Part shown: positions 1 through 60,695 of the stretch, one piece after another
How positions within the stretch are numbered: position 1 is the first letter of the stretch
Layout of the letters: each line of letters starts with the position of its first letter
Source: Candidatus Eiseniibacteriota bacterium
GTDB taxonomy: Bacteria; Eisenbacteria; RBG-16-71-46; DASYSL01
Reading direction: 5' to 3'
Assembly (NCBI GenBank): GCA_036003365.1
Contig: DASYSL010000004.1
Location: forward strand, 1-60,695
Length of the DNA: 60,695 bases
Translations under genes and position numbers: made by a program
The notes under the pieces: generated by a model
Told to the model about the DNA's origin: nothing
What the model saw: the letters and a program-made list of their open reading frames with translations, nothing else
The model's database searches: none

Positions 1-1
1 G

Positions 2-1165
2 GTGAAGTTTCCCGGCGTCGAGAGCGTGACCGGATCGGCGCGCGTGGCCGAGGCAGTCGAGGCGGCGGGCGGAGCCACCTCCGGCGGATCGCTCCGCAAT
101 CTGCACGTGCTGCACGCCGACGGCCGCGAGACGGTCGCGGACCTTGGGCGCTTCGGCGCGCTCGGGGATCTCGACGGCAATCCTTACCTCGAGGATGGCG
201 ACCGCATCGTCGTGCCGGCCATCGTCGCGCGCGTCTCCGTGTTCGGCTCGGTGGCCCGTCCGAACCTGTTCGAGTACCGGAGCGGGGACAGCCTGAGCAC
301 GCTCCTGCGCCTCGCCGGCGGGGCCCTGCCGGAAGCCCGGCTGGACTCGGCCGTGGTCATCCGCTTCCTCGGGGCGAATCAGCTCGACACCCTGGCCGTC
401 GATCTCAGGCCCGGCGGACCCGATCTCGGGCGCCTCGCTCAGCCGGACGACCGCTTGTTCGTGCGCGGCGAGCCGCAATGGCGACCGGCGCGCGAGGTCA
501 CGATCAGCGGCGAGATCAAATACCCGGGCACCTATGCGATCATCGAGGGGCGGGATCGGGTGAGCGATCTCCTGGGCTGGGCGGGTGGCTTCACGCCCTT
601 GGCGGCGCGCCGCAACGTGCGCATCGAGCGGCGGCCCGAGGACGCCAAGGACGATCCTGAGTTCGACCATCTGAGCCGGTTGAACCGCAGCGAGATGACC
701 AACAGCGAGTACCAGGGTTTCAAGAGCAAGCTCGCCCTGCGGCAGTCTTCCTACCTGATAGACTTCTCCCACGGCACCTCGCCGCACCCGGATCAGGATG
801 TCTTGCTGCGCGACGGCGATCACGTCGCGGTCGAGCGCCTGCAGCAATCGGTGCGCGTGGATGGATCCGTGAAGGAGCCGGGCCTCTTCCAGTACGCGAC
901 CGGTCGTAGCGTCGAGGACTACATCCGTCTCGCGGGAGGGACGACGACGCACGCGAACAGCTCGGACGCGCGCCTCACGCGCGCCGGCAGCAGCAGTACC
1001 TTGCAGGCCCACGACGTGCGCGTGGTCGAGCCGGGTGACTTCATCTGGGTGCCGGAAAAAAAGGAAGTGTCGACGTGGTCGGTGTTCAAGGACATCATGA
1101 TCGTGGCGGGGCAGGCGGCGGCCGTCATCCTTCTGGTCGACAACCTGAGCCACCACAATAATTGA
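2..1165 (+). CDS. Polysaccharide export protein, Wza/SLBB-type (5' end cut by the window edge)
   Basis: The ORF is open at the window start. It has repeated beta-grasp (SLBB-like) segments (GDRIVVPA, DDRLFVRG, GDHVAVE, GDFIWVPEK) and a C-terminal hydrophobic helix (MIVAGQAAAVILLV). It is the first gene of a Wzx/Wzy gene set. Confidence 0.75.
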   Translation: MKFPGVESVTGSARVAEAVEAAGGATSGGSLRNLHVLHADGRETVADLGRFGALGDLDGNPYLEDGDRIVVPAIVARVSVFGSVARPNLFEYRSGDSLSTLLRLAGGALPEARLDSAVVIRFLGANQLDTLAVDLRPGGPDLGRLAQPDDRLFVRGEPQWRPAREVTISGEIKYPGTYAIIEGRDRVSDLLGWAGGFTPLAARRNVRIERRPEDAKDDPEFDHLSRLNRSEMTNSEYQGFKSKLALRQSSYLIDFSHGTSPHPDQDVLLRDGDHVAVERLQQSVRVDGSVKEPGLFQYATGRSVEDYIRLAGGTTTHANSSDARLTRAGSSSTLQAHDVRVVEPGDFIWVPEKKEVSTWSVFKDIMIVAGQAAAVILLVDNLSHHNN

Positions 1166-1181
1166 GCGCGGGAAAGAGCCG

Positions 1182-2273
1182 ATGACGATGCGAAGCGCGC
1201 CGATGCAACCCGTGAGCACCCACAAGGAGCCCGGGCTCCCCGACTTCTGGGCGAGCGCCAGGCCCTATCGCCGACGCATCGCCCTCGTCGTTCTCATCGG
1301 CACCGTGCTCGGCGCCGTGGTCGCGTTCGCCTGGCCACCGAGCTACAAGGCAACCGTGACCATCCTGCCGCCTTCCGAAGAAGAGACCGGGTTCAGCGTG
1401 ACTTCGGTCCTGTCGCGCATCTCCGTGCCGGGTGTCCACATCCCTTCGCGTAGCGGCCCGATCGACATCACCCTCAGCGTGCTGAACAGCCGGCGTCTGG
1501 CATCCGCCCTCGTGGATCGCTTCGGCTTGATCCGCGTCTACCACTGCAAGACGCAGGAAGAAGCCATCCGCAAGCTCAAGAAGCGAATCGACTCGGGCGC
1601 CGATCCGAGCGGCACCGTGGTCGCCTCGGTTCGCGATCGCGATCCCGAGCGGGCAGCCCAGATGGCCAATGCGCTCATCGAGGAGCTCGATCGCTTCAAC
1701 CGCGACGTGCGCATGACCAAGGGCCGGCGAGCGCGCTTGTTCGTCGAGGGACGCATCCAGCAGACGCGCAAGGATCTCGCCGCGGCCGAGCAGGACTTGA
1801 AGGACTACCAGAGGCAGAACAAGACGCTGGCGCTCGATCCCGATCAAGCCTCGACGGTCGAGAGCGGAGCCAAGCTGTTCGCCACGCAAGCCGCCCTCCA
1901 GGTGCAGGTCGGCCTGGCACAGGAATACGCGACCGCGCGCAGCGAGGAAGTGCAGCGGTTGCAGCAGCAGCTCGATCAGGTGAACCGCGAAATCTCTTCC
2001 TTGCCGAACCTGGGCATGGAGCTGGCGCGGCGCATGCGCGAGGTGAAGATCCAGGAGCAGGTTTTCGCTCTTCTCTCCGCGCAATACGAGGAGGCGCGCA
2101 TCGACGAGGCTCGCGACGTCCCGACCGTCGAAATCCTCGATCCCGCCGTGCCGCCGGATCGTCCGGTGTGGCCGCGCAAGGGGCGCCTCATCGCCATCGC
2201 TTTCGGCATCTCCCTCTTGGGCGCTCTCGGGTGGACGGCTTGGAGCGTGCGCCAGTCCTCTTTCCTCACCTAG
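1182..2273 (+). CDS. Wzz/GumC-like polysaccharide co-polymerase (chain-length determinant) without a kinase domain
   Basis: An N-terminal TM helix is followed by PPSYKATVTILPP, then a long coiled-coil middle and a second TM helix at the C-terminus (LIAIAFGISLLGALGW). No P-loop is present. An RBS-like GGAAAGAG lies upstream. Confidence 0.75.
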   Translation: MTMRSAPMQPVSTHKEPGLPDFWASARPYRRRIALVVLIGTVLGAVVAFAWPPSYKATVTILPPSEEETGFSVTSVLSRISVPGVHIPSRSGPIDITLSVLNSRRLASALVDRFGLIRVYHCKTQEEAIRKLKKRIDSGADPSGTVVASVRDRDPERAAQMANALIEELDRFNRDVRMTKGRRARLFVEGRIQQTRKDLAAAEQDLKDYQRQNKTLALDPDQASTVESGAKLFATQAALQVQVGLAQEYATARSEEVQRLQQQLDQVNREISSLPNLGMELARRMREVKIQEQVFALLSAQYEEARIDEARDVPTVEILDPAVPPDRPVWPRKGRLIAIAFGISLLGALGWTAWSVRQSSFLT

Positions 2274-2277
2274 AGTC

Positions 2278-3801
2278 GTGATCGGACGTTTGCTTCCGCG
2301 CCGCCTCGCGCGGAACGCCGGGTTCATCCTGTTCGGCCGTCTCTGGTTCATCCTCATCTGGTTCGTCGTCACCCCCCGCATCCTCCACACCCTCGGGCCC
2401 GAGCGCTTCGGTGTCTGGGGCCTTCTGTTCCTCCTCTCGGGCTATCTGGCGACCTTCGATCTCGGTCTGGGCACCACCGTCGTCAAATTCACCGCCGAGC
2501 ACGCCGCGGGCGCGGATTGGGACCGGCTGCACTCGACCCTGGGCGAGATCACGCGCGTCTATTTGATCCTGGGCGTGGTTTGGGTCGCAGCCCTCGTCGC
2601 CCTTCATCCTCTCCTGATGCGAGGCCTGCACATCACACCAGAGTACTGGGCGGAGGTGCGCTTCGCGCTCTTGGCCAGCTCGGCGGTATTCGCCTTCGCC
2701 AATCTCGTGGGCGTGGGCACCGGGATTCTGAACGGCCTGCAGCGCATGGATCTCGCCAACGGCATTCTCGTTCTCTCGTCGATGCCGCAAGTCGGGCTCT
2801 TGCTGTGGGGGCTCGCCCGGGGCATGGGTCTCTACGCGGTCGTGATCAGCACCGCCGCCGGCTGGCTGGTCACCGCGGTGGCCACGTGGGTCGCGCTGCG
2901 CGGCGTCGCGCCGCAGCTTCGCTGGCCCTCGGTCGCGAGCCGTGGCGAAGGCGCGCCGTGGTTTCGATTCAGCACCCTCATGCAGCTCAACAACGTCCTG
3001 CAGCTCAGCCAGCACCAGATCGACAAGCTGGTGCTCGGTTTCCTGCTCGGCGTGTCCTCGGTGGGCGATTTCGAGCTCGGGTTCCGCGTCGCCAATGCCG
3101 TGCAGTCGTTGCCGGTGCTGGCGCTGAGCCCGCTCCTGCCTGCGTTCACCGAGATGGGCGCGGCGTCGCACTCGCAGCCCTTCCGCGATCTCTGCCTCCG
3201 GGGGACGCGGAGTCTCGCGATGTTTTCGCTCCTCCTGGCGGCCTGCTCGATTCCGGCCGCGCCCCTCGTGATCCGCGCCTGGGTCGGCCCCGATCACCGC
3301 GTGGCCGAAGGGTTGGCGCAGTGGATGCTCGGCGCGTTCGCTCTCAACCTGTGCACCAACGTAGCCTCGACCGCGGTGCGGGCCGCCGGGCAGCCCGAGC
3401 GTGAGGTGGCGCCGGCCGTGTCGGCGCTCGTCCTGCACGTGGCGGTGAGCGTCGTCTTCATCCGCCTGTGGGGTGCGCCGGGCGTGGGACCGGCCATGCT
3501 CCTCGCCATGATCGTGTGGTGGGTGTTCTTCCTGGCGCGGTTCGCGCGCTGGATCGATCGGCCGGTTTCCGCGATCCTGGTCGATCCGTTCCAGCGGCCG
3601 ATCATCTGTTTCTTGCCGGCGCTCGGCGTCGGTCTCGCGGCGGTGGCCGCGGTCGAATCCCGCTTTACCCTGGGACGCTGGCCCGCCCTCCTGCTGGCCG
3701 CCGGTGCCGGCGCGGCCGCGGCCGCGACTTTCGCGCTCGCCTGGCGTCTTCTTTCCGGGCCTCGTGGCGCCGTCCAGGTCCCTGGCCGCAATGCCGCGTA
3801 G
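2278..3801 (+). CDS. Wzx-type oligosaccharide flippase (MOP superfamily)
   Basis: The 507-aa polytopic protein has the N-terminus RNAGFILFGRLWFILIWFVVTPRIL, typical of polysaccharide biosynthesis flippases. Its GTG start lies 4 nt after the upstream stop. Confidence 0.75.
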   Translation: MIGRLLPRRLARNAGFILFGRLWFILIWFVVTPRILHTLGPERFGVWGLLFLLSGYLATFDLGLGTTVVKFTAEHAAGADWDRLHSTLGEITRVYLILGVVWVAALVALHPLLMRGLHITPEYWAEVRFALLASSAVFAFANLVGVGTGILNGLQRMDLANGILVLSSMPQVGLLLWGLARGMGLYAVVISTAAGWLVTAVATWVALRGVAPQLRWPSVASRGEGAPWFRFSTLMQLNNVLQLSQHQIDKLVLGFLLGVSSVGDFELGFRVANAVQSLPVLALSPLLPAFTEMGAASHSQPFRDLCLRGTRSLAMFSLLLAACSIPAAPLVIRAWVGPDHRVAEGLAQWMLGAFALNLCTNVASTAVRAAGQPEREVAPAVSALVLHVAVSVVFIRLWGAPGVGPAMLLAMIVWWVFFLARFARWIDRPVSAILVDPFQRPIICFLPALGVGLAAVAAVESRFTLGRWPALLLAAGAGAAAAATFALAWRLLSGPRGAVQVPGRNAA

Positions 3802-5452
3802 CCCGCGCCCCATTCTCCAGGCTTCGATCGTCGCCTCGTTCTTCCTGGCGTTCTACCTGGCGACCCTCTCGCGCAATCTCGCCTTGGCGCACGACAGCGT
3901 TTACTACCTACATGCGATCGAGACCGGGATCGATCTCTTCCACCCGCACCATCTCTTTTACGCGCCTCTGGCGCGCGCATGGCTCCTCGGGCTGCGTCTC
4001 TTCGCGCCGCAGGTGAACCCGACTCTGGCCGTCGATGCCTTGAATTCCGTGGCCGGAGCCCTCGGCGCGGCCGTTTCTTTTCTCCTGCTGCGGCGCCGGT
4101 TCGGGTTGTCCGTGGCGGCCGCGTTCGTGGGCACCGCCCTGGCCGGGCTCTCCTTCGGCTACTGGTTCTACAGTGTGTGCATCGAGGTCTATCTCATTCC
4201 TTTGTCCTTTCTCCTGCTCACGCTCCACGTGCTGAGCGGGGGGCCCTTCACGGGCCGCCGCGCCGCGGCCGTGGCCTGCCTCCACGCGCTCGCCGTCGTG
4301 TTCCACCAGGTGCACGTGTTGTTCGGGTCCGTGGTGGTCGCGGCCTGGGCGTGGACCGCGAGGCGCGATTTCTCGGGCGCGCTTCGCGGCGCGGCGGCCT
4401 ATCTCGCGCTCGTGATCCCGCTGGTGGTGATTCCCTACGTGCTCGTGATGGCGGTCCCGCTGAGGCTGCACTCCGCGGGCGAGGGGTGGCTCTGGCTCAC
4501 GACGTATGCGAGGCAGAGCGAATTCTGGAGCCCGCTCGCGCTGTCGACGGCGGTCAAAGCCGGGGTGGGGGCCTTGCGTGCCGTGTTCGGCATGCACTTC
4601 GCGTTCGCGGTTCCCGCGGTGCGCCAAGTCATCGGGCGGGTCTTCCCTGGGCAGCTCTCGGTGGACGAGATGTACCTCGTCCGACCCATGGCGCCGGCAA
4701 CCGGGGTCGTGCTGCTCTGCTTGGCGGTTTCGGTCCTCGCGGGGACGGCGCTGGGATGGCTCGGCGGCTGGCGGAGGAAGGAGCCGCTCGACGAGACGGC
4801 GGCACGCACGCTGCTCCTCCTGGGCGTGTGGATCGCAACCTACGCCGTGTTCTTCTTCTTCTGGGTGCCGTTCAATCCCGAATTCTGGATTCCGCAAGTG
4901 ACGGCTGGATGGCTCGCCTTCGCGGGCGTGCTCCTCGCTCCGCGCGCGGGGGCGACGAGCCGGTCCACCTGGCTCTGGCTCGCCTCGTATTTGGCCCTCG
5001 GGCTTCTCGTGGTCAACGGCCTGGGCACGATTCGATGGACAGCTGCCGCCGACCGCGATTACTACTCGGTGCAAACCGCGCCTCTGTCCCATCTCTCCCG
5101 CGAGGGCGATCTCGTGGTCTTCGGCCGGAAGTGGATTCTCGAGGGTTACCTGCGGCGACTCAGCCCGGCCGAAGGCATCGGGATCCTCGAATCCCGCAAG
5201 ACGAGCGGCGGGGGAGAGGCGTTTGAGGACTCGCTCGAGATGAGAGTCCATGGCGCGCTTGCGCGGGGTGGCCGGGTGTGGGTGTCGCGCGAGGCGGTCG
5301 AGCTCGAGCCTCCCGTGACGGCGTCCCTGGGACGAGACACGGTGCGCGTCCGACGGCTGTGGGCGCCGTACGCGGGGGCGTGGCGCGCCGTGCACGAGGG
5401 GCCGAGCTTGTTCTACGAGATCGTTTCGGCCGACACGGCGCAGGCTCGATGA
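3791..5452 (+). CDS. Polytopic membrane protein, GT-C-like (DUF2723/PMT-like) putative glycosyltransferase
   Basis: ATG 3791 was chosen because the 29 upstream codons of tracked ORF 3704 are Arg/Pro-rich and overlap the flippase. The first loop (LAHDSVYYLHAIE...FHPHHLFYAPL) resembles the DS...PPGYPL loop of DUF2723/PMT-like enzymes. The C-terminal part is soluble. Confidence 0.55.
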   Translation: MPRSPRPILQASIVASFFLAFYLATLSRNLALAHDSVYYLHAIETGIDLFHPHHLFYAPLARAWLLGLRLFAPQVNPTLAVDALNSVAGALGAAVSFLLLRRRFGLSVAAAFVGTALAGLSFGYWFYSVCIEVYLIPLSFLLLTLHVLSGGPFTGRRAAAVACLHALAVVFHQVHVLFGSVVVAAWAWTARRDFSGALRGAAAYLALVIPLVVIPYVLVMAVPLRLHSAGEGWLWLTTYARQSEFWSPLALSTAVKAGVGALRAVFGMHFAFAVPAVRQVIGRVFPGQLSVDEMYLVRPMAPATGVVLLCLAVSVLAGTALGWLGGWRRKEPLDETAARTLLLLGVWIATYAVFFFFWVPFNPEFWIPQVTAGWLAFAGVLLAPRAGATSRSTWLWLASYLALGLLVVNGLGTIRWTAAADRDYYSVQTAPLSHLSREGDLVVFGRKWILEGYLRRLSPAEGIGILESRKTSGGGEAFEDSLEMRVHGALARGGRVWVSREAVELEPPVTASLGRDTVRVRRLWAPYAGAWRAVHEGPSLFYEIVSADTAQAR

Positions 5453-6234
5453 GCCAGAGCCCCTCGATTGCGGCGGTCCTCATCGTGCAGGACGAAGCGC
5501 ATCAGCTGCGTGACTGCCTCGCCACCCTGGCCTGGGCCGACGAGATCGTGGTCGTCGATGGCGGCAGCCGCGATGGCACCGCCGATCTCGCTCGCGCGTT
5601 GGGCGGGCGCGTGGTCGAGCGCACGTTCACCGACTTCGCCGACCAGCGGAATTTTGCTCTCGCGCAAGCCACCGCCGAATGGGTCCTCATGATCGACGCC
5701 GACGAGCGCGTCACCGAGAACCTGCGCGACGAGATCCGCGAAGCGGTCCGCCGCCCCGGCTGTGACGCCTACCGGGTGCCGCACCTCGACTACATGTTCG
5801 GCCGCTGGATCCGCCACGGGGGATGGTTTCCGCAATATCACCTGCGGCTCGCCCGCCGCTCGGGCGCGCGCTGGGACCGGCCCGTGCACGAAGTGCTGAC
5901 AGTCGACGGCAAAGTGGGCACGTTGCGCGAGCCGCTCTTGCACTTCGCGCACGCCGATGTGCGCGATTTCATCCGCAAGCTGAATCGCTACACCGATGAC
6001 GAAGTCGAGCGTCAGTGGGCCGGCCGCCGGCCGCCTTGGTGGCGCGTGCTGTGCGAGCCACCGCTCTACTTCGCGTACAAGTACTTCGTCCAGAGCGGCT
6101 GGCGCGACGGCGGCCACGGGTTCATCCTCGCCCAGCTCATGGCTTTCTATCGCTTCAGCCGACTGGCGAAAGCATGGACGCGGAGCCGTCCCGCGGAGGA
6201 CCGCTCCGCGCCCCCGCGCATGAGGGCCGGGTGA
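5449..6234 (+). CDS. Family 2 glycosyltransferase (GT-A fold)
   Basis: ATG 5449 overlaps the upstream stop (ATGA). Motifs: IAAVLIVQDEAHQL, VVVDGGSRDGT, MIDADERV (DxD). Confidence 0.85.
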   Translation: MSQSPSIAAVLIVQDEAHQLRDCLATLAWADEIVVVDGGSRDGTADLARALGGRVVERTFTDFADQRNFALAQATAEWVLMIDADERVTENLRDEIREAVRRPGCDAYRVPHLDYMFGRWIRHGGWFPQYHLRLARRSGARWDRPVHEVLTVDGKVGTLREPLLHFAHADVRDFIRKLNRYTDDEVERQWAGRRPPWWRVLCEPPLYFAYKYFVQSGWRDGGHGFILAQLMAFYRFSRLAKAWTRSRPAEDRSAPPRMRAG

Positions 6235-7208
6235 ACGAGGCCCTGGCGCCGGACGTCTCGGTTCTCGTGGTGAGCTACAACCACGTGGAGTGGCTCCGGC
6301 GCTGCCTCCAGGCGGTGCCCCACGCCTGCGCCCCGCGCACCTTCGAGATCCTCGTGGTCGACAACGCGTCGCGCGACGGCTCGCGCGAATGGCTCGCCGC
6401 GCAGCCGGGCCTGGGCAGGTTCCTGAACCAGGAGAACGCGGGCTTCACCCGCGCCATGAACCAGGCACTCGGGGCGGCGCGCGGCCGTTTCGTCCTCTGG
6501 CTGAACAGCGACTGCGAAGCCGGCGCTGGCTCGATCGCAGGCGGCATCGACTATCTCACGCAGCACCCGGAGGTCTGGATCGTGGGCGGAGCGCTGGTCG
6601 ACGACCATGGGAAACGGCAGCCCTCGGCGCTCGCCTTTCCCGGCGTGGTCGCCGTGCTCACTCATTGCCTGGGACTCAAGCGCTGGCTTCGCTGGAAGTG
6701 GCTGCGGGGGCTGGCCGGCGCGGGCGCGCGGCTCACGGGCTCGCGCTACGCCGCGAGCTATCTGGAGCACGGAGCGGCGAGCGAATCGCCGCGCGAGACC
6801 GACTGGGTGACGGGTGCGTTCCTGCTCGCCAGGCGCGAAGCGGTCGAGCGTGTCGGCGGGCTCGACGAGCGTTTCTGGATGTATTCCGAAGACACCGACT
6901 GGTGCCGCCGGGTGAAGCTCGCGGGCGGCCGCGTCGTGTTCCTGCCCTCGATGCGTGCCGTGCATGCCGTGGGCGCGAGCGCGGGCACAAGCGACGTCGC
7001 GCGGTGCCATTACTATCGGAGCATGTGGCTCTATCATGCCAAGCATGATCCACAGGCGTCGCTTGCCCACGCCATCCTGACGCTCTACTTCCGGATGCGC
7101 GCTCTCGGTCCCGACCCCGACCTTTGGCGGAGACTCGCCCGCTGGGCAGGGGGAAGGGGCCCGGAGCCTTGCGCCGTCCCGGCTCCTGAACGGAACATGG
7201 CGCCATGA
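6231..7208 (+). CDS. Family 2 glycosyltransferase (rhamnosyltransferase-like)
   Basis: GTG 6231 overlaps the upstream stop (GTGA); ATG 6174 is an alternative start. Motifs: VSVLVVSYNHVEWLRRCL, VVDNASRDGS, NAGFTRAMN, WLNSDC. Confidence 0.8.
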   Translation: MNEALAPDVSVLVVSYNHVEWLRRCLQAVPHACAPRTFEILVVDNASRDGSREWLAAQPGLGRFLNQENAGFTRAMNQALGAARGRFVLWLNSDCEAGAGSIAGGIDYLTQHPEVWIVGGALVDDHGKRQPSALAFPGVVAVLTHCLGLKRWLRWKWLRGLAGAGARLTGSRYAASYLEHGAASESPRETDWVTGAFLLARREAVERVGGLDERFWMYSEDTDWCRRVKLAGGRVVFLPSMRAVHAVGASAGTSDVARCHYYRSMWLYHAKHDPQASLAHAILTLYFRMRALGPDPDLWRRLARWAGGRGPEPCAVPAPERNMAP

Positions 7209-8644
7209 GCACGTTCGAGCCACGGGCGCTGCCGCAGGCCACCCTGGACGGGGGAGGAGGGCGACGCGCCAGGGGACGCGCCTCGGCGCTCCTTCTGTGG
7301 TGCATTCCGCTTCTGGCGGGGCTCGCGGCCTGGCTGATCGCCGCCGATGCGATCGCGATTCCGGCCGCGGCCGTCGCCATCGTGCTGCTGGTCTATTTCT
7401 CCCTCCGGGACGTGCGCTTCGCCTACATGGCGCTGGTGGGCCTGGCCGCCTTCGTCGATTACGGCGGCGGCTTCCTCACACGCTGGCTCTCGATCGTCTG
7501 CGCTTGGGCCGTGCTTCTCGGCATCCTCATGCTGTGGCGAAGCTCCTGGAAGACCGTCGTCTTTCCGCGCGCGAGCGTCGGCGTTCCGGTCGCCATCTGG
7601 ATCGCATGGGCCTGCTTCGGCGCTCTCAACGGCTGGCTCAAGAGCAACAACGAGCAGCACCTCGGTCTCGAGTTCCTCGGAGCTCTCTGGCCGCTGATCG
7701 GCCTCGTCGCCATGCAGCTCTTCGGCCGCGAGAATCTCGGCTACGTCCTCGTGGGGCTCGTCGTCGTCACCCTTCCCCAAGTTCCGTACGGACTCATCGA
7801 GATGAAGAAGGAAGGGATTCGCATCGGCGGCGTCTATTTCATCTGTCTCACCGGTCTCGCGGCCATGGGGCTGTGGGTATGCGCCCTGCTCACGCCGTCA
7901 CGCCGCGTTCGCTTCGTTGCGCTCCTGGCCTCGATGCCGCTCCTGCTGCACGTCCTCTTGTCGTTCACCCGCAGCTTCTGGCTGGGCTTCCTGGTCGCGC
8001 TCGGCGCCGCCGCCGTTCTCGTGTGGTGGAACCTGGGATGGCACGAGCCCGAGGTGCGCTGGCGCCGCATGTTGCACATCCCGGTGTTCGCCGGCTTGCT
8101 CGGTCTCACCGCGCTCGTGGGAATTGCCGTCTCGGGAGAGAAGGATCTTCTGGGGGGCATCGGAAGGCGGTTCGGGACTTCCTTCAGCACCGAGGCCAAC
8201 TGGGAGACGGCCTCGAACTTCTTCCGTCTGGTCGAGTACGACGAGGCGATCTCGTGGGCGAAGCAGTCGCCGATCGTGGGCCAGGGCTTCGGGCACATGC
8301 ACGTGCTGCGCGATCCCTTCTTCGGCACGCGATTTCTCGAAGGCACGGTGCACGACTACTACCTCTTCCTATGGCTCAAGCTGGGCGCCGTCGGTCTCGC
8401 GGCTTTTGCGTTGCTCATCGGGTCGACGCTGTGGGCGGCCTTCGGCGTCGCCCGCCGCGCGTCCGACTGGAAGGTCCGCGCCTGGGCGATCGGCACGATC
8501 GCGATCACGGTGCAGGTGCTCACCATCTCGGTGGCCAACTATCCTCTCGGGGACGTGAACGCCGGCTTCTACCTGGGGACGATCTGGGGCGTCCTCTGGT
8601 CCCTCGATCGCCAGGTCCCTCCCTTCCAGCGGCCTTCCTGGTAA
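7205..8644 (+). CDS. O-antigen polymerase/ligase family membrane protein (Wzy-like)
   Basis: ATG 7205 overlaps the upstream stop (ATGA). The protein has about 11 hydrophobic helices and an LLSFTRSFWLGFLVALGAAAV segment followed by a large loop, as in Wzy_C proteins. Confidence 0.7.
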   Translation: MSTFEPRALPQATLDGGGGRRARGRASALLLWCIPLLAGLAAWLIAADAIAIPAAAVAIVLLVYFSLRDVRFAYMALVGLAAFVDYGGGFLTRWLSIVCAWAVLLGILMLWRSSWKTVVFPRASVGVPVAIWIAWACFGALNGWLKSNNEQHLGLEFLGALWPLIGLVAMQLFGRENLGYVLVGLVVVTLPQVPYGLIEMKKEGIRIGGVYFICLTGLAAMGLWVCALLTPSRRVRFVALLASMPLLLHVLLSFTRSFWLGFLVALGAAAVLVWWNLGWHEPEVRWRRMLHIPVFAGLLGLTALVGIAVSGEKDLLGGIGRRFGTSFSTEANWETASNFFRLVEYDEAISWAKQSPIVGQGFGHMHVLRDPFFGTRFLEGTVHDYYLFLWLKLGAVGLAAFALLIGSTLWAAFGVARRASDWKVRAWAIGTIAITVQVLTISVANYPLGDVNAGFYLGTIWGVLWSLDRQVPPFQRPSW

Positions 8645-8647
8645 CGA

Positions 8648-9856
8648 GTGCGCCCGCGGGTTCTCTTCCTCACGACTCGGTTTCCCTTCCCTCCCGACCG
8701 CGGCGACCGCCTGCACGCGTTTCACTTGCTTCGCGTGCTCGCCGAGCGCTTCGACGTGACCCTGGCGGCCTTCGATGAGGGAGAGAGCGGGTCCGCGGGG
8801 GCGAGCGTGTTCGAGGGCTTGGGCGTGCGCGTGCGCACGGTTCCCCTGTCGCGCTTCGCTCGTCTGGCCCGTCTGGGTGGCGCCCTGGTCACCGGCGAGC
8901 CTTTGCAGATCGCGTATTACCGAGATGAAGCCATGCGCCGGCTGGTCACGTCATCCTTGCCGGCCGGGCAGTCGTACGACGCCGTGGTCTGCCATCTCGT
9001 GCGCACGGCTCCCTATGCGGCCGCGGCTCCCACGCGTGTCCGCCTCTTGTCGCTCTGCGATTCCATGGCTCTGGGTCTCGAACGCCGCATGCGCCACGCG
9101 CCCTGGCTCGAGCGGCCCTCGATCGGGCTCGAGCACGCACGGATGCGGCGCTTCGAGAGCTCGGTGCTCGACGACTTCGACGAAGGCTGGCTGGTCTCGG
9201 GAGTCGACCTCGCGGAATTCCCCGGCGACACGCGCAAGATCCGCGTGATTCCCAACGGCGTCGACGCGCGCCTGCTCGAAGGCGACATCCCGGAAGATCC
9301 GCCGTCCGTGATCGGGTTCCACGGTCACTTCCGCGTGCCGCACAACGTCGATGCGGCCGGATTCCTGGTGCGAGAGGTCCTGCCGCGGCTGCGGGCGCGG
9401 GGCATCGAGACAAAGGTGCGCTTCATCGGCGCCGATCCGGCTCCGGCGGTGCGCGCCCTGGCGTCGGTGCCGGGAGTCGAGGTGCGCGGCTACGTCGAGG
9501 ATCTGCGCAGCGTCCTGCAGGAGTACCGCGTGCTCTGCGCGCCGCTGCGATTCTCGGCGGGGATCCAGAACAAGCTGATCGAGGCCCTCGCGGCAGGGGT
9601 CCCGGTCGTCTCGGCGACGAGCGCGATCGAAGCTCTCGGGGGCGCGCCCTCGAGCATCGCCCAAGGCGCGGACGACCCCGAAGCATACGCCGCGGCCATC
9701 GCGCAGCAGTGGGCACGCGGCGAGGAACGCATGCACGCGCTCGTCGCCGCGCGAGAGTGGGTGCGCTTGCAATTCCGCTGGGAGAACTTCGCCGACCGGG
9801 TCTCGGCGTGGATCGCCGGCACCGGGGGAGCGACCGGCCCTGTAAGGCAATCCTGA
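8648..9856 (+). CDS. GT-B fold glycosyltransferase (GT4-like)
   Basis: The N-terminus is RVLFLTTRFPFPPDRGDRLHAFHLL. The C-terminal RFSAGIQNKLIEALAAGVPVV is the nucleotide-sugar binding region of GT4/GT1-fold enzymes. Confidence 0.8.
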   Translation: MRPRVLFLTTRFPFPPDRGDRLHAFHLLRVLAERFDVTLAAFDEGESGSAGASVFEGLGVRVRTVPLSRFARLARLGGALVTGEPLQIAYYRDEAMRRLVTSSLPAGQSYDAVVCHLVRTAPYAAAAPTRVRLLSLCDSMALGLERRMRHAPWLERPSIGLEHARMRRFESSVLDDFDEGWLVSGVDLAEFPGDTRKIRVIPNGVDARLLEGDIPEDPPSVIGFHGHFRVPHNVDAAGFLVREVLPRLRARGIETKVRFIGADPAPAVRALASVPGVEVRGYVEDLRSVLQEYRVLCAPLRFSAGIQNKLIEALAAGVPVVSATSAIEALGGAPSSIAQGADDPEAYAAAIAQQWARGEERMHALVAAREWVRLQFRWENFADRVSAWIAGTGGATGPVRQS

Positions 9857-10095
9857 ACACGAATGCCTCGCGGATCCGGCACGAAGACCACGAGAACTGG
9901 CTTTTCAGCATGGTATTTGCGTGGTATTCTCTTAGCCAGTGATCGGGGTCAAGGACGAGTCCGAAAAAGCCCTGAAAACCCCGCCGAGCCCGTTCGGCAC
10001 CGAGGAGAAAACATCCTTCCAAGGCTACCCACTCTTCCCCCTAAAGAAATCACAGCGAAGGCCGATAAGGGTGATGTCAAACGGCCAAAAAGCCT

Positions 10096-10124
10096 TTGAC
10101 ACCGTCACTTGGCACGCATAACGT
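10096..10124 (+). promoter_or_regulatory. Sigma70-like promoter candidate TTGACA-17-TAACGT ahead of the SDR gene
   Basis: The hexamers and spacing were read directly. A hairpin (10131-10171, core gtgggtt-gtgc-aacccac) follows in the predicted leader. Confidence 0.3.
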
Positions 10125-10232
10125 GGCAGCCTCAGGTGGGTTGTGCAACCCACTTTCCTGAGCTACCCATCCGTGTCTGGTCCCCTCGCCCCCGCCGCGC
10201 GGAAGACTGATGGACGAAGACCGAGGGAGGCT

Positions 10233-11252
10233 ATGAAAGTTCTGGTCACCGGAGGTGCCGGGTTCATCGGCTCGCATCTCGTCGAAGCTCTCGTGAACCG
10301 AGGCGACGAAGTGTGGGCGCTCGATGACCTCTCCACGGGTAGCGTCGAGAACCTCGAAAATCTGCAAGACGAGCCGCGTTTCCACTTCGTCGAAGGCTCG
10401 GTGATGGACGCCGCACTGGTCCAGAAGCTCTCGGACCGCGTCGATTTCGTCTACCACCTCGCTGCCGCCGTCGGCGTGAAGTTCGTGCTCGAGAATCCGC
10501 TCCGCTCGCTCCTGACCAACATCCGAGGCTCCGAGAACGTGCTCGAGTCCGCGCATCGCGCGGGCAACAAGCCGGTCGTTCTCTTCTCCTCCTCCGAGGT
10601 CTACGGCAAGGGGACGCAGGTTCCGTTCACCGAGGATCAGGATCGTCTCCTCGGCCCCACGCAGGTGCTGCGCTGGTCGTACGCCACCAGCAAGTCGGTC
10701 GACGAGTACCTCGCCATGGGCTACCACCAGGAGCGTCAGCTCCCCGTGGTCGTGGTGCGCTGCTTCAACACCACGGGCCCGCGCCAGAGCGGCTCGTACG
10801 GCATGGTCCTGCCGCGCTTCATCCAGCAGGCCATGAGCGGCGAGTCGCTGCTTGTTTATGGCGACGGCTCGCAGACGCGCTGCTTCTCGTACGTCGGCGA
10901 CGTGGTTCGCGGCACTCTGATGCTGGCCGACGAGCCGCGCGCCTTCGGTGGCGTCTACAACATCGGCACCGAAGAGGAAGTCTCGGTGCTCACGCTCGCC
11001 CAGCGGGTGAAGGAAGTCTCGGGCTCCTCGTCGCCCATCGAGTTCGTGCCCTTCGAGAAGATCTACGGCGAGCGCTTCGAGGACATGCAGCGCCGGGTGC
11101 CGTCGCTCAAGAAGATCCGAGACCTGGTGGGCTATACGCCCCAGTGCACCTTGGACGAGCTCCTACGCACGACCATCGCCTTCTATCGCGGCAAGGACCG
11201 CACGCCGTACCGCGCCACCTCCGCGATCCCGACTCTGGCGGGCGGCGCCTAG
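10233..11252 (+). CDS. NAD-dependent sugar-nucleotide epimerase/dehydratase (extended SDR; UDP-glucuronate decarboxylase-like)
   Basis: ATG 10233 is preceded by GAGGGAGG. Motifs: MKVLVTGGAGFIGSHL, SSSEVYG, YATSK (YxxxK). Confidence 0.9.
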   Translation: MKVLVTGGAGFIGSHLVEALVNRGDEVWALDDLSTGSVENLENLQDEPRFHFVEGSVMDAALVQKLSDRVDFVYHLAAAVGVKFVLENPLRSLLTNIRGSENVLESAHRAGNKPVVLFSSSEVYGKGTQVPFTEDQDRLLGPTQVLRWSYATSKSVDEYLAMGYHQERQLPVVVVRCFNTTGPRQSGSYGMVLPRFIQQAMSGESLLVYGDGSQTRCFSYVGDVVRGTLMLADEPRAFGGVYNIGTEEEVSVLTLAQRVKEVSGSSSPIEFVPFEKIYGERFEDMQRRVPSLKKIRDLVGYTPQCTLDELLRTTIAFYRGKDRTPYRATSAIPTLAGGA

Positions 11253-11272
11253 CCGCTACCGCTTTTCGACAC

Positions 11273-11308
11273 CTCCCCGGATCGAACCTCGATCCGGGGA
11301 GTTTTTTC
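11273..11308 (+). terminator. Rho-independent terminator after the SDR gene
   Basis: A perfect 13-bp stem (ctccccggatcga-acc-tcgatccggggag) is followed by tttttt. It lies 21 nt after the stop codon. Confidence 0.8.
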
Positions 11309-11326
11309 TGCTACTCCTCGACCGTC

Positions 11327-12406
11327 ATGGTCCTCGCGAGCTTGCCCGAGCCTTCCCTCGCTCCGCCGCGCGCCCTGTGGCTCGCGCTGTCCGCCATCGC
11401 GGGCGCAGCCGCGCTCGTCCTCCTGCTCGTGCCGCCGGTGCGGCGCTTCGCCTGGTGGACCGGCTACCTCGATCATCCCGAGGCGCGCAAGCTGCACACG
11501 CATGCCACGCCGCTCCTGGGCGGGCTGTGCGTGGCGCTCGGCGCCGGCATCACGACCGTCGTCCTGGTGCGCCTGCTCGCAGTACCGGTGCCGGCGCCCG
11601 CGTGGTGGTGGGCGGCGGGTGCTTTGGCCGCGCTCCTCCTGGGCCTCATCGACGACCGCTTCGGCATGCACCCTTTGCCCAAGCTCTTTCTGCAGATCGC
11701 GGTGGCCGGAGTCTTCCTGTGCGGCGGCGTCTATCCGAGCGGCGGTCTCGGTCCGTGGGTGGGCATTCCGCTCAGCCTGTTCTGGATCGTGGCCATGATG
11801 AACGCCGTCAATTTCCTCGACAACATGGACGGCATCATCGGTGGCATCACGGCCATCCTGGCGATCGGGCTGGGCGTGCTCCACCTGTGGTGGGGGAACG
11901 GGCTCGAGGCCATTTTCGCCTTTGCCCTGGCGGGTGCGGCGCTCGGCTTCCTGCGCTTCAACTTCACGCCCGCGAGCGTGTTCCTGGGCGACGCGGGCTC
12001 GCTCTTCCTCGGGTATTCGCTGAGCGCGCTGTCGCTCCTCGCCGCACAGGCCGGTCCCGACATCGAAGGCTCCATGGCGGGGCTTCTCATCCTGGGCTAT
12101 CCGGTGTTCGATCTCTCGTTCGTGGTCGTCATGCGGCTGCGCGAGGGCCGGAAGATCTACCAGGGCGGCAAGGACCATACGACGCATCGCTTGAGCACGC
12201 TGATCGGCGGCCCGCGCCGCACCGCACTCGGCGTCTATCTGTGGGCCGCAGCGCTGACCGCGAGCGGGGTCGGCGTGGCGCGCTCGCAGGGCTTCTGGAA
12301 TACGCTGCCCTGGCTCCTTCTCTGGGCGCTCGCCCTGTGCTGGTTCGGCATCCGCCTGGCCCGCGTGCCGGTGCGCCACAGCGCCCCTCGCGACAAGGCC
12401 GCGTGA
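11327..12406 (+). CDS. Polyprenyl-phosphate sugar-1-phosphate transferase (MraY/WecA family)
   Basis: ATG 11327 lies just after a terminator. The protein has 10-11 TM helices. Motifs: DHPEARKLH, DDRFG, NAVNFLDNMDGI, FLGDAGSLFLGY. Confidence 0.85.
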   Translation: MVLASLPEPSLAPPRALWLALSAIAGAAALVLLLVPPVRRFAWWTGYLDHPEARKLHTHATPLLGGLCVALGAGITTVVLVRLLAVPVPAPAWWWAAGALAALLLGLIDDRFGMHPLPKLFLQIAVAGVFLCGGVYPSGGLGPWVGIPLSLFWIVAMMNAVNFLDNMDGIIGGITAILAIGLGVLHLWWGNGLEAIFAFALAGAALGFLRFNFTPASVFLGDAGSLFLGYSLSALSLLAAQAGPDIEGSMAGLLILGYPVFDLSFVVVMRLREGRKIYQGGKDHTTHRLSTLIGGPRRTALGVYLWAAALTASGVGVARSQGFWNTLPWLLLWALALCWFGIRLARVPVRHSAPRDKAA

Positions 12407-12420
12407 GCCAAGGAGGCACC

Positions 12421-12660
12421 ATGCATCCCGATCTCTCGCCCCTCATCCTCGACTTGGCGAAGAAGCTCGTCGACGATCCCGACGCCGTGCGCGTCGAAGC
12501 TCGCGATGGCGACACCGTGCTCTACGAATTGAGCGTGGCGCCCGAGGACCAGGGGCGCATCATCGGCCGCGAGGGGCGCACCATCCGCTCGCTGCGCGCC
12601 GTCGTCCAGACGGCGGCGCGCAAGCACGGCTTTCGCGCCACGCTCGAAGTCCTGGAGTGA
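12421..12660 (+). CDS. KH-domain RNA-binding protein (YlqC/KhpA-type)
   Basis: Only the last 79 codons of tracked ORF 11377..12660 are used. ATG 12421 is preceded by AAGGAGG. GRIIGREGRTIRSLR is a KH GxxG loop. This protein is a conserved neighbour of rimM/trmD. Confidence 0.8.
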   Translation: MHPDLSPLILDLAKKLVDDPDAVRVEARDGDTVLYELSVAPEDQGRIIGREGRTIRSLRAVVQTAARKHGFRATLEVLE

Positions 12661-13202
12661 TGGACGCGCCAGGCCCGGTCCGCCTCGGGCGCGTGATCAA
12701 GCCGCACGGCTTGAAGGGCGAAGTGGTGGTGCGCGGCTCGGGGCTCGACGCGGCGGCGGTGGGTAAGCTCGGCATCGTGCGCCTGGTGCGCGAGAACGGC
12801 TCCGTGGTCGCCAAGGCCAAGATCGAGAGCGTCCGCGCCTTCCCGCCCGATCTCCTCGTCCGCTTCTCCAACGCGCACCACCCCGAGCAGGCCGGTGAGC
12901 TGCGCGGGCTGTGGATCGAAGCCGATCGCGCGTCGGTTCCGGAAGCCGGTCCCGATCAGATCTACTATTACGATCTTCTCGGGCTCGAGGTCGTCGAAGA
13001 AGACGGGCGCGTGCTCGGGCGCGTGCGCGAGATCCTGGCCACCGGCGCCAACGAGGTGCTGATCGTCGAGGGGGAGACGGGGGAGATCCTGATCCCGTAT
13101 CATCCGGGCACCATTCTCGGTTGGGACCCCGCCGCTCGCCAGATCCGTGTGCGGCTTCCCGAGGGGCTCCTCGACATCTATCGCAAGCCGACCGAACCGT
13201 AG
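12657..13202 (+). CDS. rimM: 16S rRNA processing protein RimM
   Basis: [16 protein letters not shown]-domain plus a PRC-barrel-like C-terminus. The start overlaps the KH gene stop (GTG 12657 or ATG 12660). Confidence 0.9.
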
Positions 13203-13222
13203 CCTTCCGGCCACGCCCAACC

Positions 13223-13993
13223 ATGCGCATCGATCTCCTCACCATCTTCCCCGAGTACTTCGCGCCCGCCCTCGATCTGGGCATGATCCGGATCGCGCGC
13301 GAGCGCGGCCTGCTCGAGGTGGTGACGACCAATCTGCGCGACCACACCGACGACACCCATCGCACCACGGACGACAAGCCGTTCGGCGGCGGGGCCGGGA
13401 TGGTCATGCTGGCCGAGCCCATTTTTCGGGCCATGGAGGCGCTGGCGCCGGGCAAGCTGACGGGTCAGGGAGAGGGAGCCGAGGCCCGGGTCATCGTGCT
13501 TTCTCCGCAGGGAAAACCCTTCTCCCAGGCCGACGCCCTGCGACTTTCTAAGGAAAGCCGCCTTGTGCTAGTCTGCGGCCGCTACAAAGGGGTGGACGAG
13601 AGGGTCAGCCTCCACCTCGCCGACGAAGAGCTCTCGATCGGGGATTTCGTGTTGAGCGGGGGCGAGCCCGCCGCTCTGTGCGTTCTGGACGCCCTCGCCC
13701 GGTTGCTTCCGGGTGTCCTGGGCGACTTCGATTCCGCCGAGAGCGATTCCTTCCATTCCGGTCTCCTCGACTGCGCCTACTACACCAGGCCTGCGGATTT
13801 CCGAGGACACAGGGTGCCCGACGTGCTGCTTTCCGGAGATCACGGCCGGATCGCGCGCCACCGGCGCGAGGAAGCGTTGCGCCGCACGTTCGAGCGGCGG
13901 CCCGACCTCCTGGCTCGGGCGGAACTGACGCGTGAAGACCGCAAGTTGCTCGCTCAATGGGAGCGGGAGCGCGCGGAGAAGAAAGAGGAGTGA
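13223..13993 (+). CDS. trmD: tRNA (guanine37-N1)-methyltransferase TrmD
   Basis: ATG 13223 was chosen; the first 104 codons of the tracked ORF overlap rimM out of frame. Motifs: [49 protein letters not shown]. Confidence 0.95.
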
Positions 13994-14001
13994 CGATTCC
14001 C

Positions 14002-14355
14002 ATGAAGCTCTTGGAGAAGTTCGACGCCCGGCACGCCCGCCCCGAAGTGCCCGAGTTCCGACCCGGTGACACGGTGCGCGTCCACGTGCGCGTGATCGAG
14101 GGAGACAAGGAGAGGGCGCAGGTCTTCCAGGGGATGGTGATCAGCCGCCGCGGCTCGGGGCCGCGGACCACGTTCACGGTCCGCAAGGTCACCGAAGGCA
14201 TCGGTGTCGAGCGCATCTTCCCGCTCTTCTCGCCCTCGATCGCCAAGATCGAGGTCTCGCGCAAGGGAAAGGTTCGCCGCGCCAAGCTGTTCTACCTGCG
14301 CGGCAAGAAGGGCAAGGCCGGTCGAGTGGCCGAGGCCAAGGAGTCGGGCGAGTAA
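14002..14355 (+). CDS. rplS: 50S ribosomal protein L19
   Basis: ATG 14002 is preceded by GAGGAG. Motifs: [36 protein letters not shown]. Confidence 0.95.
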
Positions 14356-14416
14356 TCGTCCTCGAGCAACGGCCTCCGTCCCTCAGTAGTCCTCGTGAAC
14401 CACGGAACTCAACGTC

Positions 14417-15103
14417 ATGGGTGATTCGAGCCCATTGCCGGCTCAAGGCGCGGCGCCGCCCGGAAGTGAGCGACGTCTACTTCGCCTCTTTGGCCTCGAA
14501 TTGCTCCAGGGCCGCGGTGGCATCTTCATCTGCCCGGCCAAGCGTGCTCTACCTCAGAGTGCCGCGCGGTCCTTCCCGGTGCCCCTTCGCTTGCACCTTG
14601 GCTGCGGCAACAATCGGCTCGAGGGATTCGTGAACGTCGACATCGTGCCGAGTGCGGCGACGGACATCGTGACGAATGTCCGTGAACTGCCCATGCTCGC
14701 CGATGGGACGGTAGATGAGATCCGGCTATCAGCGGTGTATGAGCATCTCTATCGTCCGGAGCGCTTGGAGGCGATTCGCGAGTGGCATCGCGTGCTCCGG
14801 CCCGGCGGCATGCTCCATATCTCGTACGTTCCGGACTTCGACGTCATCGCGCGCGCCTTCCTCGACCACCGTCCGGGGATCTTGCACGAGACATTCAATT
14901 TCGAAGAGGTCTTCCTGTACTCGCACGGAGGCTACCTTCCGCATCACGCTCCCGAGCAGCTGCACAAGGATCTCTTCAACGATCGTTCCCTCCGCAGCGA
15001 GCTGGAAGCGGTCGGGTACGAGGTCGCAAGTCTGGAGAACGTGTGCTACCGAGACGAGCCGATACCCCTCAACCTGAATGTCGTGGCGCGAAAGCGCGCA
15101 TGA
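14417..15103 (+). CDS. Class I SAM-dependent methyltransferase (Methyltransf_11/23-like)
   Basis: LRLHLGCGNNRLEGFVNVD (SAM motif I) and LRPGGMLHISY. Local GC is lower than in the flanking genes. Confidence 0.7.
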   Translation: MGDSSPLPAQGAAPPGSERRLLRLFGLELLQGRGGIFICPAKRALPQSAARSFPVPLRLHLGCGNNRLEGFVNVDIVPSAATDIVTNVRELPMLADGTVDEIRLSAVYEHLYRPERLEAIREWHRVLRPGGMLHISYVPDFDVIARAFLDHRPGILHETFNFEEVFLYSHGGYLPHHAPEQLHKDLFNDRSLRSELEAVGYEVASLENVCYRDEPIPLNLNVVARKRA

Positions 15104-15137
15104 TGTCCATGTATGGCATTGCGGAGTGTGCGGCCCG

Positions 15138-15815
15138 ATGAGCGGCGCGACCGTGCAATCGAATAGCTCTGTGAAGCGCCTCATTCGCAAGGTCCTGGGA
15201 TGGGCGGGCCTCGAAATTTACGGGGCCCGGGGCGGTGTGTACGTGTGTCGGGCACCCCGCGCAGGTAGGGCGGGGCGCACCAGGTCCCTCCCGGCTTCCT
15301 GCCGTCTGCACCTCCGGCTCAAGGAAGCCGAGCAGGGATTCGTCGAGATCACGGGTGACGGAATGGTCCCGAGCGAGTTCGAGTCCAGTCTGGTCCGATT
15401 GCCCTCCATTCCTGATGGCTCGGTGGAGGAAATCCGACTCTCCGGTGTGTACGAGTTCCTATTTCGCCAGGACCGCCGCTCGGTGATTCTCGAGTGGCGC
15501 CGCATTCTGGTTCATGGCGGTGCGCTCGTGATCCGCGGCCTTCCCGACTTCGAAGCGATTGCAACGCAGTACGTCCAGGCCGCGGAGGGCGGGGCAGGGG
15601 GCGGGTTGGATCTGGAACATGTGCTGAAGTACACGCATGGCGATGTCACGAAGGCGAGTTCTGACCAGCTACGCAAGGACGTCTTCACGGCTGAGTCGGT
15701 GACCGCGGAGTTGCGCGGGGCAGGTTACGAGATCGCGAGCATCGAACGCGTCCAGCATGAGCTTGGCGAATCTGCTCCATTGTGGTTGGACGTTCTGGCC
15801 CGGAGGCGAGACTAG
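15138..15815 (+). CDS. Methyltransferase-like paralogue lacking the glycine-rich SAM loop
   Basis: It is collinear with the preceding protein (DGSVEEIRLSGVYEFLF vs DGTVDEIRLSAVYEHLY; LPDFEAIA vs VPDFDVIA; GYEIASIE vs GYEVASLE). Motif I reads LHLRLKEAE instead of LHLGCGNN. The start is uncertain (ATG 15138 preferred, ATG 15078 possible). Confidence 0.6.
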   Translation: MSGATVQSNSSVKRLIRKVLGWAGLEIYGARGGVYVCRAPRAGRAGRTRSLPASCRLHLRLKEAEQGFVEITGDGMVPSEFESSLVRLPSIPDGSVEEIRLSGVYEFLFRQDRRSVILEWRRILVHGGALVIRGLPDFEAIATQYVQAAEGGAGGGLDLEHVLKYTHGDVTKASSDQLRKDVFTAESVTAELRGAGYEIASIERVQHELGESAPLWLDVLARRRD

Positions 15816-16149
15816 AAGAACTATCTGACGATGCTGGAATGGGGATCGCCATCCGCCGATGCGGTAGCGCTCCTCCGGTCTCCGGAGTTCCGGGCGCGTT
15901 ACGAGCAGGCGCAGGTGTTCGATTCCCCGAGGCGCAACCTGGAGTCAACGCCTGCGAACGGCGAGCGCCCGACCGAGGAAGACCCTACTTTCGTTCTGTA
16001 CCGGCGCAAGCAAAGCCATCCGTGAAGGTTTCGGCCCATCCTTCGGATTGGCGAATTTCAAGAGCTGGCCGGGGCGAAGTGATCCGCCTGCTTCCGATTT
16101 TTTTGTTTTCCCTTGCCGGGTGCATGAGCCGGGGCGTACTTCGGAGGCC

Positions 16150-16821
16150 ATGGGCTCTCGGCGATGGATCACTCTCCGGCGTTTCGACGATCGCATGCGC
16201 GAGCGCGCCGCGATCGAGACCCTGTGCGGCGCCGACGAAGTCGGGCGGGGACCCCTGGCCGGCCCCCTGGTCGCTGCCGCCGTTTGCCTGCCGCGTGGCG
16301 CCAAGCTCTCCGGCCTCGATGATTCCAAAGCCCTGAGCGCGGAAGCCCGCGAGGATCTCGACGGGCGGATTCGCACCACCGCGCTCGCCGTGGGCTGGGC
16401 GGTGATCAGCCCGCGCGCCGTCGATCGCCTGAACACGCACCGCGCTTCCCTCACAGCCATGCGTCGCGCCCTGCATCGCTTATCACGCCGCACGGCCGTA
16501 GAGCGGGTGCTGGTCGACGGCATCCATCCCCTCATGGATCTGCCATGGCCGCAGGAGACTGTGGTCGATGGCGACGCGCGCAGTCTCGCGATCGCCGCTG
16601 CCTCGGTGATTGCCAAGTGTCTGCGCGACCGCTTCATGCGCCGACTCGCGTTGGACTATCCTCTGTACGGCTTCGAGCGCCACAAGGGCTACGGCACGCG
16701 CGAGCATCTCGAAGCCTTGATGACCCACGGACCCTGCCCTTGGCACCGCTACTCCTTCGGTCCCGTGATGCAGCCCGATCTGTTTAGCGCCGTCCCCGAG
16801 GAAGAGCTCGTCGGAGTCTGA
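16150..16821 (+). CDS. rnhB: Ribonuclease HII
   Basis: ATG 16150 is preceded by GGAGG. Motifs: CGADEVGRGPLAGPLVAAAV, LDDSKAL, VDGDARSLAIAAASVIAK. Confidence 0.9.
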   Translation: MGSRRWITLRRFDDRMRERAAIETLCGADEVGRGPLAGPLVAAAVCLPRGAKLSGLDDSKALSAEAREDLDGRIRTTALAVGWAVISPRAVDRLNTHRASLTAMRRALHRLSRRTAVERVLVDGIHPLMDLPWPQETVVDGDARSLAIAAASVIAKCLRDRFMRRLALDYPLYGFERHKGYGTREHLEALMTHGPCPWHRYSFGPVMQPDLFSAVPEEELVGV

Positions 16822-16843
16822 TCCGCTCCCGTCCGAGAAGAAT

Positions 16844-17209
16844 ATGGATCGTCGTGCTGTCGGCGCCGCCGGCGAGCGCCTGGCGGAGTGGTTCCTCGCG
16901 CGCCGCGGCTACCGCACGCTCGAGCGCAACGCGCGTGTAGGAAAATTCGAAGTGGATCTCGTGATGGAGCAAGGGAGTGCGATCATCCTCGTCGAAGTGA
17001 AGATGCGCCGGGCTTCATCGTGGGGAGGAGCACGCGGGGCATTGAATCGCGCGCAGCGGCTACGTCTGGCGGCGGCTGCCAGCGCATTCGAGGCACGATG
17101 GGCGGGTCGGCGCATCCGTTTCGACGTGATTACCGTCGAGGAAAGTGAAGAGCGACTGGTCGTTGAGCACGTACGGGATGCGTTCGGCAGCGGCGGTGAG
17201 CTTCGCTAG
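16844..17209 (+). CDS. yraN: YraN family (UPF0102) endonuclease-like protein
   Basis: Motifs: GERLAEWFLARRGYRTLERN, EVDLVMEQGSAIILVEVKMRR. It sits in the usual position after rnhB. Confidence 0.85.
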   Translation: MDRRAVGAAGERLAEWFLARRGYRTLERNARVGKFEVDLVMEQGSAIILVEVKMRRASSWGGARGALNRAQRLRLAAAASAFEARWAGRRIRFDVITVEESEERLVVEHVRDAFGSGGELR

Positions 17210-17912
17210 GGCAAATGGTCTACCGAAAAGGTGACGAGTCACAGGTTCATGGACCTGTGAGTTGTTCACTCGCCGAAGCAGTGCTTTCTTGAGTCAGATA
17301 TTGCCGAGACTTCGAGTTGCCTCGGTGAGCGGTAGAGGAGTCAACATGCCGTACGGCATGTCGAGGGATCATAAAGGCCACCTGCTCTTGAGCAGGTGAA
17401 GGAAATCGGGCGAAGCAAATCGAGCCGCGGGCGCGGCCCTCCGTTGGTGTCGTGGAGAACCATCCTTGGCAGGCGACCTGAGGGCTCCGGTCGGCGGCAC
17501 GCCGAGGCTTTGACCAACCCCAGCGAAGCTCCGTCGTCCCAGATGCGCCTCTGTGTACCCGCGCTCAGGTGGCGTCACTCTCTCTCGAGCACCCGAGAGG
17601 ACCGCGTTCGCGGCTCGCGATGCGGTCTCGATCCGGCCTTCGTCTTCGGGCGGGGCCGCTAGACCCCGCCCTCGCATGAAGGCGCCGAGACCTCCCTGTC
17701 CAGGCGACCCCGGCGAGGCGTCTCCCTTGCACGCTCGGTGCCGAAACCGGCGATCTACTGGCATTGCGTGACTTGGCCTCCTTGGCCCCGGCCGGTGGCT
17801 TGTGAGCGGGCGGGGCGGCGGCTAGACTCCGGGCGAAGTTCCAGGGGGGTCTGCCCAAGGTCGTGCCGGCCTGCCCACCTGGCCATCTGGCCGGCGTTCC
17901 CGGAGGGCCCAC
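17210..17912. other. ORF-poor, hairpin-rich noncoding region (candidate structured RNA or long leader)
   Basis: No tracked ORF here looks coding. The best one (17369..17764, minus) has only about 64% G/C at third codon positions by hand count, versus nearly all G/C in neighbouring genes. Hairpins lie at 17240-17259, 17344-17361, 17379-17398, 17582-17599 and 17648-17671. A 9-mer CAGGCGACC is repeated at 17470 and 17701. Confidence 0.35.
17360..17381 (-). repeat. Box copy D (minus strand GTGGCCTTTATGATCCCTCGAC), followed on its strand by hairpin ACATGCC-GTAC-GGCATGT (17344-17361)
   Basis: A direct read of the sequence. It has the same box-then-hairpin layout as copy A, with a different stem sequence. 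Confidence 0.65.
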
Positions 17913-19097
17913 GTGGCCGAGCCCGAGCGCATCCTCATCCTTCACGCCAAGGCGGGCGCGGGACACAAGCGAGCGGCGGAGGCGTTGGAGCATGCTTTCC
18001 GCTCCATCGGCCCCTCCAATCGCGTGCACGCGCTCGACACGCTGGCCTTCGCCTCGGCCCTCTTCCAGAGAACCTACGCGCAGACGTACGACGCCATGGT
18101 GAAACGGGCGCCGCCGCTCTGGCGCTTGCTCTACTGGGGCACCGAGCGCCCGAACGTGCATCGCGGCACGGCGCGCGCCCGCGTCTCGCTCGACCGCCTC
18201 AATCTGCGGCGTCTCATCCATGCCATCCGCCGCTTTCGCCCGGCGGCCGTCGTGTGCACGCACTTCCTGCCGCTCGAAGGCTTGTCGCATCTGGCCGCGC
18301 GCGACCGGCTCGGCTCGCCTCTCTACTGCGTGATCACCGACTTCGGCGCGCACCCTATCTGGGTGCACGACGGCATCGCGGGCTACTTCGTGGCCGCGGA
18401 AACCGTGCGCGAGGAGCTGGTCGAGTGGGGCGTGCCCTGGGAACGCATCCACGTCACCGGCATTCCCATCGATGCCAAGTTCGGCCACAAGCAGCCCAAG
18501 GAAGCGGCGCGTACGGCGCTCGGTCTCGATCCCAAGGCTCCCGTGGTGCTGGTCATGGGCGGCGGCAACGGCGTCGGACCTTTGCACGGACTGGCGGCGC
18601 GCTTGATCGAGCTGCCGAGCCGGCCGCAGGTGGTGGTGATCGCGGGACGCAACGAAGCGCTGCGCCGCCGGCTGCGTGATCTCGAGCCGCTGGCGCCCGG
18701 GCGCGTGAAGGTCCTCGGCTTCACCAACGAAGTCGACCGCTGGCTCGACGCCGCCGACGTGAATGTGACCAAGGCGGGTGGGCTCACTTGCTCCGAGAGC
18801 CTCGCCAAGCAGGTGCCGCTGGTCATCTTCCGTCCCACGCCGGGGCAGGAAGAGCGCAACAGCGAGGCGCTCACCACGGCCGGTGCGGCCCTGCGCGCGC
18901 GCACCATCGAACAGGTGGCCGAGTCGGTGGAGCGCATCCTCTCGCACCCCTCGCTCGCTCGCTCGATGCGTCGCGCCTGCGAGGAGCTGGGCCGCCCCGA
19001 GGCGGCGGCGATGATCGCCCGGGACGTGCTCGAGGAAGTCCACGGCGACGTCCACGACCGGCACTCTCCGCCACTGCAGCGAGCCCGCAACCTCTGA
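17913..19097 (+). CDS. MGDG-synthase-like / GT28 glycolipid glycosyltransferase
   Basis: ILILHAKAGAGHKRAAEALEHAF (MGDG_synth N-domain) and TKAGGLTCSESLAKQVPLVIFRPTPGQEERN (GT28 C-domain). The start is GTG. Confidence 0.8.
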   Translation: MAEPERILILHAKAGAGHKRAAEALEHAFRSIGPSNRVHALDTLAFASALFQRTYAQTYDAMVKRAPPLWRLLYWGTERPNVHRGTARARVSLDRLNLRRLIHAIRRFRPAAVVCTHFLPLEGLSHLAARDRLGSPLYCVITDFGAHPIWVHDGIAGYFVAAETVREELVEWGVPWERIHVTGIPIDAKFGHKQPKEAARTALGLDPKAPVVLVMGGGNGVGPLHGLAARLIELPSRPQVVVIAGRNEALRRRLRDLEPLAPGRVKVLGFTNEVDRWLDAADVNVTKAGGLTCSESLAKQVPLVIFRPTPGQEERNSEALTTAGAALRARTIEQVAESVERILSHPSLARSMRRACEELGRPEAAAMIARDVLEEVHGDVHDRHSPPLQRARNL

Positions 19098-19168
19098 TTT
19101 CTTTCTACGCTCGACAACTCTTGGCCATCGCCGTCCTGTGGCTCGCCCTTTGGGGATACGGCGCCGCA

Positions 19169-20899
19169 ATGCTGCGTCGGTTTGTCTTGGCGTCGTTTGC
19201 CGAGCGGACCGCGCTGCGCTGTGGCGCCGGCGTCGTCATGGTCTCTTCGCTCGTCTTCGTGTTGGGTCTGGGCGGCGGTCTCACGCGGCCGTGGCTCTTT
19301 GGCGTCCTCGCGCTGGGCGTGATCCTGGCCGTGGCCCACGCGCCCCGGCGGCTCTCGTTTGGTGGCTCGCCGGTGGCGATCGTCGTGGCCATCCTCGTCG
19401 TCGCTCCGATTGTGCTCCAAGTCTTCTATCCACCGGTCGACTGGGACGCGACGAGCTATCACCTGGCGGCCGCGAAGCTCTATCTGGCCTCTCATCACTT
19501 GGTGGTCACGCCGTATCTGCGCTATCCGGTGTTCCCGCAATTCCACGAGATGCTGTTCACGCTCGCGCTCGGGACCTTCGGCGACGTGGCGGCGCATGGC
19601 ATGACGTTCCTCGCCTGGGTCGGAACCGCGCTCGCGTTGTGGGCAGCGGGCACGCGGCTCGGGGTGAGGACGGCGGGCGCGCTGGCGGCGGCGTTGTGGA
19701 TCGGAAGTCCGACTGCGCTCGTCGTGGGCACGATCGCCTACGTCGACGTGCCGCTTACGTTCCTGGTGACCCTCGCCGGCTTGTGCTGGATCGTCTACAG
19801 GCACGAGCCCCGAGGGCGCTGGGCGGCTCTTGCCGGGGCCTTCGCCGGCGCCGCTGCGGCCACGAAGTATTCCGGGCTTTTCTTCGCCGGCGCTTTCGCC
19901 TTTGCCTTCTTCTTCACTGCCCCCGCGCAACGGCGCATGCGCCACGTGACTCTCTTCGCCGGACTCGCGGCTCTGATCGGCGTTCCTTGGTACGCGCGCA
20001 ACGCCCTCCTGTCGGGCGATCCGCTGTTTCCGTTCCTTGCGCACGTCTTCCCGAATCGCTTCTGGAACGCCGCCGATCTCGCCATGCAAGTGAACGAATT
20101 GCAGCGCCAGGCAAGCCATTCGTGGTGGGACTTCCTGCTCTTGTGGGGCAGGCTCGCGTTCGATCAGGGTCTGTTCGTCGGTCCGGAGGACATGTTCTCG
20201 CCGGCGCTCTGGATTCCCCTTCCGCTTCTCTTGTGGGCGCGGTGGAAGTCGGTTCCCGAGCGCGTCCTCCTTCTGATCGCGCTCGCCTTCGTCGGCGTGT
20301 GGTTCCTCGGGTCCCCGAGCGGGCGCTACTTGCTGCCGGTGATCCCTCTGCTGTGTCTCGGGATGGGCGCGACGCTTGCATCCTTCTTCGAGTTGCTGAG
20401 AATGCGCTTCCGCGTGGCGCTTCCGGCCATCCTGGTCGCCGTGCTGCTCGCGCTCCCGGGAACGCAGTACGCGTGGGCGCGGACGCGGGCCCGGGGCTTG
20501 CCGCCCGTGACCCCGGCCGAGCGCGACGCGTTCATCGCCCGCGCGTATCCGACGTATCCGCTCTATGTCTGGGTGGCCCATCACCTGGACGGTGAGCGCC
20601 GTATCTACGGTTGGCGCGACTCGCCGCTGGCCTACTACTCGCCCGGGACCTTCGTGGGAGACTGGTTCGGTCCGGCGCGTTACTCGGCCGTGGAATCCGC
20701 ACTTCCATACCCGGGCAGGCTTCACGACGTCCTGTGGAATCTCGGGATCGACTACTTCGTGGTGCCGGATGCGAATGGTCCGGTGGATCTCGGTTTCGAA
20801 GAAGGCGATCCTTTCGCCGTCCTCGTCCTGGTTCATGCCGGCCCGGGCGGAAGGATCTTTCGCATCGAGGATCGGGCGGCCGTTCCGCCCAAGTCGTGA
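19169..20899 (+). CDS. Polytopic GT-C-like (ArnT/PMT-type) membrane protein
   Basis: At least 10 helices. The first periplasmic loop YPPVDWDATSYHLAAAKLY resembles the acidic D-x-x-x-Y loop of ArnT/PMT enzymes. The tail is soluble. The start is uncertain (ATG 19169, or TTG 19121 which adds one helix). Confidence 0.6.
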   Translation: MLRRFVLASFAERTALRCGAGVVMVSSLVFVLGLGGGLTRPWLFGVLALGVILAVAHAPRRLSFGGSPVAIVVAILVVAPIVLQVFYPPVDWDATSYHLAAAKLYLASHHLVVTPYLRYPVFPQFHEMLFTLALGTFGDVAAHGMTFLAWVGTALALWAAGTRLGVRTAGALAAALWIGSPTALVVGTIAYVDVPLTFLVTLAGLCWIVYRHEPRGRWAALAGAFAGAAAATKYSGLFFAGAFAFAFFFTAPAQRRMRHVTLFAGLAALIGVPWYARNALLSGDPLFPFLAHVFPNRFWNAADLAMQVNELQRQASHSWWDFLLLWGRLAFDQGLFVGPEDMFSPALWIPLPLLLWARWKSVPERVLLLIALAFVGVWFLGSPSGRYLLPVIPLLCLGMGATLASFFELLRMRFRVALPAILVAVLLALPGTQYAWARTRARGLPPVTPAERDAFIARAYPTYPLYVWVAHHLDGERRIYGWRDSPLAYYSPGTFVGDWFGPARYSAVESALPYPGRLHDVLWNLGIDYFVVPDANGPVDLGFEEGDPFAVLVLVHAGPGGRIFRIEDRAAVPPKS

Positions 20900-20963
20900 A
20901 AGCCCGCGTTTGGCGCCCGTCCGATTGACTTCACGGCTTGTGACGGCGATAGTATTCCTTGAA

Positions 20964-22049
20964 TTGCAAACGACTTACGCCTACCGCTCGGGCCTGCGAC
21001 ACCCTCGGGAGGAGCCCATCTCCGCATCGAATCCAGTCAGGAGATCAGACGCCGGTCCCGGTCTCGAGGGTCTGGTCGAACGGGCGCTCGACGGCGACCG
21101 CACGAGCTTGGCGCGCGCCATCTCCCTGGTCGAGAACGAGACGCCGGAAGCGCGATTCGTCCTGGAGCGCGCCTATCCGTGCACGGGGCAGGGGATCCGC
21201 ATCGGCATCACGGGGCCACCGGGGGCCGGCAAGTCGACCCTGGTGGCGCGGCTCGCGCGCCGCTATCGCGATCAGGGCGAGCAGGTGGCCATCGTCGCGG
21301 TCGATCCCACGAGCCCATTCTCGGGCGGAGCACTGCTCGGTGACCGCGTGCGCATGGTCGAGCTGGCCGGGGATCCCGGGCTCTTCATTCGCTCGATGGC
21401 CTCGCGGGGCTCCCTCGGCGGGCTCGCGGTGACCACGAGCGAGGTCTGCGATCTGCTCGAGGCGGCCGGCTTCACCCGCCTCCTCGTCGAGACCGTGGGC
21501 GTGGGCCAGTCGGAGCTGGAGGTGGCCGAGGCTGCCGACAGCGTGGTGGTGGTGCTGGTGCCCGAGTCGGGCGATGGCGTGCAGGCGATGAAAGCCGGTC
21601 TCATGGAGATCGGCGACGTGTTCGTGTTGAACAAGGCGGACCGTGACGGGGCCGAGCGCGCAGCACAGGAGGTGAGCGCCGTGCTGGCCTTGAAGAAGCC
21701 GGCGCCCGGCGCGTGGCGCCCGCCGGTCGTCCTCACGGCGGCCAACCAGGGCAAGGGCGTGGACGACCTGGTCGAGCAGATCGCGCGCCATCTCGCGCAT
21801 CTGAACGAGCAGGGGCTCCTGCGCGAGCGGCGCCGGCGCCGGCTGCGCGCCCGCGTGATCGATCTGGTTCGTGCGCGCGCCGTCGGCCGTTTGATCGAGC
21901 GCGTTCCGGAAGCGCGCTGGAACGAGATCCTGGGAAGTCTCGAAGCGAGACGCCGCACGCCGCATCAGGCGGCGGCTCTGCTGTGGGAAGAAGCGTGGCC
22001 CGAAGACGCGAGCCATCCGGCCGCGCAGGGCAAAGGGAGAGCGACATGA
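20964..22049 (+). CDS. meaB: MeaB/ArgK-type G-protein chaperone of B12 acyl-CoA mutases
   Basis: Motifs: [41 protein letters not shown]. No ATG or GTG lies between the upstream stop and the conserved core, so TTG 20964 was used. Confidence 0.85.
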
Positions 22050-23794
22050 AAGAGCCCGCGATCAAGACCAACGGCCAGGACACCAAGGCCAAGGACGCCG
22101 ACAAGGCTGAGCCGCACGGCGGTCCGCGCTCGGCCGGCCCGACCGAAGTCGAGCGCGCGGCCGCCGAGTGGAAGCACAAGTACGAGGAGACGGCGAAGGA
22201 ACGCGACGATCTCTTCGAGACCATCTCGGGCAACCACGTCGAGCCGCTCTACACGCCCACCGACGACAAGGACCGCGACTATCTGCGCGACGTCGGCTTC
22301 CCCGGCGAGTACCCGTACACGCGCGGCATCCACCAGTCCATGTACCGGGGCCGGCTGTGGACCATGCGGCAGTTCGCGGGCTTCGGCACCGCGGCGCAGA
22401 CCAACGAGCGCTTCCACTATCTGCTCGAGCACGGACAGATGGGACTCTCGGTGGCCTTCGACGTGCCCACGCTCATGGGCTTCGACTCCGACGATCCCAA
22501 GGCGCGCGGCGAAGTCGGCATGTGCGGCGTGGCCATCGACTCGCTCGCCGACATGGAGACCTTGTTCAAGGGCATTCCCCTCGGCGACATCACCACGTCG
22601 ATGACCATCAACGGTCCGGCGGCCATCATCTGGGCGCTCTTCCTGGCCGCGGCCGAGAAGCAGGGCGTGCCCTTCGAGAAAGTGGGCGGCACGCTCCAGA
22701 ACGACGCCTTCAAGGAATTCGTGGCCCAGAAGTGCTGGTGCTTCCCGCCACGCCCGGCCGTGCGCCTGGTCGTGAACACCATCCAGTTCGCGTCCGAGCA
22801 CATGCCCAAGTGGAATTCGGTATCGGTCTCGGGCTATCACATCCGTGAGGCGGGCTCGACGGCGGCGCAGGAGCTGGCGTTCACATTGAAGGACGGATTC
22901 ACCTACGTCGAAGCCGCCATCAAGGCCGGGCTCGACGTCGACGACTTCGCGCCGCGCCTGTCGTTCTTTTTCAACGCGCACATGGATTTCTTCGAGGAGA
23001 TCGCCAAGTATCGCGCGGCGCGGCGCATCTGGGCGCGGCACCTGCGCGAGATCTACGGCGCCAAGAACCCGCGCTCGTGGCAGCTCCGCTTCCATACCCA
23101 GACCGCCGGTTGCTCGCTGACTGCGCAGCAGCCCGAGAACAACATCGTGCGCACGGCGATCGAGGCCATGGCCGGTGTGCTCGGCGGCACGCAGTCGTTG
23201 CACACGAACTCGATGGACGAAACCCTGGCGCTGCCGTCCGACAAGGCAGTGAAGATCGCGCTCCGCACGCAGCAGATCATCGCCCACGAGACCGGTGTCA
23301 CGAACGTGGCCGATCCGCTGGGCGGCTCGTACTACGTCGAAGCGCTGACCGATCGTCTGGAGCGCGAGGCCGAGGACTATTTCCGCGAGATCGACGCGCG
23401 CGGCGGCGTGGTGACCTGCATCGAGCAGGGCTACTTCCAGCGCGAGATCCATCGCGCCAGCTACCGCTACCAGCAGGAGCTGGAGCAGAAGAAGCGCATC
23501 ATCGTGGGCGTGAACGACTACGTCGAGGCCGACGAGAAGATCGAGATCCCGATCCTCTACATCGATCAGCAGGTCGAGCGCGATCAGGTGGCCTCGCTCC
23601 GCAAGGTGCGCGAGACCCGCGACAACGATCTCGTGGCGCGGCGGATGGCGGCGTTGACGGAAGCAGCGCGCGACGAGTCGAAGAACCTGATGCCGTACTT
23701 GATCGATTGCGCCCGCGCCTACGGCACCAAGGGCGAGATGCGCAAGGCGATGGCCGTCGTGTTCGGCGAGCACCACGAGGCGCCGGAGTTCTAG
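22046..23794 (+). CDS. B12-dependent acyl-CoA mutase large (substrate-binding) subunit, isobutyryl-CoA-mutase-like
   Basis: ATG 22046 overlaps the meaB stop (ATGA). Motifs: [40 protein letters not shown]. The protein has no B12 domain. Pocket residues are Phe (RQFAGF) and Gln (EFVAQK). Confidence 0.9.
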
Positions 23795-23805
23795 GAGGAA
23801 AGCGC

Positions 23806-24216
23806 TTGGACAGGAAGATCCGCGTACTGGTCGCCAAGGCGGGGCTCGACGGACACGACCGTGGCGCCAAGGTGGTCGCGGCGTCGTTTCGCGACGCCGG
23901 CTTCGAGGTCATCTACACCGGGCTGCACCAGACGCCCGAGCAGGTGGTGGAAGCGGCCATCCAGGAGGACGTGGACGTCATCGCCGTGAGTCTTCTCTCC
24001 GGCGCGCACATGACGATTTTCCCCGAGGTGGTGAAGCTCATGCACGACAAGGGCGCCGACCACGTGCTGGTGACCGGCGGCGGCATCATTCCGCCGCAAG
24101 ACATGGACACGCTCAGCAAGCAGGGCGTGGGCCGCCTCTTCGGTCCGGGGTCGCCCACCGCGGACGCGGTGGAATACATTCGCGAGTGGTGCGCGGCGCA
24201 TCCGCGCGCCGTCTGA
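23806..24216 (+). CDS. Acyl-CoA mutase small subunit (cobalamin-binding domain)
   Basis: TTG 23806 has AGGAGG 7 nt upstream. Motifs: [19 protein letters not shown] (DxHxxG), SLLSGAH, GGGIIP. Confidence 0.85.
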
Positions 24217-24250
24217 GCGGAGCCGCCCGCCCGGGCGGGGAGGAATTCCG

Positions 24251-24976
24251 TTGAACAAGGTGGTGTCGAGCGCCAAGGCGGCCCTCAAGAAGGCCGGCGT
24301 CAAGGATGGCTGCACGATCCTGGCCGGCGGTTTCGGGTTGTGCGGCATTCCCGAGAATTTGATCGCTGCACTCGTCGAGCTCGGCGTGAAGGACCTGACC
24401 ATCGTCTCCAACAACGCGGGCGTGGACGACTTCGGGCTGGGCTTGCTGCTTGCCACGCGCCAGGTGAAGAAGATGATCTCCTCCTACGTGGGGGAGAACG
24501 CCACCTTCGAGCGCCAGTTCCTGGACGGCACGCTCCAGGTCGAGCTCGTGCCGCAGGGCACCCTGGCCGAGCGCATCCGCGCCGGCGGCGCGGGCATTCC
24601 TGCGTTCTTCACGCCCACGGGCGCCGGCACGCCCATCGCCGAAGGCAAGGAGACGCGCGTCATCGACGGCGTCGAGTGCATCCTGGAGAAGGGCATTCGC
24701 GGCGACATTGCCATCGTGCGGGCCTGGAAGGCGGATCATTACGGCAACCTCGTCTACCGCATGAGCGCGCGCAACTTCAATCCGATGATGGCCACGGCGG
24801 GTCGCGTGACCATCGCCGAGGTGGAGAAGATCGTGAGCCCCGGCAAGCTCGATCCCGACCACGTGCACACGCCCGGCGTGTACGTGAATCACCTCGTGCG
24901 CGCCAAGAACCTCGAGAAGCGGATCGAGCAGCGCACGGTGCGGCCGCGCGAGACCGCGGCCCAGGGAGCGGCATGA
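24251..24976 (+). CDS. scoA: 3-oxoacid CoA-transferase subunit A
   Basis: TTG start. Motifs: [19 protein letters not shown]. The length (241 aa) is typical. Confidence 0.9.
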
Positions 24977-27027
24977 GCCTCTCGGTGACCACGCCGATCC
25001 GCCCCGCGCGTCTGCGCCCGGGCGCCACGCAGGAGAAGATCGACGCGCGCTCGCGCGACGAGGCGCCCGCGGCCGTGGGCGGTCATCTCGTGCGCGGCAA
25101 GGCGCTCGTGTTCTGGGACGAGAAGGTTCCGGGCAAGAAGCGCGACGCCATCGACACCGACCAGATCACGCCCGCGGCCGATTGCGTCTCCGAGTCGCTC
25201 GCCACGCTCGATGAGCGCTGGAAGAAGGGCTCGTTCCGTCACCTCATGCCGGATTTCGTGCAGCGCGTGCAGGGCGGAGCCAACTTCCTCGTGGCCGGTG
25301 ACCGCTTCGCCATCGGCTCGTCGCGCGAGATGTCTCCGGCCGGGCTCAAGGGCGTGGCCGAAGAGGCCGGGCTCGAGATGGTCGTCGTGTGCGCCAACAA
25401 CATGGGTGACATCTTCCGCCGCAACTCCTTCAACTTGGGCTTGCAGGTCGTGCAGTGCCCTGAGGCGGTGGCCGACGCCCAGGACGGCGACGAGATGACT
25501 TTCGACACCGACACGCGCGCGCTCGCCAACCTGACGCGCGGCAAGACCTACGCGCCGGTGCCGCTCTCGCCCAAGGAAGACGAGATCCGGCGGAGCGGGG
25601 GCATCTTCGCCGTGGGGCGCCGCGAGTTCGCCGAGTCGGTGCGCAAAGCACCCGCCATCGAGTTCCCAGACGCCGCCACGGCGCGCCGGCTCACCACCAC
25701 CGAGCAGATCGTGTGGGCGCATCGCGTCGACAAGGACGCGCGCGTGGAGCCGGGGCAGACGCTTCGCGTGTACGCCGACTTGCTGCCCGCCTCGGACGGC
25801 ACGGCGCCGTTTTCGATCCACACCTTCAATCAGATCACGGGCGGCGACACCATCGAGCCGCGGCAGGCGGCGATCGCCAACGACCACTTTGTCTTCACCG
25901 GTAAGGAAGCGGACGACAAGCAGACCTCGATCGGCCGCGAATTCGCGCGGGCCATGGGCATCGAATCGCCGTATTACGCCACGCCCGGCGCCGGCATCTT
26001 CCACTTCTATTTTCCCGAGCAGGGGCTGATCGTCCCTGGCGGCTTCTACCCGGGCGCCGACTCGCACAGCCGGGCCTACGGCGCGTACGGTGCGGTGGGC
26101 ATCGGCGTCGGCTCCACCACGCTCGGCTTCGGATGGTCGACCGGCTACATCTATTTCACGCTCGCCAAGCAGCGCCGCGTGGTGATCCGCGGCCGCCTGC
26201 AGCCTTGGGTGACCGGCAAGGACATCGTGCTGGCGCTCCTCAAGCGCTGGGGCGCGAAGCAATCGGAAGGCATGAGCGTGGAGTTCGTCGATCGCGATCT
26301 GCAGTTGCCCATGCCGTACCGCAATACGATCGCCAACATGATGGCCGAGGCCGAAGCGCAGAACGGCATCTTCGCGCCCGACGACCTCACCTACGCATGG
26401 TTCGAGAAGCGCGGCATCGCCACGCCCTATCCGGCGCTCGCGCCCGGCGCCGACGCGGTGTACGCGGCCGACGAGGAGCTGGCGCTCGATGTCTTGGCAC
26501 CGATGATCGCGAAGCCGTTCAGCCCCGGGAATGCGTTCGCCGCCGAAGAAGTCGCGCGCGAGCGTCTCACCTTCCACAAAGCGATGATCGGCTCGTGCAC
26601 CAACGGCGGCTACGACGACCTCCTGCATGCCGCGCTCGTGCTGCGCGCCGCCATCGAGAAGGGCGTGAACAAGGTGGCCAAGGACGTCGAGTTTGTGGTG
26701 TTCCCTGGAAGCGGGCGCGTGAAGCGCGACATCGAGCTCGCCGACTCGCGTCTCGGCGGCCGCTCCATCGCCGACGTCTTCCGCTCGGTGGGGGGGAAGA
26801 TCCGCGAGTCGTGGTGCGGACCGTGCTTCGGGCAAGGGCCGGACGCCCTGGCGCCCGGCGAGCGCGCCATCACGAGCTTCAACCGCAACTGGCAAAACCG
26901 CATGGGCGTGGGTGGCGAGGGCTACCTCGCGAGCCCCGCGGTGGTCGCCGCCTCGGCGCTCGCCGGCTACATGGCGCCGCCCTCGGAGCTCGGCATCGCC
27001 TGGGACGCCGAGCGCTTCGGGATCTAG
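24973..27027 (+). CDS. Aconitase/IPM-isomerase family hydro-lyase, permuted fusion (LeuD-like swivel domain N-terminal, LeuC-like core C-terminal)
   Basis: ATG 24973 overlaps the scoA stop (ATGA). N-terminal part: [29 protein letters not shown]-terminal part: [46 protein letters not shown]. All three Fe-S cysteines are present. Confidence 0.85.
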
Positions 27028-27035
27028 GGGTCTCA

Positions 27036-27686
<651 letters not shown>

Positions 27687-27770
27687 TTTCGCCAAATCTC
27701 ACACTGTTCTTCGAGCCCTGGTGGCGGTACCCTCGTTGCCTGCCTCCCAAGCCGACGACTCGGAGACGCC

Positions 27771-28976
27771 ATGAATCGACTTCTCTTCGCCTGCCTGACT
27801 TTGTCTCTGCTCACCCTGGCCACTGCCCAAGCCGATTCCCCGCCCATCTACTACGGCCGCTGGGGCGCGACCGGCACTGGCCCCGGTCAGTTCCGGGGTG
27901 CGCATGGCGTGGCTGTGGATCCGTGGGGAGATGTGTACGCCCCGGACTACAACAATCATCGCATCCAGAAATTCGATGCGCTCGGCACGTTCATCATGAC
28001 GTGGGGCTCCGAAGGCACGGATACGAGCCACTTCGAGGGCCCGTGGGCCGTGGCGACGAGCAAGGCGGGAAACATCTATGTCACCGAGCTCATTGGGAAT
28101 CGGGTCCAGGAGTTCACGCGCAACGGTCTTTACATTCGCAAGTGGGGCAGCCTCGGGACGGGGATCGGGCAGTTCCAAATGCCGAGCGGAATCGCCATCA
28201 GCGCCAACGGAGCCGTGTACGTCAGCGAGCGGCAGAACAATCGAATCCAGGAGTTCGATCTCAACGGGAACTTCATCCGCGCGTGGGGCTCGGCGGGCTT
28301 CAACGACGGCCAGTTCAACCAGCCACTCGATGTTGCCGTGGGACTCGACGGCAGCGTGTACGTGGCCGATGTGTTCAACACCCGCATCCAGAAGTTCGAC
28401 AGCACCGGAACCTTCGTCGCCAAGTGGGATTGGTCGGCCATCGGGTATCCGAATGGGATCGCGGTGGACCCGCAAGGAAACCTTCTGGTCACCGACGCGA
28501 TCAATGCGCGCGTGGTGAAGCTCGATCCGGCCAACGGGAACGTCCTGACGACTTTCGGCTCGTCGGGGAACGCGCCCGGCCAGTTCATGAGCATCGAGAA
28601 GGTCGCCGCGTCTCCGAGCGGATTCATCTACGTGAGCGATTCCGAGCTGAACTTCATCTCCCTGTTCGCTCCGGCCGGCGTGAGCGCTCCGCCGAGCGCC
28701 GCGAACCCCGGAGGCTTCTTCTTGTTCGGGAGCGTGCCGAATCCGGTTCGCGGCGCAGCGAAGATTCGCTTCGATCTGTCGACGCCGGCGCCGGTCACGG
28801 TGGGCATCTACGACATCTCGGGCCGCTTGGTGCGGCTGGTGTGCGAGAACGTCATGGAAACCGCGGGCCCGCACGAGCTTCCCTGGGACGCCCATGGCTT
28901 GGCGGCGGGGATCTATCAGGTTCTCGTGCGCAGTGGATCCTTCTCGAGCGCCAAGAAGGTCATCGTCCTCGAGTAG
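27771..28976 (+). CDS. Secreted six-bladed NHL-repeat protein with T9SS/FlgD-Ig-like C-terminal domain
   Basis: Signal peptide (LLTLATAQA). There are six repeats of the G.G.GQF..P.G.A...G.VYV.D..N.RIQ.F type. The C-terminal ~85 aa read PNPVRG...IYDISGRLVR...AGIYQVLV...KKVIVLE. Confidence 0.85.
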   Translation: MNRLLFACLTLSLLTLATAQADSPPIYYGRWGATGTGPGQFRGAHGVAVDPWGDVYAPDYNNHRIQKFDALGTFIMTWGSEGTDTSHFEGPWAVATSKAGNIYVTELIGNRVQEFTRNGLYIRKWGSLGTGIGQFQMPSGIAISANGAVYVSERQNNRIQEFDLNGNFIRAWGSAGFNDGQFNQPLDVAVGLDGSVYVADVFNTRIQKFDSTGTFVAKWDWSAIGYPNGIAVDPQGNLLVTDAINARVVKLDPANGNVLTTFGSSGNAPGQFMSIEKVAASPSGFIYVSDSELNFISLFAPAGVSAPPSAANPGGFFLFGSVPNPVRGAAKIRFDLSTPAPVTVGIYDISGRLVRLVCENVMETAGPHELPWDAHGLAAGIYQVLVRSGSFSSAKKVIVLE

Positions 28977-29021
28977 GACGGCCTACGTACCTCTACGGAG
29001 TCGACGACCGCGAGTGTGCCG

Positions 29022-29049
29022 TTGACACCGGCGGTGCGCGTCCTACAGT
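29022..29049 (+). promoter_or_regulatory. Sigma70-like promoter candidate TTGACA-16-TACAGT ahead of the hicB-like/SGNH/msrB genes
   Basis: The hexamers and spacing were read directly in the 245-nt gap after the NHL gene. Confidence 0.3.
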
Positions 29050-29220
29050 AGAGGCACCCGAATCCAACGCGTGTTCGGGGGCCGCATTTGCGTTCTCGTC
29101 GGCATTCCTGGAGGGGGTACGGCGAGGACTTCGTGGAAGGGGCGACGCGGGCCTCCCGGGACTCGTCAGCCTGGGAGCGGCGAGTCAGGCTCGTGGCCGC
29201 CCCGACCACCCGACTGGACC

Positions 29221-29433
29221 ATGCGATTTCTGATTGAGATCGAAAGCGAGCCCGGGGGCAGGGTCCGGGCCATCTGTCGCGAGTTCCCGGGATGTCGCGC
29301 CGAAGCGGTCACACGCGACGAAGCCATCGAGAAGATCCGCCGCGCCATCGCCTACTATCGCGAGATGTGTCCTTGTGACGTGACCTCGGATGCGGGCGTC
29401 GAGCTGGACATCGTGGATGCGGCGCGTCGTTGA
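29221..29433 (+). CDS. HicB-like / UPF0150 family small protein
   Basis: MRFLIEIESEPGGRVRAICREFPGCRAEAVTRDEAIEKIRRAIAYY matches the ...PGC...G.T.eEA......AI pattern of HicB-like antitoxin N-domains. Only the last 70 codons of tracked ORF 29071 are used. Confidence 0.5.
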   Translation: MRFLIEIESEPGGRVRAICREFPGCRAEAVTRDEAIEKIRRAIAYYREMCPCDVTSDAGVELDIVDAARR

Positions 29434-30121
29434 CGCTCTGGTTCTCGCTCTCGCGCTCGGCGGCTGCGCGCACTCGCCACACGACGGGCGCGCGTCGATG
29501 AAGTATCTGGCGCTCGGCGACTCCTACACCATCGGCGAAGGCGCCTACGCCAACGAGCGCTGGCCCATGCAACTCGCCGTGCTCTTGCGCGAGAGCGGCT
29601 TCCCCGTCTCCGATCCCGTGATCGTCGCCAAGACCGGATGGACCACCGACGAGCTGGCCGAGGGCATCGCGACTCGCCTGCACGGCTCAGAGACCTTCGA
29701 TCTCGTCACGCTCCTCATCGGCGTCAACAATCAATATCGCGGACGCGAGACCGACGAATATCGGCAACAGTTCGCTTCACTGCTCGAGGGGGCCATTCAC
29801 TTCGCCGGCGGCCGCGCGAGCCGGGTCATCGTCATCTCCATTCCCGATTGGGGCGTGACCCCGTACGCCGAGCATCGCGATCGCGCGCACATCGCGCGCG
29901 AGATCGACCGCTTCAACGCCGTCAACCGCGAAGCGGCCGAGCATGCGGGCGTGCACTACGTGGACGTGACAGGAATTTCACGCAACCATGGCGAAGACCC
30001 CGCGTATCTCATGGAAGACGGCCTGCATCCAAACGGACGCGCCTACCATGAGTGGGCCCAGGCCGTTCTGCCGGAAGCCGAGGCGGCCCTGCGGGCGAGC
30101 CACAAAACGGGAGAGCCATGA
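29417..30121 (+). CDS. SGNH/GDSL hydrolase lipoprotein
   Basis: ATG 29417. Lipobox LALGGC. Motifs: GDSYTIGEG (block I), IGVNN (block III), DGLHPN (block V). Confidence 0.8.
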
Positions 30122-30510
30122 GCGACCAGAAGACGAGCGAGAAGGATTGGCGGGAGCGCCTGACGCCCGAGCAATACCAAGTTCTGCGCGAGAAGGGGAC
30201 GGAGCGCGCATTCACCGGAAAGTATTGGGATCACCACGCCGACGGTACGTATCGTTGCGCGGGCTGCGGCGAAGAGCTGTTCCGCTCCACCGAGAAGTTC
30301 GACTCGGGCTGCGGCTGGCCGAGCTTCACCGAGCCGGCGCAGGAGTCGAAGGTCGAAGAGCACGTGGACAAAAGCCACGGCATGGTGCGCAAGGAAGTGA
30401 CGTGCAAGCGCTGCGGCGGGCATCTGGGGCACGTCTTCGACGACGGTCCGGGGCCCACCGGCCTGCGCTATTGCATCAACTCGGCGTCTTTGGATTTCGA
30501 GAAGAAGTGA
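30118..30510 (+). CDS. msrB: Peptide-methionine (R)-S-oxide reductase MsrB
   Basis: ATG 30118 overlaps the upstream stop (ATGA). Motifs: [33 protein letters not shown]. Confidence 0.95.
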
Positions 30511-31680
30511 TCAGTTCGTCCCGATACGGTAGTAGGCGGACGACGCGAAGTTGCGCACGCCCGGATCGCGGTCCGTCTTCATGAGGTGATCGAGCGAGGG
30601 AAGCGCGGCCTGCGCTTCCTTGCCGATGCCACCCAGAGCCTCCGCCGAAAGTCCGCGCACGTCGATGGAGTCGTCGCTCAGCGCGGCGATCAGCGCCTGC
30701 ACGGCGGCGTCCGTCACCGGCCTCACCAAGCCCAGGATCACCACCGCGCCCTTCTTCACCAGCAAGTCCGTCGATTTGGACTGCGTGGCGAGCGCGGGCA
30801 CGCCGCCGTCGAGCGGCAAATGGAAATCCTTGGCGGTGCGTGCCAGCTTGGCGCGCTCGATGCGATCTTCGTGCGTGTTGGTGACGATGGCGAGCACGCC
30901 CTTGCGCACCGAAGCCGAGTCGGGCGCGATCTGCGTGGCCGAAGTGGCGGCCGCGAAGCGCACGCCGGCGTCAGGGTCCTTGAACGCGCGCACGAGGAGG
31001 GGAATGGCGGGCCGCCCCGCGTTGCCCATCTCGGCGAGCATGGTCGCGGTGGCGAGCCGGGTCGGCGTGTCCTTGGAGCGCAGGCCCGCCGCCACGCGCT
31101 GGGCGCGTCCCTGCTCGGGCGCGATTCTGTCGAGCGCTTCCTTGGCGGCCGCGCGCACCTCGGCGACCGAATCGGTGTCGGCGAGCCGCGTCAGGCGCGG
31201 CACCGCCACGAGCGACGCCGCGCCGAAGCCGCCCAGCACGCGCGCGCACGCGGCGCGCACCGAACCCTCGTCATCGAGCAGCGCTCGGTTGAGCGGCACC
31301 ACGCTGGGGCCCGGTGCTCCGATCTTGGCCAGCGCGTCGGCGGCCATGATCTGGGTCTCCATCTCGTCGTAGCCGAGCAGGATGGCCACCGTGCCCGCAG
31401 CGTCCGCCGCGCGCGGACCCATGTTGGCGAACGCCTCAAGGACCGCGTGGCGCACGCTGGCGACCGAGTCGATGAGCGCGTCGGAGAGCTGCGGAATGGC
31501 GGCCGCCGCCTTGGGGCCCAGCGCCGCGAGCTTGGTCGCGGCGTCGGTGCGCACCGCCGGATCCTGATCCTTGAGGCGCAACGCGAGCGCCGATGCACCC
31601 GCCGTGGTCTGGGCGAAGACCATGGCTGGGGAAGCAGCGAGACAGAGAACGAGCAGGACCCAGCGGGCGTGTCGGGGCAT
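30511..31680 (-). CDS. Secreted HEAT/PBS-lyase-type repeat protein
   Basis: Signal peptide (SPAMVFAQ), followed by tandem D..VR..AA.aLg..G repeats along the whole length. Confidence 0.75.
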   Translation of the reverse strand: MPRHARWVLLVLCLAASPAMVFAQTTAGASALALRLKDQDPAVRTDAATKLAALGPKAAAAIPQLSDALIDSVASVRHAVLEAFANMGPRAADAAGTVAILLGYDEMETQIMAADALAKIGAPGPSVVPLNRALLDDEGSVRAACARVLGGFGAASLVAVPRLTRLADTDSVAEVRAAAKEALDRIAPEQGRAQRVAAGLRSKDTPTRLATATMLAEMGNAGRPAIPLLVRAFKDPDAGVRFAAATSATQIAPDSASVRKGVLAIVTNTHEDRIERAKLARTAKDFHLPLDGGVPALATQSKSTDLLVKKGAVVILGLVRPVTDAAVQALIAALSDDSIDVRGLSAEALGGIGKEAQAALPSLDHLMKTDRDPGVRNFASSAYYRIGTN

Positions 31681-31870
31681 CCAAATCCTCGGCGAAGGGC
31701 GGTTCGAGGCGGGGCGAGCCGCCCTTGTTCCCCTCTAGGGTACATGGTTAAATGACCGCGGTTCCAGCACCTCGACCTCCCCGCCGGCTGCCCTGAATTC
31801 GCGGCTTCCCGCGCCCTGTCGGCCCGGCGATCGGCCCCGCGCCGTATTCGAAAGGTAGGACTTCCTTTTC

Positions 31871-33067
31871 ATGGCCACGCAGATCGCGCCCTCCGACCCG
31901 TTGTTGTCGGAAGAGCACTTCCAGGTACGCGAAACCGCGTCCCGATTCGCATCCGAGGTCGTGGCGCCGCGTGCCGCGGCCATCGACCGCTCGGGCGAGT
32001 TCCCGCACGACACGTTCAAGCAGATGGCCGAGCTGGGGTTCCTCGGTTTGCCGTTTCCCGAGGAGTACGGAGGCGCCGGGCTCGACACGCGCGCCAACCT
32101 GATCGGAGTCGAGGAGATCTCGGCGGCCTGCGCGTCGACCGGCATCTCCCTCGCCGCCCACGTCTCGCTCGGCACGGCACCCATCTACTACGCGGGCACC
32201 GAGGAGCAGAAGCGCCGCTTCGTGCCGCGCCTCGCGTCGGGGGAGATCCTGGGAGCTTTCGGGCTCACCGAGCCCAACGCGGGCTCGGACGCCGCCGGCA
32301 CGCAGACCACCGCCGTGCGCGACAACGGCGGCTGGCGCGTGAACGGCACCAAGATCTACATCACCAACGGCTCGGTCGCCGGCGTGGTCGTGTTCACGGC
32401 GCGCACCGACAAGAGCAAGGGCTCGGCCGGCATTTCCGCCTTCGTGGTCGAGAAGGGCACGCCCGGATTCAACGTCGGCAAGCGCGAGGACAAGATGGGC
32501 CTGCGCGCCTCCGACACGGTCGAGCTGCACTTCCAGGATTGCTTCATTCCCGAAGAGAACCTTCTGGGCGGCGAGGGCGCGGGCTTCCGCGAGTTCATGC
32601 GCACGCTGGACGGCGGGCGCATCGGGATCGGCGCCTTGTCGCTCGGCATCGGGCGCGCCGCCTACGAAGCCGCCGTCGCCTATGCCAAGGAACGCAAGCA
32701 GTTCGGCAGACCGATCGGCGAGTTTCAGCTCATCCAGGAGATGCTCGCCGACATGCGCGTGCGCCTGGAGTGCTCGCGTCATCTCGTGTATCACGCGGGA
32801 TGGCTCAAAGATCACGGGCGGCCGTTCGCCATCGAGGCCTCGATGGCCAAGCTCCACGCCTCCGAGACCGCGACCTTCTGCGCCGACCGCTCCGTGCAGA
32901 TCCATGGCGGCATGGGCTACATGCGCGAGCTGCCGGTCGAGCGCTACTACCGTGACGCCAAGCTCATGGAGATCGGCGAGGGCACGACTCAGATCCAGAA
33001 GATCGTCATCGCTCGCGACTGTTTGAGGCAGGCCGGCTATCAGATGAAGGGATTGCGAAATGAATGA
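31871..33067 (+). CDS. Acyl-CoA dehydrogenase (short/branched-chain type)
   Basis: Motifs: [34 protein letters not shown] (catalytic Glu region). Confidence 0.9.
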
Positions 33068-34250
33068 CCGTGACGCGGTGATCGTGAGCGGGGCTCGCAC
33101 CCCGATCGGCAAGTTCTTGGGCTCGCTGTCGTCGTTCAAGGCGCCCGAGCTCGGCGGCTTCGCCATCAAGGCGGCCATGGACCGGGCCGGCGTGAAGGCG
33201 GAGGAGCCGGACGAGGTGTTCATGGGCAACGTGGCGCAGGGCGGCGAGGGCCAGGCGCCCGCGCGCCAGGCCATGATCAAGGGCGGGGTCGCGCCCACCG
33301 TGCCGGCCACCACCATCAACAAGGTGTGCGGCTCGGGATTGAAGGCGGTCATGCTGGGGGCACAGGCGATCCGCGCTGGCGACGCCGACATCATCGTTTC
33401 GGGCGGCATGGAGTCGATGTCGAACGTGCCGCACTACCTGTTCACCGGCCGCACCGGCGTGAAGCTCGGCGATCAGAAGCTCGTCGACGGCGTCGTCTTC
33501 GACGGCCTGTGGTGCGCCTTCAACAACGCGCACATGGGGACCCTCGCCGAGTACACGGCGAAGAAGTCGGGCATCTCGCGCCAGATGCAGGACGAGTTCT
33601 CGCTCGCCTCGCACCAGAAGGCGGTGGCCGCGGCCCGGGCCGGCAAGTTCAAGAAGGAGATCGTCTGCGTGCACGTGCCGCAGCGCAAAGGCGACCCCAT
33701 CTGCGTGCAGGAAGACGAGTCGCCGCGCGCCGACACGAGCCTCGAGGCGCTCGGCAAGCTCGCGCCCGCTTTCGAGAAGGAAGGCTCGGTCACCGCCGGC
33801 AATGCGCCCGGCTTGAACGACGGCGGGGCGGCGCTCGTGCTCATGAGTGCCGCGGCGGCCAAGAAGCGCGGCGTGAAGCCCTTGGCGCGCATCACCGCGT
33901 ACGCCAACGGCGCGCTCGAGCCCAAGGATCTGTTCTACGCGCCGGTGGTGGCCGTGGATCGCGTGCTCAAGCAGCTCGGCGCCAAGATCAACGACTTCGA
34001 CTTGATCGAGGTCAACGAAGCCTTCGCCGCGCAGGCGCTCGCCGACGGCAAGGAGCTGGGCTGGGACTGGAACAAGGTCAACGTGAACGGCGGCGCGGTG
34101 GCGCTCGGCCATCCCATCGGCGCGAGCGGGGCGCGCGTGCTCATCACCTTGCTGAACGCGCTCGAAGATCGCGGTGGCAAGACCGGCCTCGCCACTCTGT
34201 GTCTGGGGGGCGGCGGTGCCGTGGCCCTGGCTGTCGAGCGCGTGGCGTGA
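33060..34250 (+). CDS. Acetyl-CoA C-acetyltransferase (thiolase II)
   Basis: Motifs: INKVCGSGLKAV (active-site Cys), NVNGGAVALGHPIGASGARVL, CLGGGGAVA. Confidence 0.95.
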   Translation: MNDRDAVIVSGARTPIGKFLGSLSSFKAPELGGFAIKAAMDRAGVKAEEPDEVFMGNVAQGGEGQAPARQAMIKGGVAPTVPATTINKVCGSGLKAVMLGAQAIRAGDADIIVSGGMESMSNVPHYLFTGRTGVKLGDQKLVDGVVFDGLWCAFNNAHMGTLAEYTAKKSGISRQMQDEFSLASHQKAVAAARAGKFKKEIVCVHVPQRKGDPICVQEDESPRADTSLEALGKLAPAFEKEGSVTAGNAPGLNDGGAALVLMSAAAAKKRGVKPLARITAYANGALEPKDLFYAPVVAVDRVLKQLGAKINDFDLIEVNEAFAAQALADGKELGWDWNKVNVNGGAVALGHPIGASGARVLITLLNALEDRGGKTGLATLCLGGGGAVALAVERVA

Positions 34251-35092
34251 GCCAGGTCGCCGTCGTTGGCGGCGGCACGATGGGCAACGGCATCGCGCAG
34301 GTGTTCGCCACGTCGGGGAAGGATGTCGCTCTCGTCGAGGTCTCGCAGGAGAGGCTCGACGTGGCACTCGGCAACATTGCCAAGAGCCTCGACCGTGTGG
34401 TCAAGAAGGGTGCTTTGGACGAGGCTGGCAAGCGCGCCACGCTCGGTCGCATCCGCGGCGTGACCGCGGTCCAGGAAATCGGCGAACCCGATCTCGTGGT
34501 CGAAGCGGTGATCGAGAGCTTCCCGGCCAAGCGCGACGTCTTCGCCGGACTCGAGGCCGTGTGTCCGCCGCGGACCATCTTCGCCACCAACACGTCGTCC
34601 ATCTCCATCACCGAGCTGGCCGCGACCACCAAGCGCCCCGAGCGCTTCCTCGGCATGCACTTCATGAATCCCGTGCCGGTCATGCCGCTGGTCGAGATCA
34701 TTCGCGGCCTGGCCACGAGCGACGCCACCTATGCCGCCGTGGCCGAGACCGCACAAGGGCTCGGCAAGACGCCGGTCGAGGTCCAGGATTATCCCGGCTT
34801 CGTCTCCAACCGCGTGCTCATGCCCATGATCAACGAGGCGGTCTATTGCCTCATGGAGGGCGTGGCCACGCGTGAGGCGATCGACTCTGTGATGAAGCTC
34901 GGCATGAACCATCCGCTGGGCCCGCTGGCGCTCGCCGATCTGATCGGCCTCGACGTGTGCCTCGCCATTATGAACGTCCTGCACGAAGGCTACGCCGACT
35001 CCAAGTACCGCCCCTGCCCGCTGCTCAAGAAGATGGTGGCGGCGGGCCGCCTCGGCCGTAAATCCGGCCGCGGCTTCTACGAGTACGATTGA
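34247..35092 (+). CDS. hbd: 3-hydroxybutyryl-CoA dehydrogenase
   Basis: GTG 34247 overlaps the thiolase stop (GTGA). Motifs: VAVVGGGTMGNGIAQV, FATNTSSISIT, GMHFMNPVPVMPLVE, GFVSNR. Confidence 0.9.
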   Translation: MSQVAVVGGGTMGNGIAQVFATSGKDVALVEVSQERLDVALGNIAKSLDRVVKKGALDEAGKRATLGRIRGVTAVQEIGEPDLVVEAVIESFPAKRDVFAGLEAVCPPRTIFATNTSSISITELAATTKRPERFLGMHFMNPVPVMPLVEIIRGLATSDATYAAVAETAQGLGKTPVEVQDYPGFVSNRVLMPMINEAVYCLMEGVATREAIDSVMKLGMNHPLGPLALADLIGLDVCLAIMNVLHEGYADSKYRPCPLLKKMVAAGRLGRKSGRGFYEYD

Positions 35093-35123
35093 AGCTCCTC
35101 GCCCTGGTCGACGTCCGCCCCGG

Positions 35124-36266
35124 ATGAACTTCGATCCCACCCCGGAGCAACAAGCGTTTCTCGAAAGTGTGCGCGCCCTCGTGCGCGAGCGCATCGCGCC
35201 GCACGCATTGCGCTGGGACGAGGAAGGGAAATGGCCGGCCGAGGTGCTGCCCGATCTGGCGCGCGCCGGTCTCTTCGGCATCTATGCGCCACGCGAGCAC
35301 GGCGGCCGCGGCCTCGACACGGTGAGCTACGCGCTCGCCATCGAGGAGCTATCGAGCGAGCTGCCGGCGCTCGCCATCGCGCTCTCGGTGAACAATTCGC
35401 TCGTCGCCAATCCCATCGCGCGCTTCGGAACCGTGGAGCAGAAGCAGCGTTTCTTGACGCCGGTCGCTTCCGGCAAGCTGCTCGGCGCCTTCGCGCTGAC
35501 CGAGGCCGAGGCCGGCAGCGACGCCACGCGCCTCAGCGGCCGTGCGCGCCTTGAAGACTCGGGCTACGTCTTGAACGCCGAGAAGGTGATGGTGACGAAC
35601 GGCGGACCGGCGGGATTGTTCCTGGTCGTGGTCGCCACCGAGCCCGAGAAGCTCGGGCGCGGGCTCACCGCTTTCCTGGTGCCGGCCGACGCGCCCGGCG
35701 TGACTCGCGGCGCGCGTGACCAGCTCATGGGCCTGCGCTCGTCCGACGTGCGCACGGTAACGTTCGACAACGTCCGGCTCGGCCCAGAGCATCGGCTCGG
35801 CGAGGAAGGGCGCGGGCTTTCGGTGACCATCGAAGCACTCAACGCCGGACGCGTCGGCGTGGGCGCGCAGGCCGTGGGCATCGGGCGCGGCGCTCTCGAC
35901 CGCGCGGTGCGTCACGCCGGGCGCCGCCGCCAGTTCGGCCAGACGCTCGGGCAGATCGGCCCGGTGCAGCAGATGCTCGCCGCGGCGCACACGGAGATCG
36001 AAGCCGCGCGCATGGCCGTGCTTCACGCGGCGCAGTGCCGCGACCGCGGCGAGTCGTTCTCGGCCGACGCGTCGCGCGCCAAGCTTTCGGCCTCGCAGGC
36101 CGCCGTTCTCGCCGCCTCCACCGCCGTGCAGGTGTTCGGCGGCTGGGGCTATCTCACCGCCACCGGCGTCGAGCGCTTCCATCGCGACGCCAAGGTGACC
36201 GAGCTGTACGAGGGCACGTCCGAGATGCAGCGCATCGTGCTCGCCGGCTCGCTCACGCGCGGATAG
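35124..36266 (+). CDS. Acyl-CoA dehydrogenase
   Basis: Motifs: ALTEAEAGSDA, MVTNG, LYEGTSEMQRIVLA. Confidence 0.9.
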   Translation: MNFDPTPEQQAFLESVRALVRERIAPHALRWDEEGKWPAEVLPDLARAGLFGIYAPREHGGRGLDTVSYALAIEELSSELPALAIALSVNNSLVANPIARFGTVEQKQRFLTPVASGKLLGAFALTEAEAGSDATRLSGRARLEDSGYVLNAEKVMVTNGGPAGLFLVVVATEPEKLGRGLTAFLVPADAPGVTRGARDQLMGLRSSDVRTVTFDNVRLGPEHRLGEEGRGLSVTIEALNAGRVGVGAQAVGIGRGALDRAVRHAGRRRQFGQTLGQIGPVQQMLAAAHTEIEAARMAVLHAAQCRDRGESFSADASRAKLSASQAAVLAASTAVQVFGGWGYLTATGVERFHRDAKVTELYEGTSEMQRIVLAGSLTRG

Positions 36267-36269
36267 CCG

Positions 36270-37481
36270 ATGGACTTCCGGCTCACCGACGACCAGCGCG
36301 AGGTGCAGGACGTGACGCGCCGCTTGGCGCGCACCGAGTTCCTGCCGCAAGCGCCGCGCTGGGACCAGGAGCAGGACGCGTACCCGGCAGAGGCGGTGGC
36401 CAAGCTCGCCGAGCTGGGCTATCTCGGCATGAGCGTGCCGGAGGAATACGGCGGCCTCGGCTACGATGCGGTGTCGTACGTCGTGGTCATCGAGGAGCTG
36501 GCGTACGCTTCGGCCGCGCTCGCCATTCTGGTCGCCGTGCACAACACGGTCGGCGCGTGGCCCATCGTGCGCTTCGGCAGCGAGGCGCAGAAGAAAGCGC
36601 TCCTGCCGCGCCTCGCGGCGGGGGAGGTCGGCTGCTTCTCGTTGTCCGAGCCGGACGCGGGATCCGATGTCGCGAGCCTCACGGCCACCGCGCGCCGCGA
36701 GGGTGACCACTACGTGCTCAACGGCTCCAAGAACTGGGTGACCAACGGCGCGCACGCGTCGATCTTCAACGTGTTCGCCAAGACGGATTCCGCCGCCGGC
36801 GGGCACGGCATCACCGGCTTCGTGGTCGAGGCCGGCACCAGCGGTCTCGATCTCGGAAAGCACGAAGACAAGATGGGACTCCGGTCCTCGGACACGGTGT
36901 CGCTCTCGTTGAGCGATCTGCGCGTGCCCGCTTCGGCCCGCCTGGGCGAAGAAGGCATGGGCATGAAGATCGCTTTGGCCGCGCTGGACGCGGGCCGCAT
37001 CGGCGTCGCCGCGCAGGCCGTGGGTGTGGCGCAGGCAGCCCTCGACCAGGCCGTGGCCTACGCGCGCGTGCGCCGCGCATTTGGTAAACTGCTCTCGGAT
37101 CACGGGCCGGTCCAGACCATGCTCGCCGAGATGGAGCGGCGCATCGTCGGGGCTCGGCTCCTCATGTACCGGGCCGCCTGGCTGCGCGATCAGGGCCGCC
37201 CGTTCACCGAGGCGGCGGCACTCGCCAAGCTCTACGCCACCGAGTCCGCGACGTACGTGACCCACCGCGCCATCCAGGTCCACGGCGGCTACGGATACGT
37301 GAAGGAGTATCCGGTGGAGCGCTTGTACCGCGACGCGCGCGTGTTTGAAATCTACGAAGGCACGAGCGAGATCCAGCGCCTGGTCATCGCGCGCGAGATG
37401 TTGAAGCGCGCGGAGACCATCGAGGCGCCGGCTCGCGAGGCGGTCGCTTCCGCCGATAACGTGGGGAAGCGGCTGGTCTGA
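36270..37481 (+). CDS. Acyl-CoA dehydrogenase
   Basis: Motifs: SLSEPDAGSDVAS, WVTNG, IYEGTSEIQRLVIAR. Confidence 0.9.
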   Translation: MDFRLTDDQREVQDVTRRLARTEFLPQAPRWDQEQDAYPAEAVAKLAELGYLGMSVPEEYGGLGYDAVSYVVVIEELAYASAALAILVAVHNTVGAWPIVRFGSEAQKKALLPRLAAGEVGCFSLSEPDAGSDVASLTATARREGDHYVLNGSKNWVTNGAHASIFNVFAKTDSAAGGHGITGFVVEAGTSGLDLGKHEDKMGLRSSDTVSLSLSDLRVPASARLGEEGMGMKIALAALDAGRIGVAAQAVGVAQAALDQAVAYARVRRAFGKLLSDHGPVQTMLAEMERRIVGARLLMYRAAWLRDQGRPFTEAAALAKLYATESATYVTHRAIQVHGGYGYVKEYPVERLYRDARVFEIYEGTSEIQRLVIAREMLKRAETIEAPAREAVASADNVGKRLV

Positions 37482-37509
37482 CCCGGCGGATCCCATCCAG
37501 GAGGAAGCA

Positions 37510-38649
37510 GTGGCTGCACGCTCGAAAGTCGCCGTTCTCTACACCTCGCCCCGCACCGTCGTCGACGACTACCAGAGGCTCTTCGAGCTCGCCGGGATGA
37601 AGCAGGCGCTGCCCGTGGGGCCGCGCACCTCGCTGCGCATCAACATCTCCTGGCACGTGTACATGCCGGCGTGCTCGACCACGCCGTGGCAGCTCGAGGC
37701 CGTGATCCGCGGCCTCATCGACGCCGGCCACCCGCCGCAAGCGCTGTTCGCCGCGCAGAACCGCACGGTGGTCGTCGACTGCCGCGTGGGCGCCGTGAAC
37801 AACCACTTGCAGCCGGTGCTCGACCGCTACGGCGTCGAGATCCAGTACCTGAACGAGAAGCCCACCGAGTGGGTGGTGTACAACCCGAAGCAGCCGATGC
37901 TCGTGCTGCACGACGTGTTCAAGAAGGGCATCCTGGTGCCGAAGTGCCTGATCGGCTCCAACGTCATCCACATGCCCACCTTGAAGACGCACGTGTTCAC
38001 CACCATGACCGGCGCCATGAAGAACGCGTTCGGCGGCCTCCTGCAGGAGAACCGTCACTGGACGCACTCGGTCATCCACGAGACACTGGTCGACCTCTTG
38101 CAGATCCAGAAGGAGATCCACCCCGGCTTGTTCGCCGTGACCGACGGCACCATCGCCGGCGACGGCCCCGGCCCGCGCGCCATGCGCCCGCACGTCACCA
38201 ATCTGATCTTGGCTTCGGACGACATGGTGTCCATCGATGCCATCGCGGCCAAGCTCATGGGCTTGGATCCCATGTCGATCAAGTTCATCCGCTTGGCGCA
38301 CGAGAAGGGCCTGGGCGTCGGCGATCCGAAGGAGATCGAGCTGGTCGGCGACGACGTGTCGAAGGTGAATCTCAAGTTCTCGCCCTACGAAGACACGCTC
38401 GCGAGCCGCGGCCAGAAACTCATCTATTGGGGGCCGCTCAAGCCTCTGGAGAACATGCTCCTCAGGAGCCCGATCGTGCCCTGGTCGTACGCCGCCTCGC
38501 GCCTCTATCACGACGGCTACTGGTATCCCACCAAGGGCATGCCGCGCGTGAAGAAGATCCTCGCCACCGAGTGGGGCAAGCTCTTCGAGCAGTACGGTCG
38601 CACCGGCACCATCGAGACATCCGAGCCGGCGGAGAGCAAGGTCAGCTAG
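37510..38649 (+). CDS. DUF362 domain protein
   Basis: GTG start. PTLKTHVFTTMTGAMKNAFGGL and VTDGTIAGDGPGP match the DUF362 signature as remembered. No ferredoxin-type CxxCxxC cluster was seen. Confidence 0.65.
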   Translation: MAARSKVAVLYTSPRTVVDDYQRLFELAGMKQALPVGPRTSLRINISWHVYMPACSTTPWQLEAVIRGLIDAGHPPQALFAAQNRTVVVDCRVGAVNNHLQPVLDRYGVEIQYLNEKPTEWVVYNPKQPMLVLHDVFKKGILVPKCLIGSNVIHMPTLKTHVFTTMTGAMKNAFGGLLQENRHWTHSVIHETLVDLLQIQKEIHPGLFAVTDGTIAGDGPGPRAMRPHVTNLILASDDMVSIDAIAAKLMGLDPMSIKFIRLAHEKGLGVGDPKEIELVGDDVSKVNLKFSPYEDTLASRGQKLIYWGPLKPLENMLLRSPIVPWSYAASRLYHDGYWYPTKGMPRVKKILATEWGKLFEQYGRTGTIETSEPAESKVS

Positions 38650-38675
38650 GTCCTAGCAGCTCAGACTTTTCGCGG

Positions 38676-38697
38676 GTGGCCCTTATGATCCCTCTAC
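38676..38697 (+). repeat. Box copy A: GTGGCCCTTATGATCCCTCTAC, followed by a 7-bp-stem hairpin (38696-38713)
   Basis: A direct read of the sequence. It matches copy D at 20 of 22 positions. Confidence 0.65.
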
Positions 38698-38711
38698 GCA
38701 CGTTGCCGTGC

Positions 38712-38733
38712 GTGATGGGTTGATAAGGGCCAC
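38712..38733 (-). repeat. Box copy B (minus strand GTGGCCCTTATCAACCCATCAC), flanking the same hairpin as copy A in inverted orientation
   Basis: A direct read of the sequence. The first 11 nt are identical to copy A. Confidence 0.6.
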
Positions 38734-38801
38734 TTTGTTTTTGGGGAGATCCTGACCCGACTTCCTCCGAGGAGGTCACTCGGCACCAGGCCGCGCGGCC
38801 T

Positions 38802-38823
38802 GTTGAGGGACGATAAGGGCCAC
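38802..38823 (-). repeat. Box copy C (minus strand GTGGCCCTTATCGTCCCTCAAC), followed on its strand by the palindrome AGGCCGCGCGGCCT
   Basis: A direct read of the sequence. It lies 13 nt from the stop of the HAF-repeat gene. Confidence 0.6.
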
Positions 38824-38835
38824 TCGCTCAGAAGA

Positions 38836-40137
38836 TCAGCGCAGGACTTGAACCGTGGTGGTCTTGGCCTCGCCCTCCAGCTGTAAGCGCGCGTAGTAAA
38901 CGCCGGAGCCCACCGCCCGTCCACCGTCGTTCGCCAGATTCCAGGTCAGCTCGTGCATGCCGGCGGGCTGCCATTCGTGCGCCAGGTCGCGCACCAGGCG
39001 GCCGCTGGCGTCGATCAGCCGCAAGGACACGCGGCCGTCGCGCGGCAAGCCGTACGAGAAGCGCACCGACGAGCTCGCCGGATTGGGGAGGGGGCTGGCC
39101 AGCGCCAGCACCGTCGGCAAGGCGGAAGCCGCGGCCGTCGCGCTCGCGCCCGGCTCGAGCAAGTAGGCCCGACGCTGGCCTTGATAGGTTCCCGAGCCCA
39201 CGATCTGGCCCGCGTCGTTCACGCCAGTCGCTTCCTCGAGCACCCAGCCCGAAGCCGCGGGAACGAGATCGTTCAGATCACGCATCGTGCCTTTGCTCCA
39301 CACGAACGCGTGATAGGAAAGAGCGCCGGTCTTGGACGGCACCTGCGCGCGCCCGACCACCGTCGACGCATCGCCGTTCAGCGCGACCGCTTCGCTGGCG
39401 TTCCCGGTCAAAGCGCCGAGGTCGCGCGGCTTGCCGCCGATCCACAGACACGCGTGCAGCCTCTGATTACCCTCGAGGTACGCGTAGCCACAGACGGCGC
39501 CCGCGTCGTTCACCGCGTTGGCCGCGCTGCACGATCCGCCGAGCGTTCCCAAATCGACGAGGCCGGATGGCCCGCCCGCGTACGCGTGGAAAATCCCGCT
39601 CGGCAAGTAGGCGTATCCGACCACCATGTCGTTCGCGTTCACGCCGCGAGCGGCGCTGAACAAGCCTCCCAAAGTCCCCAGATCATGCATCGCTTGCCCG
39701 TCCCACAAGAACGCGTGATGGCGTAGATCCTTGGTATACGAGTCGCCGACGACGTGGCCGCGAGAGTTGATCGCAAAGCTCGCGCTGTGCGCGGCGCCGA
39801 GAGTGCCGATCGCACTGACCTTGTCGGAAGCGAAGAAGGCCTGGAAGTGATCCCTGAAGAACGATCCGCCGGTTTGGCCCGCGTCGTTCACGGCGTAGCC
39901 GATGCTCATGCCGCCGCTCACGCCAATGTCGAACATCTGACCGTCGTGATAGACGAACGCGTGATCCTGCGATTCCTTGGTCAGCGATTCGCCGACGATC
40001 CAGCCCTTGGCGTTGATGCCATGCGCCTGGCTCGTGGGTCCACCCAGCGTGCCGAGATCGACGATGGTGTAGTTCTGCGCGGCGGCCGGCGCGGCGAGAA
40101 ACGCCAGGCAGAGGAGAGGAAGAGCAAGACGCGGCAT
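38836..40137 (-). CDS. Secreted HAF-family extracellular repeat protein with T9SS/FlgD-Ig-like C-terminal domain
   Basis: ATG 40137 was chosen (GGAGG 7 nt upstream, signal peptide LAFLAAPAAAQ). Repeats are of the DLGTLGG...A.GvN..G.VVG......HAFLW type (HAF, HAFLW, HAYA, HACLW, HAFVW). The C-terminal domain reads PNPASSSVRFSY...LIDASGRLVR...GVYYARL. Confidence 0.8.
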   Translation of the reverse strand: MPRLALPLLCLAFLAAPAAAQNYTIVDLGTLGGPTSQAHGINAKGWIVGESLTKESQDHAFVYHDGQMFDIGVSGGMSIGYAVNDAGQTGGSFFRDHFQAFFASDKVSAIGTLGAAHSASFAINSRGHVVGDSYTKDLRHHAFLWDGQAMHDLGTLGGLFSAARGVNANDMVVGYAYLPSGIFHAYAGGPSGLVDLGTLGGSCSAANAVNDAGAVCGYAYLEGNQRLHACLWIGGKPRDLGALTGNASEAVALNGDASTVVGRAQVPSKTGALSYHAFVWSKGTMRDLNDLVPAASGWVLEEATGVNDAGQIVGSGTYQGQRRAYLLEPGASATAAASALPTVLALASPLPNPASSSVRFSYGLPRDGRVSLRLIDASGRLVRDLAHEWQPAGMHELTWNLANDGGRAVGSGVYYARLQLEGEAKTTTVQVLR

Positions 40138-40224
40138 GGGCGACCTCCTCGTTTTTCGCGGCTGAGAGAGCCGTACCCGGGGCGGGCGGCCCATTCAGTC
40201 TAGCAGGGGATGGCGGCGGCTCCG

Positions 40225-40611
40225 CTAGGGGTCCGAGATCACTTGCAGGCGAACCGGTGTGACGCCAGCGCTCACGAATCCGAGAAGGTCCGCGGCGTGG
40301 CGCGACACATCGATCACCCGATGGCGGTTGTGGGGGCCGCGGTCGGTGACGGTGACGACGACGCTGCGATCGTTCCTCACGTTCGTCACCCGCACGCGCG
40401 TTCCGAAAGGCAGGGTACGGTGTGCCGCCGTCAGCTCGTTCTCGTCGTAGATCTGGCCGCTCGCGGTTTTCCTACCGTGAAACTCGTGGGCGTAAAAGGA
40501 AGCCTTCCCCGTGACCTGGGCGGGCTCCGTGCTGGGCTTGGGTGCGTGAACCGTGGCGCATCCGGCGGAGAGAAGGAGAGCGATTGGCAGAATCCAGCGG
40601 ATGGGTCGCAT
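40225..40611 (-). CDS. rlpA: RlpA-like lipoprotein (DPBB domain)
   Basis: Lipobox LLSAGC. Motifs: GKASFYAHEFHGRKTASGQIYD, TAAHRTLPFGTRVRVTN, VTVTDRGP. Confidence 0.85.
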   Translation of the reverse strand: MRPIRWILPIALLLSAGCATVHAPKPSTEPAQVTGKASFYAHEFHGRKTASGQIYDENELTAAHRTLPFGTRVRVTNVRNDRSVVVTVTDRGPHNRHRVIDVSRHAADLLGFVSAGVTPVRLQVISDP

Positions 40612-40750
40612 GCGAACACCTCGACCCTGGCATCGGCTGATTCACGGAATTCTCAAGCAAAGTCTGCTGTCCCCTGGCCCGAGCTCAGGTCCCGGGAGAT
40701 CATGTTCGTCGATGCGACGTGCCAGTCGCCTGCGCCAGGGGTCAATCGCC

Positions 40751-41458
40751 ATGCCAAGGTCCAAGACCAAGATCATCGTTTTCATGGTCATGCTCGCGGT
40801 GCTCTTGAGCCTCGGGTTCGGCGTCTACAGCAATCTCAAGGGGATGGGGCGAGCGGGGTACTGGGAGTCGGAGATCCGAAGATACGAGGAGTCCGACCGC
40901 GCGGCCCCACCCGAGCCGGGGGTCATCGTCTTCACCGGCAGCTCGAGCATCCGGCTCTGGCGAACCCTCGCACAGGACATGGCCCCCTTGACGGTGGTCA
41001 ATCGAGGCTTCGGAGGAGCCCAGATCGATCAAGTGAGCCATTTTGCGTCCAGGATCATTCTTCCGTATCGTCCGCGCGCCGTGGTCCTCTACGCGGGAAT
41101 CGACGACTTGCTCTTCGGCAGGTCTCCGGAGGAAGTGCTCCATGAGTTCCAGGACTTCGTGGCTCTGATCCATGCCGCGCTTCCGGAGACGCAGATCTAC
41201 TTCGTCTCCATCAAGCCGACACGGCTCTTCGCGAGCCGCTGGACCGAGATGAAACGCGCGAACGGGCTGATCGAGGAGTTCGTGCGCACTCAAGCTCGAG
41301 TGCAGTACATCGACGTGAGCGCCGCCTTGCTCGATGCCAAGGGGAACGCTCGCCCGGAGTTCTTGAGATGGGATGGATTACACCCGAGTCGTAAGGGCTA
41401 CGAAGTCATGACTTCGATCATCAAGCCGGTGCTCATGAGGTTCCTGAACAACGACTGA
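40751..41458 (+). CDS. SGNH/GDSL-like esterase with N-terminal membrane anchor
   Basis: ATG 40751. Motifs: VIVFTGSSSIRLW (block I variant), NRGFGGAQ, DGLHPSRKGY (block V). Confidence 0.75.
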   Translation: MPRSKTKIIVFMVMLAVLLSLGFGVYSNLKGMGRAGYWESEIRRYEESDRAAPPEPGVIVFTGSSSIRLWRTLAQDMAPLTVVNRGFGGAQIDQVSHFASRIILPYRPRAVVLYAGIDDLLFGRSPEEVLHEFQDFVALIHAALPETQIYFVSIKPTRLFASRWTEMKRANGLIEEFVRTQARVQYIDVSAALLDAKGNARPEFLRWDGLHPSRKGYEVMTSIIKPVLMRFLNND

Positions 41459-41467
41459 CTGGGCGCC

Positions 41468-43372
41468 CTAACCGGCCTTGGAAACCGCCTCGCGCAGACT
41501 CTTGCCCATTTCCTCGTAGCCGATGATGCCTTCTTCCAGCCACTCGTACTTGCCGTCGAGGACCTGGCGTGCCGTCTTGTAGGCGAGCACGTCGTCGTTC
41601 GACCACACGGCCTTGAACAAATGGGTGATGCGGCGACGGCCGCCGCGGCAGTACAGATCGGCGAGCTGAAGGACCGCCTTCGCCTCGGCCGGATTCTTCT
41701 TGGCGAGCCACTGCGCGCGCACGCAGGTGGCCGACATGGCATAGAGCTCGACGCCCACGTCGACGAGCCGGAAGAGCACCGACTGCCGGCGCTCGAGGCC
41801 GGCCTGGTAGCGCGCCATGCAGTGGAACTGCTCGCGCGCCAGTTTGCGTGCCGCGCGATCGATGAAGCGCATGTGCGTGGCCAGGCGGCCGAACTCGCCG
41901 TACTGCGGCCAGCGTCCCCAGCCGATCCAGCGCGCCGGATACCAGCCGGCGTAGAACACGCCGGCCTTCATCATGGCGGCGGCTTTCTTGTTGCCCGGAG
42001 CCTTGGGATCGATCAAGTCGCCCGCCACCTTCAAGTGCACGTCGACGGCCTCGCGCGCGATGAACAGGCGCAAGATCTCGTTGGAGCCTTCGAAGATGCG
42101 GTTGATGCGCAGGTCGCGCAGCAAGCGCTCGAGAGGGATCGCCGGCTCGCCGCGTGAAGCCAGCGAGCGTGCCGTTTCGTAGCCGCGTCCACCGCGGATC
42201 TGCATGGCGACGTCGGTCATGTTCCAGGCGGCGTCCGAGTTGTAGAGCTTGGCCACCGCGGCTTCGAGGCGGATGTCGGAGCGGCCGCGGTCCGAGAGCA
42301 AGGCGCTCAGATCCGCCACCGCCTCCATGGCGAAGGTGCGCGCGGCCAGCTCGGCGATCATCTGCGCCACGGCGTCGTGATGGCCGACGGGCCGGCCCCA
42401 CTGCACGCGCTCGTTGGCCCACTTGCGCACCACTTCCAGGCACCACTTGCCGCTGGCCGCGCACACGGCCGGCAACGACAGCCGCCCCGTGTTCAAGGTG
42501 ATGAGCGCGAGCTTGAGACCCATGCCCTCGCCCCAGAGAAGGTTCTCGCGCGGCACACGCACGTTCTCGAAGCGCAGCACGGCGTTCTCGATGCCGCGCA
42601 GGCCCATGAACTCCAGCCGATGCGTCACCTTCACGCCGGGCGAGTTGGCTTCGACCAGGAAGGCGCTGATGCGTCCCGCCTTGCCGTCCTTGCCTGGGGT
42701 GCGCGCCATGACCACGAGCAGCTCGGCCACCGAGCCGTTCGTGCACCAGAGCTTCTCGCCGTTCACGATGTACGCGGTGCCGTCTTCGCTTGGCACCGCG
42801 GTCGTCGACATGCGCGCGGGATCGGAGCCGACGTCGGGCTCGGTCAACGCGAAGGCCGACACCGCACCTTTGGCGCAGCGCGGCAGGTACTTCTTCTTCT
42901 GTTCCTCGGTGCCGAACATCTTGACCGGCTGCGGCACGCCGATCGACTGGTGCGCGGACAGCCAGGTCACGAGAGCCGACGAAGCCGTGCCGGCGATCGC
43001 CATCGCCTTGCCGTACGAATATTGGGACAAGCCGAGCCCGCCGTACTCCGCCGGAATCTTGATGCCGAACGCGCCCAGCCGCTTGAGCCCTTCGATCACC
43101 GACTCCGGAACTCGGCCGCTCTCCTCGATCTCTTCCGCGTCGACCTCTTCGCGCAGGAAACGCTCGAGCGCGTCGAGGAACGGGCGCGCGCGCTTCTCGT
43201 CTTCGGGATCGGGCTCGGGATGCGGATAGATGAGATCGAGATCGAGCCGCCCCAGGAACAGCTCGCGCACGAACGACGGCTGGGCCCACTCCGTCTCGCG
43301 CGCGGCTTCCGCGGTGGCCCGAGCTTCGCGCTCGTCGGGACCCTTGGGGGTGGGGTGGTTGGGGGCGCTCAT
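41468..43372 (-). CDS. Long acyl-CoA dehydrogenase (VLCAD/FadE-like, with C-terminal extension)
   Basis: Motifs: ALTEPDVGSDPARM, WCTNG, RIFEGSNEILRLFIARE. The protein is 634 aa. AGGAG lies upstream of the ATG. Confidence 0.85.
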   Translation of the reverse strand: MSAPNHPTPKGPDEREARATAEAARETEWAQPSFVRELFLGRLDLDLIYPHPEPDPEDEKRARPFLDALERFLREEVDAEEIEESGRVPESVIEGLKRLGAFGIKIPAEYGGLGLSQYSYGKAMAIAGTASSALVTWLSAHQSIGVPQPVKMFGTEEQKKKYLPRCAKGAVSAFALTEPDVGSDPARMSTTAVPSEDGTAYIVNGEKLWCTNGSVAELLVVMARTPGKDGKAGRISAFLVEANSPGVKVTHRLEFMGLRGIENAVLRFENVRVPRENLLWGEGMGLKLALITLNTGRLSLPAVCAASGKWCLEVVRKWANERVQWGRPVGHHDAVAQMIAELAARTFAMEAVADLSALLSDRGRSDIRLEAAVAKLYNSDAAWNMTDVAMQIRGGRGYETARSLASRGEPAIPLERLLRDLRINRIFEGSNEILRLFIAREAVDVHLKVAGDLIDPKAPGNKKAAAMMKAGVFYAGWYPARWIGWGRWPQYGEFGRLATHMRFIDRAARKLAREQFHCMARYQAGLERRQSVLFRLVDVGVELYAMSATCVRAQWLAKKNPAEAKAVLQLADLYCRGGRRRITHLFKAVWSNDDVLAYKTARQVLDGKYEWLEEGIIGYEEMGKSLREAVSKAG

Positions 43373-43549
43373 GGGTGAAGTTCTCCTTTAGAGGAGTATC
43401 GGCCCGGAGGCCTCTCGGGACCACCCTGGCCGACGCAGCGTGGGAACTGCCTTGCACTTGGCGGGCTCACCTTAGCAGGTCTTGGGCTCCGCCGCCGGTT
43501 CGGGGCTAGAATGGTGGGGACGGCCCTGGTGTCCATTTTGCCGTACCGC

Positions 43550-44905
43550 ATGGAGGCCCCCGCGATGCTCACGACCCACGCCACCACCATTGGCGGACTC
43601 GACCGCGCCGCCGTCCTCGACTGGTATCGCCTCAACCGAATGCGATCGCGGATGCTGTTCGATTTGGTGAGCGACGACGCCTACAAGACCAATCCCATTG
43701 CCCTGCGCCACGTGATCGCGTTCTACGAGGGGCACCTTCCGGTATTCAGCTTCAACACGCTGATCAAGAAGGCGCTCGGTCAGCCGGGAATCGACGAGCA
43801 CTACGAGAAACTGTTCGCGCGCGGCATCGATCCCGAGGACGAGGAAGCGGCATTGGCGTCGGGCCGCGACTCGTGGCCGGAGCGCCACGAGATCCTCGCC
43901 TATGGCGAAGAAGCCGACCGCCGCATTCTCGATGTGCTCGAGAACGAGGACCTGACGCGCGCCGGCCATCCGCTCCTCGACCGCGCCGAGGCCGTGTTCA
44001 CGATCCTCGAGCACGAAGCCATGCATCACGAGACCCTGCTCTACATCCTGCACCGGCTGCCGTACTCGATGAAGCGCAAGCCGGCGAACGCCGATCCCGT
44101 GCTCGCGGGCGACGTGCCGGCGCAGCGCTCGATCGCCATTCCGGCGGGCCGCGCCACGCTGGGCGCCGAGCGCGATCAGGTGACCTTTGGCTGGGACAAC
44201 GAGTTTCCGCGGCAGGTGGTGGAGGTGCCGGCATTCGAGATCGACGCTTATCCGGTCACCAATCGCGACTGGCTCGATTTCATGAACGCGGGCGGCTACG
44301 AGAAGCCCGAGTGGTGGACCCAGAAGGGTTGGGAGTGGCGCGTGGAGAGCGCGCTTCGCCAGCCCCTCTTCTGGGAGCCGCGCCGTCACGGCTTCGTGTG
44401 GCGCGGGATGTTCGACGAGGTGCCCTTGCCTCCCGCCTGGCCGGTCTACGTGAGCTGGGAGGAAGCGGCGGCATACGCGCGCTGGAAGGGGGGACGCCTG
44501 CCGAGCGAAGCCGAGTTCCATCGCGCCGCCTATGGCACGCGCGAAGGCGTCGAGCGGCCCTACCCGTGGGGCGCCGACGCGCCCGATCCGCGCCGCGGCA
44601 ACTTCGATTTCGCGCACTGGGATCCGACGCCGGTGGGCGCGCACCCGGCCGGCGCAAGTGCTTGGGGCGTGGACGATCTCCTGGGCAACGGGTGGGAGTG
44701 GACGAGCACGGCCTTCACCGGCTTCCCGGGATTCCGGCCCATGAACTCGTATCCGGAGTACTCGGCCGACTTCTTCGACCACGAGCACTACGTGATGAAG
44801 GGCGGATCGTCGGTCACCGCGCGCGAGCTCCTGCGCGCCAGCTTCCGCAACTGGTTCCGGGCCAACTATCCGTATCCGTACGTCACCTTCCGGGTGGCGA
44901 GGTAG
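43550..44905 (+). CDS. egtB: EgtB-type sulfoxide synthase (DinB-like + FGE-sulfatase domains)
   Basis: ILEHEAMHHETLLY (HX3HXE iron motif). The FGE-like part has YPVTNRDWLDF, GRLPSEAEF, GNGWEWT. The start is uncertain (ATG 43511, 43550 or 43565). Confidence 0.85.
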   Translation: MEAPAMLTTHATTIGGLDRAAVLDWYRLNRMRSRMLFDLVSDDAYKTNPIALRHVIAFYEGHLPVFSFNTLIKKALGQPGIDEHYEKLFARGIDPEDEEAALASGRDSWPERHEILAYGEEADRRILDVLENEDLTRAGHPLLDRAEAVFTILEHEAMHHETLLYILHRLPYSMKRKPANADPVLAGDVPAQRSIAIPAGRATLGAERDQVTFGWDNEFPRQVVEVPAFEIDAYPVTNRDWLDFMNAGGYEKPEWWTQKGWEWRVESALRQPLFWEPRRHGFVWRGMFDEVPLPPAWPVYVSWEEAAAYARWKGGRLPSEAEFHRAAYGTREGVERPYPWGADAPDPRRGNFDFAHWDPTPVGAHPAGASAWGVDDLLGNGWEWTSTAFTGFPGFRPMNSYPEYSADFFDHEHYVMKGGSSVTARELLRASFRNWFRANYPYPYVTFRVAR

Positions 44906-44908
44906 CGC

Positions 44909-45904
44909 ATGGCCTCTTCCGCGCCGGCACTCGTCACCGATCCCCGCTCGATCTTCGCCGAGGAGGTGCGGCGCGATCTGGCGCTGTCTCCGCGGCAGAT
45001 CCAATCCAAGTACCTGTACGACGCGTTGGGCTCGTCACTCTTCGAGACCATCTGCCGGTTGCCCTGGTACAAGATCACGCGCGCCGAGCGCGAGCTGCTC
45101 GAGCGGCGGGCGCGCGAGATCGTGGCGGCGCTGCCCGGTCGCATCGCGTTCGTCGAGCTGGGCGGCGGCAACGGCGAGAAATTGGGCATCCTGCTCGAGG
45201 AATTCGTGCGCCGCGGCCGGCGCGCGCGGCGTGCCAACGTTCACCTGATCGACATCAGCGAGGCGGCGCTCGAGCAATCCGAGCAGCGGCTCTCGCGCTG
45301 GGAGCACGTTTCGGTCGTCGGACATCGCGCCACGTATGAAGAAGGTCTGCGCGAGGCGGCCAGGCGGCGCCCCGAGGGCGAGCGCTGGCTCGTGCTCTTC
45401 CTCGGATCCAACATCGGGAATTTCGATCCACCCGCGGCGCAAGACTTCCTGCGCCAGATTCGCGCCGCGCTCCAGCCCGGTGACTTCCTGCTCCTGGGCG
45501 CCGATCTCGTGAAGCCTGCCGAGGAGCTGGCCCTGGCCTACGACGATCCGCTGGGGGTGACGGCGGCGTTCAATCTCAACTTGCTGGTGCGCATGAACGC
45601 CGAGCTGGGGGCTGATTTCGACCTCGAGGGCTGGGAGCATCGTGCGATCTGGAACGCCGAGGCGTCGCGCGTCGAGATGCGCCTGGTGAGCCGCCGTCCC
45701 CAAACCGTGCGCATCCCGGGAGCCGACATCGAGGTGCGCTTCCGCACCGGCGAGTGGATCTGGACCGAGAGCTCCTACAAGTTCGAGGCTCTCGGCGCCT
45801 GCCGGATGGGGGAGGCATCGGGTTTTCGGACGCTGACCCAATGGATCGAGCCCGAAGCGCGTTTCGCCCTCACATTGTTCGAGGTCACTGAACCGGAGCG
45901 CTGA
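44909..45904 (+). CDS. egtD: L-histidine N-alpha-methyltransferase EgtD
   Basis: Motifs: SKYLYDALGSSLFETICRLPWYKITRAERELL, FVELGGGNGEKL, LGSNIGNF. It lies directly after egtB. Confidence 0.85.
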   Translation: MASSAPALVTDPRSIFAEEVRRDLALSPRQIQSKYLYDALGSSLFETICRLPWYKITRAERELLERRAREIVAALPGRIAFVELGGGNGEKLGILLEEFVRRGRRARRANVHLIDISEAALEQSEQRLSRWEHVSVVGHRATYEEGLREAARRRPEGERWLVLFLGSNIGNFDPPAAQDFLRQIRAALQPGDFLLLGADLVKPAEELALAYDDPLGVTAAFNLNLLVRMNAELGADFDLEGWEHRAIWNAEASRVEMRLVSRRPQTVRIPGADIEVRFRTGEWIWTESSYKFEALGACRMGEASGFRTLTQWIEPEARFALTLFEVTEPER

Positions 45905-45941
45905 GAAACTGCCGTTTTCACTTGAATTTTCGCGGCTCCGG

Positions 45942-45955
45942 TGTAATCGTTTTCA
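45942..45955. promoter_or_regulatory. LacI-family-type operator (TGTAATCGTTTTCA) overlapping a promoter-like TTGAAT-16-TAATCG
   Basis: The site has a central CG and TGTAA/TTxCA half-sites, fitting the generic TGnAAnCGnTTnCA pattern. It is a near-copy of the site at 47199. It lies about 245 nt upstream of the 46200 gene. Confidence 0.5.
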
Positions 45956-46199
45956 GGTCGGGCAGTCAGGGTCTCTACCGATTCGACTCTGCTGCGCGAC
46001 TCCCGAAATCCCGATGAAGCACGCGCGCCGCCGCGTGGATCGCACTCGCGCGATCGACGAGTGACGCACCACGGAGAAACTGCCAAGCACGGCGGTCGGC
46101 GCGTCCTTCCCAAGCAACACAAAGTATCGAGCAACAGCTCACGTGCGGTCCGCGCGGATCATCACGTGCTCAACAACACCCGGAAAGGGGAAGCGAAAC

Positions 46200-47045
46200 A
46201 TGAAGCGGATTCGCTACAACAGTCTGGCGCTCGCCGTCATCGCGATCTGTAGCGTGATCGCGGTCGGCGCCGGTGTCGCGCATGCGACGCCTGTGATCAA
46301 CGGCGCCATCATGTACCCACGTGTCTTCAACGACTGTCCGGTCAGCACCTTGAATCCCGGACCAGTCGCTTACCCGGCTTTGATCCATATCGACGAGCAC
46401 GATCTCATCTGCGCGGGCGGAGCCAACCTGCACGTGTGGGATCTCTCGAGCGACGGCGGCGCCTCGTCGGCGATCTTCAACAACAAGGACGCCTTCACGA
46501 TCTCCGCCACCGTGACGCTGCACCGGGCGCCAAGCACCGTGGCTGAAGAGGTAGGCCTGCGCGTGTGCCCGTGGTGGGATCACAATGCCAACGGCTTCTT
46601 CAACATGCGGCTTCCGGACGGCGAGATCGCCTGCTTCGGCGGCGTGCTACCGTTCTTCTCCTTTACGGGCACCTTCGGCGTCCTTGCGCAGTCCGACGTG
46701 CCGGCCCGTCAGACGATCATCTACAACCCTCACTGCAACACGAAGGATGATCCGGCCACCATCGAGTACATCCTGGATCTCCCTCAGGGTCACTTCGACA
46801 GCGGTCCTCTGCCCTTCACCAATTGCACGGCGGGCGAGGAGGCCCATGGCTGCTACGGCATCATGGACGACGCGCGCGTCGGCGGCCGGTTGCAGAACGA
46901 CATGTTCCCGCCGTTCGCGGGCGACCCCGCGGCCAATAACGGCGTGGATTACAACGACATCGTCTACACGATCAACCAGCCTTCGGATTGCCCGGTGCCG
47001 ACGAACAACTCGACCTGGGGCAACATCAAGGCTCAGTACCGGTAG
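46200..47045 (+). CDS. Secreted Cys-rich protein of unknown function
   Basis: ATG 46200 is preceded by GGAAAGGGGAAG. Signal peptide (AVGAGVAHA). The protein has ten cysteines and no recognisable domain. GC is lower than in the neighbours. The C-terminal tail reads STWGNIKAQYR. Confidence 0.55.
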   Translation: MKRIRYNSLALAVIAICSVIAVGAGVAHATPVINGAIMYPRVFNDCPVSTLNPGPVAYPALIHIDEHDLICAGGANLHVWDLSSDGGASSAIFNNKDAFTISATVTLHRAPSTVAEEVGLRVCPWWDHNANGFFNMRLPDGEIACFGGVLPFFSFTGTFGVLAQSDVPARQTIIYNPHCNTKDDPATIEYILDLPQGHFDSGPLPFTNCTAGEEAHGCYGIMDDARVGGRLQNDMFPPFAGDPAANNGVDYNDIVYTINQPSDCPVPTNNSTWGNIKAQYR

Positions 47046-47100
47046 GCTTTCGGGCGGGAGACGCGGAAGCGTTCGGTCTCACGCCTTCGGTTATCCGCCG

Positions 47101-47124
47101 CCCCACGGAGCTCGCTCCGTGGGG
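47101..47124 (+). terminator. Perfect 10-bp GC hairpin after the 46200 gene (no U-tract)
   Basis: ccccacggag-ctcg-ctccgtgggg lies 56 nt after the stop codon. Confidence 0.4.
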
Positions 47125-47198
47125 CGTGCGGTTCCTGATCCGGCTTCACCCGAGGGCCTAGTTCAGCGGTCCTAGACTTGACAGGGTGTCGTGCCGCG

Positions 47199-47212
47199 CG
47201 TAATCGTTTACA
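47199..47212. promoter_or_regulatory. LacI-family-type operator (CGTAATCGTTTACA) overlapping a promoter-like TTGACA-17-TAATCG
   Basis: TTGACA lies at 47178-47183 and TAATCG at 47201-47206. The operator shares 12 of 14 positions with the 45942 site. It lies about 90 nt upstream of the LacI-family gene. Confidence 0.5.
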
Positions 47213-47300
47213 TCGCGAGCCGGGACCGGCCACGAGGTTCGCCCTTCCTCGGTCCTTCCCTCACCCGGCGGTCAGCGACACTCAGAGGAAAGAAGCGTTC

Positions 47301-48332
47301 ATGGCGACCATCAAGGACGTGGCTCGCGATGCGGGCGTCTCGGTGGCGACGGTGTCGCGTGTCTTCAACGACAGCGGCCTGGTCAGCGAGGACACGCGTC
47401 GCACGGTGCTCGATGTGGCGGCCAAGCTCAACTACTGGCCGAACGGCGTCGCCCGCAGCCTGATCACGAGCCGCACCCACGCGCTCGGCGTCCTCTTGCC
47501 CGATCTCGCGGGCGAGTTCTTTTCTGAGGTCATTCGCGGCATCGACCTGGCGGCACGCGCCCGCGGCCTGCACCTGCTCGTTTCGAGCTCGCACGCCGAC
47601 ACGCGCGAGCTGGTGAGCGCGTTGCGCTCGCTGCGCGGGCGCATCGACGGGCTCATCGTCATGGCGCCCGACGTCGACGCGCCCTCGGCCATCCGCGCGA
47701 GCGCCGGCGACTTTCCCATCGTGCTCGTCGATCCCGGCTACGGGGTCGAGGAGTTCGACACGGTCTCCATTGCCAACCATGAAGGCGCGCAGGCCGTGGT
47801 GCGCCATCTGCTGTCGCTCGGGCATCGCCGCGTCGCCACCGTGACGGGTCCGCTCAGCAACATCGACGCCGAGCAGCGGCTGGCGGGCTATCACGCCGCC
47901 ATGCGCGCGGCCGGCGGCGAGATCGCGTCCGATCTCGTGATCCACGGCGATTTCTCGGAGGCTTCGGGACGCGCGGCGGGCGCGGCCATCGCCGCCATGC
48001 AGCCGCGTCCGACCGCGGTCTTCGCCGCCAACGACTACATGGCCGCCGGCGTCATGGCGGCACTCGGCGAAGCCGGCGTGCGCGTGCCCCAGGACGTCGC
48101 GGTCGCCGGTTTCGACGACATTCCCATCGCCCGTTACCTGACACCGCCTTTGACCACAGTCCACGTGGGGCTCCTGGAGCTCGGCGAGCGAGCAGTGAGC
48201 CGCCTCGTCGAGATCCAGAGCGGCCGCGATTCCGCGGTGCCCCAGCACGATGTTCTGTCCACCACCCTGGTGGTACGCCGCTCTTGCGGCGCGCCCTCGG
48301 GCGAGCCCCTGATGGGGAAGGCCCGATCGTGA
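47301..48332 (+). CDS. LacI family transcriptional regulator
   Basis: ATG 47301. MATIKDVARDAGVSVATVSRVFN is the HTH. A periplasmic-binding-protein-like sugar-binding core follows (VPQDVAVAGFDD). Confidence 0.9.
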   Translation: MATIKDVARDAGVSVATVSRVFNDSGLVSEDTRRTVLDVAAKLNYWPNGVARSLITSRTHALGVLLPDLAGEFFSEVIRGIDLAARARGLHLLVSSSHADTRELVSALRSLRGRIDGLIVMAPDVDAPSAIRASAGDFPIVLVDPGYGVEEFDTVSIANHEGAQAVVRHLLSLGHRRVATVTGPLSNIDAEQRLAGYHAAMRAAGGEIASDLVIHGDFSEASGRAAGAAIAAMQPRPTAVFAANDYMAAGVMAALGEAGVRVPQDVAVAGFDDIPIARYLTPPLTTVHVGLLELGERAVSRLVEIQSGRDSAVPQHDVLSTTLVVRRSCGAPSGEPLMGKARS

Positions 48333-48343
48333 GGAGGATTCAC

Positions 48344-50260
48344 ATGAGAGCAGTGCGAATCGCCGCCCTCGTGCTGTGCGCGGGGCTCCTCGGAGCTTCG
48401 CTGGCGCATGCGCAAGGAGCGCTCAAGAACTCGATCTGGGCGCGCTCGCTGAACGGTGCGTCGATCACGCTCGACGGCGTGCTGGACGAGCCACAGTGGG
48501 CGCAGGCCGAGTCAGTCTTGATTCGTTATGGAGTCGACAACGGCGTTCCGGGAAGCGGCTGGAAGCCCGAGGGCGGCCTGCCGCTACACGACTCGACGTA
48601 CTGTTGGGTCAAGTTCCTGGTCGACACCGCCAACAACCAGCTCTATCTCGGCTTCACCGTGCGGGACAGCTCGGTCGGCGGCTCGATCAACTTCAACGAG
48701 ATGGACGGCTTCCTGATGAATCTCAAGGATCACTCGAACGCGGCGCGACCCGCGCCCTCGGGCGAGTACCAGTATTCGTGGTGGGATCCGGGCGACACCT
48801 GCTGTGCCATGAATGCCGGGAAGCTGCCTCACGTCGTTTCCGGGCGCTGGGGTAATGCGGACCCCTCCAACACCCCGCGCACGCCGGAGCAGATCGCCGC
48901 TTTCGACGGCCGTACCCGGGTGCGTGGCATCTCCAACAGCGACGCCGTGCCCGACACGGGATACACGACCGAGCTGCGCATCGATCTGACCTCCGTCGGT
49001 GTGAACGCCGCCAATCCCAACGGCGACATCGTGGAGTGGAACTGCTCGGTCTACGATGCCGACTGGGAGTGGCTGAGCCCGCCCAATCCGTTCCGCGCCG
49101 GATACAACCGCGGATGGCTGGAAGACCCGTGGGGCAATGTCGCGTGGTACGACGAGGTGCGCATTCACGTGAAGCCGAGCGTGACGGTGAGCTCGGGTCC
49201 CGTGCCGGCGCTCGACCCGGAGATCCGCGTGCCCAACGGGCAGAACTTCGCGACGCCGGTGATCGATGGCCATCTCACCGACGCGATATGGGCGGCCGCG
49301 CCGTTCTTCGATATCCAATATGGCAACGATGCCTTGCGCGCCAGCTATCCGGGCGCCGGGCCCTGGCGCTCGGGTCAGTTCCAGCCCACGGTGAATGGCG
49401 GCCAGCAGTTCGTGGCCGACCCCGGGAGCGCGCGCTTCTACTACTTCTTCAAGGCCGACTCGCTCTTCCTGGGCTTCGACGTGAACGACGCGTACGTCGG
49501 CAATCATCCGGTGGAAGACCGGATGGACGGCTTCATCGTGAGCTTGAACGACTACACGGCGCGCAATCCGGATCACAATCTCGCGCCGCGGCGTCTCGAG
49601 TTCAGGGTGGGGACGGGCGGAGCCACGGTGAAGCAAGGCTATCTGCCTCTCTTGACCGACACGCTGCTCACCTCGGCCTGCGTCCTTGCGCTCAAGCCGG
49701 GGACGACCGTCGACACCACCGGCTTCGACACCGACCAGGGCTACACGGCGGAGATGAAGATCGACCTGACCAAGATCGGCTACCCGCATGGTCTGGCCGA
49801 CGGGACGCTGTGGCTCGGAGTCGACTATTACGACGGCGACACCTTCACCGACGCGACGCAGAGCTACGCCACGCGCACCTGGTTCTTCCGCGAGAGCGAC
49901 GCCTGGTGCTGCCCGGTGTGGGCCTACATGGACCCGGGCAACCTCGTGGTCGCGGTAGGAGACCAGGTGCCGAAGTACGGACAGTTCGCGCTCTTGGGCA
50001 GCTATCCGAACCCGGCCGTGTCGCAGGCCACGATCCGCTATTCGCTGCCAGAGGCGAGCGACGTGATGCTGGAGGTTTATGATGTGAAAGGCAGGCTCGT
50101 CGATCGCCGGGATCTGGGCCGTATGCAGGCCGGAGTGCAGCAGACCCCGTTGCGCTACGAAGGTCTCTCCGGCATCCACTTCTACCGGTTGAGCTTCATC
50201 AATCCCGTGACGGGCCACCAAACCGCGACTTTGGCCGGCAAGGTGATGCTCATTCAGTGA
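48344..50260 (+). CDS. Secreted protein with two CBM9/DOMON-like modules and a T9SS/FlgD-Ig-like C-terminal domain
   Basis: ATG 48344 is preceded by GAGGAGG. Signal peptide (ASLAHAQ). LDGVLDEPQWAQAE and IDGHLTDAIWAAAP are DG.LDE..W..A-type starts of CBM9-like modules. The C-terminus reads YPNPAVSQATIRYSL...VYDVKGRLV...KVMLIQ. Confidence 0.65.
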   Translation: MRAVRIAALVLCAGLLGASLAHAQGALKNSIWARSLNGASITLDGVLDEPQWAQAESVLIRYGVDNGVPGSGWKPEGGLPLHDSTYCWVKFLVDTANNQLYLGFTVRDSSVGGSINFNEMDGFLMNLKDHSNAARPAPSGEYQYSWWDPGDTCCAMNAGKLPHVVSGRWGNADPSNTPRTPEQIAAFDGRTRVRGISNSDAVPDTGYTTELRIDLTSVGVNAANPNGDIVEWNCSVYDADWEWLSPPNPFRAGYNRGWLEDPWGNVAWYDEVRIHVKPSVTVSSGPVPALDPEIRVPNGQNFATPVIDGHLTDAIWAAAPFFDIQYGNDALRASYPGAGPWRSGQFQPTVNGGQQFVADPGSARFYYFFKADSLFLGFDVNDAYVGNHPVEDRMDGFIVSLNDYTARNPDHNLAPRRLEFRVGTGGATVKQGYLPLLTDTLLTSACVLALKPGTTVDTTGFDTDQGYTAEMKIDLTKIGYPHGLADGTLWLGVDYYDGDTFTDATQSYATRTWFFRESDAWCCPVWAYMDPGNLVVAVGDQVPKYGQFALLGSYPNPAVSQATIRYSLPEASDVMLEVYDVKGRLVDRRDLGRMQAGVQQTPLRYEGLSGIHFYRLSFINPVTGHQTATLAGKVMLIQ

Positions 50261-50287
50261 TCGTTTCGATCTTCAAGACCCTCGCAG

Positions 50288-50309
50288 GGGGCGGGCCGCG
50301 GCCCGCCCC
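50288..50309 (+). terminator. GC hairpin (10-bp stem) between the CBM9-like gene and the receptor gene; possible attenuator
   Basis: ggggcgggcc-gc-ggcccgcccc followed by ttgtc. It lies 28 nt after the stop and 17 nt before the next ATG. Confidence 0.35.
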
Positions 50310-50325
50310 TTGTCAGGTCTCCCGC

Positions 50326-52950
50326 ATGGATCGATCGCTGCGCTCGGGCGCGATCTTCCTTCTCGCCGGAATCATCCTTTTGCTGCTCGGCTCTCCGGCC
50401 ATCGCCGGCACCACGGGCAAGCTCTCCGGGCGTGTCACCGACGCCAAGAAAGCCCCGCTCCCCGGCGTCACGATCTTGCTCGTCGGGCAAAGGCTCGGCG
50501 CCTTCACCGACACCGACGGCCGCTATTCGATTCTCAACATTCCGGCCGGCACCTACGACGTGAAGTTCCAGATCCTGGGTTACCGGCCGGTGACGATCAC
50601 CGGCGTGCAGGTGAACGCCGACAACACCACCTCGGCCAATCTCTCGATGGAAGAAGCGCCCGTCGAGATGAAGGAGATCGTGGTCAGCGGCAAGAGCCCG
50701 GTGGTGGACGTGCATCAGACGAGCACCATTGCCACCGTGAACAAGGAGCAGATTGCCACGCTCCCGGTGCAGGAGCTGAGCGAGATCGTGAACCTGCAGG
50801 CGGGTGTGGTCGACGGCCACTTCCGCGGCGGCCGCCTCGGTGAGGTGCAGTACCAGGTCGACGGCATCTCGATGAACAACGCCTACGACAACACGGCGAG
50901 CCTCAAGCTCGACCGCTCGCTGCTCGAGGAAGTGCAGGTCATCAGCGGCACCTTCGACGCCGAGTACGGGCAGGCGATGAGCGGGGTGGTGAACGCGGTG
51001 CTCAAGCGGGGAAGCAAGAACCTGCACTGGGACGGCGAGGCGTTCTCGGGCGGGTTCGTCTATCCCGGGCACGCCGAGGAGCGCAATCTCGAGTACGCTT
51101 TCCGGCCCACGGGCGTGCGCAACTTCCAGCTCAGCTTGACCGGTCCCACACCACAGAAGCAGACGCTCTTCCTGGCCAACTTGCAGCGCTACTACTTCGA
51201 CGACTTCGTCTACGGCAACCGCGTCTTCAATCCCGACGGCACCTTCGGCGACAATCACGAAGTGCCGCTTGGCCAGACGCGGCAGTGGTCGGGCGTAGCG
51301 AAGATCTCGAACTCATCGATCCACAACGTCGAGGCCAGCTACCAGGCGATCTTCAACACCATCGACGGCCAGCGCACCGATTACTTGTTCCGCTATGACC
51401 CCGACGGGCTCTCCAAGCAGCACACGTACTCGATCGTGCACGGCCTCGATTGGACGCACACGCTGAGCAAGAAGTCGTTCTACAGCGTCGGCCTGCGCCA
51501 GAACTACTTCAACTACGACGATCACGTGTACGAGGACCTCTACGATACCCTCTACGACCGCGCGGGTCCGCCGCACGGAAATCCCGCGCTCGGGACCGAC
51601 AATCCCTACGACGCCGGCGTGTCGCTCGCCCGCTTCCACCAGAACACCAACGCTCTGATCTTCAAGGGTTCGTTCGTGACCCAGATCACCAACGATCACC
51701 AGGTGAAGGCGGGGGGCGAATTCCAGCTTCCGAGGCTCGAGTTCGGCAACCTGGGCTACCTGATTCCCACCACGATCGCGGGCCGCGAAACGCTGCAACG
51801 GGTCGAGAGTGATCCCGCGAAGCAGCTGCCCGGGCTGGCCGTCTACCATCCGATTCAAGGCGCCGCCTATGCGCAGGAGCAGACGGAGTGGAACGATCTG
51901 AACCTGCGCGTCGGTCTGCGCCTCGACTACTTCGACGCGCGCAGCAGCGTCCCGAGCAATCTCTCGAATCCGGGCAACACCATCGAGGGCGCGCCGCCGT
52001 CACATGCGGTGGCGACGACCAAAAAGGTGACGCTCTCGCCGCGCATCGGCGTGTCCTATCCGGTGAATACGCGCGCCTCACTCTACTTCGCGTACGGGCA
52101 TTTCTATCAATTACCGCCCTTGGGCACGATCTTCACCAACGCCGACTACTCGGTGCTCGCCAACATCTCGGCCGGAGAGGACCTGGCCACGAGCAAGATT
52201 GGCACCATCGGCAATCCCGACATCAAGCCCGAGCGCACGGTTCAGTACCAGGCGGGTTACAAGCAGGCGATCAACGAGAATCTGGGGGCCGATGTCACCG
52301 TGTTCTACAAGGACATCCGTGATCTTCTCGGCACCGAGATCCTCTCGACATACAACGACGCCGAGTATCCGCGTCTCGCCAACGTCGACTTCGGCAACGT
52401 GCTTGGCGTCACGGTCGCCTTCGATCTACGGCCCAAGGGCTTGCTGGGAGGCAGCGTCGATTACACGTTCCAGCTCGCGGAAGGAAATACCAGCGATCCG
52501 CACGAGACCGCGACCCGCGCCGAAGCCGGGCTCGACGCCAACCCGCGCCTCATTCCTTTCAACTGGGATCAGCGGCACACGCTCAATCTCACGGGCACGC
52601 TCGCCAAGCCGGCGAACTGGAGCGCGAGCGCGATCTTCCGCTTCGGGAGCGGCCAGCCGTACACGCCGGCCGGCGAGTTCAGCGGCGGCACGAGCGAGAA
52701 CTCGGGACGCAAGCCGAACGCCTATCTGCTGGACCTGCGCGGGGAGAAATCGCTGCGGGCGACGGGTTTCCAGATGGGCCTGTTCGCGCGTATCTTCAAC
52801 GTATTCGACACCCGCTACTTCAACGGCACGGTTTACGACGACACCGGCAGTCCCTACTACACACTCAACCCCAACGCTCCGCCCGATCCGACCCGCTATT
52901 ACACGCCGCGTCGCATCGAGGTCGGGCTGCGCGCCGCAGCACTCAAATAG
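50326..52950 (+). CDS. TonB-dependent outer-membrane receptor with carboxypeptidase-regulatory-like N-domain
   Basis: ATG 50326. Signal peptide. GKLSGRVTDAKKAPLPGVTILLVG...GRYSILNIPAGTYDV is the CarboxypepD_reg-like domain. Plug motifs: LPVQELSEIVNLQAGV, VDGISMNN, FDAEYGQAMSGVVN. A long beta-barrel region follows. Confidence 0.9.
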   Translation: MDRSLRSGAIFLLAGIILLLLGSPAIAGTTGKLSGRVTDAKKAPLPGVTILLVGQRLGAFTDTDGRYSILNIPAGTYDVKFQILGYRPVTITGVQVNADNTTSANLSMEEAPVEMKEIVVSGKSPVVDVHQTSTIATVNKEQIATLPVQELSEIVNLQAGVVDGHFRGGRLGEVQYQVDGISMNNAYDNTASLKLDRSLLEEVQVISGTFDAEYGQAMSGVVNAVLKRGSKNLHWDGEAFSGGFVYPGHAEERNLEYAFRPTGVRNFQLSLTGPTPQKQTLFLANLQRYYFDDFVYGNRVFNPDGTFGDNHEVPLGQTRQWSGVAKISNSSIHNVEASYQAIFNTIDGQRTDYLFRYDPDGLSKQHTYSIVHGLDWTHTLSKKSFYSVGLRQNYFNYDDHVYEDLYDTLYDRAGPPHGNPALGTDNPYDAGVSLARFHQNTNALIFKGSFVTQITNDHQVKAGGEFQLPRLEFGNLGYLIPTTIAGRETLQRVESDPAKQLPGLAVYHPIQGAAYAQEQTEWNDLNLRVGLRLDYFDARSSVPSNLSNPGNTIEGAPPSHAVATTKKVTLSPRIGVSYPVNTRASLYFAYGHFYQLPPLGTIFTNADYSVLANISAGEDLATSKIGTIGNPDIKPERTVQYQAGYKQAINENLGADVTVFYKDIRDLLGTEILSTYNDAEYPRLANVDFGNVLGVTVAFDLRPKGLLGGSVDYTFQLAEGNTSDPHETATRAEAGLDANPRLIPFNWDQRHTLNLTGTLAKPANWSASAIFRFGSGQPYTPAGEFSGGTSENSGRKPNAYLLDLRGEKSLRATGFQMGLFARIFNVFDTRYFNGTVYDDTGSPYYTLNPNAPPDPTRYYTPRRIEVGLRAAALK

Positions 52951-52958
52951 GAGGTAGG

Positions 52959-55900
52959 TTGTTCCGTTCGCCCCGTGCCCGCTTGCTCGCCTTCACCTTC
53001 TCGGTCTTGGCGGCGCCTGCGTTGATGGTGCTGTCGGCGCGGGCGCAGTCGCCGCCGCCCGACAAACGGGGGCGCATCGACGCCGAGCGTGTCGGGCAGC
53101 ACGACGCGAACCGCATCCGCACCCTGTTCTGGAACTTCGGCATGGTGGGCGATTACCCGTCCGATCCCGGAAACGTGGATCTGACCACGTTCCACTCCGT
53201 CGAGGTGCCCAAGGGCTCGGGCATGAACTACTCCGACGGCATCACGCCCTTCGTGCTGGCCAAGATCAACCAGACCGACGGCTCCGAGGCCTACATCATG
53301 GAGACGGGCTACCGCGAGCGGCAGATCGCGAGCCCGATCACCAACCAGATCATGCGCTTCGAGCCGCGCCCCGGGTTCTTCCAGCCCGATCCCAACGTCA
53401 ATCGCGGGCGCTCGCCGGCCATCAGCAGCGATCCGCGGACGTGGCCGGACGCCTGGCCGGACAAGGCGAACGATCCCGACGATCCGGGCTGGCATGACAG
53501 CTGGGACGGCTACTTCGGCAAACGCGCCTCGGCCGATCAGGAAAGCTTCACGGTCATGGACGACAACTTCTACGACGCGTGGCTCTACAACCCCGACAGC
53601 ACCGACCACACGCGGCGCGGTCTCGGGCTGCGCGTCGAGGTGCGCGGGTTCCAGTGGGCGAACCCGCAGGCCGGGAACGTCATCTTCTGGCATTACGACA
53701 TCACGAACGAAGGCACGACCGACTACAACGACAACATCCTCTTCGGCCTTTACATGGACTCGGGCGTGGGCGGCTCGCAGATCGGCTGCGATCCGGGCCC
53801 CTACGAGTCCGACGACGACAACGCCTTCTTCGACCGCTCGAGCGGGCTCAATCTCGTGTACACGTGGGACAACTACGGACACGGGGTCGATCTCATCAGC
53901 AAGTGCGACAAGACCGGCTATCTCGGCTACGCGTATCTCGAGACGCCCGGAAATGCATTCGACCACGTCGATGACGATGGCGACGGCATCACCGACGAGG
54001 CGCGTGACAGCGGCCCGGGGGAAGTCATCACCGGCCAGGAGAACATCCGAGCCTACGTCAGCACGCATTACGATCTGACCAAGTTCGAGGCGTTCTACGG
54101 CCCCCTGGAGCAGCGCCCGGCCTACAAGAATGGCCGCTGGTGGACGGGCGACGAGGACATGGACTGGAACCAACCCCTGGACGACGTGGGCGCCGACGGC
54201 GTGGCGGGCACGCACGACACGGGCGAGGGCGACGGCATGCCCACGGCGGGCGAGCCCAACTTCGATCAGACCGATCTCAACGAGTCGGACCAGATCGGCC
54301 TCACCGGCTTCAAGATGAACCGCATTCGCTCCGCCGTGCCGGGCGGGCCGACGGACAACATCCTGTTCTACACCGAGAGCCAGGACTGGCCCGCCAAGCT
54401 CTATGCCCAGTTCACCGATCCCATCACCAGCAACCGTTTCGATCCACCGCTCGCCCAGAACTACAACATCGGATTCCTCTTCGCCTCGGGACCGTTCTCG
54501 CTCAAGGCGGGCAAGCACGAGCGCTTCAGCCTGGCCCTCGCCTTCGGCGGCGACCTGGACGAGCTGCGCGAGAACGTGAAGACCGTGCAGCAGATCTACA
54601 ACGCGAACTATCAGTTCGCGGTGCCGCCCAAGGCGCCCACCGTGACGGCGGAGCCGGGCGACGGCCGTGTGACGCTGTCGTGGACCGACGACTCGGAGCG
54701 CAGCGTCGACCCGGTGAGCAGCATCTTCGATTTCGAGGGTTACCGGATCTATCGCTCCACCGACCCGGAGTTCACCGATCCGCAGGTGATCTCAAACGGT
54801 CAGGGAACCGGGCCGCAGCCCGGCAATGGCAAGCCCTTGGCGCAGTTCGATCTCGTGGACGGCAAGAAGGGCTTCTCGAAGCGCACGATCAACGGCGTCG
54901 CCTACTGGCTGGGCTCGGACACCGGCATCACCCACACGTTCACCGACACGACAGCCGTGAACGGGCAGCAGTACTACTACGCGGTGACCGCCTACGACTT
55001 CGGCTATGAGCCGGGAGGCGAGTCGCTCGGCTTCTATCCTTCGGAGAACGCGATCTCCGTCCAGCGCACCACGCGCGGGGGGCTCATCCTACCCAAGAAC
55101 GTGGTCGCCGCGCGGGCCAATCCACGGGTGCCGGGTTTCGTGCCGGCCCACGCCGACAGCGCCGTGCACGTGGCCGGGAACGGCACCGGACACGTCGACG
55201 TTCAGGTCGTCAATTCCGACCTCGTGCCGGATGGTCACCTGTTCACCATGCGCTTCTCCACGCCGTCTCCGGACAGCGTGCGCGCCTCGACGTACAGCTT
55301 GAAGGACAGCACGACCGGCGAGGTGCTGTTCACCAAGGGCTCCGACATCTCCGCACAAGGGATTGGCCCCGTGGGCTCGGGCCTCTTGCCCATCGTGAGC
55401 GAGCCGCTGGCTCCCTATCCCGACACGCTGCGCAGCGGATGGGACGCCGGAAGCGCGACCGACGCCAAGGTCAATGTCTCGTACCTGCAGATCCTCGATC
55501 CCAACTACAAGCGCCCCGGCTACCCCGACGATATGACGGTCACCTTCGCGGACGCCGTGGTCGACACCGGCGTGCAGATCAACCCGATCCCGGCGACACC
55601 GGCCAAGTTCTTCGTGGTCGCGCACACCGATTCGGGCGACCTGCGCTTGAAGTTCAAATTCAAGGACACCGACCACGACGGTACCCTCAGCAGCCCGAAC
55701 GACCAGATCGACATTCTCTGCCCGGCTCCGGTGAGTGTCGACTCGCAAGTTACGTGGCGGCTGCAGCTGGCGTCGACGCCGACCAAGAAGCCGCACGCCG
55801 GGGATGTGTATCAGCTCCGCCTGATCCGGCCGCTCAATGACACCGACGTGTTCACCTTCAAGACGGGTGCGGCGCGCGTCGATGCCGCACTGGCGGCGCA

Positions 55901-56219
55901 GCAATACCAGGCCGATCCGTACGTCGTGCCCAATCCCTACGTGGGTGCTGCCAGCTTCGAGCCGGCGCGCTTCGCCATCTCGGGCCGCGGCGAGCGGCGC
56001 GTGGAATTCCGGAACGTGCCGCTGAACGCGACGGTCCGGGTGTACACGGTGCGCGGCGAGCTGGTGCAGACCCTGCACCAGGATGGCGGCACGGACGGCT
56101 TCGTGGCCTGGAATCTGCGCACCAAGGACAACCTCGACCTGGCCGCGGGCTTGTACATCTATCAGGTGGAAGCGCCGGGACAGCGCACGTTCACCGGAAA
56201 GATGGCGGTGATCAAATGA
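52959..56219 (+). CDS. 1086-aa secreted protein of unknown function with Asp-rich Ca-binding-like motifs, an FN3-like module and a T9SS/FlgD-Ig-like C-terminal domain
   Basis: TTG 52959 lies after AGGAGG. Signal peptide (MVLSARAQ). Features: DHVDDDGDGITDEARD, DDVGADGVAGTHDTGEGDGMPTAGEPNFDQTDLNESD, and PKAPTVTAEPGDGRVTLSWTDD...YRIYRS (FN3-like). The C-terminus reads VPNPY...VRVYTVRGELV...GLYIYQV...KMAVIK. Confidence 0.7.
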   Translation: MFRSPRARLLAFTFSVLAAPALMVLSARAQSPPPDKRGRIDAERVGQHDANRIRTLFWNFGMVGDYPSDPGNVDLTTFHSVEVPKGSGMNYSDGITPFVLAKINQTDGSEAYIMETGYRERQIASPITNQIMRFEPRPGFFQPDPNVNRGRSPAISSDPRTWPDAWPDKANDPDDPGWHDSWDGYFGKRASADQESFTVMDDNFYDAWLYNPDSTDHTRRGLGLRVEVRGFQWANPQAGNVIFWHYDITNEGTTDYNDNILFGLYMDSGVGGSQIGCDPGPYESDDDNAFFDRSSGLNLVYTWDNYGHGVDLISKCDKTGYLGYAYLETPGNAFDHVDDDGDGITDEARDSGPGEVITGQENIRAYVSTHYDLTKFEAFYGPLEQRPAYKNGRWWTGDEDMDWNQPLDDVGADGVAGTHDTGEGDGMPTAGEPNFDQTDLNESDQIGLTGFKMNRIRSAVPGGPTDNILFYTESQDWPAKLYAQFTDPITSNRFDPPLAQNYNIGFLFASGPFSLKAGKHERFSLALAFGGDLDELRENVKTVQQIYNANYQFAVPPKAPTVTAEPGDGRVTLSWTDDSERSVDPVSSIFDFEGYRIYRSTDPEFTDPQVISNGQGTGPQPGNGKPLAQFDLVDGKKGFSKRTINGVAYWLGSDTGITHTFTDTTAVNGQQYYYAVTAYDFGYEPGGESLGFYPSENAISVQRTTRGGLILPKNVVAARANPRVPGFVPAHADSAVHVAGNGTGHVDVQVVNSDLVPDGHLFTMRFSTPSPDSVRASTYSLKDSTTGEVLFTKGSDISAQGIGPVGSGLLPIVSEPLAPYPDTLRSGWDAGSATDAKVNVSYLQILDPNYKRPGYPDDMTVTFADAVVDTGVQINPIPATPAKFFVVAHTDSGDLRLKFKFKDTDHDGTLSSPNDQIDILCPAPVSVDSQVTWRLQLASTPTKKPHAGDVYQLRLIRPLNDTDVFTFKTGAARVDAALAAQQYQADPYVVPNPYVGAASFEPARFAISGRGERRVEFRNVPLNATVRVYTVRGELVQTLHQDGGTDGFVAWNLRTKDNLDLAAGLYIYQVEAPGQRTFTGKMAVIK

Positions 56220-57235
56220 GATCCGCGCGCGCGCTGCTTCTGGGATTCGTCCTCACGGCCACTGCCTCCGCGGCCCACGCGCAATCCAAGACCGGCACGG
56301 CCTTCGGCGACTTCCTGCTCATCGAGCCGAGCGCGCGCGCCACCGGCATGGGCAACGCCGGCGTGACGCTGCTCGACGACCAGCAGGGGGTGTACTACAA
56401 CCCGGCGGCGATCGCGGAGATCGAGCAGTACGGCGTGGCGTTTTCGCACAGCGCCTGGCTCGCCGACATCAACTACAACTACGCCGGCGTGGGCGTACCG
56501 ATGGGCAAGATCGGCAACGCCTACTTCAGCTTGACGGCCCTGTCGTCGGGCGACATCGAGGTGCGCACGGTCGCCCAGCCGCTGGGAACGGGCGAGTTCT
56601 TCCACGTCACCGACGTCGCGGCCGGCCTGGGCTACGGGCTGCGCGTGACCGACCGCTTCTCGGCCGGCCTCGAGGCCAGCTTCGTGCAAGAGACGATTTG
56701 GCACACGTCGGCGAGTGCCGTGGTCTTCAACATGGGCACGGTCTATCGCCTCTCGGAAGAAGGCCTGCACCTGGGCGCCAGCATTTCCAACTTCGGCACC
56801 GATGCCAGCTTCAGCGGCCGCGATCTCGGCGTCACTTTCGATCAGGACCCGAACGTCAACGGCGACAACGGCACGTTGCCGGCTTCCCAGCTCACGGACG
56901 CGTTCCCCTTGCCGGTGCTGTTTCGCGTGGGCCTGAGCTTGCCGCGCAAGATCGGCCCCAATGGTCAGCTCCTCATGGCCGTGGACGCGTTTCACCCCGC
57001 GGACAACACGGAGAGCGTGAGCCTGGGCACGGAGTACGCGTACCGCAACGCGTTTGCGGTGCGCGCCGGCTACCAGAACCTGTTCCAGAAGGACTCGGAG
57101 GTCGGCCTCACGCTGGGCGCCGGCCTCAAGGGCAAGCTCGGCGGCCACGGCAACGGCTACGCGATCGATTACGCGTGGGCCGACCAGGGTCGATTGAACG
57201 ACACGCATCGCATCACGGTGGCGTTACACTTCTAG
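56216..57235 (+). CDS. PorV/PorQ-family-like outer-membrane beta-barrel
   Basis: ATG 56216 overlaps the upstream stop (ATGA). Signal peptide (ASAAHAQ). GDFLLIEPSARATGMGNAGVTLLDDQQGVYYNPAAI is the characteristic N-terminal motif. Amphipathic strands alternate and the terminal residue is Phe (VALHF). Confidence 0.7.
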   Translation: MRSARALLLGFVLTATASAAHAQSKTGTAFGDFLLIEPSARATGMGNAGVTLLDDQQGVYYNPAAIAEIEQYGVAFSHSAWLADINYNYAGVGVPMGKIGNAYFSLTALSSGDIEVRTVAQPLGTGEFFHVTDVAAGLGYGLRVTDRFSAGLEASFVQETIWHTSASAVVFNMGTVYRLSEEGLHLGASISNFGTDASFSGRDLGVTFDQDPNVNGDNGTLPASQLTDAFPLPVLFRVGLSLPRKIGPNGQLLMAVDAFHPADNTESVSLGTEYAYRNAFAVRAGYQNLFQKDSEVGLTLGAGLKGKLGGHGNGYAIDYAWADQGRLNDTHRITVALHF

Positions 57236-57277
57236 AAGAGACACCCGCGGCCTCGGGGCCGGGACGGAAAGGCATCC

Positions 57278-58903
57278 ATGCGAACGATTCGATCGAAGAC
57301 TCTCTGGGTCTTGCTGGCGACGGTCTGTCTGGCCGCGCCGGCGCGCGCCCAGCTCTCCGACGGCGAGATCTTGGACAACATCCAGCACGCCGCCTTCAAT
57401 TACTTCTGGAACGAGGCGAACCCGACCTTGGGCATGATCAAGGACCGCAGCACCATGGGCTCGCCGTGCAGCATCGCCGCCGTCGGCTTCGGGCTTTCCT
57501 CCATCTGCGTGGGCGTGGACCACGGCTGGGTGACGCGTGACGACGCGCGACAGCGCGTGTACAACACGCTGCACACCTTCTACACCTGGCCGCAGGGCAC
57601 GGCCACCTCGAACACCATTGGCTATCGCGGCTTCTTCTATCACTTCCTCGACATGAACTCGGGCTTCCGCATGCCGGGCTGGGATCCGGAGCTCTCCACC
57701 ATCGACACTGCTCTGCTCATGGCCGGCGTGCTCGACGCGGGCGCCTATTTCAACGATCCCGACGACACGACGGAAGTGGCCATCGCCACCATGGCCGACT
57801 CTCTCTACGACCGAATGGACTGGACGTTCTTCCGGAATGGAACCCAGCGTCTCTACATGGGCTGGAAGCCGGGCGGCGGGGGCTTCAGCGGCTTCGGGCA
57901 GTGGCAGGGCTACAACGAGGCCATGATCCTGGAGATCGAGGCGCTCGGATCGACCACGTTCAAGGTGGACACGACGTTGTGGAATCCGGGCTGGACCTCG
58001 ACGTACAGCTTCGGCAACCAGTACGGCTACAACTACATCATCTTCCCGCCGCTCTTCGGCCATCAGTACTCGCACTGCTGGATCGACTTCCGCAACATCC
58101 AGGATGCCTACATGCGCAATCCGACGCATGGCATCACCTACGCCGAGAACTCGCGGCGGGCCACCTTGGCGCAGCACGCCTACTGCATCGCTGATCCGGG
58201 GCACTGGGTGGGGTACAGCGATTCGCTCTGGGGGATCACGGCGGGTGACGATCCCAACGTGGGCTACACGGCGCGTGGCGCGCCGCCGCCGCAGACCGAC
58301 AACGGCACCTTGTCGCCCACGGCGGTCGCGGGCTCTTTGCCGTTCGCGCCCGAGGTCTGCATGCCGACGCTCCGCAACATGTACAACAACTACCCGCTGC
58401 TCTGGGGCACGTACGGGTTCAAGGACGCGTTCAATCTGAGCAAGGTGCCGGCCTGGTACGACACCGACTTCCTCGGCATCGACCAGGGCCCGATCGTGAT
58501 GATGATCGAGAATTACACCGGCGAGGGCATCTGGAAACGCTTCATGCAGATCCCCGCGATCCAAAACGGCCTCACGCGCGCCGGTTTCCTGCCGGCGAGC
58601 AATACCACCGCCGTGGGCTCGCCGCCGGCGCTCACGAGCGCGGTCGCGCTCGCGGCCAGTGAGCCGAGTCCGATCACGGGCCGCGGCATTCTGCGCTTTC
58701 GTCTCGCGCAGGCGGGACGCGTGCGGCTCGTGCTCTACGACGCGCGCGGGCGGCAGGAGCGCGTGCTGATCGACGACGAGCGGCCGGCAGGCGAGGGCTC
58801 GGTGGCTCTCGATGCCGCGGGCCTGCGCCAGGGCGTGTATCTCGCGCGCATCGAGACGGCGGCCGGCTCGGCAGCGCGCAAAATCGTGGTGCTGGATCGC
58901 TGA
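57278..58903 (+). CDS. DUF3131/GH144-like glycoside hydrolase (endo-beta-1,2-glucanase family) with T9SS/FlgD-Ig-like C-terminal domain
   Basis: Signal peptide (AAPARAQ). Motifs: FNYFWNEANPTLGMIKDRS, GFFYHFLD, ELSTIDTALLMAGVL, GYNEAMILE, FGHQYSHCWIDFRN, WGITAGDDPNVGY, YGFKDAFN, LGIDQGPIVMMIENY. The C-terminus reads PSPITGRGILRFRL...LYDARGR...GVYLARI...KIVVLDR. Confidence 0.8.
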   Translation: MRTIRSKTLWVLLATVCLAAPARAQLSDGEILDNIQHAAFNYFWNEANPTLGMIKDRSTMGSPCSIAAVGFGLSSICVGVDHGWVTRDDARQRVYNTLHTFYTWPQGTATSNTIGYRGFFYHFLDMNSGFRMPGWDPELSTIDTALLMAGVLDAGAYFNDPDDTTEVAIATMADSLYDRMDWTFFRNGTQRLYMGWKPGGGGFSGFGQWQGYNEAMILEIEALGSTTFKVDTTLWNPGWTSTYSFGNQYGYNYIIFPPLFGHQYSHCWIDFRNIQDAYMRNPTHGITYAENSRRATLAQHAYCIADPGHWVGYSDSLWGITAGDDPNVGYTARGAPPPQTDNGTLSPTAVAGSLPFAPEVCMPTLRNMYNNYPLLWGTYGFKDAFNLSKVPAWYDTDFLGIDQGPIVMMIENYTGEGIWKRFMQIPAIQNGLTRAGFLPASNTTAVGSPPALTSAVALAASEPSPITGRGILRFRLAQAGRVRLVLYDARGRQERVLIDDERPAGEGSVALDAAGLRQGVYLARIETAAGSAARKIVVLDR

Positions 58904-58910
58904 GCGTGTG

Positions 58911-60695
58911 ATGGGCTCCGCCTCCGTCACTCAGGCCGCGCATCGCACGCGCAAACGACTCGCGATCTTTCCGGCGGGCGTGCTTTCGAACGGCGATTAC
59001 GTCTCCGTCGTCACCGCGGCGGGCACCGGTGGATCGTACTGGCGCGGTGACGCGCTCACGCGCTGGCGGCCCGATCGCACGGCCGACACGGACGGCGTTC
59101 TCTTCTGGCTGCGCGAGCGCGACCGCGGCGTCATGCGGACCTTGACGCGCTTCCCGTTCGGGGGCGAGGCCGAGCGCGAGCAGGTGTCGTGGCGCCCCGG
59201 CGGGTTCACGTTCGAGCGCGTCGTCGACGACCTCGAGACGCAAATCGAGATCGCTGTCGCGCCCGACCATCCCCTCGAGCTGCGCCGCGTGCGCTTGAAG
59301 AACCTGCTCGAGAAGCCGCGCGCGCTCGAGCTCGCGGCCACCATGGACATCGTGCTGCAGCGCGCCGAGGCCGACGCCTCGCATCCCGCCTTCTCCAAGC
59401 TCTTCGTCGAGACCGCCTGGGACGCCGGTCGTGGCGCGCTCGTGGCGGGCCGGCGGCCGCGCGATCGCGATCAGCGCCATCCCTGTCTCGCCGCCGCGCT
59501 GCACGGCCCTGGCGCTCTCGAGTTCGAGACCGACCGGGCACTCCTGTGGGGGCGCGGAAACTTCTCGGCTGCGCCCGAGCTGTTGCAGCGTGGGACCGCA
59601 TTGCCGGGCACGACCGGCAACGTGCTCGATCCGCTCTTCTGCTTGCGCCGCCGCTTCGACCTCGAGCCCGGTGGCAGCGTGAGCTTCACGCTGGCGCTGG
59701 CGGCGGGGGAGAGCTGGCAGGGCGCGCTCGAAGCTCTCGCCACGGCCCGGACCGCGAGTGCTGTCGACTCGTTCTTCGCCGCGGCCGAAGCGCACGAGTT
59801 CGGCTTGCTCGATCGCTTCGGCCTCGACGAGAAGACCGCGGGGGGCGCGCAGTCGTCGTGGGTGGCGCAGCAATTCGGTGTGCCGGGACTGCCGCGTGGC
59901 GCGGGCTTGCCGGACTGGAAGTCGATCCGGCGTTTCGGCGCGCAGCCGGGCGAGCCCTTCGTGTTCTTCCACGCCAAGAAGTCCGGCTCGGCGCGCGTCG
60001 CCGAGGAGCTCTTGCGCCGCCACGAGTACCTGCGCGCCAAAGGGCTGCCGTCGAAGCTCATCCTCGTGTACGAGACCATCGCGCGCTCGCCGTGGATCGA
60101 GAAGGCAGCGGAGACGATGGGCGCTTGGGTGGGAACGGCGGACGCGGCCGGCGTGGCCGCGCTCGAAGCCGCCGCGGCCTTCGTGGCGCGCGACGAAGCG
60201 TTGGACATCGACGGCTGGCGCGACGATCCCGAGTGGGAGACGCCGCGAGCCGCGAGAGTGGCGGCGCCCGAGCTGGTGCCGCCCGCCGACGAGGTGCTCG
60301 CGGAGTTCAACGGCTACGGCGGGTTCTCCGCCGAAGGCGACGAGTACGTGGTGCGCTTCGAGCGTGAGCCCTCGGGCGCCCTGCGCCTGCCGCCGCAGCC
60401 GTGGGTGAACGTGATCGCGCGCGAGGGCTTCGGCTTTCTCGCGAGCGAGACGGGAAGCCTCAGCACCTGGAGCCAGAACAGCCGCGAGCACCGGCTCACG
60501 CCGTGGTCGAACGATCCCGTCCTCGACCCGCACGGCGAAGCCTTCTACGTGCGCGACGAGGAGAGCGGCGCCTTCTGGTCGGCGACGCCGGGGCCAGCAC
60601 CGGGCCCGGGCCGCTACGAGACGCGGCACGGCATCGGCTACAGCCGCTATCGCTACACGGGGCGCGACATCGAGCACGAGCTGCGTCTGTTCCTG
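58911..60695 (+). CDS. GH94-like protein (1,2-beta-oligoglucan phosphorylase / cyclic-beta-1,2-glucan-synthase phosphorylase-region type); 3' end beyond the window
   Basis: This ORF is not in the supplied track. The frame is open for 595 codons from ATG 58911 (or GTG 58908) to the window end, with G/C at nearly every third position. Motifs: GVLSNGDYVSVVTAAGTGGSYWRGDALTRWRPDRTADTDGVLFWLRERD and FNGYGGFSAEGDEYVV...PQPWVNVIAREGFGFLASETGSLSTWSQNSREHRLTPWSNDPVLDPHGEAFYVRDEESGAFWS. No signal peptide is present. Confidence 0.8.
   Translation, partial: MGSASVTQAAHRTRKRLAIFPAGVLSNGDYVSVVTAAGTGGSYWRGDALTRWRPDRTADTDGVLFWLRERDRGVMRTLTRFPFGGEAEREQVSWRPGGFTFERVVDDLETQIEIAVAPDHPLELRRVRLKNLLEKPRALELAATMDIVLQRAEADASHPAFSKLFVETAWDAGRGALVAGRRPRDRDQRHPCLAAALHGPGALEFETDRALLWGRGNFSAAPELLQRGTALPGTTGNVLDPLFCLRRRFDLEPGGSVSFTLALAAGESWQGALEALATARTASAVDSFFAAAEAHEFGLLDRFGLDEKTAGGAQSSWVAQQFGVPGLPRGAGLPDWKSIRRFGAQPGEPFVFFHAKKSGSARVAEELLRRHEYLRAKGLPSKLILVYETIARSPWIEKAAETMGAWVGTADAAGVAALEAAAAFVARDEALDIDGWRDDPEWETPRAARVAAPELVPPADEVLAEFNGYGGFSAEGDEYVVRFEREPSGALRLPPQPWVNVIAREGFGFLASETGSLSTWSQNSREHRLTPWSNDPVLDPHGEAFYVRDEESGAFWSATPGPAPGPGRYETRHGIGYSRYRYTGRDIEHELRLFL

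Follow-up and report, generated by a model that had tools for sequence, protein, structure and literature searches.

The analysed DNA from a Candidatus Eisenbacteria genome (the window is the whole stretch of 60,695 nt) ends with a genuine gene cluster for harvesting sugar from bacterial beta-1,2-glucan. Its outer-membrane core is an undescribed cassette, which is reused by many Bacteroidetes relatives in the place usually taken by SusC/SusD. It is likely that the locus is LacI-controlled, serves the use of beta-1,2-glucan or sophoro-oligosaccharides, and contains a large surface protein, P4, and an outer-membrane barrel as SusD-like uptake partners of a TonB-dependent transporter (TBDT). The pathway for beta-1,2-glucan had been put forward before, as Kobayashi et al. 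2022 (PMC8861115) proposed a very similar cluster of Ignavibacterium album.

Extent and gene content of the locus

The original prediction had described seven co-directional genes in a locus starting at 47178. All seven open reading frames were found on the + strand at the predicted coordinates, with gaps of -4 to 65 nt, and the Shine-Dalgarno motif GAGGAGG was present at 48331-48337. The start of the locus was not borne out, because a further gene at 46200-47045 and two LacI-type operators also belong to it. The features are:

45923-45955, + strand: promoter-like region, its putative hexamers read by eye (TTGAAT-16 nt-TAATCG), with the LacI-type operator TGTAATCGTTTTCA at 45942-45955
46200-47045, + strand: conserved secreted Cys-rich protein of 281 aa, translation ending with STWGNIKAQYR
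47178-47212, + strand: promoter-like region (TTGACA-17 nt-TAATCG) with the LacI-type operator CGTAATCGTTTACA at 47199-47212
47301-48332, + strand: LacI-family repressor (PF00356, PF13377, PF00532)
48344-50260, + strand: P2, secreted, two tandem CBM9/DOMON-like domains (internal duplication E = 1e-9) and a T9SS type A C-terminal domain
50326-52950, + strand: TBDT with N-terminal CarboxypepD_reg domain (PF00593, PF07715, PF13620; Plug, barrel, CarboxypepD_reg)
52959-56219, + strand: P4, secreted multi-domain beta protein of 1086 aa, TTG start with AGGAGG 6 nt upstream
56216-57235, + strand: PorV/PorQ-family outer-membrane barrel, 14-strand-type (NF033709, 198.6 bits, cutoff 90)
57278-58903, + strand: GH144 endo-beta-1,2-glucanase homolog with signal peptide and T9SS C-terminal domain (PF10091, E = 1.7e-76)
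58911-60695, + strand: GH94, N-terminal 595 aa of a signal-less 1280-aa protein, cut by the window end (PF06165, supersandwich, E = 3e-87, two stretches)

HMM searches with the locus proteins confirmed the LacI, TBDT, PorV/PorQ-family, GH144 and GH94 assignments, and the matches to GH144 and GH94 were strong. As predicted, no SusD-like domain was detected in any locus protein. N-terminal signal peptides were recognised by eye in five of the proteins, and none in GH94. The barrel gene overlaps the P4 gene by ATGA and is translationally coupled to it; this overlap and the tiny gaps count for an operon. The recovered part of the locus showed neither an ABC ATPase nor a beta-glucosidase.

A modular outer-membrane cassette

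Placing the TBDT in the SusC/RagA subfamily was rejected, because it matched TIGR04056 with 71.8 bits (cutoff 368) and at the N-terminus only. A search of the PDB sequences retrieved neither SusC nor another close relative. Concerning P2, the prediction of a CBM9-like secreted protein held for secretion, whereas the CBM9_1 match remained below threshold (19.3 vs 23.4 bits). P2 scored 23.7 against TIGR04183 (cutoff 23), and the proteins at the P2 position of paralogous loci have clear CBM9 and Por_Secre_tail domains. We propose that P2 is a surface glycan-binding protein.

Conservation of the genes in relatives had been suggested as a check, and the order LacI-P2-TBDT-P4-PorV/Q-GH144 was indeed kept in about 80 genomes, which by their record names belong to several FCB phyla. 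Among 80 genomes, counted where the flanking DNA sufficed, P2 was 5' of the TBDT in 58 of 59 loci, the TBDT was directly 5' of P4 in 61 of 62, the barrel was directly 3' of P4 in all 75, and GH144 was 3' of P4 in 62 of 63. The linkage of TBDT, P4 and barrel genes is thus strict, and the three products may form a physical complex with a common role.

Paralogous P4 proteins (33-44% identity) were also found in a TBDT-P4-PorV trio, and the barrel followed P4 in seven of the eight paralogous copies examined (six in L085-L089, L091 and L092; two in L090). The neighbours of these trios were GH16, GH3, GH5 and GH2 in L085, an amylase, GH3 and GH5 in L086, GH26 and GH16 in L089, and other GH94/GH144 sets in L087, L088, L091 and L092, and L072 and L090 contained tandem copies. 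All paralogous loci except L090 have a T9SS-tailed putative binding protein before the trio. The P2-TBDT-P4-barrel quartet is therefore a generic modular cassette, which is joined to differing glycoside hydrolases in many FCB lineages outside the classical Bacteroidia. No CAZymes were found near the L090 trios, and thus the cassette may reach beyond glycans.

P4 and its barrel

P4 had been described as an orphan. Instead, it belongs to a very large unannotated family with more than 1,900 close homologs and 3,708 clusters at 50% identity with E <= 1e-3; it has no Pfam match and serves as the founding marker of the cassette. The median identity to its orthologs was 62%, and its higher conservation compared to the neighbouring proteins is in part a selection artefact, since P4 similarity served to rank the loci. 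The signal peptide is followed by a large N-terminal domain with DxDxDG calcium-type loops, an FN3 domain, Ig-like sandwiches and a T9SS-like C-terminal beta-sandwich with PNP, IYD-like and terminal K motifs. This last domain scored 16.6 against TIGR04183, under the cutoff of 23, and the C-terminus weakly matched PorU and PorZ models.

The AlphaFold2 model of P4 had a pLDDT of 86.2 and a pTM of 0.80. The loop 993-1018 is invariant and yet has low confidence in the model, as would be expected of a partner-binding segment. Foldseek detected no global PDB match (whole-chain TM-scores 0.15 or lower), and local matches were obtained to PorZ, PorU, FN3 arrays and the GH94 supersandwich. The N-terminal domain is kept across paralogs that serve different substrates, which fits better with a generic structural or docking role than with direct substrate recognition. 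The barrel matched PorV of F. johnsoniae (6h3i_F, E = 2e-10); an assignment as PorV or PorQ proper was rejected, because the scores for the PorQ, PorV and PorV2 equivalogs were all below cutoff. The gene order and these weak similarities suggest that the T9SS delivers P4 to the surface, where the barrel would hold it as the capture component of the transporter.

It is less likely, and on balance doubtful, that P4 and the barrel are a T9SS sorting or attachment module dedicated to the locus, i.e., a counterpart of PorU-PorV (sortase plus shuttle) that processes and anchors P2 and GH144 as cargo and stands outside the uptake machinery. In P. gingivalis, porU, the gene of a large T9SS-tailed protein, is followed by porV, a PorV-like barrel gene, and the P4-barrel order mirrors this arrangement. 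In both PorU-PorV and PorZ-PorQ, a large surface protein keeps its T9SS-type C-terminal domain uncleaved and is encoded beside and held by a PorV/PorQ-family barrel, and P4 would be held in the same way. The likeness extends to the HMM matches of the C-terminus and to the local Foldseek matches to PorU and PorZ (probability 0.92-0.97), and most such loci encode several T9SS-tailed proteins. However, the TM-scores of the latter matches were 0.07-0.09, P4 lacks a peptidase C25 domain, any Pfam match and PorZ-like propellers, and an invariant Cys or His is absent across 89 P4 family members. In addition, P4 is tied to the TBDT and not to cargo genes, the L090 tandem trios have neither T9SS-tailed cargo nor a CAZyme nearby, and a general sortase would hardly be expected in several paralogous pairs per genome (L072, L090). 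In contrast to PorU-PorV and PorZ-PorQ, the P4-barrel pair occurs in multiple copies and invariably accompanies a TBDT within nutrient-uptake loci.

Markers of the substrate

The GH144 protein at 57278-58903 matched XcSGL (8xul, E = 2e-96) and CpSGL (5gzh, 6e-50), and scored 24.5 against TIGR04183 (cutoff 23). The clan-defining residues E239, F286 and Y367 of XcSGL have equivalents in the GYNE, PLFGHQYSH and GYTARG motifs, and the acidic residue of the IDTALL motif is also conserved. The protein is a GH144 family member and probably acts as an extracellular enzyme.

The catalytic domain of GH94 lies outside the window, and the full-length protein was recovered from contig L001, a near-identical continuation with 4 mismatches over a 5,590-nt overlap. 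On this contig the catalytic Asp (GDWND, D957) was found to align with D483 of C. thermocellum cellobiose phosphorylase. An alignment with SOGP and Cgs had been recommended; GH94 proved to be Cgs-phosphorylase-like (826 bits to A. tumefaciens Cgs, 8rf9, residues 1543-1919 and 2016-2783, versus about 250 bits to cellobiose phosphorylases), whereas no match to Lachnoclostridium SOGP was detectable at the sequence level. The downstream transporter genes sought in the original prediction were also present on the contig and encode a Lin1841-type binding protein and two ABC permeases. The contig also encodes a second GH144 (match to XcSGL E = 5.8e-154), and for both GH144 proteins the closest characterised enzyme was XcSGL of Xanthomonas. 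The binding protein reached 217 bits with the sophoro-oligosaccharide binder Lin1841 and about 114 bits or less with maltose binders; its best match was 3uor from Xanthomonas. Four independent markers, namely the two GH144 proteins, the binding protein and GH94, support the predicted beta-1,2-glucan specificity.

That the substrate is another beta-glucan or a glycoconjugate, and that the GH144, GH94 and binding-protein likenesses reflect family membership only, seems quite improbable. GH94 also comprises cellobiose, chitobiose, laminaribiose and cellodextrin phosphorylases, 3uor is annotated merely as a sugar-binding protein, and a conserved 1063-aa protein (CBM32 and GH15-like domain) as well as the 281-aa protein have no assigned specificity. 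However, four separate proteins each indicate beta-1,2 linkages, beta-1,2-glucans or sophoro-oligosaccharides are the substrates of the characterised GH144 enzymes in the papers considered (including PMC8861115), and PMC8861115 assigns the same gene set to the beta-1,2-glucan metabolism of I. album and L. innocua.

Probable regulation by LacI

Among NCBIfam models, LacI matched the RbsR and PurR types best, in each case short of the equivalog cutoff, and the lacI gene was upstream in 45 of 55 loci. The operator pattern occurred twice in the 60.7-kb window, versus 0.11 expected sites, both times in upstream regions of the locus; CGTAATCGTTTACA is about 90 nt upstream of lacI. The palindrome at 45942-45955 recurred 5' of LacI or P2 in most orthologous loci, and of the 87 perfect sites counted over 1.6 Mb of related loci, most were just 5' of these two genes. 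In relatives, perfect TGTAAnCGnTTACA sites were located roughly 60-250 nt, mostly about 60-120 nt, upstream of LacI, which implies that the operon is autoregulated. The repressor is predicted to bind the 14-bp TGTAAnCGnTTACA palindromes at the two promoter regions, and its inducer would probably be sophoro-oligosaccharides.

Proposed pathway

The predicted extracellular cleavage, TonB-dependent uptake and cytoplasmic phosphorolysis of beta-1,2-glucan or sophoro-oligosaccharides were supported by the HMM, residue and synteny results. The T9SS-tailed GH144 would cut linear or cyclic beta-1,2-glucan outside the cell, and P2 would bind the glycan at the cell surface by its two CBM9-like domains, with a T9SS tail of its own. 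The oligosaccharides would be imported across the outer membrane by the non-SusC TBDT, working with the T9SS-exported P4. The retained C-terminal domain and the invariant loop of P4 may be held by the co-translated barrel, like PorZ by PorQ and PorU by PorV, and P4 would take the capture or lid job that the lipoprotein SusD does in Bacteroidetes. The second GH144 may trim the chains in the periplasm, the Lin1841-type binding protein and the two ABC permeases, all encoded on the continuation contig, would bring them into the cytoplasm, and GH94, judged by its family and catalytic residue, would phosphorolyse them to glucose-1-phosphate.

In Myxococcus, protein secretion requires an Oar-type TonB-dependent transporter. 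It is very improbable that the trio likewise secretes or displays P4 or enzymes while oligosaccharides enter elsewhere: the TBDT differs from SusC and lacks a close relative of solved structure, and TBDTs at the same position in relatives match the Oar-like barrel model PF25183 (full in L003/L004, weak in L002 and L090), but the window TBDT has no such match at E <= 0.01, the cassette is consistently flanked by a binding protein with ABC permeases, SSF or MFS symporters and by catabolic genes for periplasmic or cytoplasmic exo-enzymes and phosphorylases, and the secreted proteins already carry T9SS signals.

Comparison with known systems

According to PMC8861115, the SusD-less, TBDT-based SGL cluster of I. 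album (IALB_1177-1187), proposed for beta-1,2-glucan, encodes two GH144 homologs, a TBDT, an ABC transporter whose binding protein is Lin1841-like, and a GH94 that is homologous to the phosphorylase domain at the C-terminus of cyclic glucan synthase. The route speculated there, i.e., extracellular cleavage, TBDT uptake, periplasmic trimming, ABC import and cytoplasmic phosphorolysis, is the same as for the window locus. In the available text and supplement of the paper, neither a P4-like protein nor a PorV-like barrel nor the T9SS-tailed binding protein is discussed. L091, an uncultured metagenome/MAG contig, has the I. album-type gene set together with P4 and PorV (LacI, T9SS-tailed protein, TBDT, P4, PorV, GH94, GH144, CBM32 protein and GH35). 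The window locus differs from I. album by the host phylum, by the absence of GH35 from its recovered part, and by the long 1280-aa form of GH94 instead of a form of roughly 800 aa.

The SusC/SusD loci (PULs) of Bacteroidota, including the GH144 loci of Chitinophaga pinensis and Bacteroides thetaiotaomicron, likewise co-localise a regulator, a surface endo-enzyme, surface glycan-binding proteins and downstream exo-enzymes. A TonB-dependent importer with N-terminal CarboxypepD_reg domain is also common to both, and their core is likewise modular and reused with different CAZymes. In contrast, the window locus has no SusD, its TBDT fails the SusC/RagA model, its surface proteins have T9SS C-terminal domains instead of lipoprotein anchors, and the P4 family and PorV/Q-like barrel are two extra obligatory genes. 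It is also LacI-regulated, whereas the usual PUL regulators are SusR, hybrid two-component systems and ECF sigma factors.

TBDT-based carbohydrate utilisation (CUT) loci without SusD are also found in proteobacteria, e.g., around XCC2207 of Xanthomonas. These CUT loci are not known to contain P4, PorV-like or T9SS-tailed components. The periplasmic GH144 and the binding protein from the continuation contig are closest to the Xanthomonas proteins 8xul and 3uor. The Listeria innocua SOGP cluster (lin1839-1841) has no outer-membrane module, and shares the Lin1841-type binding protein, the ABC permeases and a sophoro-oligosaccharide GH94 phosphorylase with the window locus.

The upstream 281-aa protein

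The gene at 46200-47045 was absent from the original list of genes, and its product had no Pfam or NCBIfam match. The gene has its own operator-bearing upstream region. Homologs with 32-44% identity were detected by tblastn in 44 comparison loci, in which the usual place of the gene is just after GH144.

Gene Layout and Regulation of the Locus

The seven ORFs on the plus strand, from 47301 to the end of the window, were found at exactly the positions given in the original prediction, and the intergenic gaps between them range from -4 to 65 nt. The G+C content of the window is 63-70%. The predicted Shine-Dalgarno sequence GAGGAGG at 48331 is present and strong, and AGGAGG lies ahead of the TTG start of the gene for the 1086-aa secreted protein, here called P4. 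The elements of the locus are the following:

45942-45955, LacI-type operator 2, ahead of the gene 46200-47045, arranged similarly to operator 1
46200-47045, secreted, Cys-rich 281-aa protein with the C-terminus STWGNIKAQYR and its own LacI-type operator upstream
47097-47125, G+C-rich hairpin CCGCCCCACGGAGCTCGCTCCGTGGGGCG, 3' of the 281-aa gene
47199, LacI-type operator 1, about 90 nt ahead of lacI, where it overlaps the -10 element of a promoter-like site with TTGACA
47301-48332, plus strand, LacI regulator
48344-50260, plus strand, secreted protein (P2)
50326-52950, plus strand, TonB-dependent transporter (TBDT)
52959-56219, plus strand, P4
56216-57235, plus strand, PorV/PorQ-like outer-membrane barrel
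57278-58903, plus strand, GH144 protein
58911 to the window end, plus strand, GH94 protein

The regulator carries PF00356 and PF13377, i.e., an N-terminal HTH and a periplasmic-binding-protein-like domain, and is thus a member of the LacI/GalR family. The consensus form of its operator was presumed to be TGnAAnCGnTTnCA. Two palindromic operators of this type are present in the 60.7-kb window, compared to 0.11 expected from shuffled sequences. In 1.6 Mb of related loci 87 perfect TGnAAnCGnTTnCA sites were detected, most of them just 5' of the LacI gene, or of the P2 gene where LacI sits elsewhere. A generic scan of promoters and terminators performed no better than on shuffles.

The 281-aa protein had no Pfam or NCBIfam match. 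Homologs with 32-44% identity were found within 44 related loci, usually right after the GH144 gene and sometimes in two to three tandem copies (L049, L005, L002). The gene belongs to the locus, and, thus, the locus starts near 45920, with this gene and its operator; the previously proposed start at 47178 was too late. The hairpin lacks a T-run, and the terminator scan did not report it; it may nevertheless separate the two transcription units.

The locus continues beyond the window on the JGI contig Ga0376050_0000719 (L001), which was found by an exact-protein look-up of the GH144 protein. Over 5,590 bases at its end, the window overlaps with L001 with four mismatches, and L001 extends downstream. 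The catalytic half of GH94 and all downstream genes were read from this near-identical contig, outside the window:

L001 3806-7648, full GH94, 1280 aa, PF06165 and PF17167
L001, second GH144, 473 aa, PF10091, short hydrophobic N-terminal leader with a Cys (lipoprotein-like by eye)
L001, family-1 solute-binding protein
L001, two ABC permeases
L001 12104-13798 (partial), 1063-aa CBM32 protein (CBM32 of F5/8 type C), with a weak (alpha/alpha)6 region resembling GH15

The binding protein and the two permeases are the transporter genes that had been predicted to lie downstream.

Evidence for beta-1,2-Glucan as the Substrate

The GH144 assignment was confirmed, because PF10091 matched residues 208-426 of the window protein well above the gathering score (257.1 bits versus a cutoff of 27, E = 1.7e-76). 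Both GH144 proteins were closest to XcSGL, a characterized endo-beta-1,2-glucanase of Xanthomonas (8xul; E = 2e-96 and 5.8e-154), and for both the next-closest enzyme was that of Chitinophaga. The residues of the SGL clan (the general acid Glu E239, Phe286, and Tyr367, as well as E142 of CpSGL) were taken as defined in PMC12102758. In the alignment with 8xul, an E239Q mutant with a chain numbering offset by 14, the Glu of GYNE, the Phe of PLFGHQYSH, and the Tyr of GYTARG align with E239, Phe286, and Tyr367, respectively, so that the clan residues are present. A conserved Asp in STIDTALL is at the proposed general-base position, its equivalence to CpSGL E142 being estimated by offset only. By family and catalytic residues, the window protein is an endo-beta-1,2-glucanase homolog.

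Also the GH94 assignment held. The part in the window contains two PF06165 supersandwich stretches (E = 3e-87) and no signal peptide, and the full-length protein on L001 also carries PF17167. The closest solved relative by far was the phosphorylase region of Cgs, with 826 bits versus about 250 for cellobiose and chitobiose phosphorylases. The motif GDWND at 953-957 of the L001 protein is identical to that of Cgs, and its D957 aligns with chain residue 483 of 3qde, the Clostridium thermocellum cellobiose phosphorylase, which we take to be the catalytic Asp. This Asp, conserved across GH94 (PMC3960220), is thus kept. No match at the sequence level was obtained with the Lachnoclostridium SOGP (LpSOGP), whose identity to other GH94 enzymes is only 16-18% and which has the two-N-domain layout in common with the GH94 of the locus.

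Among the related loci two GH94 architectures were seen. The 1280-aa form (L001 3806-7648) resembles the Cgs phosphorylase region and has two N-domains and an inserted Rossmann-like segment, whereas the shorter form of some lineages (around 800 aa, or about 790-815 aa; L008 9719-12106, L087 14358-16730, L088 12562-14940) has one supersandwich. The two forms are 35-39% identical in the catalytic part.

The second-best solved relative of the solute-binding protein was Lin1841 (217 bits), the sophoro-oligosaccharide binder of Listeria, and maltose binders scored well below. Taken together, the similarities of four independent proteins, the two GH144 proteins, GH94, and the binding protein, point to beta-1,2-linked glucose as the target, and the locus probably encodes a beta-1,2-glucan pathway, as judged from homology.

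The CBM32 protein recurs across these loci. It has about 1,065 aa, a hydrophobic N-terminal leader that by eye looks like a signal peptide, and a weakly GH15/rhamnosidase-like (alpha/alpha)6 region; full-length examples are L008 15133-18348 and L091 18538-21729. Possibly this protein is an uncharacterized enzyme acting on beta-1,2-glucan. In the recovered part of the window locus no beta-glucosidase was seen. Beside the orthologous locus on the complete Eisenbacteria chromosome OY970342.1 a GH1 gene is located (L002 3896-5245, minus strand), reminiscent of the beta-1,2-glucan-associated GH1 beta-glucosidase of Streptomyces griseus (PMC12369401).

A cluster of Ignavibacterium album described earlier (Kobayashi et al. 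2022, PMC8861115) contains two GH144 homologs, a TBDT, a Lin1841-like ABC system, a GH35 transglycosylase, and a GH94 with homology to the phosphorylase domain of Cgs. The speculative pathway drawn there is the same as that proposed here, and, thus, the catabolic idea itself is not new. In the accessible text and supplement no discussion of P4 and PorV-like genes was found. An uncultured metagenome contig with the I. album-type gene set (L091) has P4-family and PorV-like genes ahead of GH94.

P2 and the Outer-Membrane Proteins

P2 had been called a CBM9-like protein, which fell short of the threshold (PF06452, 19.3 bits versus 23.4). It is made up of two domains that are internally duplicated and have the CBM9-type start DG.L.E..W, as well as a type IX secretion system (T9SS) tail; it had no match among the PDB sequences. 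Its positional equivalents in other loci do pass the CBM9 model. In the case of the CBM9 protein that occupies this position in L085, the BLASTP alignment with P2 was limited to the C-terminal sorting domain, and the two proteins are thus positional analogs, not orthologs. The T9SS type A tail model TIGR04183 (cutoff 23) was narrowly exceeded by P2 (23.7) and GH144 (24.5).

The TBDT is composed of Plug, barrel, and an N-terminal CarboxypepD_reg domain, and it reached 71.8 bits with the SusC/RagA model TIGR04056 (cutoff 368), in the N-terminal region only. The predicted absence of SusD was corroborated by the lack of any SusD-family match among the locus proteins of the window and L001. The locus is therefore not a SusC/SusD-type Bacteroidota PUL, which has SusD beside a SusC/RagA TBDT.

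The barrel belongs to the PorV/PorQ family (NF033709, 198.6 bits versus 90; PF19572, 31.5 versus 27) and is similar to PorV of F. johnsoniae (6h3i_F, E = 2.2e-10). It remained below the PorV/PorQ equivalogs (NF033710, 84.5 versus 250; NF033711, 90.2 versus 220; NF052325, 55.6 versus 325). Judged by these model scores, it is a separate subfamily, neither PorV nor PorQ proper.

P4 Represents a Large Family

P4 had been regarded as an orphan, which proved to be wrong, as more than 1,900 matches were found among 5.8 billion proteins, the top 120 with 63-93% identity. A phmmer search of 1.84 billion representatives yielded relatives in 3,708 clusters at 50% identity, 544 of them at E <= 1e-30. The family clusters typically have 1,000-1,600 aa, are 33-44% identical, and contain no Pfam domain. 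A P4 profile gave nothing meaningful against the PDB sequences (best E = 0.077, an FN3 domain).

An AlphaFold2 model from close orthologs only had a pLDDT of 58.6 and an unusable N-terminal half, and its Foldseek matches were discounted. With a diverse alignment a confident model was obtained (pLDDT 86.2, pTM 0.80), which is organized as follows:

about 40-550, large, beta-rich N-terminal domain with DxDxDG calcium-type loops
360-391, helical insert, absent from most paralogs
FN3 domain
710-985, about three Ig-like sandwiches, the most variable part
993-1018, loop invariant across the family, of low model confidence
C-terminal beta-sandwich with T9SS-tail motifs, confidently modelled

The C-terminus reached 16.6 with TIGR04183 (cutoff 23); it ends in K and carries PNP as well as a motif similar to VRVYTVRGELV. 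Whole-chain Foldseek revealed no global structural relative (TM <= 0.15), and local matches were to FN3 arrays, PorZ, PorU, and the GH94 supersandwich. The likeness to PorU is confined to roughly the final 50-60 residues. Asp, Glu, Trp, and Gly make up most of the invariant positions. Across 89 family members not one Cys or His is invariant, which speaks against a PorU-like protease or sortase; a peptidase C25 or other Pfam match was likewise not obtained.

Conservation of Gene Order

A scan with one genome per species revealed at least 478 P4-encoding places, mostly in uncultured soil and sediment lineages. The titles of the best 80 of these name Candidatus Eisenbacteria (closest, 85%), Ignavibacteria, Krumholzibacteriia, KSB1, Latescibacterota, Zhuqueibacterota, and Gemmatimonadota. 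The taxon labels of MAGs are partly unreliable, and records titled Actinokineospora, Saccharimonadaceae, and Limnocylindria are probably mis-binned. An artefact of horizontal transfer or mis-binning behind the wide range of labels was rejected, because the G+C contents of the best 80 loci, 41-72%, show that the carrier lineages are genuinely different.

The original prediction had proposed a comparison of synteny, and tblastn with all locus proteins showed the same order nearly everywhere among the best 80 loci:

Gene order around P4 (denominators count the loci whose flanks were long enough)
TBDT directly before P4: 61/62
Barrel directly after P4: 75/75
P2 upstream of P4: 58/59
GH144 downstream of P4: 62/63
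LacI upstream of P4: 45/55
GH94 present: 52/65

GH94, the second GH144, the ABC genes, and the CBM32 protein have shifting positions around this core. The median ortholog identity was 62% for P4 versus 46-52% for its outer-membrane neighbors, a difference that is inflated, since the loci were chosen by P4 similarity.

A Reusable Cassette in Paralogous Loci

The surroundings of eight P4 paralogs from distinct lineages were looked up. A CarboxypepD_reg-type TBDT precedes the paralog in all eight cases, a PorV-family barrel follows in seven, and a T9SS-tailed CBM9, FlgD-Ig, or PKD protein lies ahead of this trio in six. The P4 family seems to be obligatorily partnered with a TBDT and a PorV-like barrel. 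The flanking enzymes are GH2, GH16, GH3, and GH5-CBM6 in Ignavibacterium sp., an amylase, three GH3, and GH5 in Rosettibacter firmus, GH26 and GH16 in another genome, and sets of GH94 and GH144 in Marinimicrobia, Calditrichia, and others. Two adjacent trios were seen on a KSB1 contig. The coordinates of tandem trios are L072 1-5000 and 5279-14531 as well as L090 1-13396. The varied flanking enzymes and the repeated trios indicate that the T9SS-tailed protein and the trio form a reusable cassette, like SusC/SusD in Bacteroidia. The tandem and multiple paralogous copies (L072, L090) also rule out that P4 and the barrel are the sole housekeeping T9SS pair of the organism. The tandem trios of L090 have a MEDS/PAS histidine kinase nearby and no glycoside hydrolase, and the cassette may also serve non-glycan substrates.

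Proposed Mechanism and Significance

According to the proposed mechanism, the T9SS would export GH144, P2, and P4. GH144 would cut beta-1,2-glucan at the cell surface and P2 would bind it, while P4 would be kept on the surface by its C-terminal domain and invariant loop, held by the co-translated barrel as PorQ holds PorZ. P4 and the TBDT would cooperate in the capture and hand-over of oligosaccharides, the second GH144 would trim them in the periplasm, the Lin1841-type ABC system would import them, and GH94 would release glucose-1-phosphate. Sophoro-oligosaccharide would free LacI from its operators.

A complex of P4, barrel, and TBDT is a tentative model, its chances being slightly below even. 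With the same reserve, the trio, usually after a T9SS-tailed binding protein, could be an undescribed class of outer-membrane nutrient-capture complex, a functional counterpart of SusC/SusD in many FCB lineages, in which the surface partner is delivered by the T9SS and a dedicated PorV-like barrel takes the place of a lipid tail as its non-covalent anchor. Conceivably, it operates in Eisenbacteria, Ignavibacteria, Krumholzibacteriia, KSB1, Calditrichia, Marinimicrobia, Latescibacterota, and Gemmatimonadota. Full-text searches of papers outside subscription journals yielded no description of the TBDT-P4-PorV arrangement. If the trio is a complex, it would account for SusD-free glycan capture by FCB bacteria outside Bacteroidia, add a role besides protein secretion to PorV-family barrels, and offer a simple genomic marker for polysaccharide loci that are missed by current SusC/SusD-based PUL predictors.

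Proteobacteria such as rhizobia, Brucella, and Xanthomonas have beta-1,2-glucans as periplasmic and secreted polymers, and the at least 478 matching places suggest that these glucans are a widely harvested form of bacterial necromass.

Neighboring Genes

Directly upstream of the locus and unrelated to it, an ergothioneine pair is located at 43511-45904, which comprises an egtB-like gene (DinB_2 and FGE-sulfatase) and an egtD-like gene (Methyltransf_33). A cluster for acyl-CoA metabolism occupies 21647-27027 and 34974-43387. It includes a methylmalonyl-CoA mutase, an aconitase-family protein, and three acyl-CoA dehydrogenases, two of them adjacent at 34974-37481 and the third at 41468-43387 (minus strand), together with a DUF362 protein and, at 38836-40194 (minus strand), a secreted protein whose C-terminal tail is of the FlgD-Ig type.

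Follow-up and report, generated by a model that had tools for sequence, protein, structure and literature searches.

The analyzed window, a 60,695-nucleotide stretch of DASYSL010000004.1 (Candidatus Eiseniibacteriota bacterium), contains a co-directional gene cluster for beta-1,2-glucan use on the forward strand. A secreted 281-aa protein of unknown function (46200..47045, +) had no Pfam or NCBIfam hit but represents a recurrent accessory gene, as homologues at 35-42% identity occur in 35 of the 80 orthologous loci, at varying positions and with up to three tandem copies in one locus. The cluster itself opens with a LacI-family transcriptional regulator (47301..48332, +; Pfam LacI HTH, 68 bits; Peripla_BP_3, 132 bits), syntenic in 45 of 80 orthologous loci, followed by a CBM9-like secreted protein (48344..50260, +), a candidate surface glycan binder that lies directly upstream of the receptor in 59 of 80 loci. 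The CBM9_1 hit of this protein is weak (19.3 bits, below cutoff); in paralogous loci, the same position holds other proteins with a CBM and a CTD. Next come a TonB-dependent receptor (50326..52950, +), a 1086-aa secreted multidomain beta-rich protein here termed BIG (52959..56219, +), and a 339-aa outer-membrane barrel (56216..57235, +). Downstream lie a GH144-type endo-beta-1,2-glucanase homologue (57278..58903, +; PF10091, 257 bits) and a GH94 (1,2-beta-oligoglucan phosphorylase-like) gene (58911..60695, +; GH94 supersandwich domain, 293 bits) that is cut by the window end. On the native contig, the GH94 gene encodes 1280 aa and is followed by a second GH144, an ABC substrate-binding protein, and two permeases. 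Both the CBM9-like and GH144 proteins narrowly pass the NCBIfam cutoff for the T9SS type-A sorting domain (TIGR04183, 23.7 and 24.5 bits, respectively; cutoff 23).

The preliminary description of this region, namely a receptor followed 8 nt later by a large protein with a T9SS C-terminal domain and a translationally coupled PorV/PorQ-like barrel, flanked by two further CTD cargo, was confirmed in its anatomy. The receptor stop TAG lies at 52948-52950, a GGAGG follows at 52950-52954, and BIG begins at a TTG at 52959, while the BIG stop overlaps the ATG of the barrel gene in ATGA at 56216-56219. One qualification is that the BIG C-terminal domain does not pass any HMM cutoff, and its identity as a CTD rests on a profile-profile comparison. 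The organism is Eisenbacteria-like rather than Gemmatimonadota, and the triad is embedded in a conserved locus of seven or more genes for beta-1,2-glucan. The two alternatives offered in the preliminary description, a cargo-dedicated PorV paralogue or a three-part capture module, are not exclusive, and the evidence fits both together; the suggestion that the module replaces SusD remains an inference.

To examine the domain content of the three proteins, profile searches were conducted against Pfam and NCBIfam. The receptor contains a TonB_dep_Rec barrel (PF00593, 99 bits), a plug (PF07715, 27.6 bits), and an N-terminal carboxypeptidase-regulatory-like domain (PF13620, 70.6 bits). In contrast, the SusC/RagA model TIGR04056 scored only 71.8 bits against a cutoff of 368, and only over the N-terminal 120 residues. 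The barrel contains the motif GDFLLIEPSARATGMGNAGVTLLDDQQGVYYNPAAI and is a PorV/PorQ-family protein (NF033709, 198.6 bits; cutoff 90), rather than a member of another outer-membrane protein family. However, it reaches none of the PorV (84.5 of 250), PorQ (90.2 of 220), or PorV2 (55.6 of 325) equivalog cutoffs. Its only relative in the PDB is PorV from F. johnsoniae (chain 6h3i_F, E 2.2e-10).

BIG matched no Pfam or NCBIfam family, although its own family spans 3,708 clusters at 50% identity (E<1e-3). Orthologues are 59-68% identical across phyla, and BIG is the most conserved gene in 60 of 64 loci, as expected of a protein constrained by several protein partners. An AF2 model was obtained with pLDDT 86.7 and pTM 0.80. 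The most conserved part comprises Asp-rich DxDxDG-type loops at residues 335-347 and 398-444, and an FN3-like domain is found at about residues 556-690. BIG has no recognizable carbohydrate-binding module, and its conserved residues are mostly Asp, Gly, Trp, and Pro in loops, which says nothing about glycan binding. The C-terminal domain (55911..56216, +; about residues 985-1086) scored only 16.6 bits with TIGR04183, and four paralogues gave no NCBIfam hit at all, the CTD model included. However, HHalign comparison of 62 BIG-family C termini with eight bona fide CTDs indicated homology to type-A domains (probability 98.6%, E 1e-15). This variant domain carries a family-specific 15-residue insertion at about residues 1000-1014 (EP..FAISGRGERR), absent from all eight bona fide CTDs and lacking in the canonical CTDs of neighboring cargo. 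The insertion is a plausible specificity element for a cognate barrel.

The order receptor, BIG, barrel recurs in nearly all of the 157 related loci long enough to show it and in 6 of 6 distant paralogues, and is thus not a chance arrangement. The triad recurs in hundreds of genomes from many phyla related to Bacteroidota, with occurrences across Eisenbacteria, Krumholzibacteria, Ignavibacteria, KSB1, Calditrichia, Kryptonia, Zhuqueibacterota, Marinimicrobia, Balneolaceae, and Rhodothermales. In related loci, an in-frame start lies within a few nucleotides of the upstream stop, with median distances of +1 nt for receptor to BIG and −4 nt for BIG to barrel, both of which are lower bounds. The three proteins also diverge together, as correlations of identity to the window proteins across 142 loci were r=0.97, 0.86, and 0.90. 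The surrounding enzymes are variable: GH144 and GH94 are found here, GH130 (mannan-type) plus an ABC transporter in Balneolaceae, and GH13 (starch-type) plus CBM20 in another paralogous locus. In a published Rhodothermus marinus locus, alginate lyases accompany a receptor followed by a shorter (2,181-nt) T9SS sorting-domain gene of untested relation to BIG, then a PorV/PorQ-family gene (PMC9530828). This variability argues for a generic transport or capture role rather than one enzyme activity. Some paralogous triads, however, sit among FG-GAP/ASPIC, GDSL, and TPR genes with no obvious glycan enzyme, and the substrate class may therefore be wider than polysaccharide.

These observations suggest that the three genes encode the outer-membrane core of a polysaccharide-utilization-type locus, and probably an unrecognized way of building a nutrient-capture machine. 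As inferred from gene content, the TonB-dependent receptor imports oligosaccharides released at the surface by the CTD-bearing GH144, with a periplasmic GH144, an ABC importer, and a GH94 phosphorylase completing the pathway. That the three proteins act together in uptake is considered likely. BIG is inferred to be exported by T9SS, although core T9SS genes were not seen within the window, the only part of the genome in which they could be sought. In the favored reading (probability approximately 0.55), the BIG CTD is not cleaved and sorted to lipopolysaccharide but is captured and held by the cognate barrel encoded immediately downstream, such that BIG stays non-covalently anchored next to the receptor. 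This is inference, as no experiment or co-fold supports physical contact among the three proteins. More tentatively, BIG may act as the extracellular partner of the receptor for substrate capture or as a lid, the role played by SusD and the surface glycan-binding lipoproteins in Bacteroidia, but with an unrelated beta-rich, probably calcium-stabilized fold. The upstream CBM-plus-CTD protein could alternatively be the true glycan binder, which would leave BIG with another role.

Among alternative explanations, the barrel may be a dedicated shuttle or secretion chaperone that collects BIG, and perhaps the neighboring CTD cargo, from the T9SS translocon and hands it to the attachment machinery, with BIG then covalently linked to the surface or released and acting independently of the barrel. 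PorV itself is described as a shuttle (Glew et al. 2017), the barrel belongs to the same family, and the neighboring genes also encode CTDs. However, this possibility appears unlikely, as the neighbors have canonical CTDs without the BIG-specific insertion and do not obviously need a special barrel, the barrel is strictly paired one-to-one with BIG and with the receptor in every paralogous locus, and its co-divergence with both fits a stable partner better than a transient carrier. It is doubtful that the barrel works as a FadL-type channel, for example for hydrophobic aglycones or small oligosaccharides, alongside the receptor, with its position next to BIG reflecting co-regulation only. The PorV family is a branch of the FadL fold, and Pfam gives near-equal weak hits to Toluene_X (28.8 bits) and PorV (31.5 bits). 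However, the Toluene_X hit is below its own cutoff (29.7), the NCBIfam PorV-family score is far stronger, the N-terminal motif aligns with PorV, and the barrel gene nearly always follows BIG directly, often with overlapping stop and start, whatever the substrate of the locus.

It is similarly doubtful that BIG is an enzyme, i.e., a new glycoside hydrolase, lyase, or transglycosylase acting at the cell surface. The N-terminal two thirds are highly conserved, and Foldseek detected domain-level similarity (probability 1.0) between the model and GH94 phosphorylases, GH116, and dextran dextrinase. However, the TM scores are low (0.13-0.26), only a minority of the query is covered, and no catalytic-domain match was shown, although the model could not be split to tell which domains of those enzymes are matched. 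No Pfam catalytic family matched any of 44 members, and the same family, with the same invariant residues, occurs in loci for beta-1,2-glucan, mannan-type, and starch-type substrates, which is unlike a linkage-specific enzyme. Finally, BIG and the barrel are very unlikely to be divergent equivalents of core T9SS attachment components (PorU with PorV, or PorZ with PorQ) that happen to lie in a sugar operon: although BIG is about the size of PorU and PorZ and PorU are the top two Foldseek hits (E 3e-7 and 1e-5), the TM scores are only 0.07-0.13, so that only shared Ig and CTD domains match, NCBIfam PorU and PorZ score 17.3 of 420 and 16.6 of 260 over the tail only, there is no peptidase C25 domain, paralogues are many (two in one Ignavibacteriales genome assembly [MAG] and two in tandem in one locus), and the pair nearly always follows a TonB-dependent receptor, with a sugar-type regulator gene nearby in many of the loci with upstream sequence.

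The arrangement is visible, uninterpreted, in two published gene clusters. The beta-1,2-glucanase (SGL) gene cluster of Ignavibacterium album (PMC8861115) is, from its described gene content (GH144 twice, GH94, an ABC transporter, and a TonB-dependent transporter), most likely the orthologous locus, and an I. album-labelled genome assembly carries a BIG orthologue at 58% identity. The figure legend for the R. marinus alginate locus lists a TonB-dependent receptor, a T9SS sorting-domain protein, and a PorV/PorQ family protein in that order (PMC9530828). In neither paper are these three genes interpreted or tested; they are drawn as transporter or hypothetical genes, and only the soluble enzymes were characterized. 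In SusC/SusD-type polysaccharide utilization loci of Bacteroidia, as here, a TonB-dependent transporter with an N-terminal carboxypeptidase-regulatory-like extension is co-regulated with an adjacent gene for a surface-exposed partner, surface enzymes and binding proteins, and downstream periplasmic and cytoplasmic enzymes, and one module is reused with many different enzyme sets. In contrast, the present locus has no SusD, the receptor fails the SusC/RagA model, BIG is beta-rich, about twice the size of SusD, and without a SusD Pfam hit, surface proteins carry T9SS CTDs rather than lipoprotein signals, and there is an extra PorV-family barrel.

In the PorQ–PorZ and PorV–PorU pairs of the P. 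gingivalis T9SS attachment complex, a barrel of the same family holds a large surface protein by its uncleaved type-A CTD (PMC10202324), and PorZ and PorU are the best structural matches of BIG through shared Ig and CTD domains. However, those pairs are core secretion machinery rather than substrate specific and are not linked to a TonB-dependent receptor, and BIG has no sortase or propeller domains. The closest precedent for one cargo with one barrel encoded next to it is type-B CTD cargo with a cognate PorP/SprF barrel (e.g., SprB–SprF in Flavobacterium johnsoniae), in which the clustered barrel is proposed to anchor the cargo at the surface (PMC10202324). There, the CTD is type B as compared to a type-A variant here, the barrel is of the PorP/SprF rather than the PorV/PorQ family, there is no transporter partner, and the cargo are adhesins, not nutrient-uptake proteins.

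The window is 67% G+C and carries, between 47.3 kb and its end, one co-directional gene string on the + strand. This begins with a LacI regulator (47301-48332; Pfam LacI and Peripla_BP_3) and a CBM9-like protein (48344-50260), which has a weak CBM9_1 hit and a type-A C-terminal domain (CTD), and continues with a TonB-dependent receptor (50326-52950). The preliminary description had reported that this receptor is followed 8 nt later by a 1086-aa secreted protein with a T9SS-like CTD (here BIG, 52959-56219), whose stop overlaps the start of a PorV/PorQ-like barrel of 339 aa (56216-57235), and these features were confirmed. The receptor stop (TAG, 52948-52950) is followed by GGAGG and a TTG start at 52959, while the BIG stop and the barrel start share ATGA at 56216-56219. 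Downstream lie a GH144 gene (57278-58903; PF10091, 257 bits) and a partial GH94 gene (58911 onward; supersandwich domain). Both flanking proteins, CBM9-like and GH144, pass the NCBIfam type-A sorting-domain cutoff narrowly (23.7 and 24.5 bits, respectively, against 23). By inspection, the predicted signal-peptide cleavage sites of BIG (52959-53050; ..SARA|QSPP), the barrel (56216-56290; ..AHA|QSKT), GH144 (57278-57350; ..ARA|QLSD) and the CBM9-like protein (48344-48420; ..AHA|QGAL) all expose Gln at +1. This is the "Bacteroidetes Q-rule", which has been reported not to hold across the whole FCB group, although Ignavibacterium scored 77% in that analysis (PMC5837995), and which may extend to Eisenbacteria. 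A promoter and terminator scan of 45.8-60.7 kb returned counts at shuffle level and was uninformative for this lineage.

On the native contig, the gene string continues with the remainder of GH94 (1280 aa in full), a second GH144, an ABC substrate-binding protein, two permeases and a large enzyme with an F5/8 type C domain and a six-hairpin domain. GH144 is the endo-beta-1,2-glucanase family and GH94 includes 1,2-beta-oligoglucan phosphorylase, such that the gene content is that of a GH144 endo-beta-1,2-glucanase locus with a phosphorylase and a sugar importer. A cluster of very similar gene content is described in Ignavibacterium album, where a GH35 transglycosylase was characterised and the TonB-dependent transporter was only speculated to import sophoro-oligosaccharides (PMC8861115). 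Elsewhere in the window, positions 1-11252 (+) hold an exopolysaccharide or O-antigen type cluster containing an SLBB-domain exporter, a Wzz/GNVR chain-length protein, a flippase, two GT2 genes, a Wzy_C ligase/polymerase, a GT4 and an epimerase/dehydratase. Two adjacent ORFs of 464 and 331 aa at 43511-45904 (+) look, by eye only, like an EgtB-type sulfoxide synthase and an EgtD-type methyltransferase pair (ergothioneine synthesis).

The barrel belongs to the PorV/PorQ family (NCBIfam NF033709), scoring 198.6 bits against a curated cutoff of 90. In contrast, it falls far below the equivalog cutoffs for PorV (NF033710, 84.5 of 250 bits), PorQ (NF033711, 90.2 of 220) and PorV2 (NF052325, 55.6 of 325). 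Pfam hits to PorV (31.5 bits) and to FadL/TodX (28.8 bits, below cutoff) are both weak. A phmmer search against the PDB found only F. johnsoniae PorV (chain 6h3i_F, E 2.2e-10), in which the conserved N-terminal motif is shared, FLLIEPSARATGMGNAGV aligning to FLLVAADARAAGLGDQGV. The barrel is therefore a distinct subfamily of PorV-type barrels and not another outer-membrane protein family. The receptor carries CarboxypepD_reg (residues 33-108), Plug (132-221) and TonB_dep_Rec barrel (349-825) domains, and in this domain order it matches the SusC/RagA TonB-linked transporters; however, it scores only 71.8 bits against the subfamily cutoff of 368 (TIGR04056), with only residues 32-156 matching.

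BIG has no Pfam family and only faint C-terminal NCBIfam hits. A search of 5.8 billion proteins gave more than 1,900 homologues, of which the top 120 are 63-93% identical over the full length and every one that carries a name is "hypothetical". An exhaustive search of cluster representatives at 50% identity gave 3,708 clusters at E<1e-3 and 544 at E<1e-30, with paralogues being 33-44% identical and 1000-1600 aa long. None of 44 diverse members matches a Pfam family apart from a few weak CTD-type hits (3 to FlgD_ig and 2 to CHU_C), and a profile of BIG searched against the PDB found nothing (best E 0.068, to an FN3-like chain). The C terminus of BIG does not reach the curated cutoff for T9SS type-A cargo (TIGR04183, 16.6 bits against 23; no Pfam hit, including PF18962), and four paralogues gave no hit. 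However, HHalign comparison of a profile of the family's last 105 residues with eight bona fide type-A CTDs, taken from this window and from related loci, gave a probability of 98.6% and an E-value of 1e-15 over 80 columns. A 15-residue insertion (EP..FAISGRGERR, about residues 1000-1014) follows the first strand and is present in none of the canonical CTDs. BIG therefore ends in a variant type-A CTD.

An initial AF2 model of BIG built from 30 close orthologues was unusable (pLDDT 57.9, residues 1-560 below 50), whereas a 62-sequence alignment that included distant paralogues gave a confident model (pLDDT 86.7, pTM 0.80). The modeled protein is mainly beta and multidomain, with a beta-rich C-terminal unit at residues 1015-1085. 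Foldseek comparison of the whole, undivided model with the PDB gave only low-TM, domain-level resemblances, to PorZ (E 3e-7) and PorU (E 1e-5) with TM scores of only 0.07-0.13, to FN3 arrays, and to GH94, GH116 and dextran dextrinase enzymes (TM 0.13-0.26), leaving the nature of the N-terminal half vague. Residues 50-700 and the CTD are conserved, while residues 700-1000 vary in both orthologues and paralogues. The most conserved stretch (398-450) and another at 335-347 are Asp-rich DxDxDG-type loops which, by inference, may bind calcium.

To examine recurrence of the orthologous locus, one genome per species was scanned, and 520 relatives of BIG were found. The best 80 loci come from genome assemblies labelled Eisenbacteria, Krumholzibacteriia, Ignavibacteria, KSB1, Calditrichia, Kryptoniota, Zhuqueibacterota and others, at 59-68% identity, with one at 85% (L008, an Eisenbacteria genome assembly). 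By tblastn with the window's proteins, the cluster (LacI, CBM9-like, receptor, BIG, barrel and GH144, with or without a second GH144, GH94 and hyp46) is syntenic in nearly every locus where the contig is long enough. Median identities to the window proteins are 62% for BIG, 55% for LacI, 52% each for receptor, barrel and GH144, 47% for the CBM9-like protein and 39% for hyp46, and BIG is the most conserved gene in 60 of 64 loci. Hyp46 (46200-47045), a secreted 281-aa protein with no Pfam or NCBIfam hit, is a recurrent accessory gene of the beta-1,2-glucan locus, appearing in 35 of 80 loci at 35-42% identity and varying position, with three tandem copies in one genome (locus L048, 16021-19072). 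In two long-read genome assemblies, the GH144 orthologue matches in two or three frames (L023, 14341-15830; L024, 14298-15858), reflecting either frameshift sequencing errors or pseudogenes, although the triad of receptor, BIG and barrel upstream is intact.

The triad also recurs beyond this locus. A scan seeded with a 40%-identical paralogue (P0128) returned loci from Marinimicrobia, Balneolaceae, Rhodothermales, Ignavibacteriales, Melioribacter-like and Calditrichaceae genomes. In essentially all of those long enough to show it, a receptor (31-36% identical to the window's) precedes the BIG paralogue and a barrel (33-45%) follows it, without GH144. All six paralogous barrels tested score as PorV_fam (113-202 bits), and all are far below the equivalog cutoffs. 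Neighboring genes differ, being LacI, a CBM4_9-plus-CTD protein, an ABC transporter and two GH130 genes in a Balneolaceae chromosome and LamG or LTD proteins with CTDs elsewhere. Six further distant clusters were looked up individually, and all six are arranged as a CarboxypepD_reg receptor with plug and barrel, then BIG, then a 335-353-aa barrel. One of these lies beside GH13 amylases, CBM20 and LacI, while others lie among FG-GAP/ASPIC, GDSL and TPR genes, proteins with a CBM and a CTD, and SurA-like rotamase genes. Some triads (L160 and L161, from GCA_025450675.1 and GCA_025491055.1, 576-22125; L162; L166) lie among FG-GAP/UnbV_ASPIC proteins, GDSL esterases and TPR proteins rather than recognisable glycoside hydrolases, and the module may therefore serve substrates other than polysaccharides. 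In several paralogous triads, a 416-566-aa gene with PPIase hits (SurA-like rotamase; confident in two, sub-threshold in two) sits directly beside the triad (L109, 12536-14122; L153, 12279-13529; L164, 12246-13907; L165, 4343-6043) and may be a fourth, periplasmic component in some subfamilies.

Two complete triads of different subfamilies lie head to tail on a KSB1 contig (L139, MVCZ01000001.1, 3-13526), the second preceded by a CBM9-like gene, showing that the module duplicates and diversifies within one genome; one Ignavibacteriales genome assembly likewise has two triads on separate contigs (L104 and L105). Identities of the three proteins to those of the window co-vary across 142 loci (r=0.97, 0.86 and 0.90), although this is dominated by the split between orthologues and paralogues. 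An in-frame start lies within a few nucleotides of the upstream stop in most loci, with medians of +1 and −4 nt for the two junctions, which are lower bounds as the earliest possible start was taken.

No T9SS core gene (SprA/Sov, PorK, PorL, PorM or PorN) appeared among the window genes scanned, and no SprA-sized ORF occurs in 2.7 Mb of related loci, where the long ORFs are stop-free high-GC artefacts over the receptor and BIG genes; these searches did not extend to the rest of the genome. Indirect support for the pathway comes from at least five further proteins in the window with CTD hits. Two of the proteins with CTD-type tails lie far from the sugar locus, namely an NHL-repeat protein with a Por_Secre_tail hit at 37 bits and a second protein with a weak, sub-threshold DUF3466-like hit and a FlgD_ig-type tail (27687-28976 (+) and 38836-40194 (−)). 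The organism therefore appears to use CTD-dependent secretion broadly. T9SS was reported as restricted to Bacteroidetes in 2016 (PMC4793230), but later work notes possible T9SS in Ignavibacteriae and Fibrobacteres (PMC5837995), and reviews assign it to the FCB superphylum.

Full-text literature searches found no study that interprets this arrangement. The same gene order is visible, however, in the figure legend of the Rhodothermus marinus alginate locus, which lists a TonB-dependent receptor, hypA (a T9SS type A sorting domain protein, whose shorter gene of 2,181 nt may not belong to the BIG family) and hypB (a PorV/PorQ family protein) (PMC9530828). Glycan uptake in Bacteroidia is explained by SusC/SusD pairs and surface lipoproteins, whereas how the many sister phyla capture polymers at the surface is largely unknown; these include Ignavibacteria, Rhodothermia, Calditrichota, Marinimicrobia, KSB1, Eisenbacteria and Krumholzibacteria, which are abundant in soils, sediments and oceans. 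The module supplies a concrete, widespread candidate, involving a protein family with thousands of members and no Pfam or NCBIfam model, and recurring next to a receptor in loci for what may be at least four different polysaccharides, if the R. marinus alginate locus is included. Cultured carriers exist (I. album, probably M. roseus, and perhaps R. marinus), and better annotation of the three genes would improve automatic prediction of polysaccharide loci outside Bacteroidia, which currently relies on SusD.

The three genes form a conserved, co-evolving and probably co-translated outer-membrane module that is re-used with many substrate-specific gene sets, as expected of a transporter core. 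In the most economical mechanism, which is inferred from these gene-level observations, the receptor imports oligosaccharides, BIG is secreted by T9SS, its variant CTD is captured by the cognate barrel such that BIG stays anchored beside the receptor, and BIG serves as the substrate-capture or lid subunit. The preliminary description had proposed either a cargo-dedicated PorV paralogue or a three-part surface glycan-capture module replacing SusD, and this interpretation holds up as far as sequence analysis can take it, although the replacement of SusD remains an inference; the module is not a one-off but a widespread, unnamed architecture in the lineages related to Bacteroidia. A more far-reaching possibility, which remains tentative and is judged less likely than not, is that receptor, BIG and barrel form one stable tripartite complex, in which a T9SS-delivered protein, locked in place by its own PorV-family barrel through a coded insertion in its CTD, serves as the lid and substrate-capture subunit of a TonB-dependent transporter. 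This would make nutrient-transporter assembly depend on type IX secretion.

Other explanations remain possible. The barrel may be a transient shuttle for BIG rather than its anchor. Alternatively, the barrel may be a FadL-type channel, for which the FadL/TodX hit is weak and below cutoff while the PorV/PorQ family score is strong. BIG may also be an enzyme, given its resemblance to GH94, GH116 and dextran dextrinase, although this is at domain level and at low TM scores. Divergent PorU/PorZ machinery is considered very unlikely, BIG scoring 17.3 of 420 and 16.6 of 260 bits against the respective equivalog models, over the tail only, and not fulfilling the criteria of a peptidase C25 domain or two beta-propellers.

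The mechanistic precedent is provided by a review of T9SS effectors (PMC10202324), in which PorU and PorZ keep their CTDs and stay bound to PorV and PorQ, type-B cargo genes cluster with cognate PorP/SprF barrels that are proposed to anchor them, and cognate PorV-like barrels are speculated to protect CTDs from cleavage. If the proposed anchoring is correct, the known role of PorV-family barrels would be extended from general secretion components alone to substrate-specific anchors as well, with one barrel per transporter. The behavior of the module parallels that of SusC/SusD, but BIG and 43 relatives have no SusD-family hit, and the BIG model is predominantly beta rather than an alpha-helical TPR-like fold. 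As a lid, BIG would represent an independent solution to the SusCD "pedal-bin" problem, and the locus is best viewed as a TonB-dependent glycan-uptake locus that, by inference, borrows the cognate-barrel anchoring principle of the T9SS.
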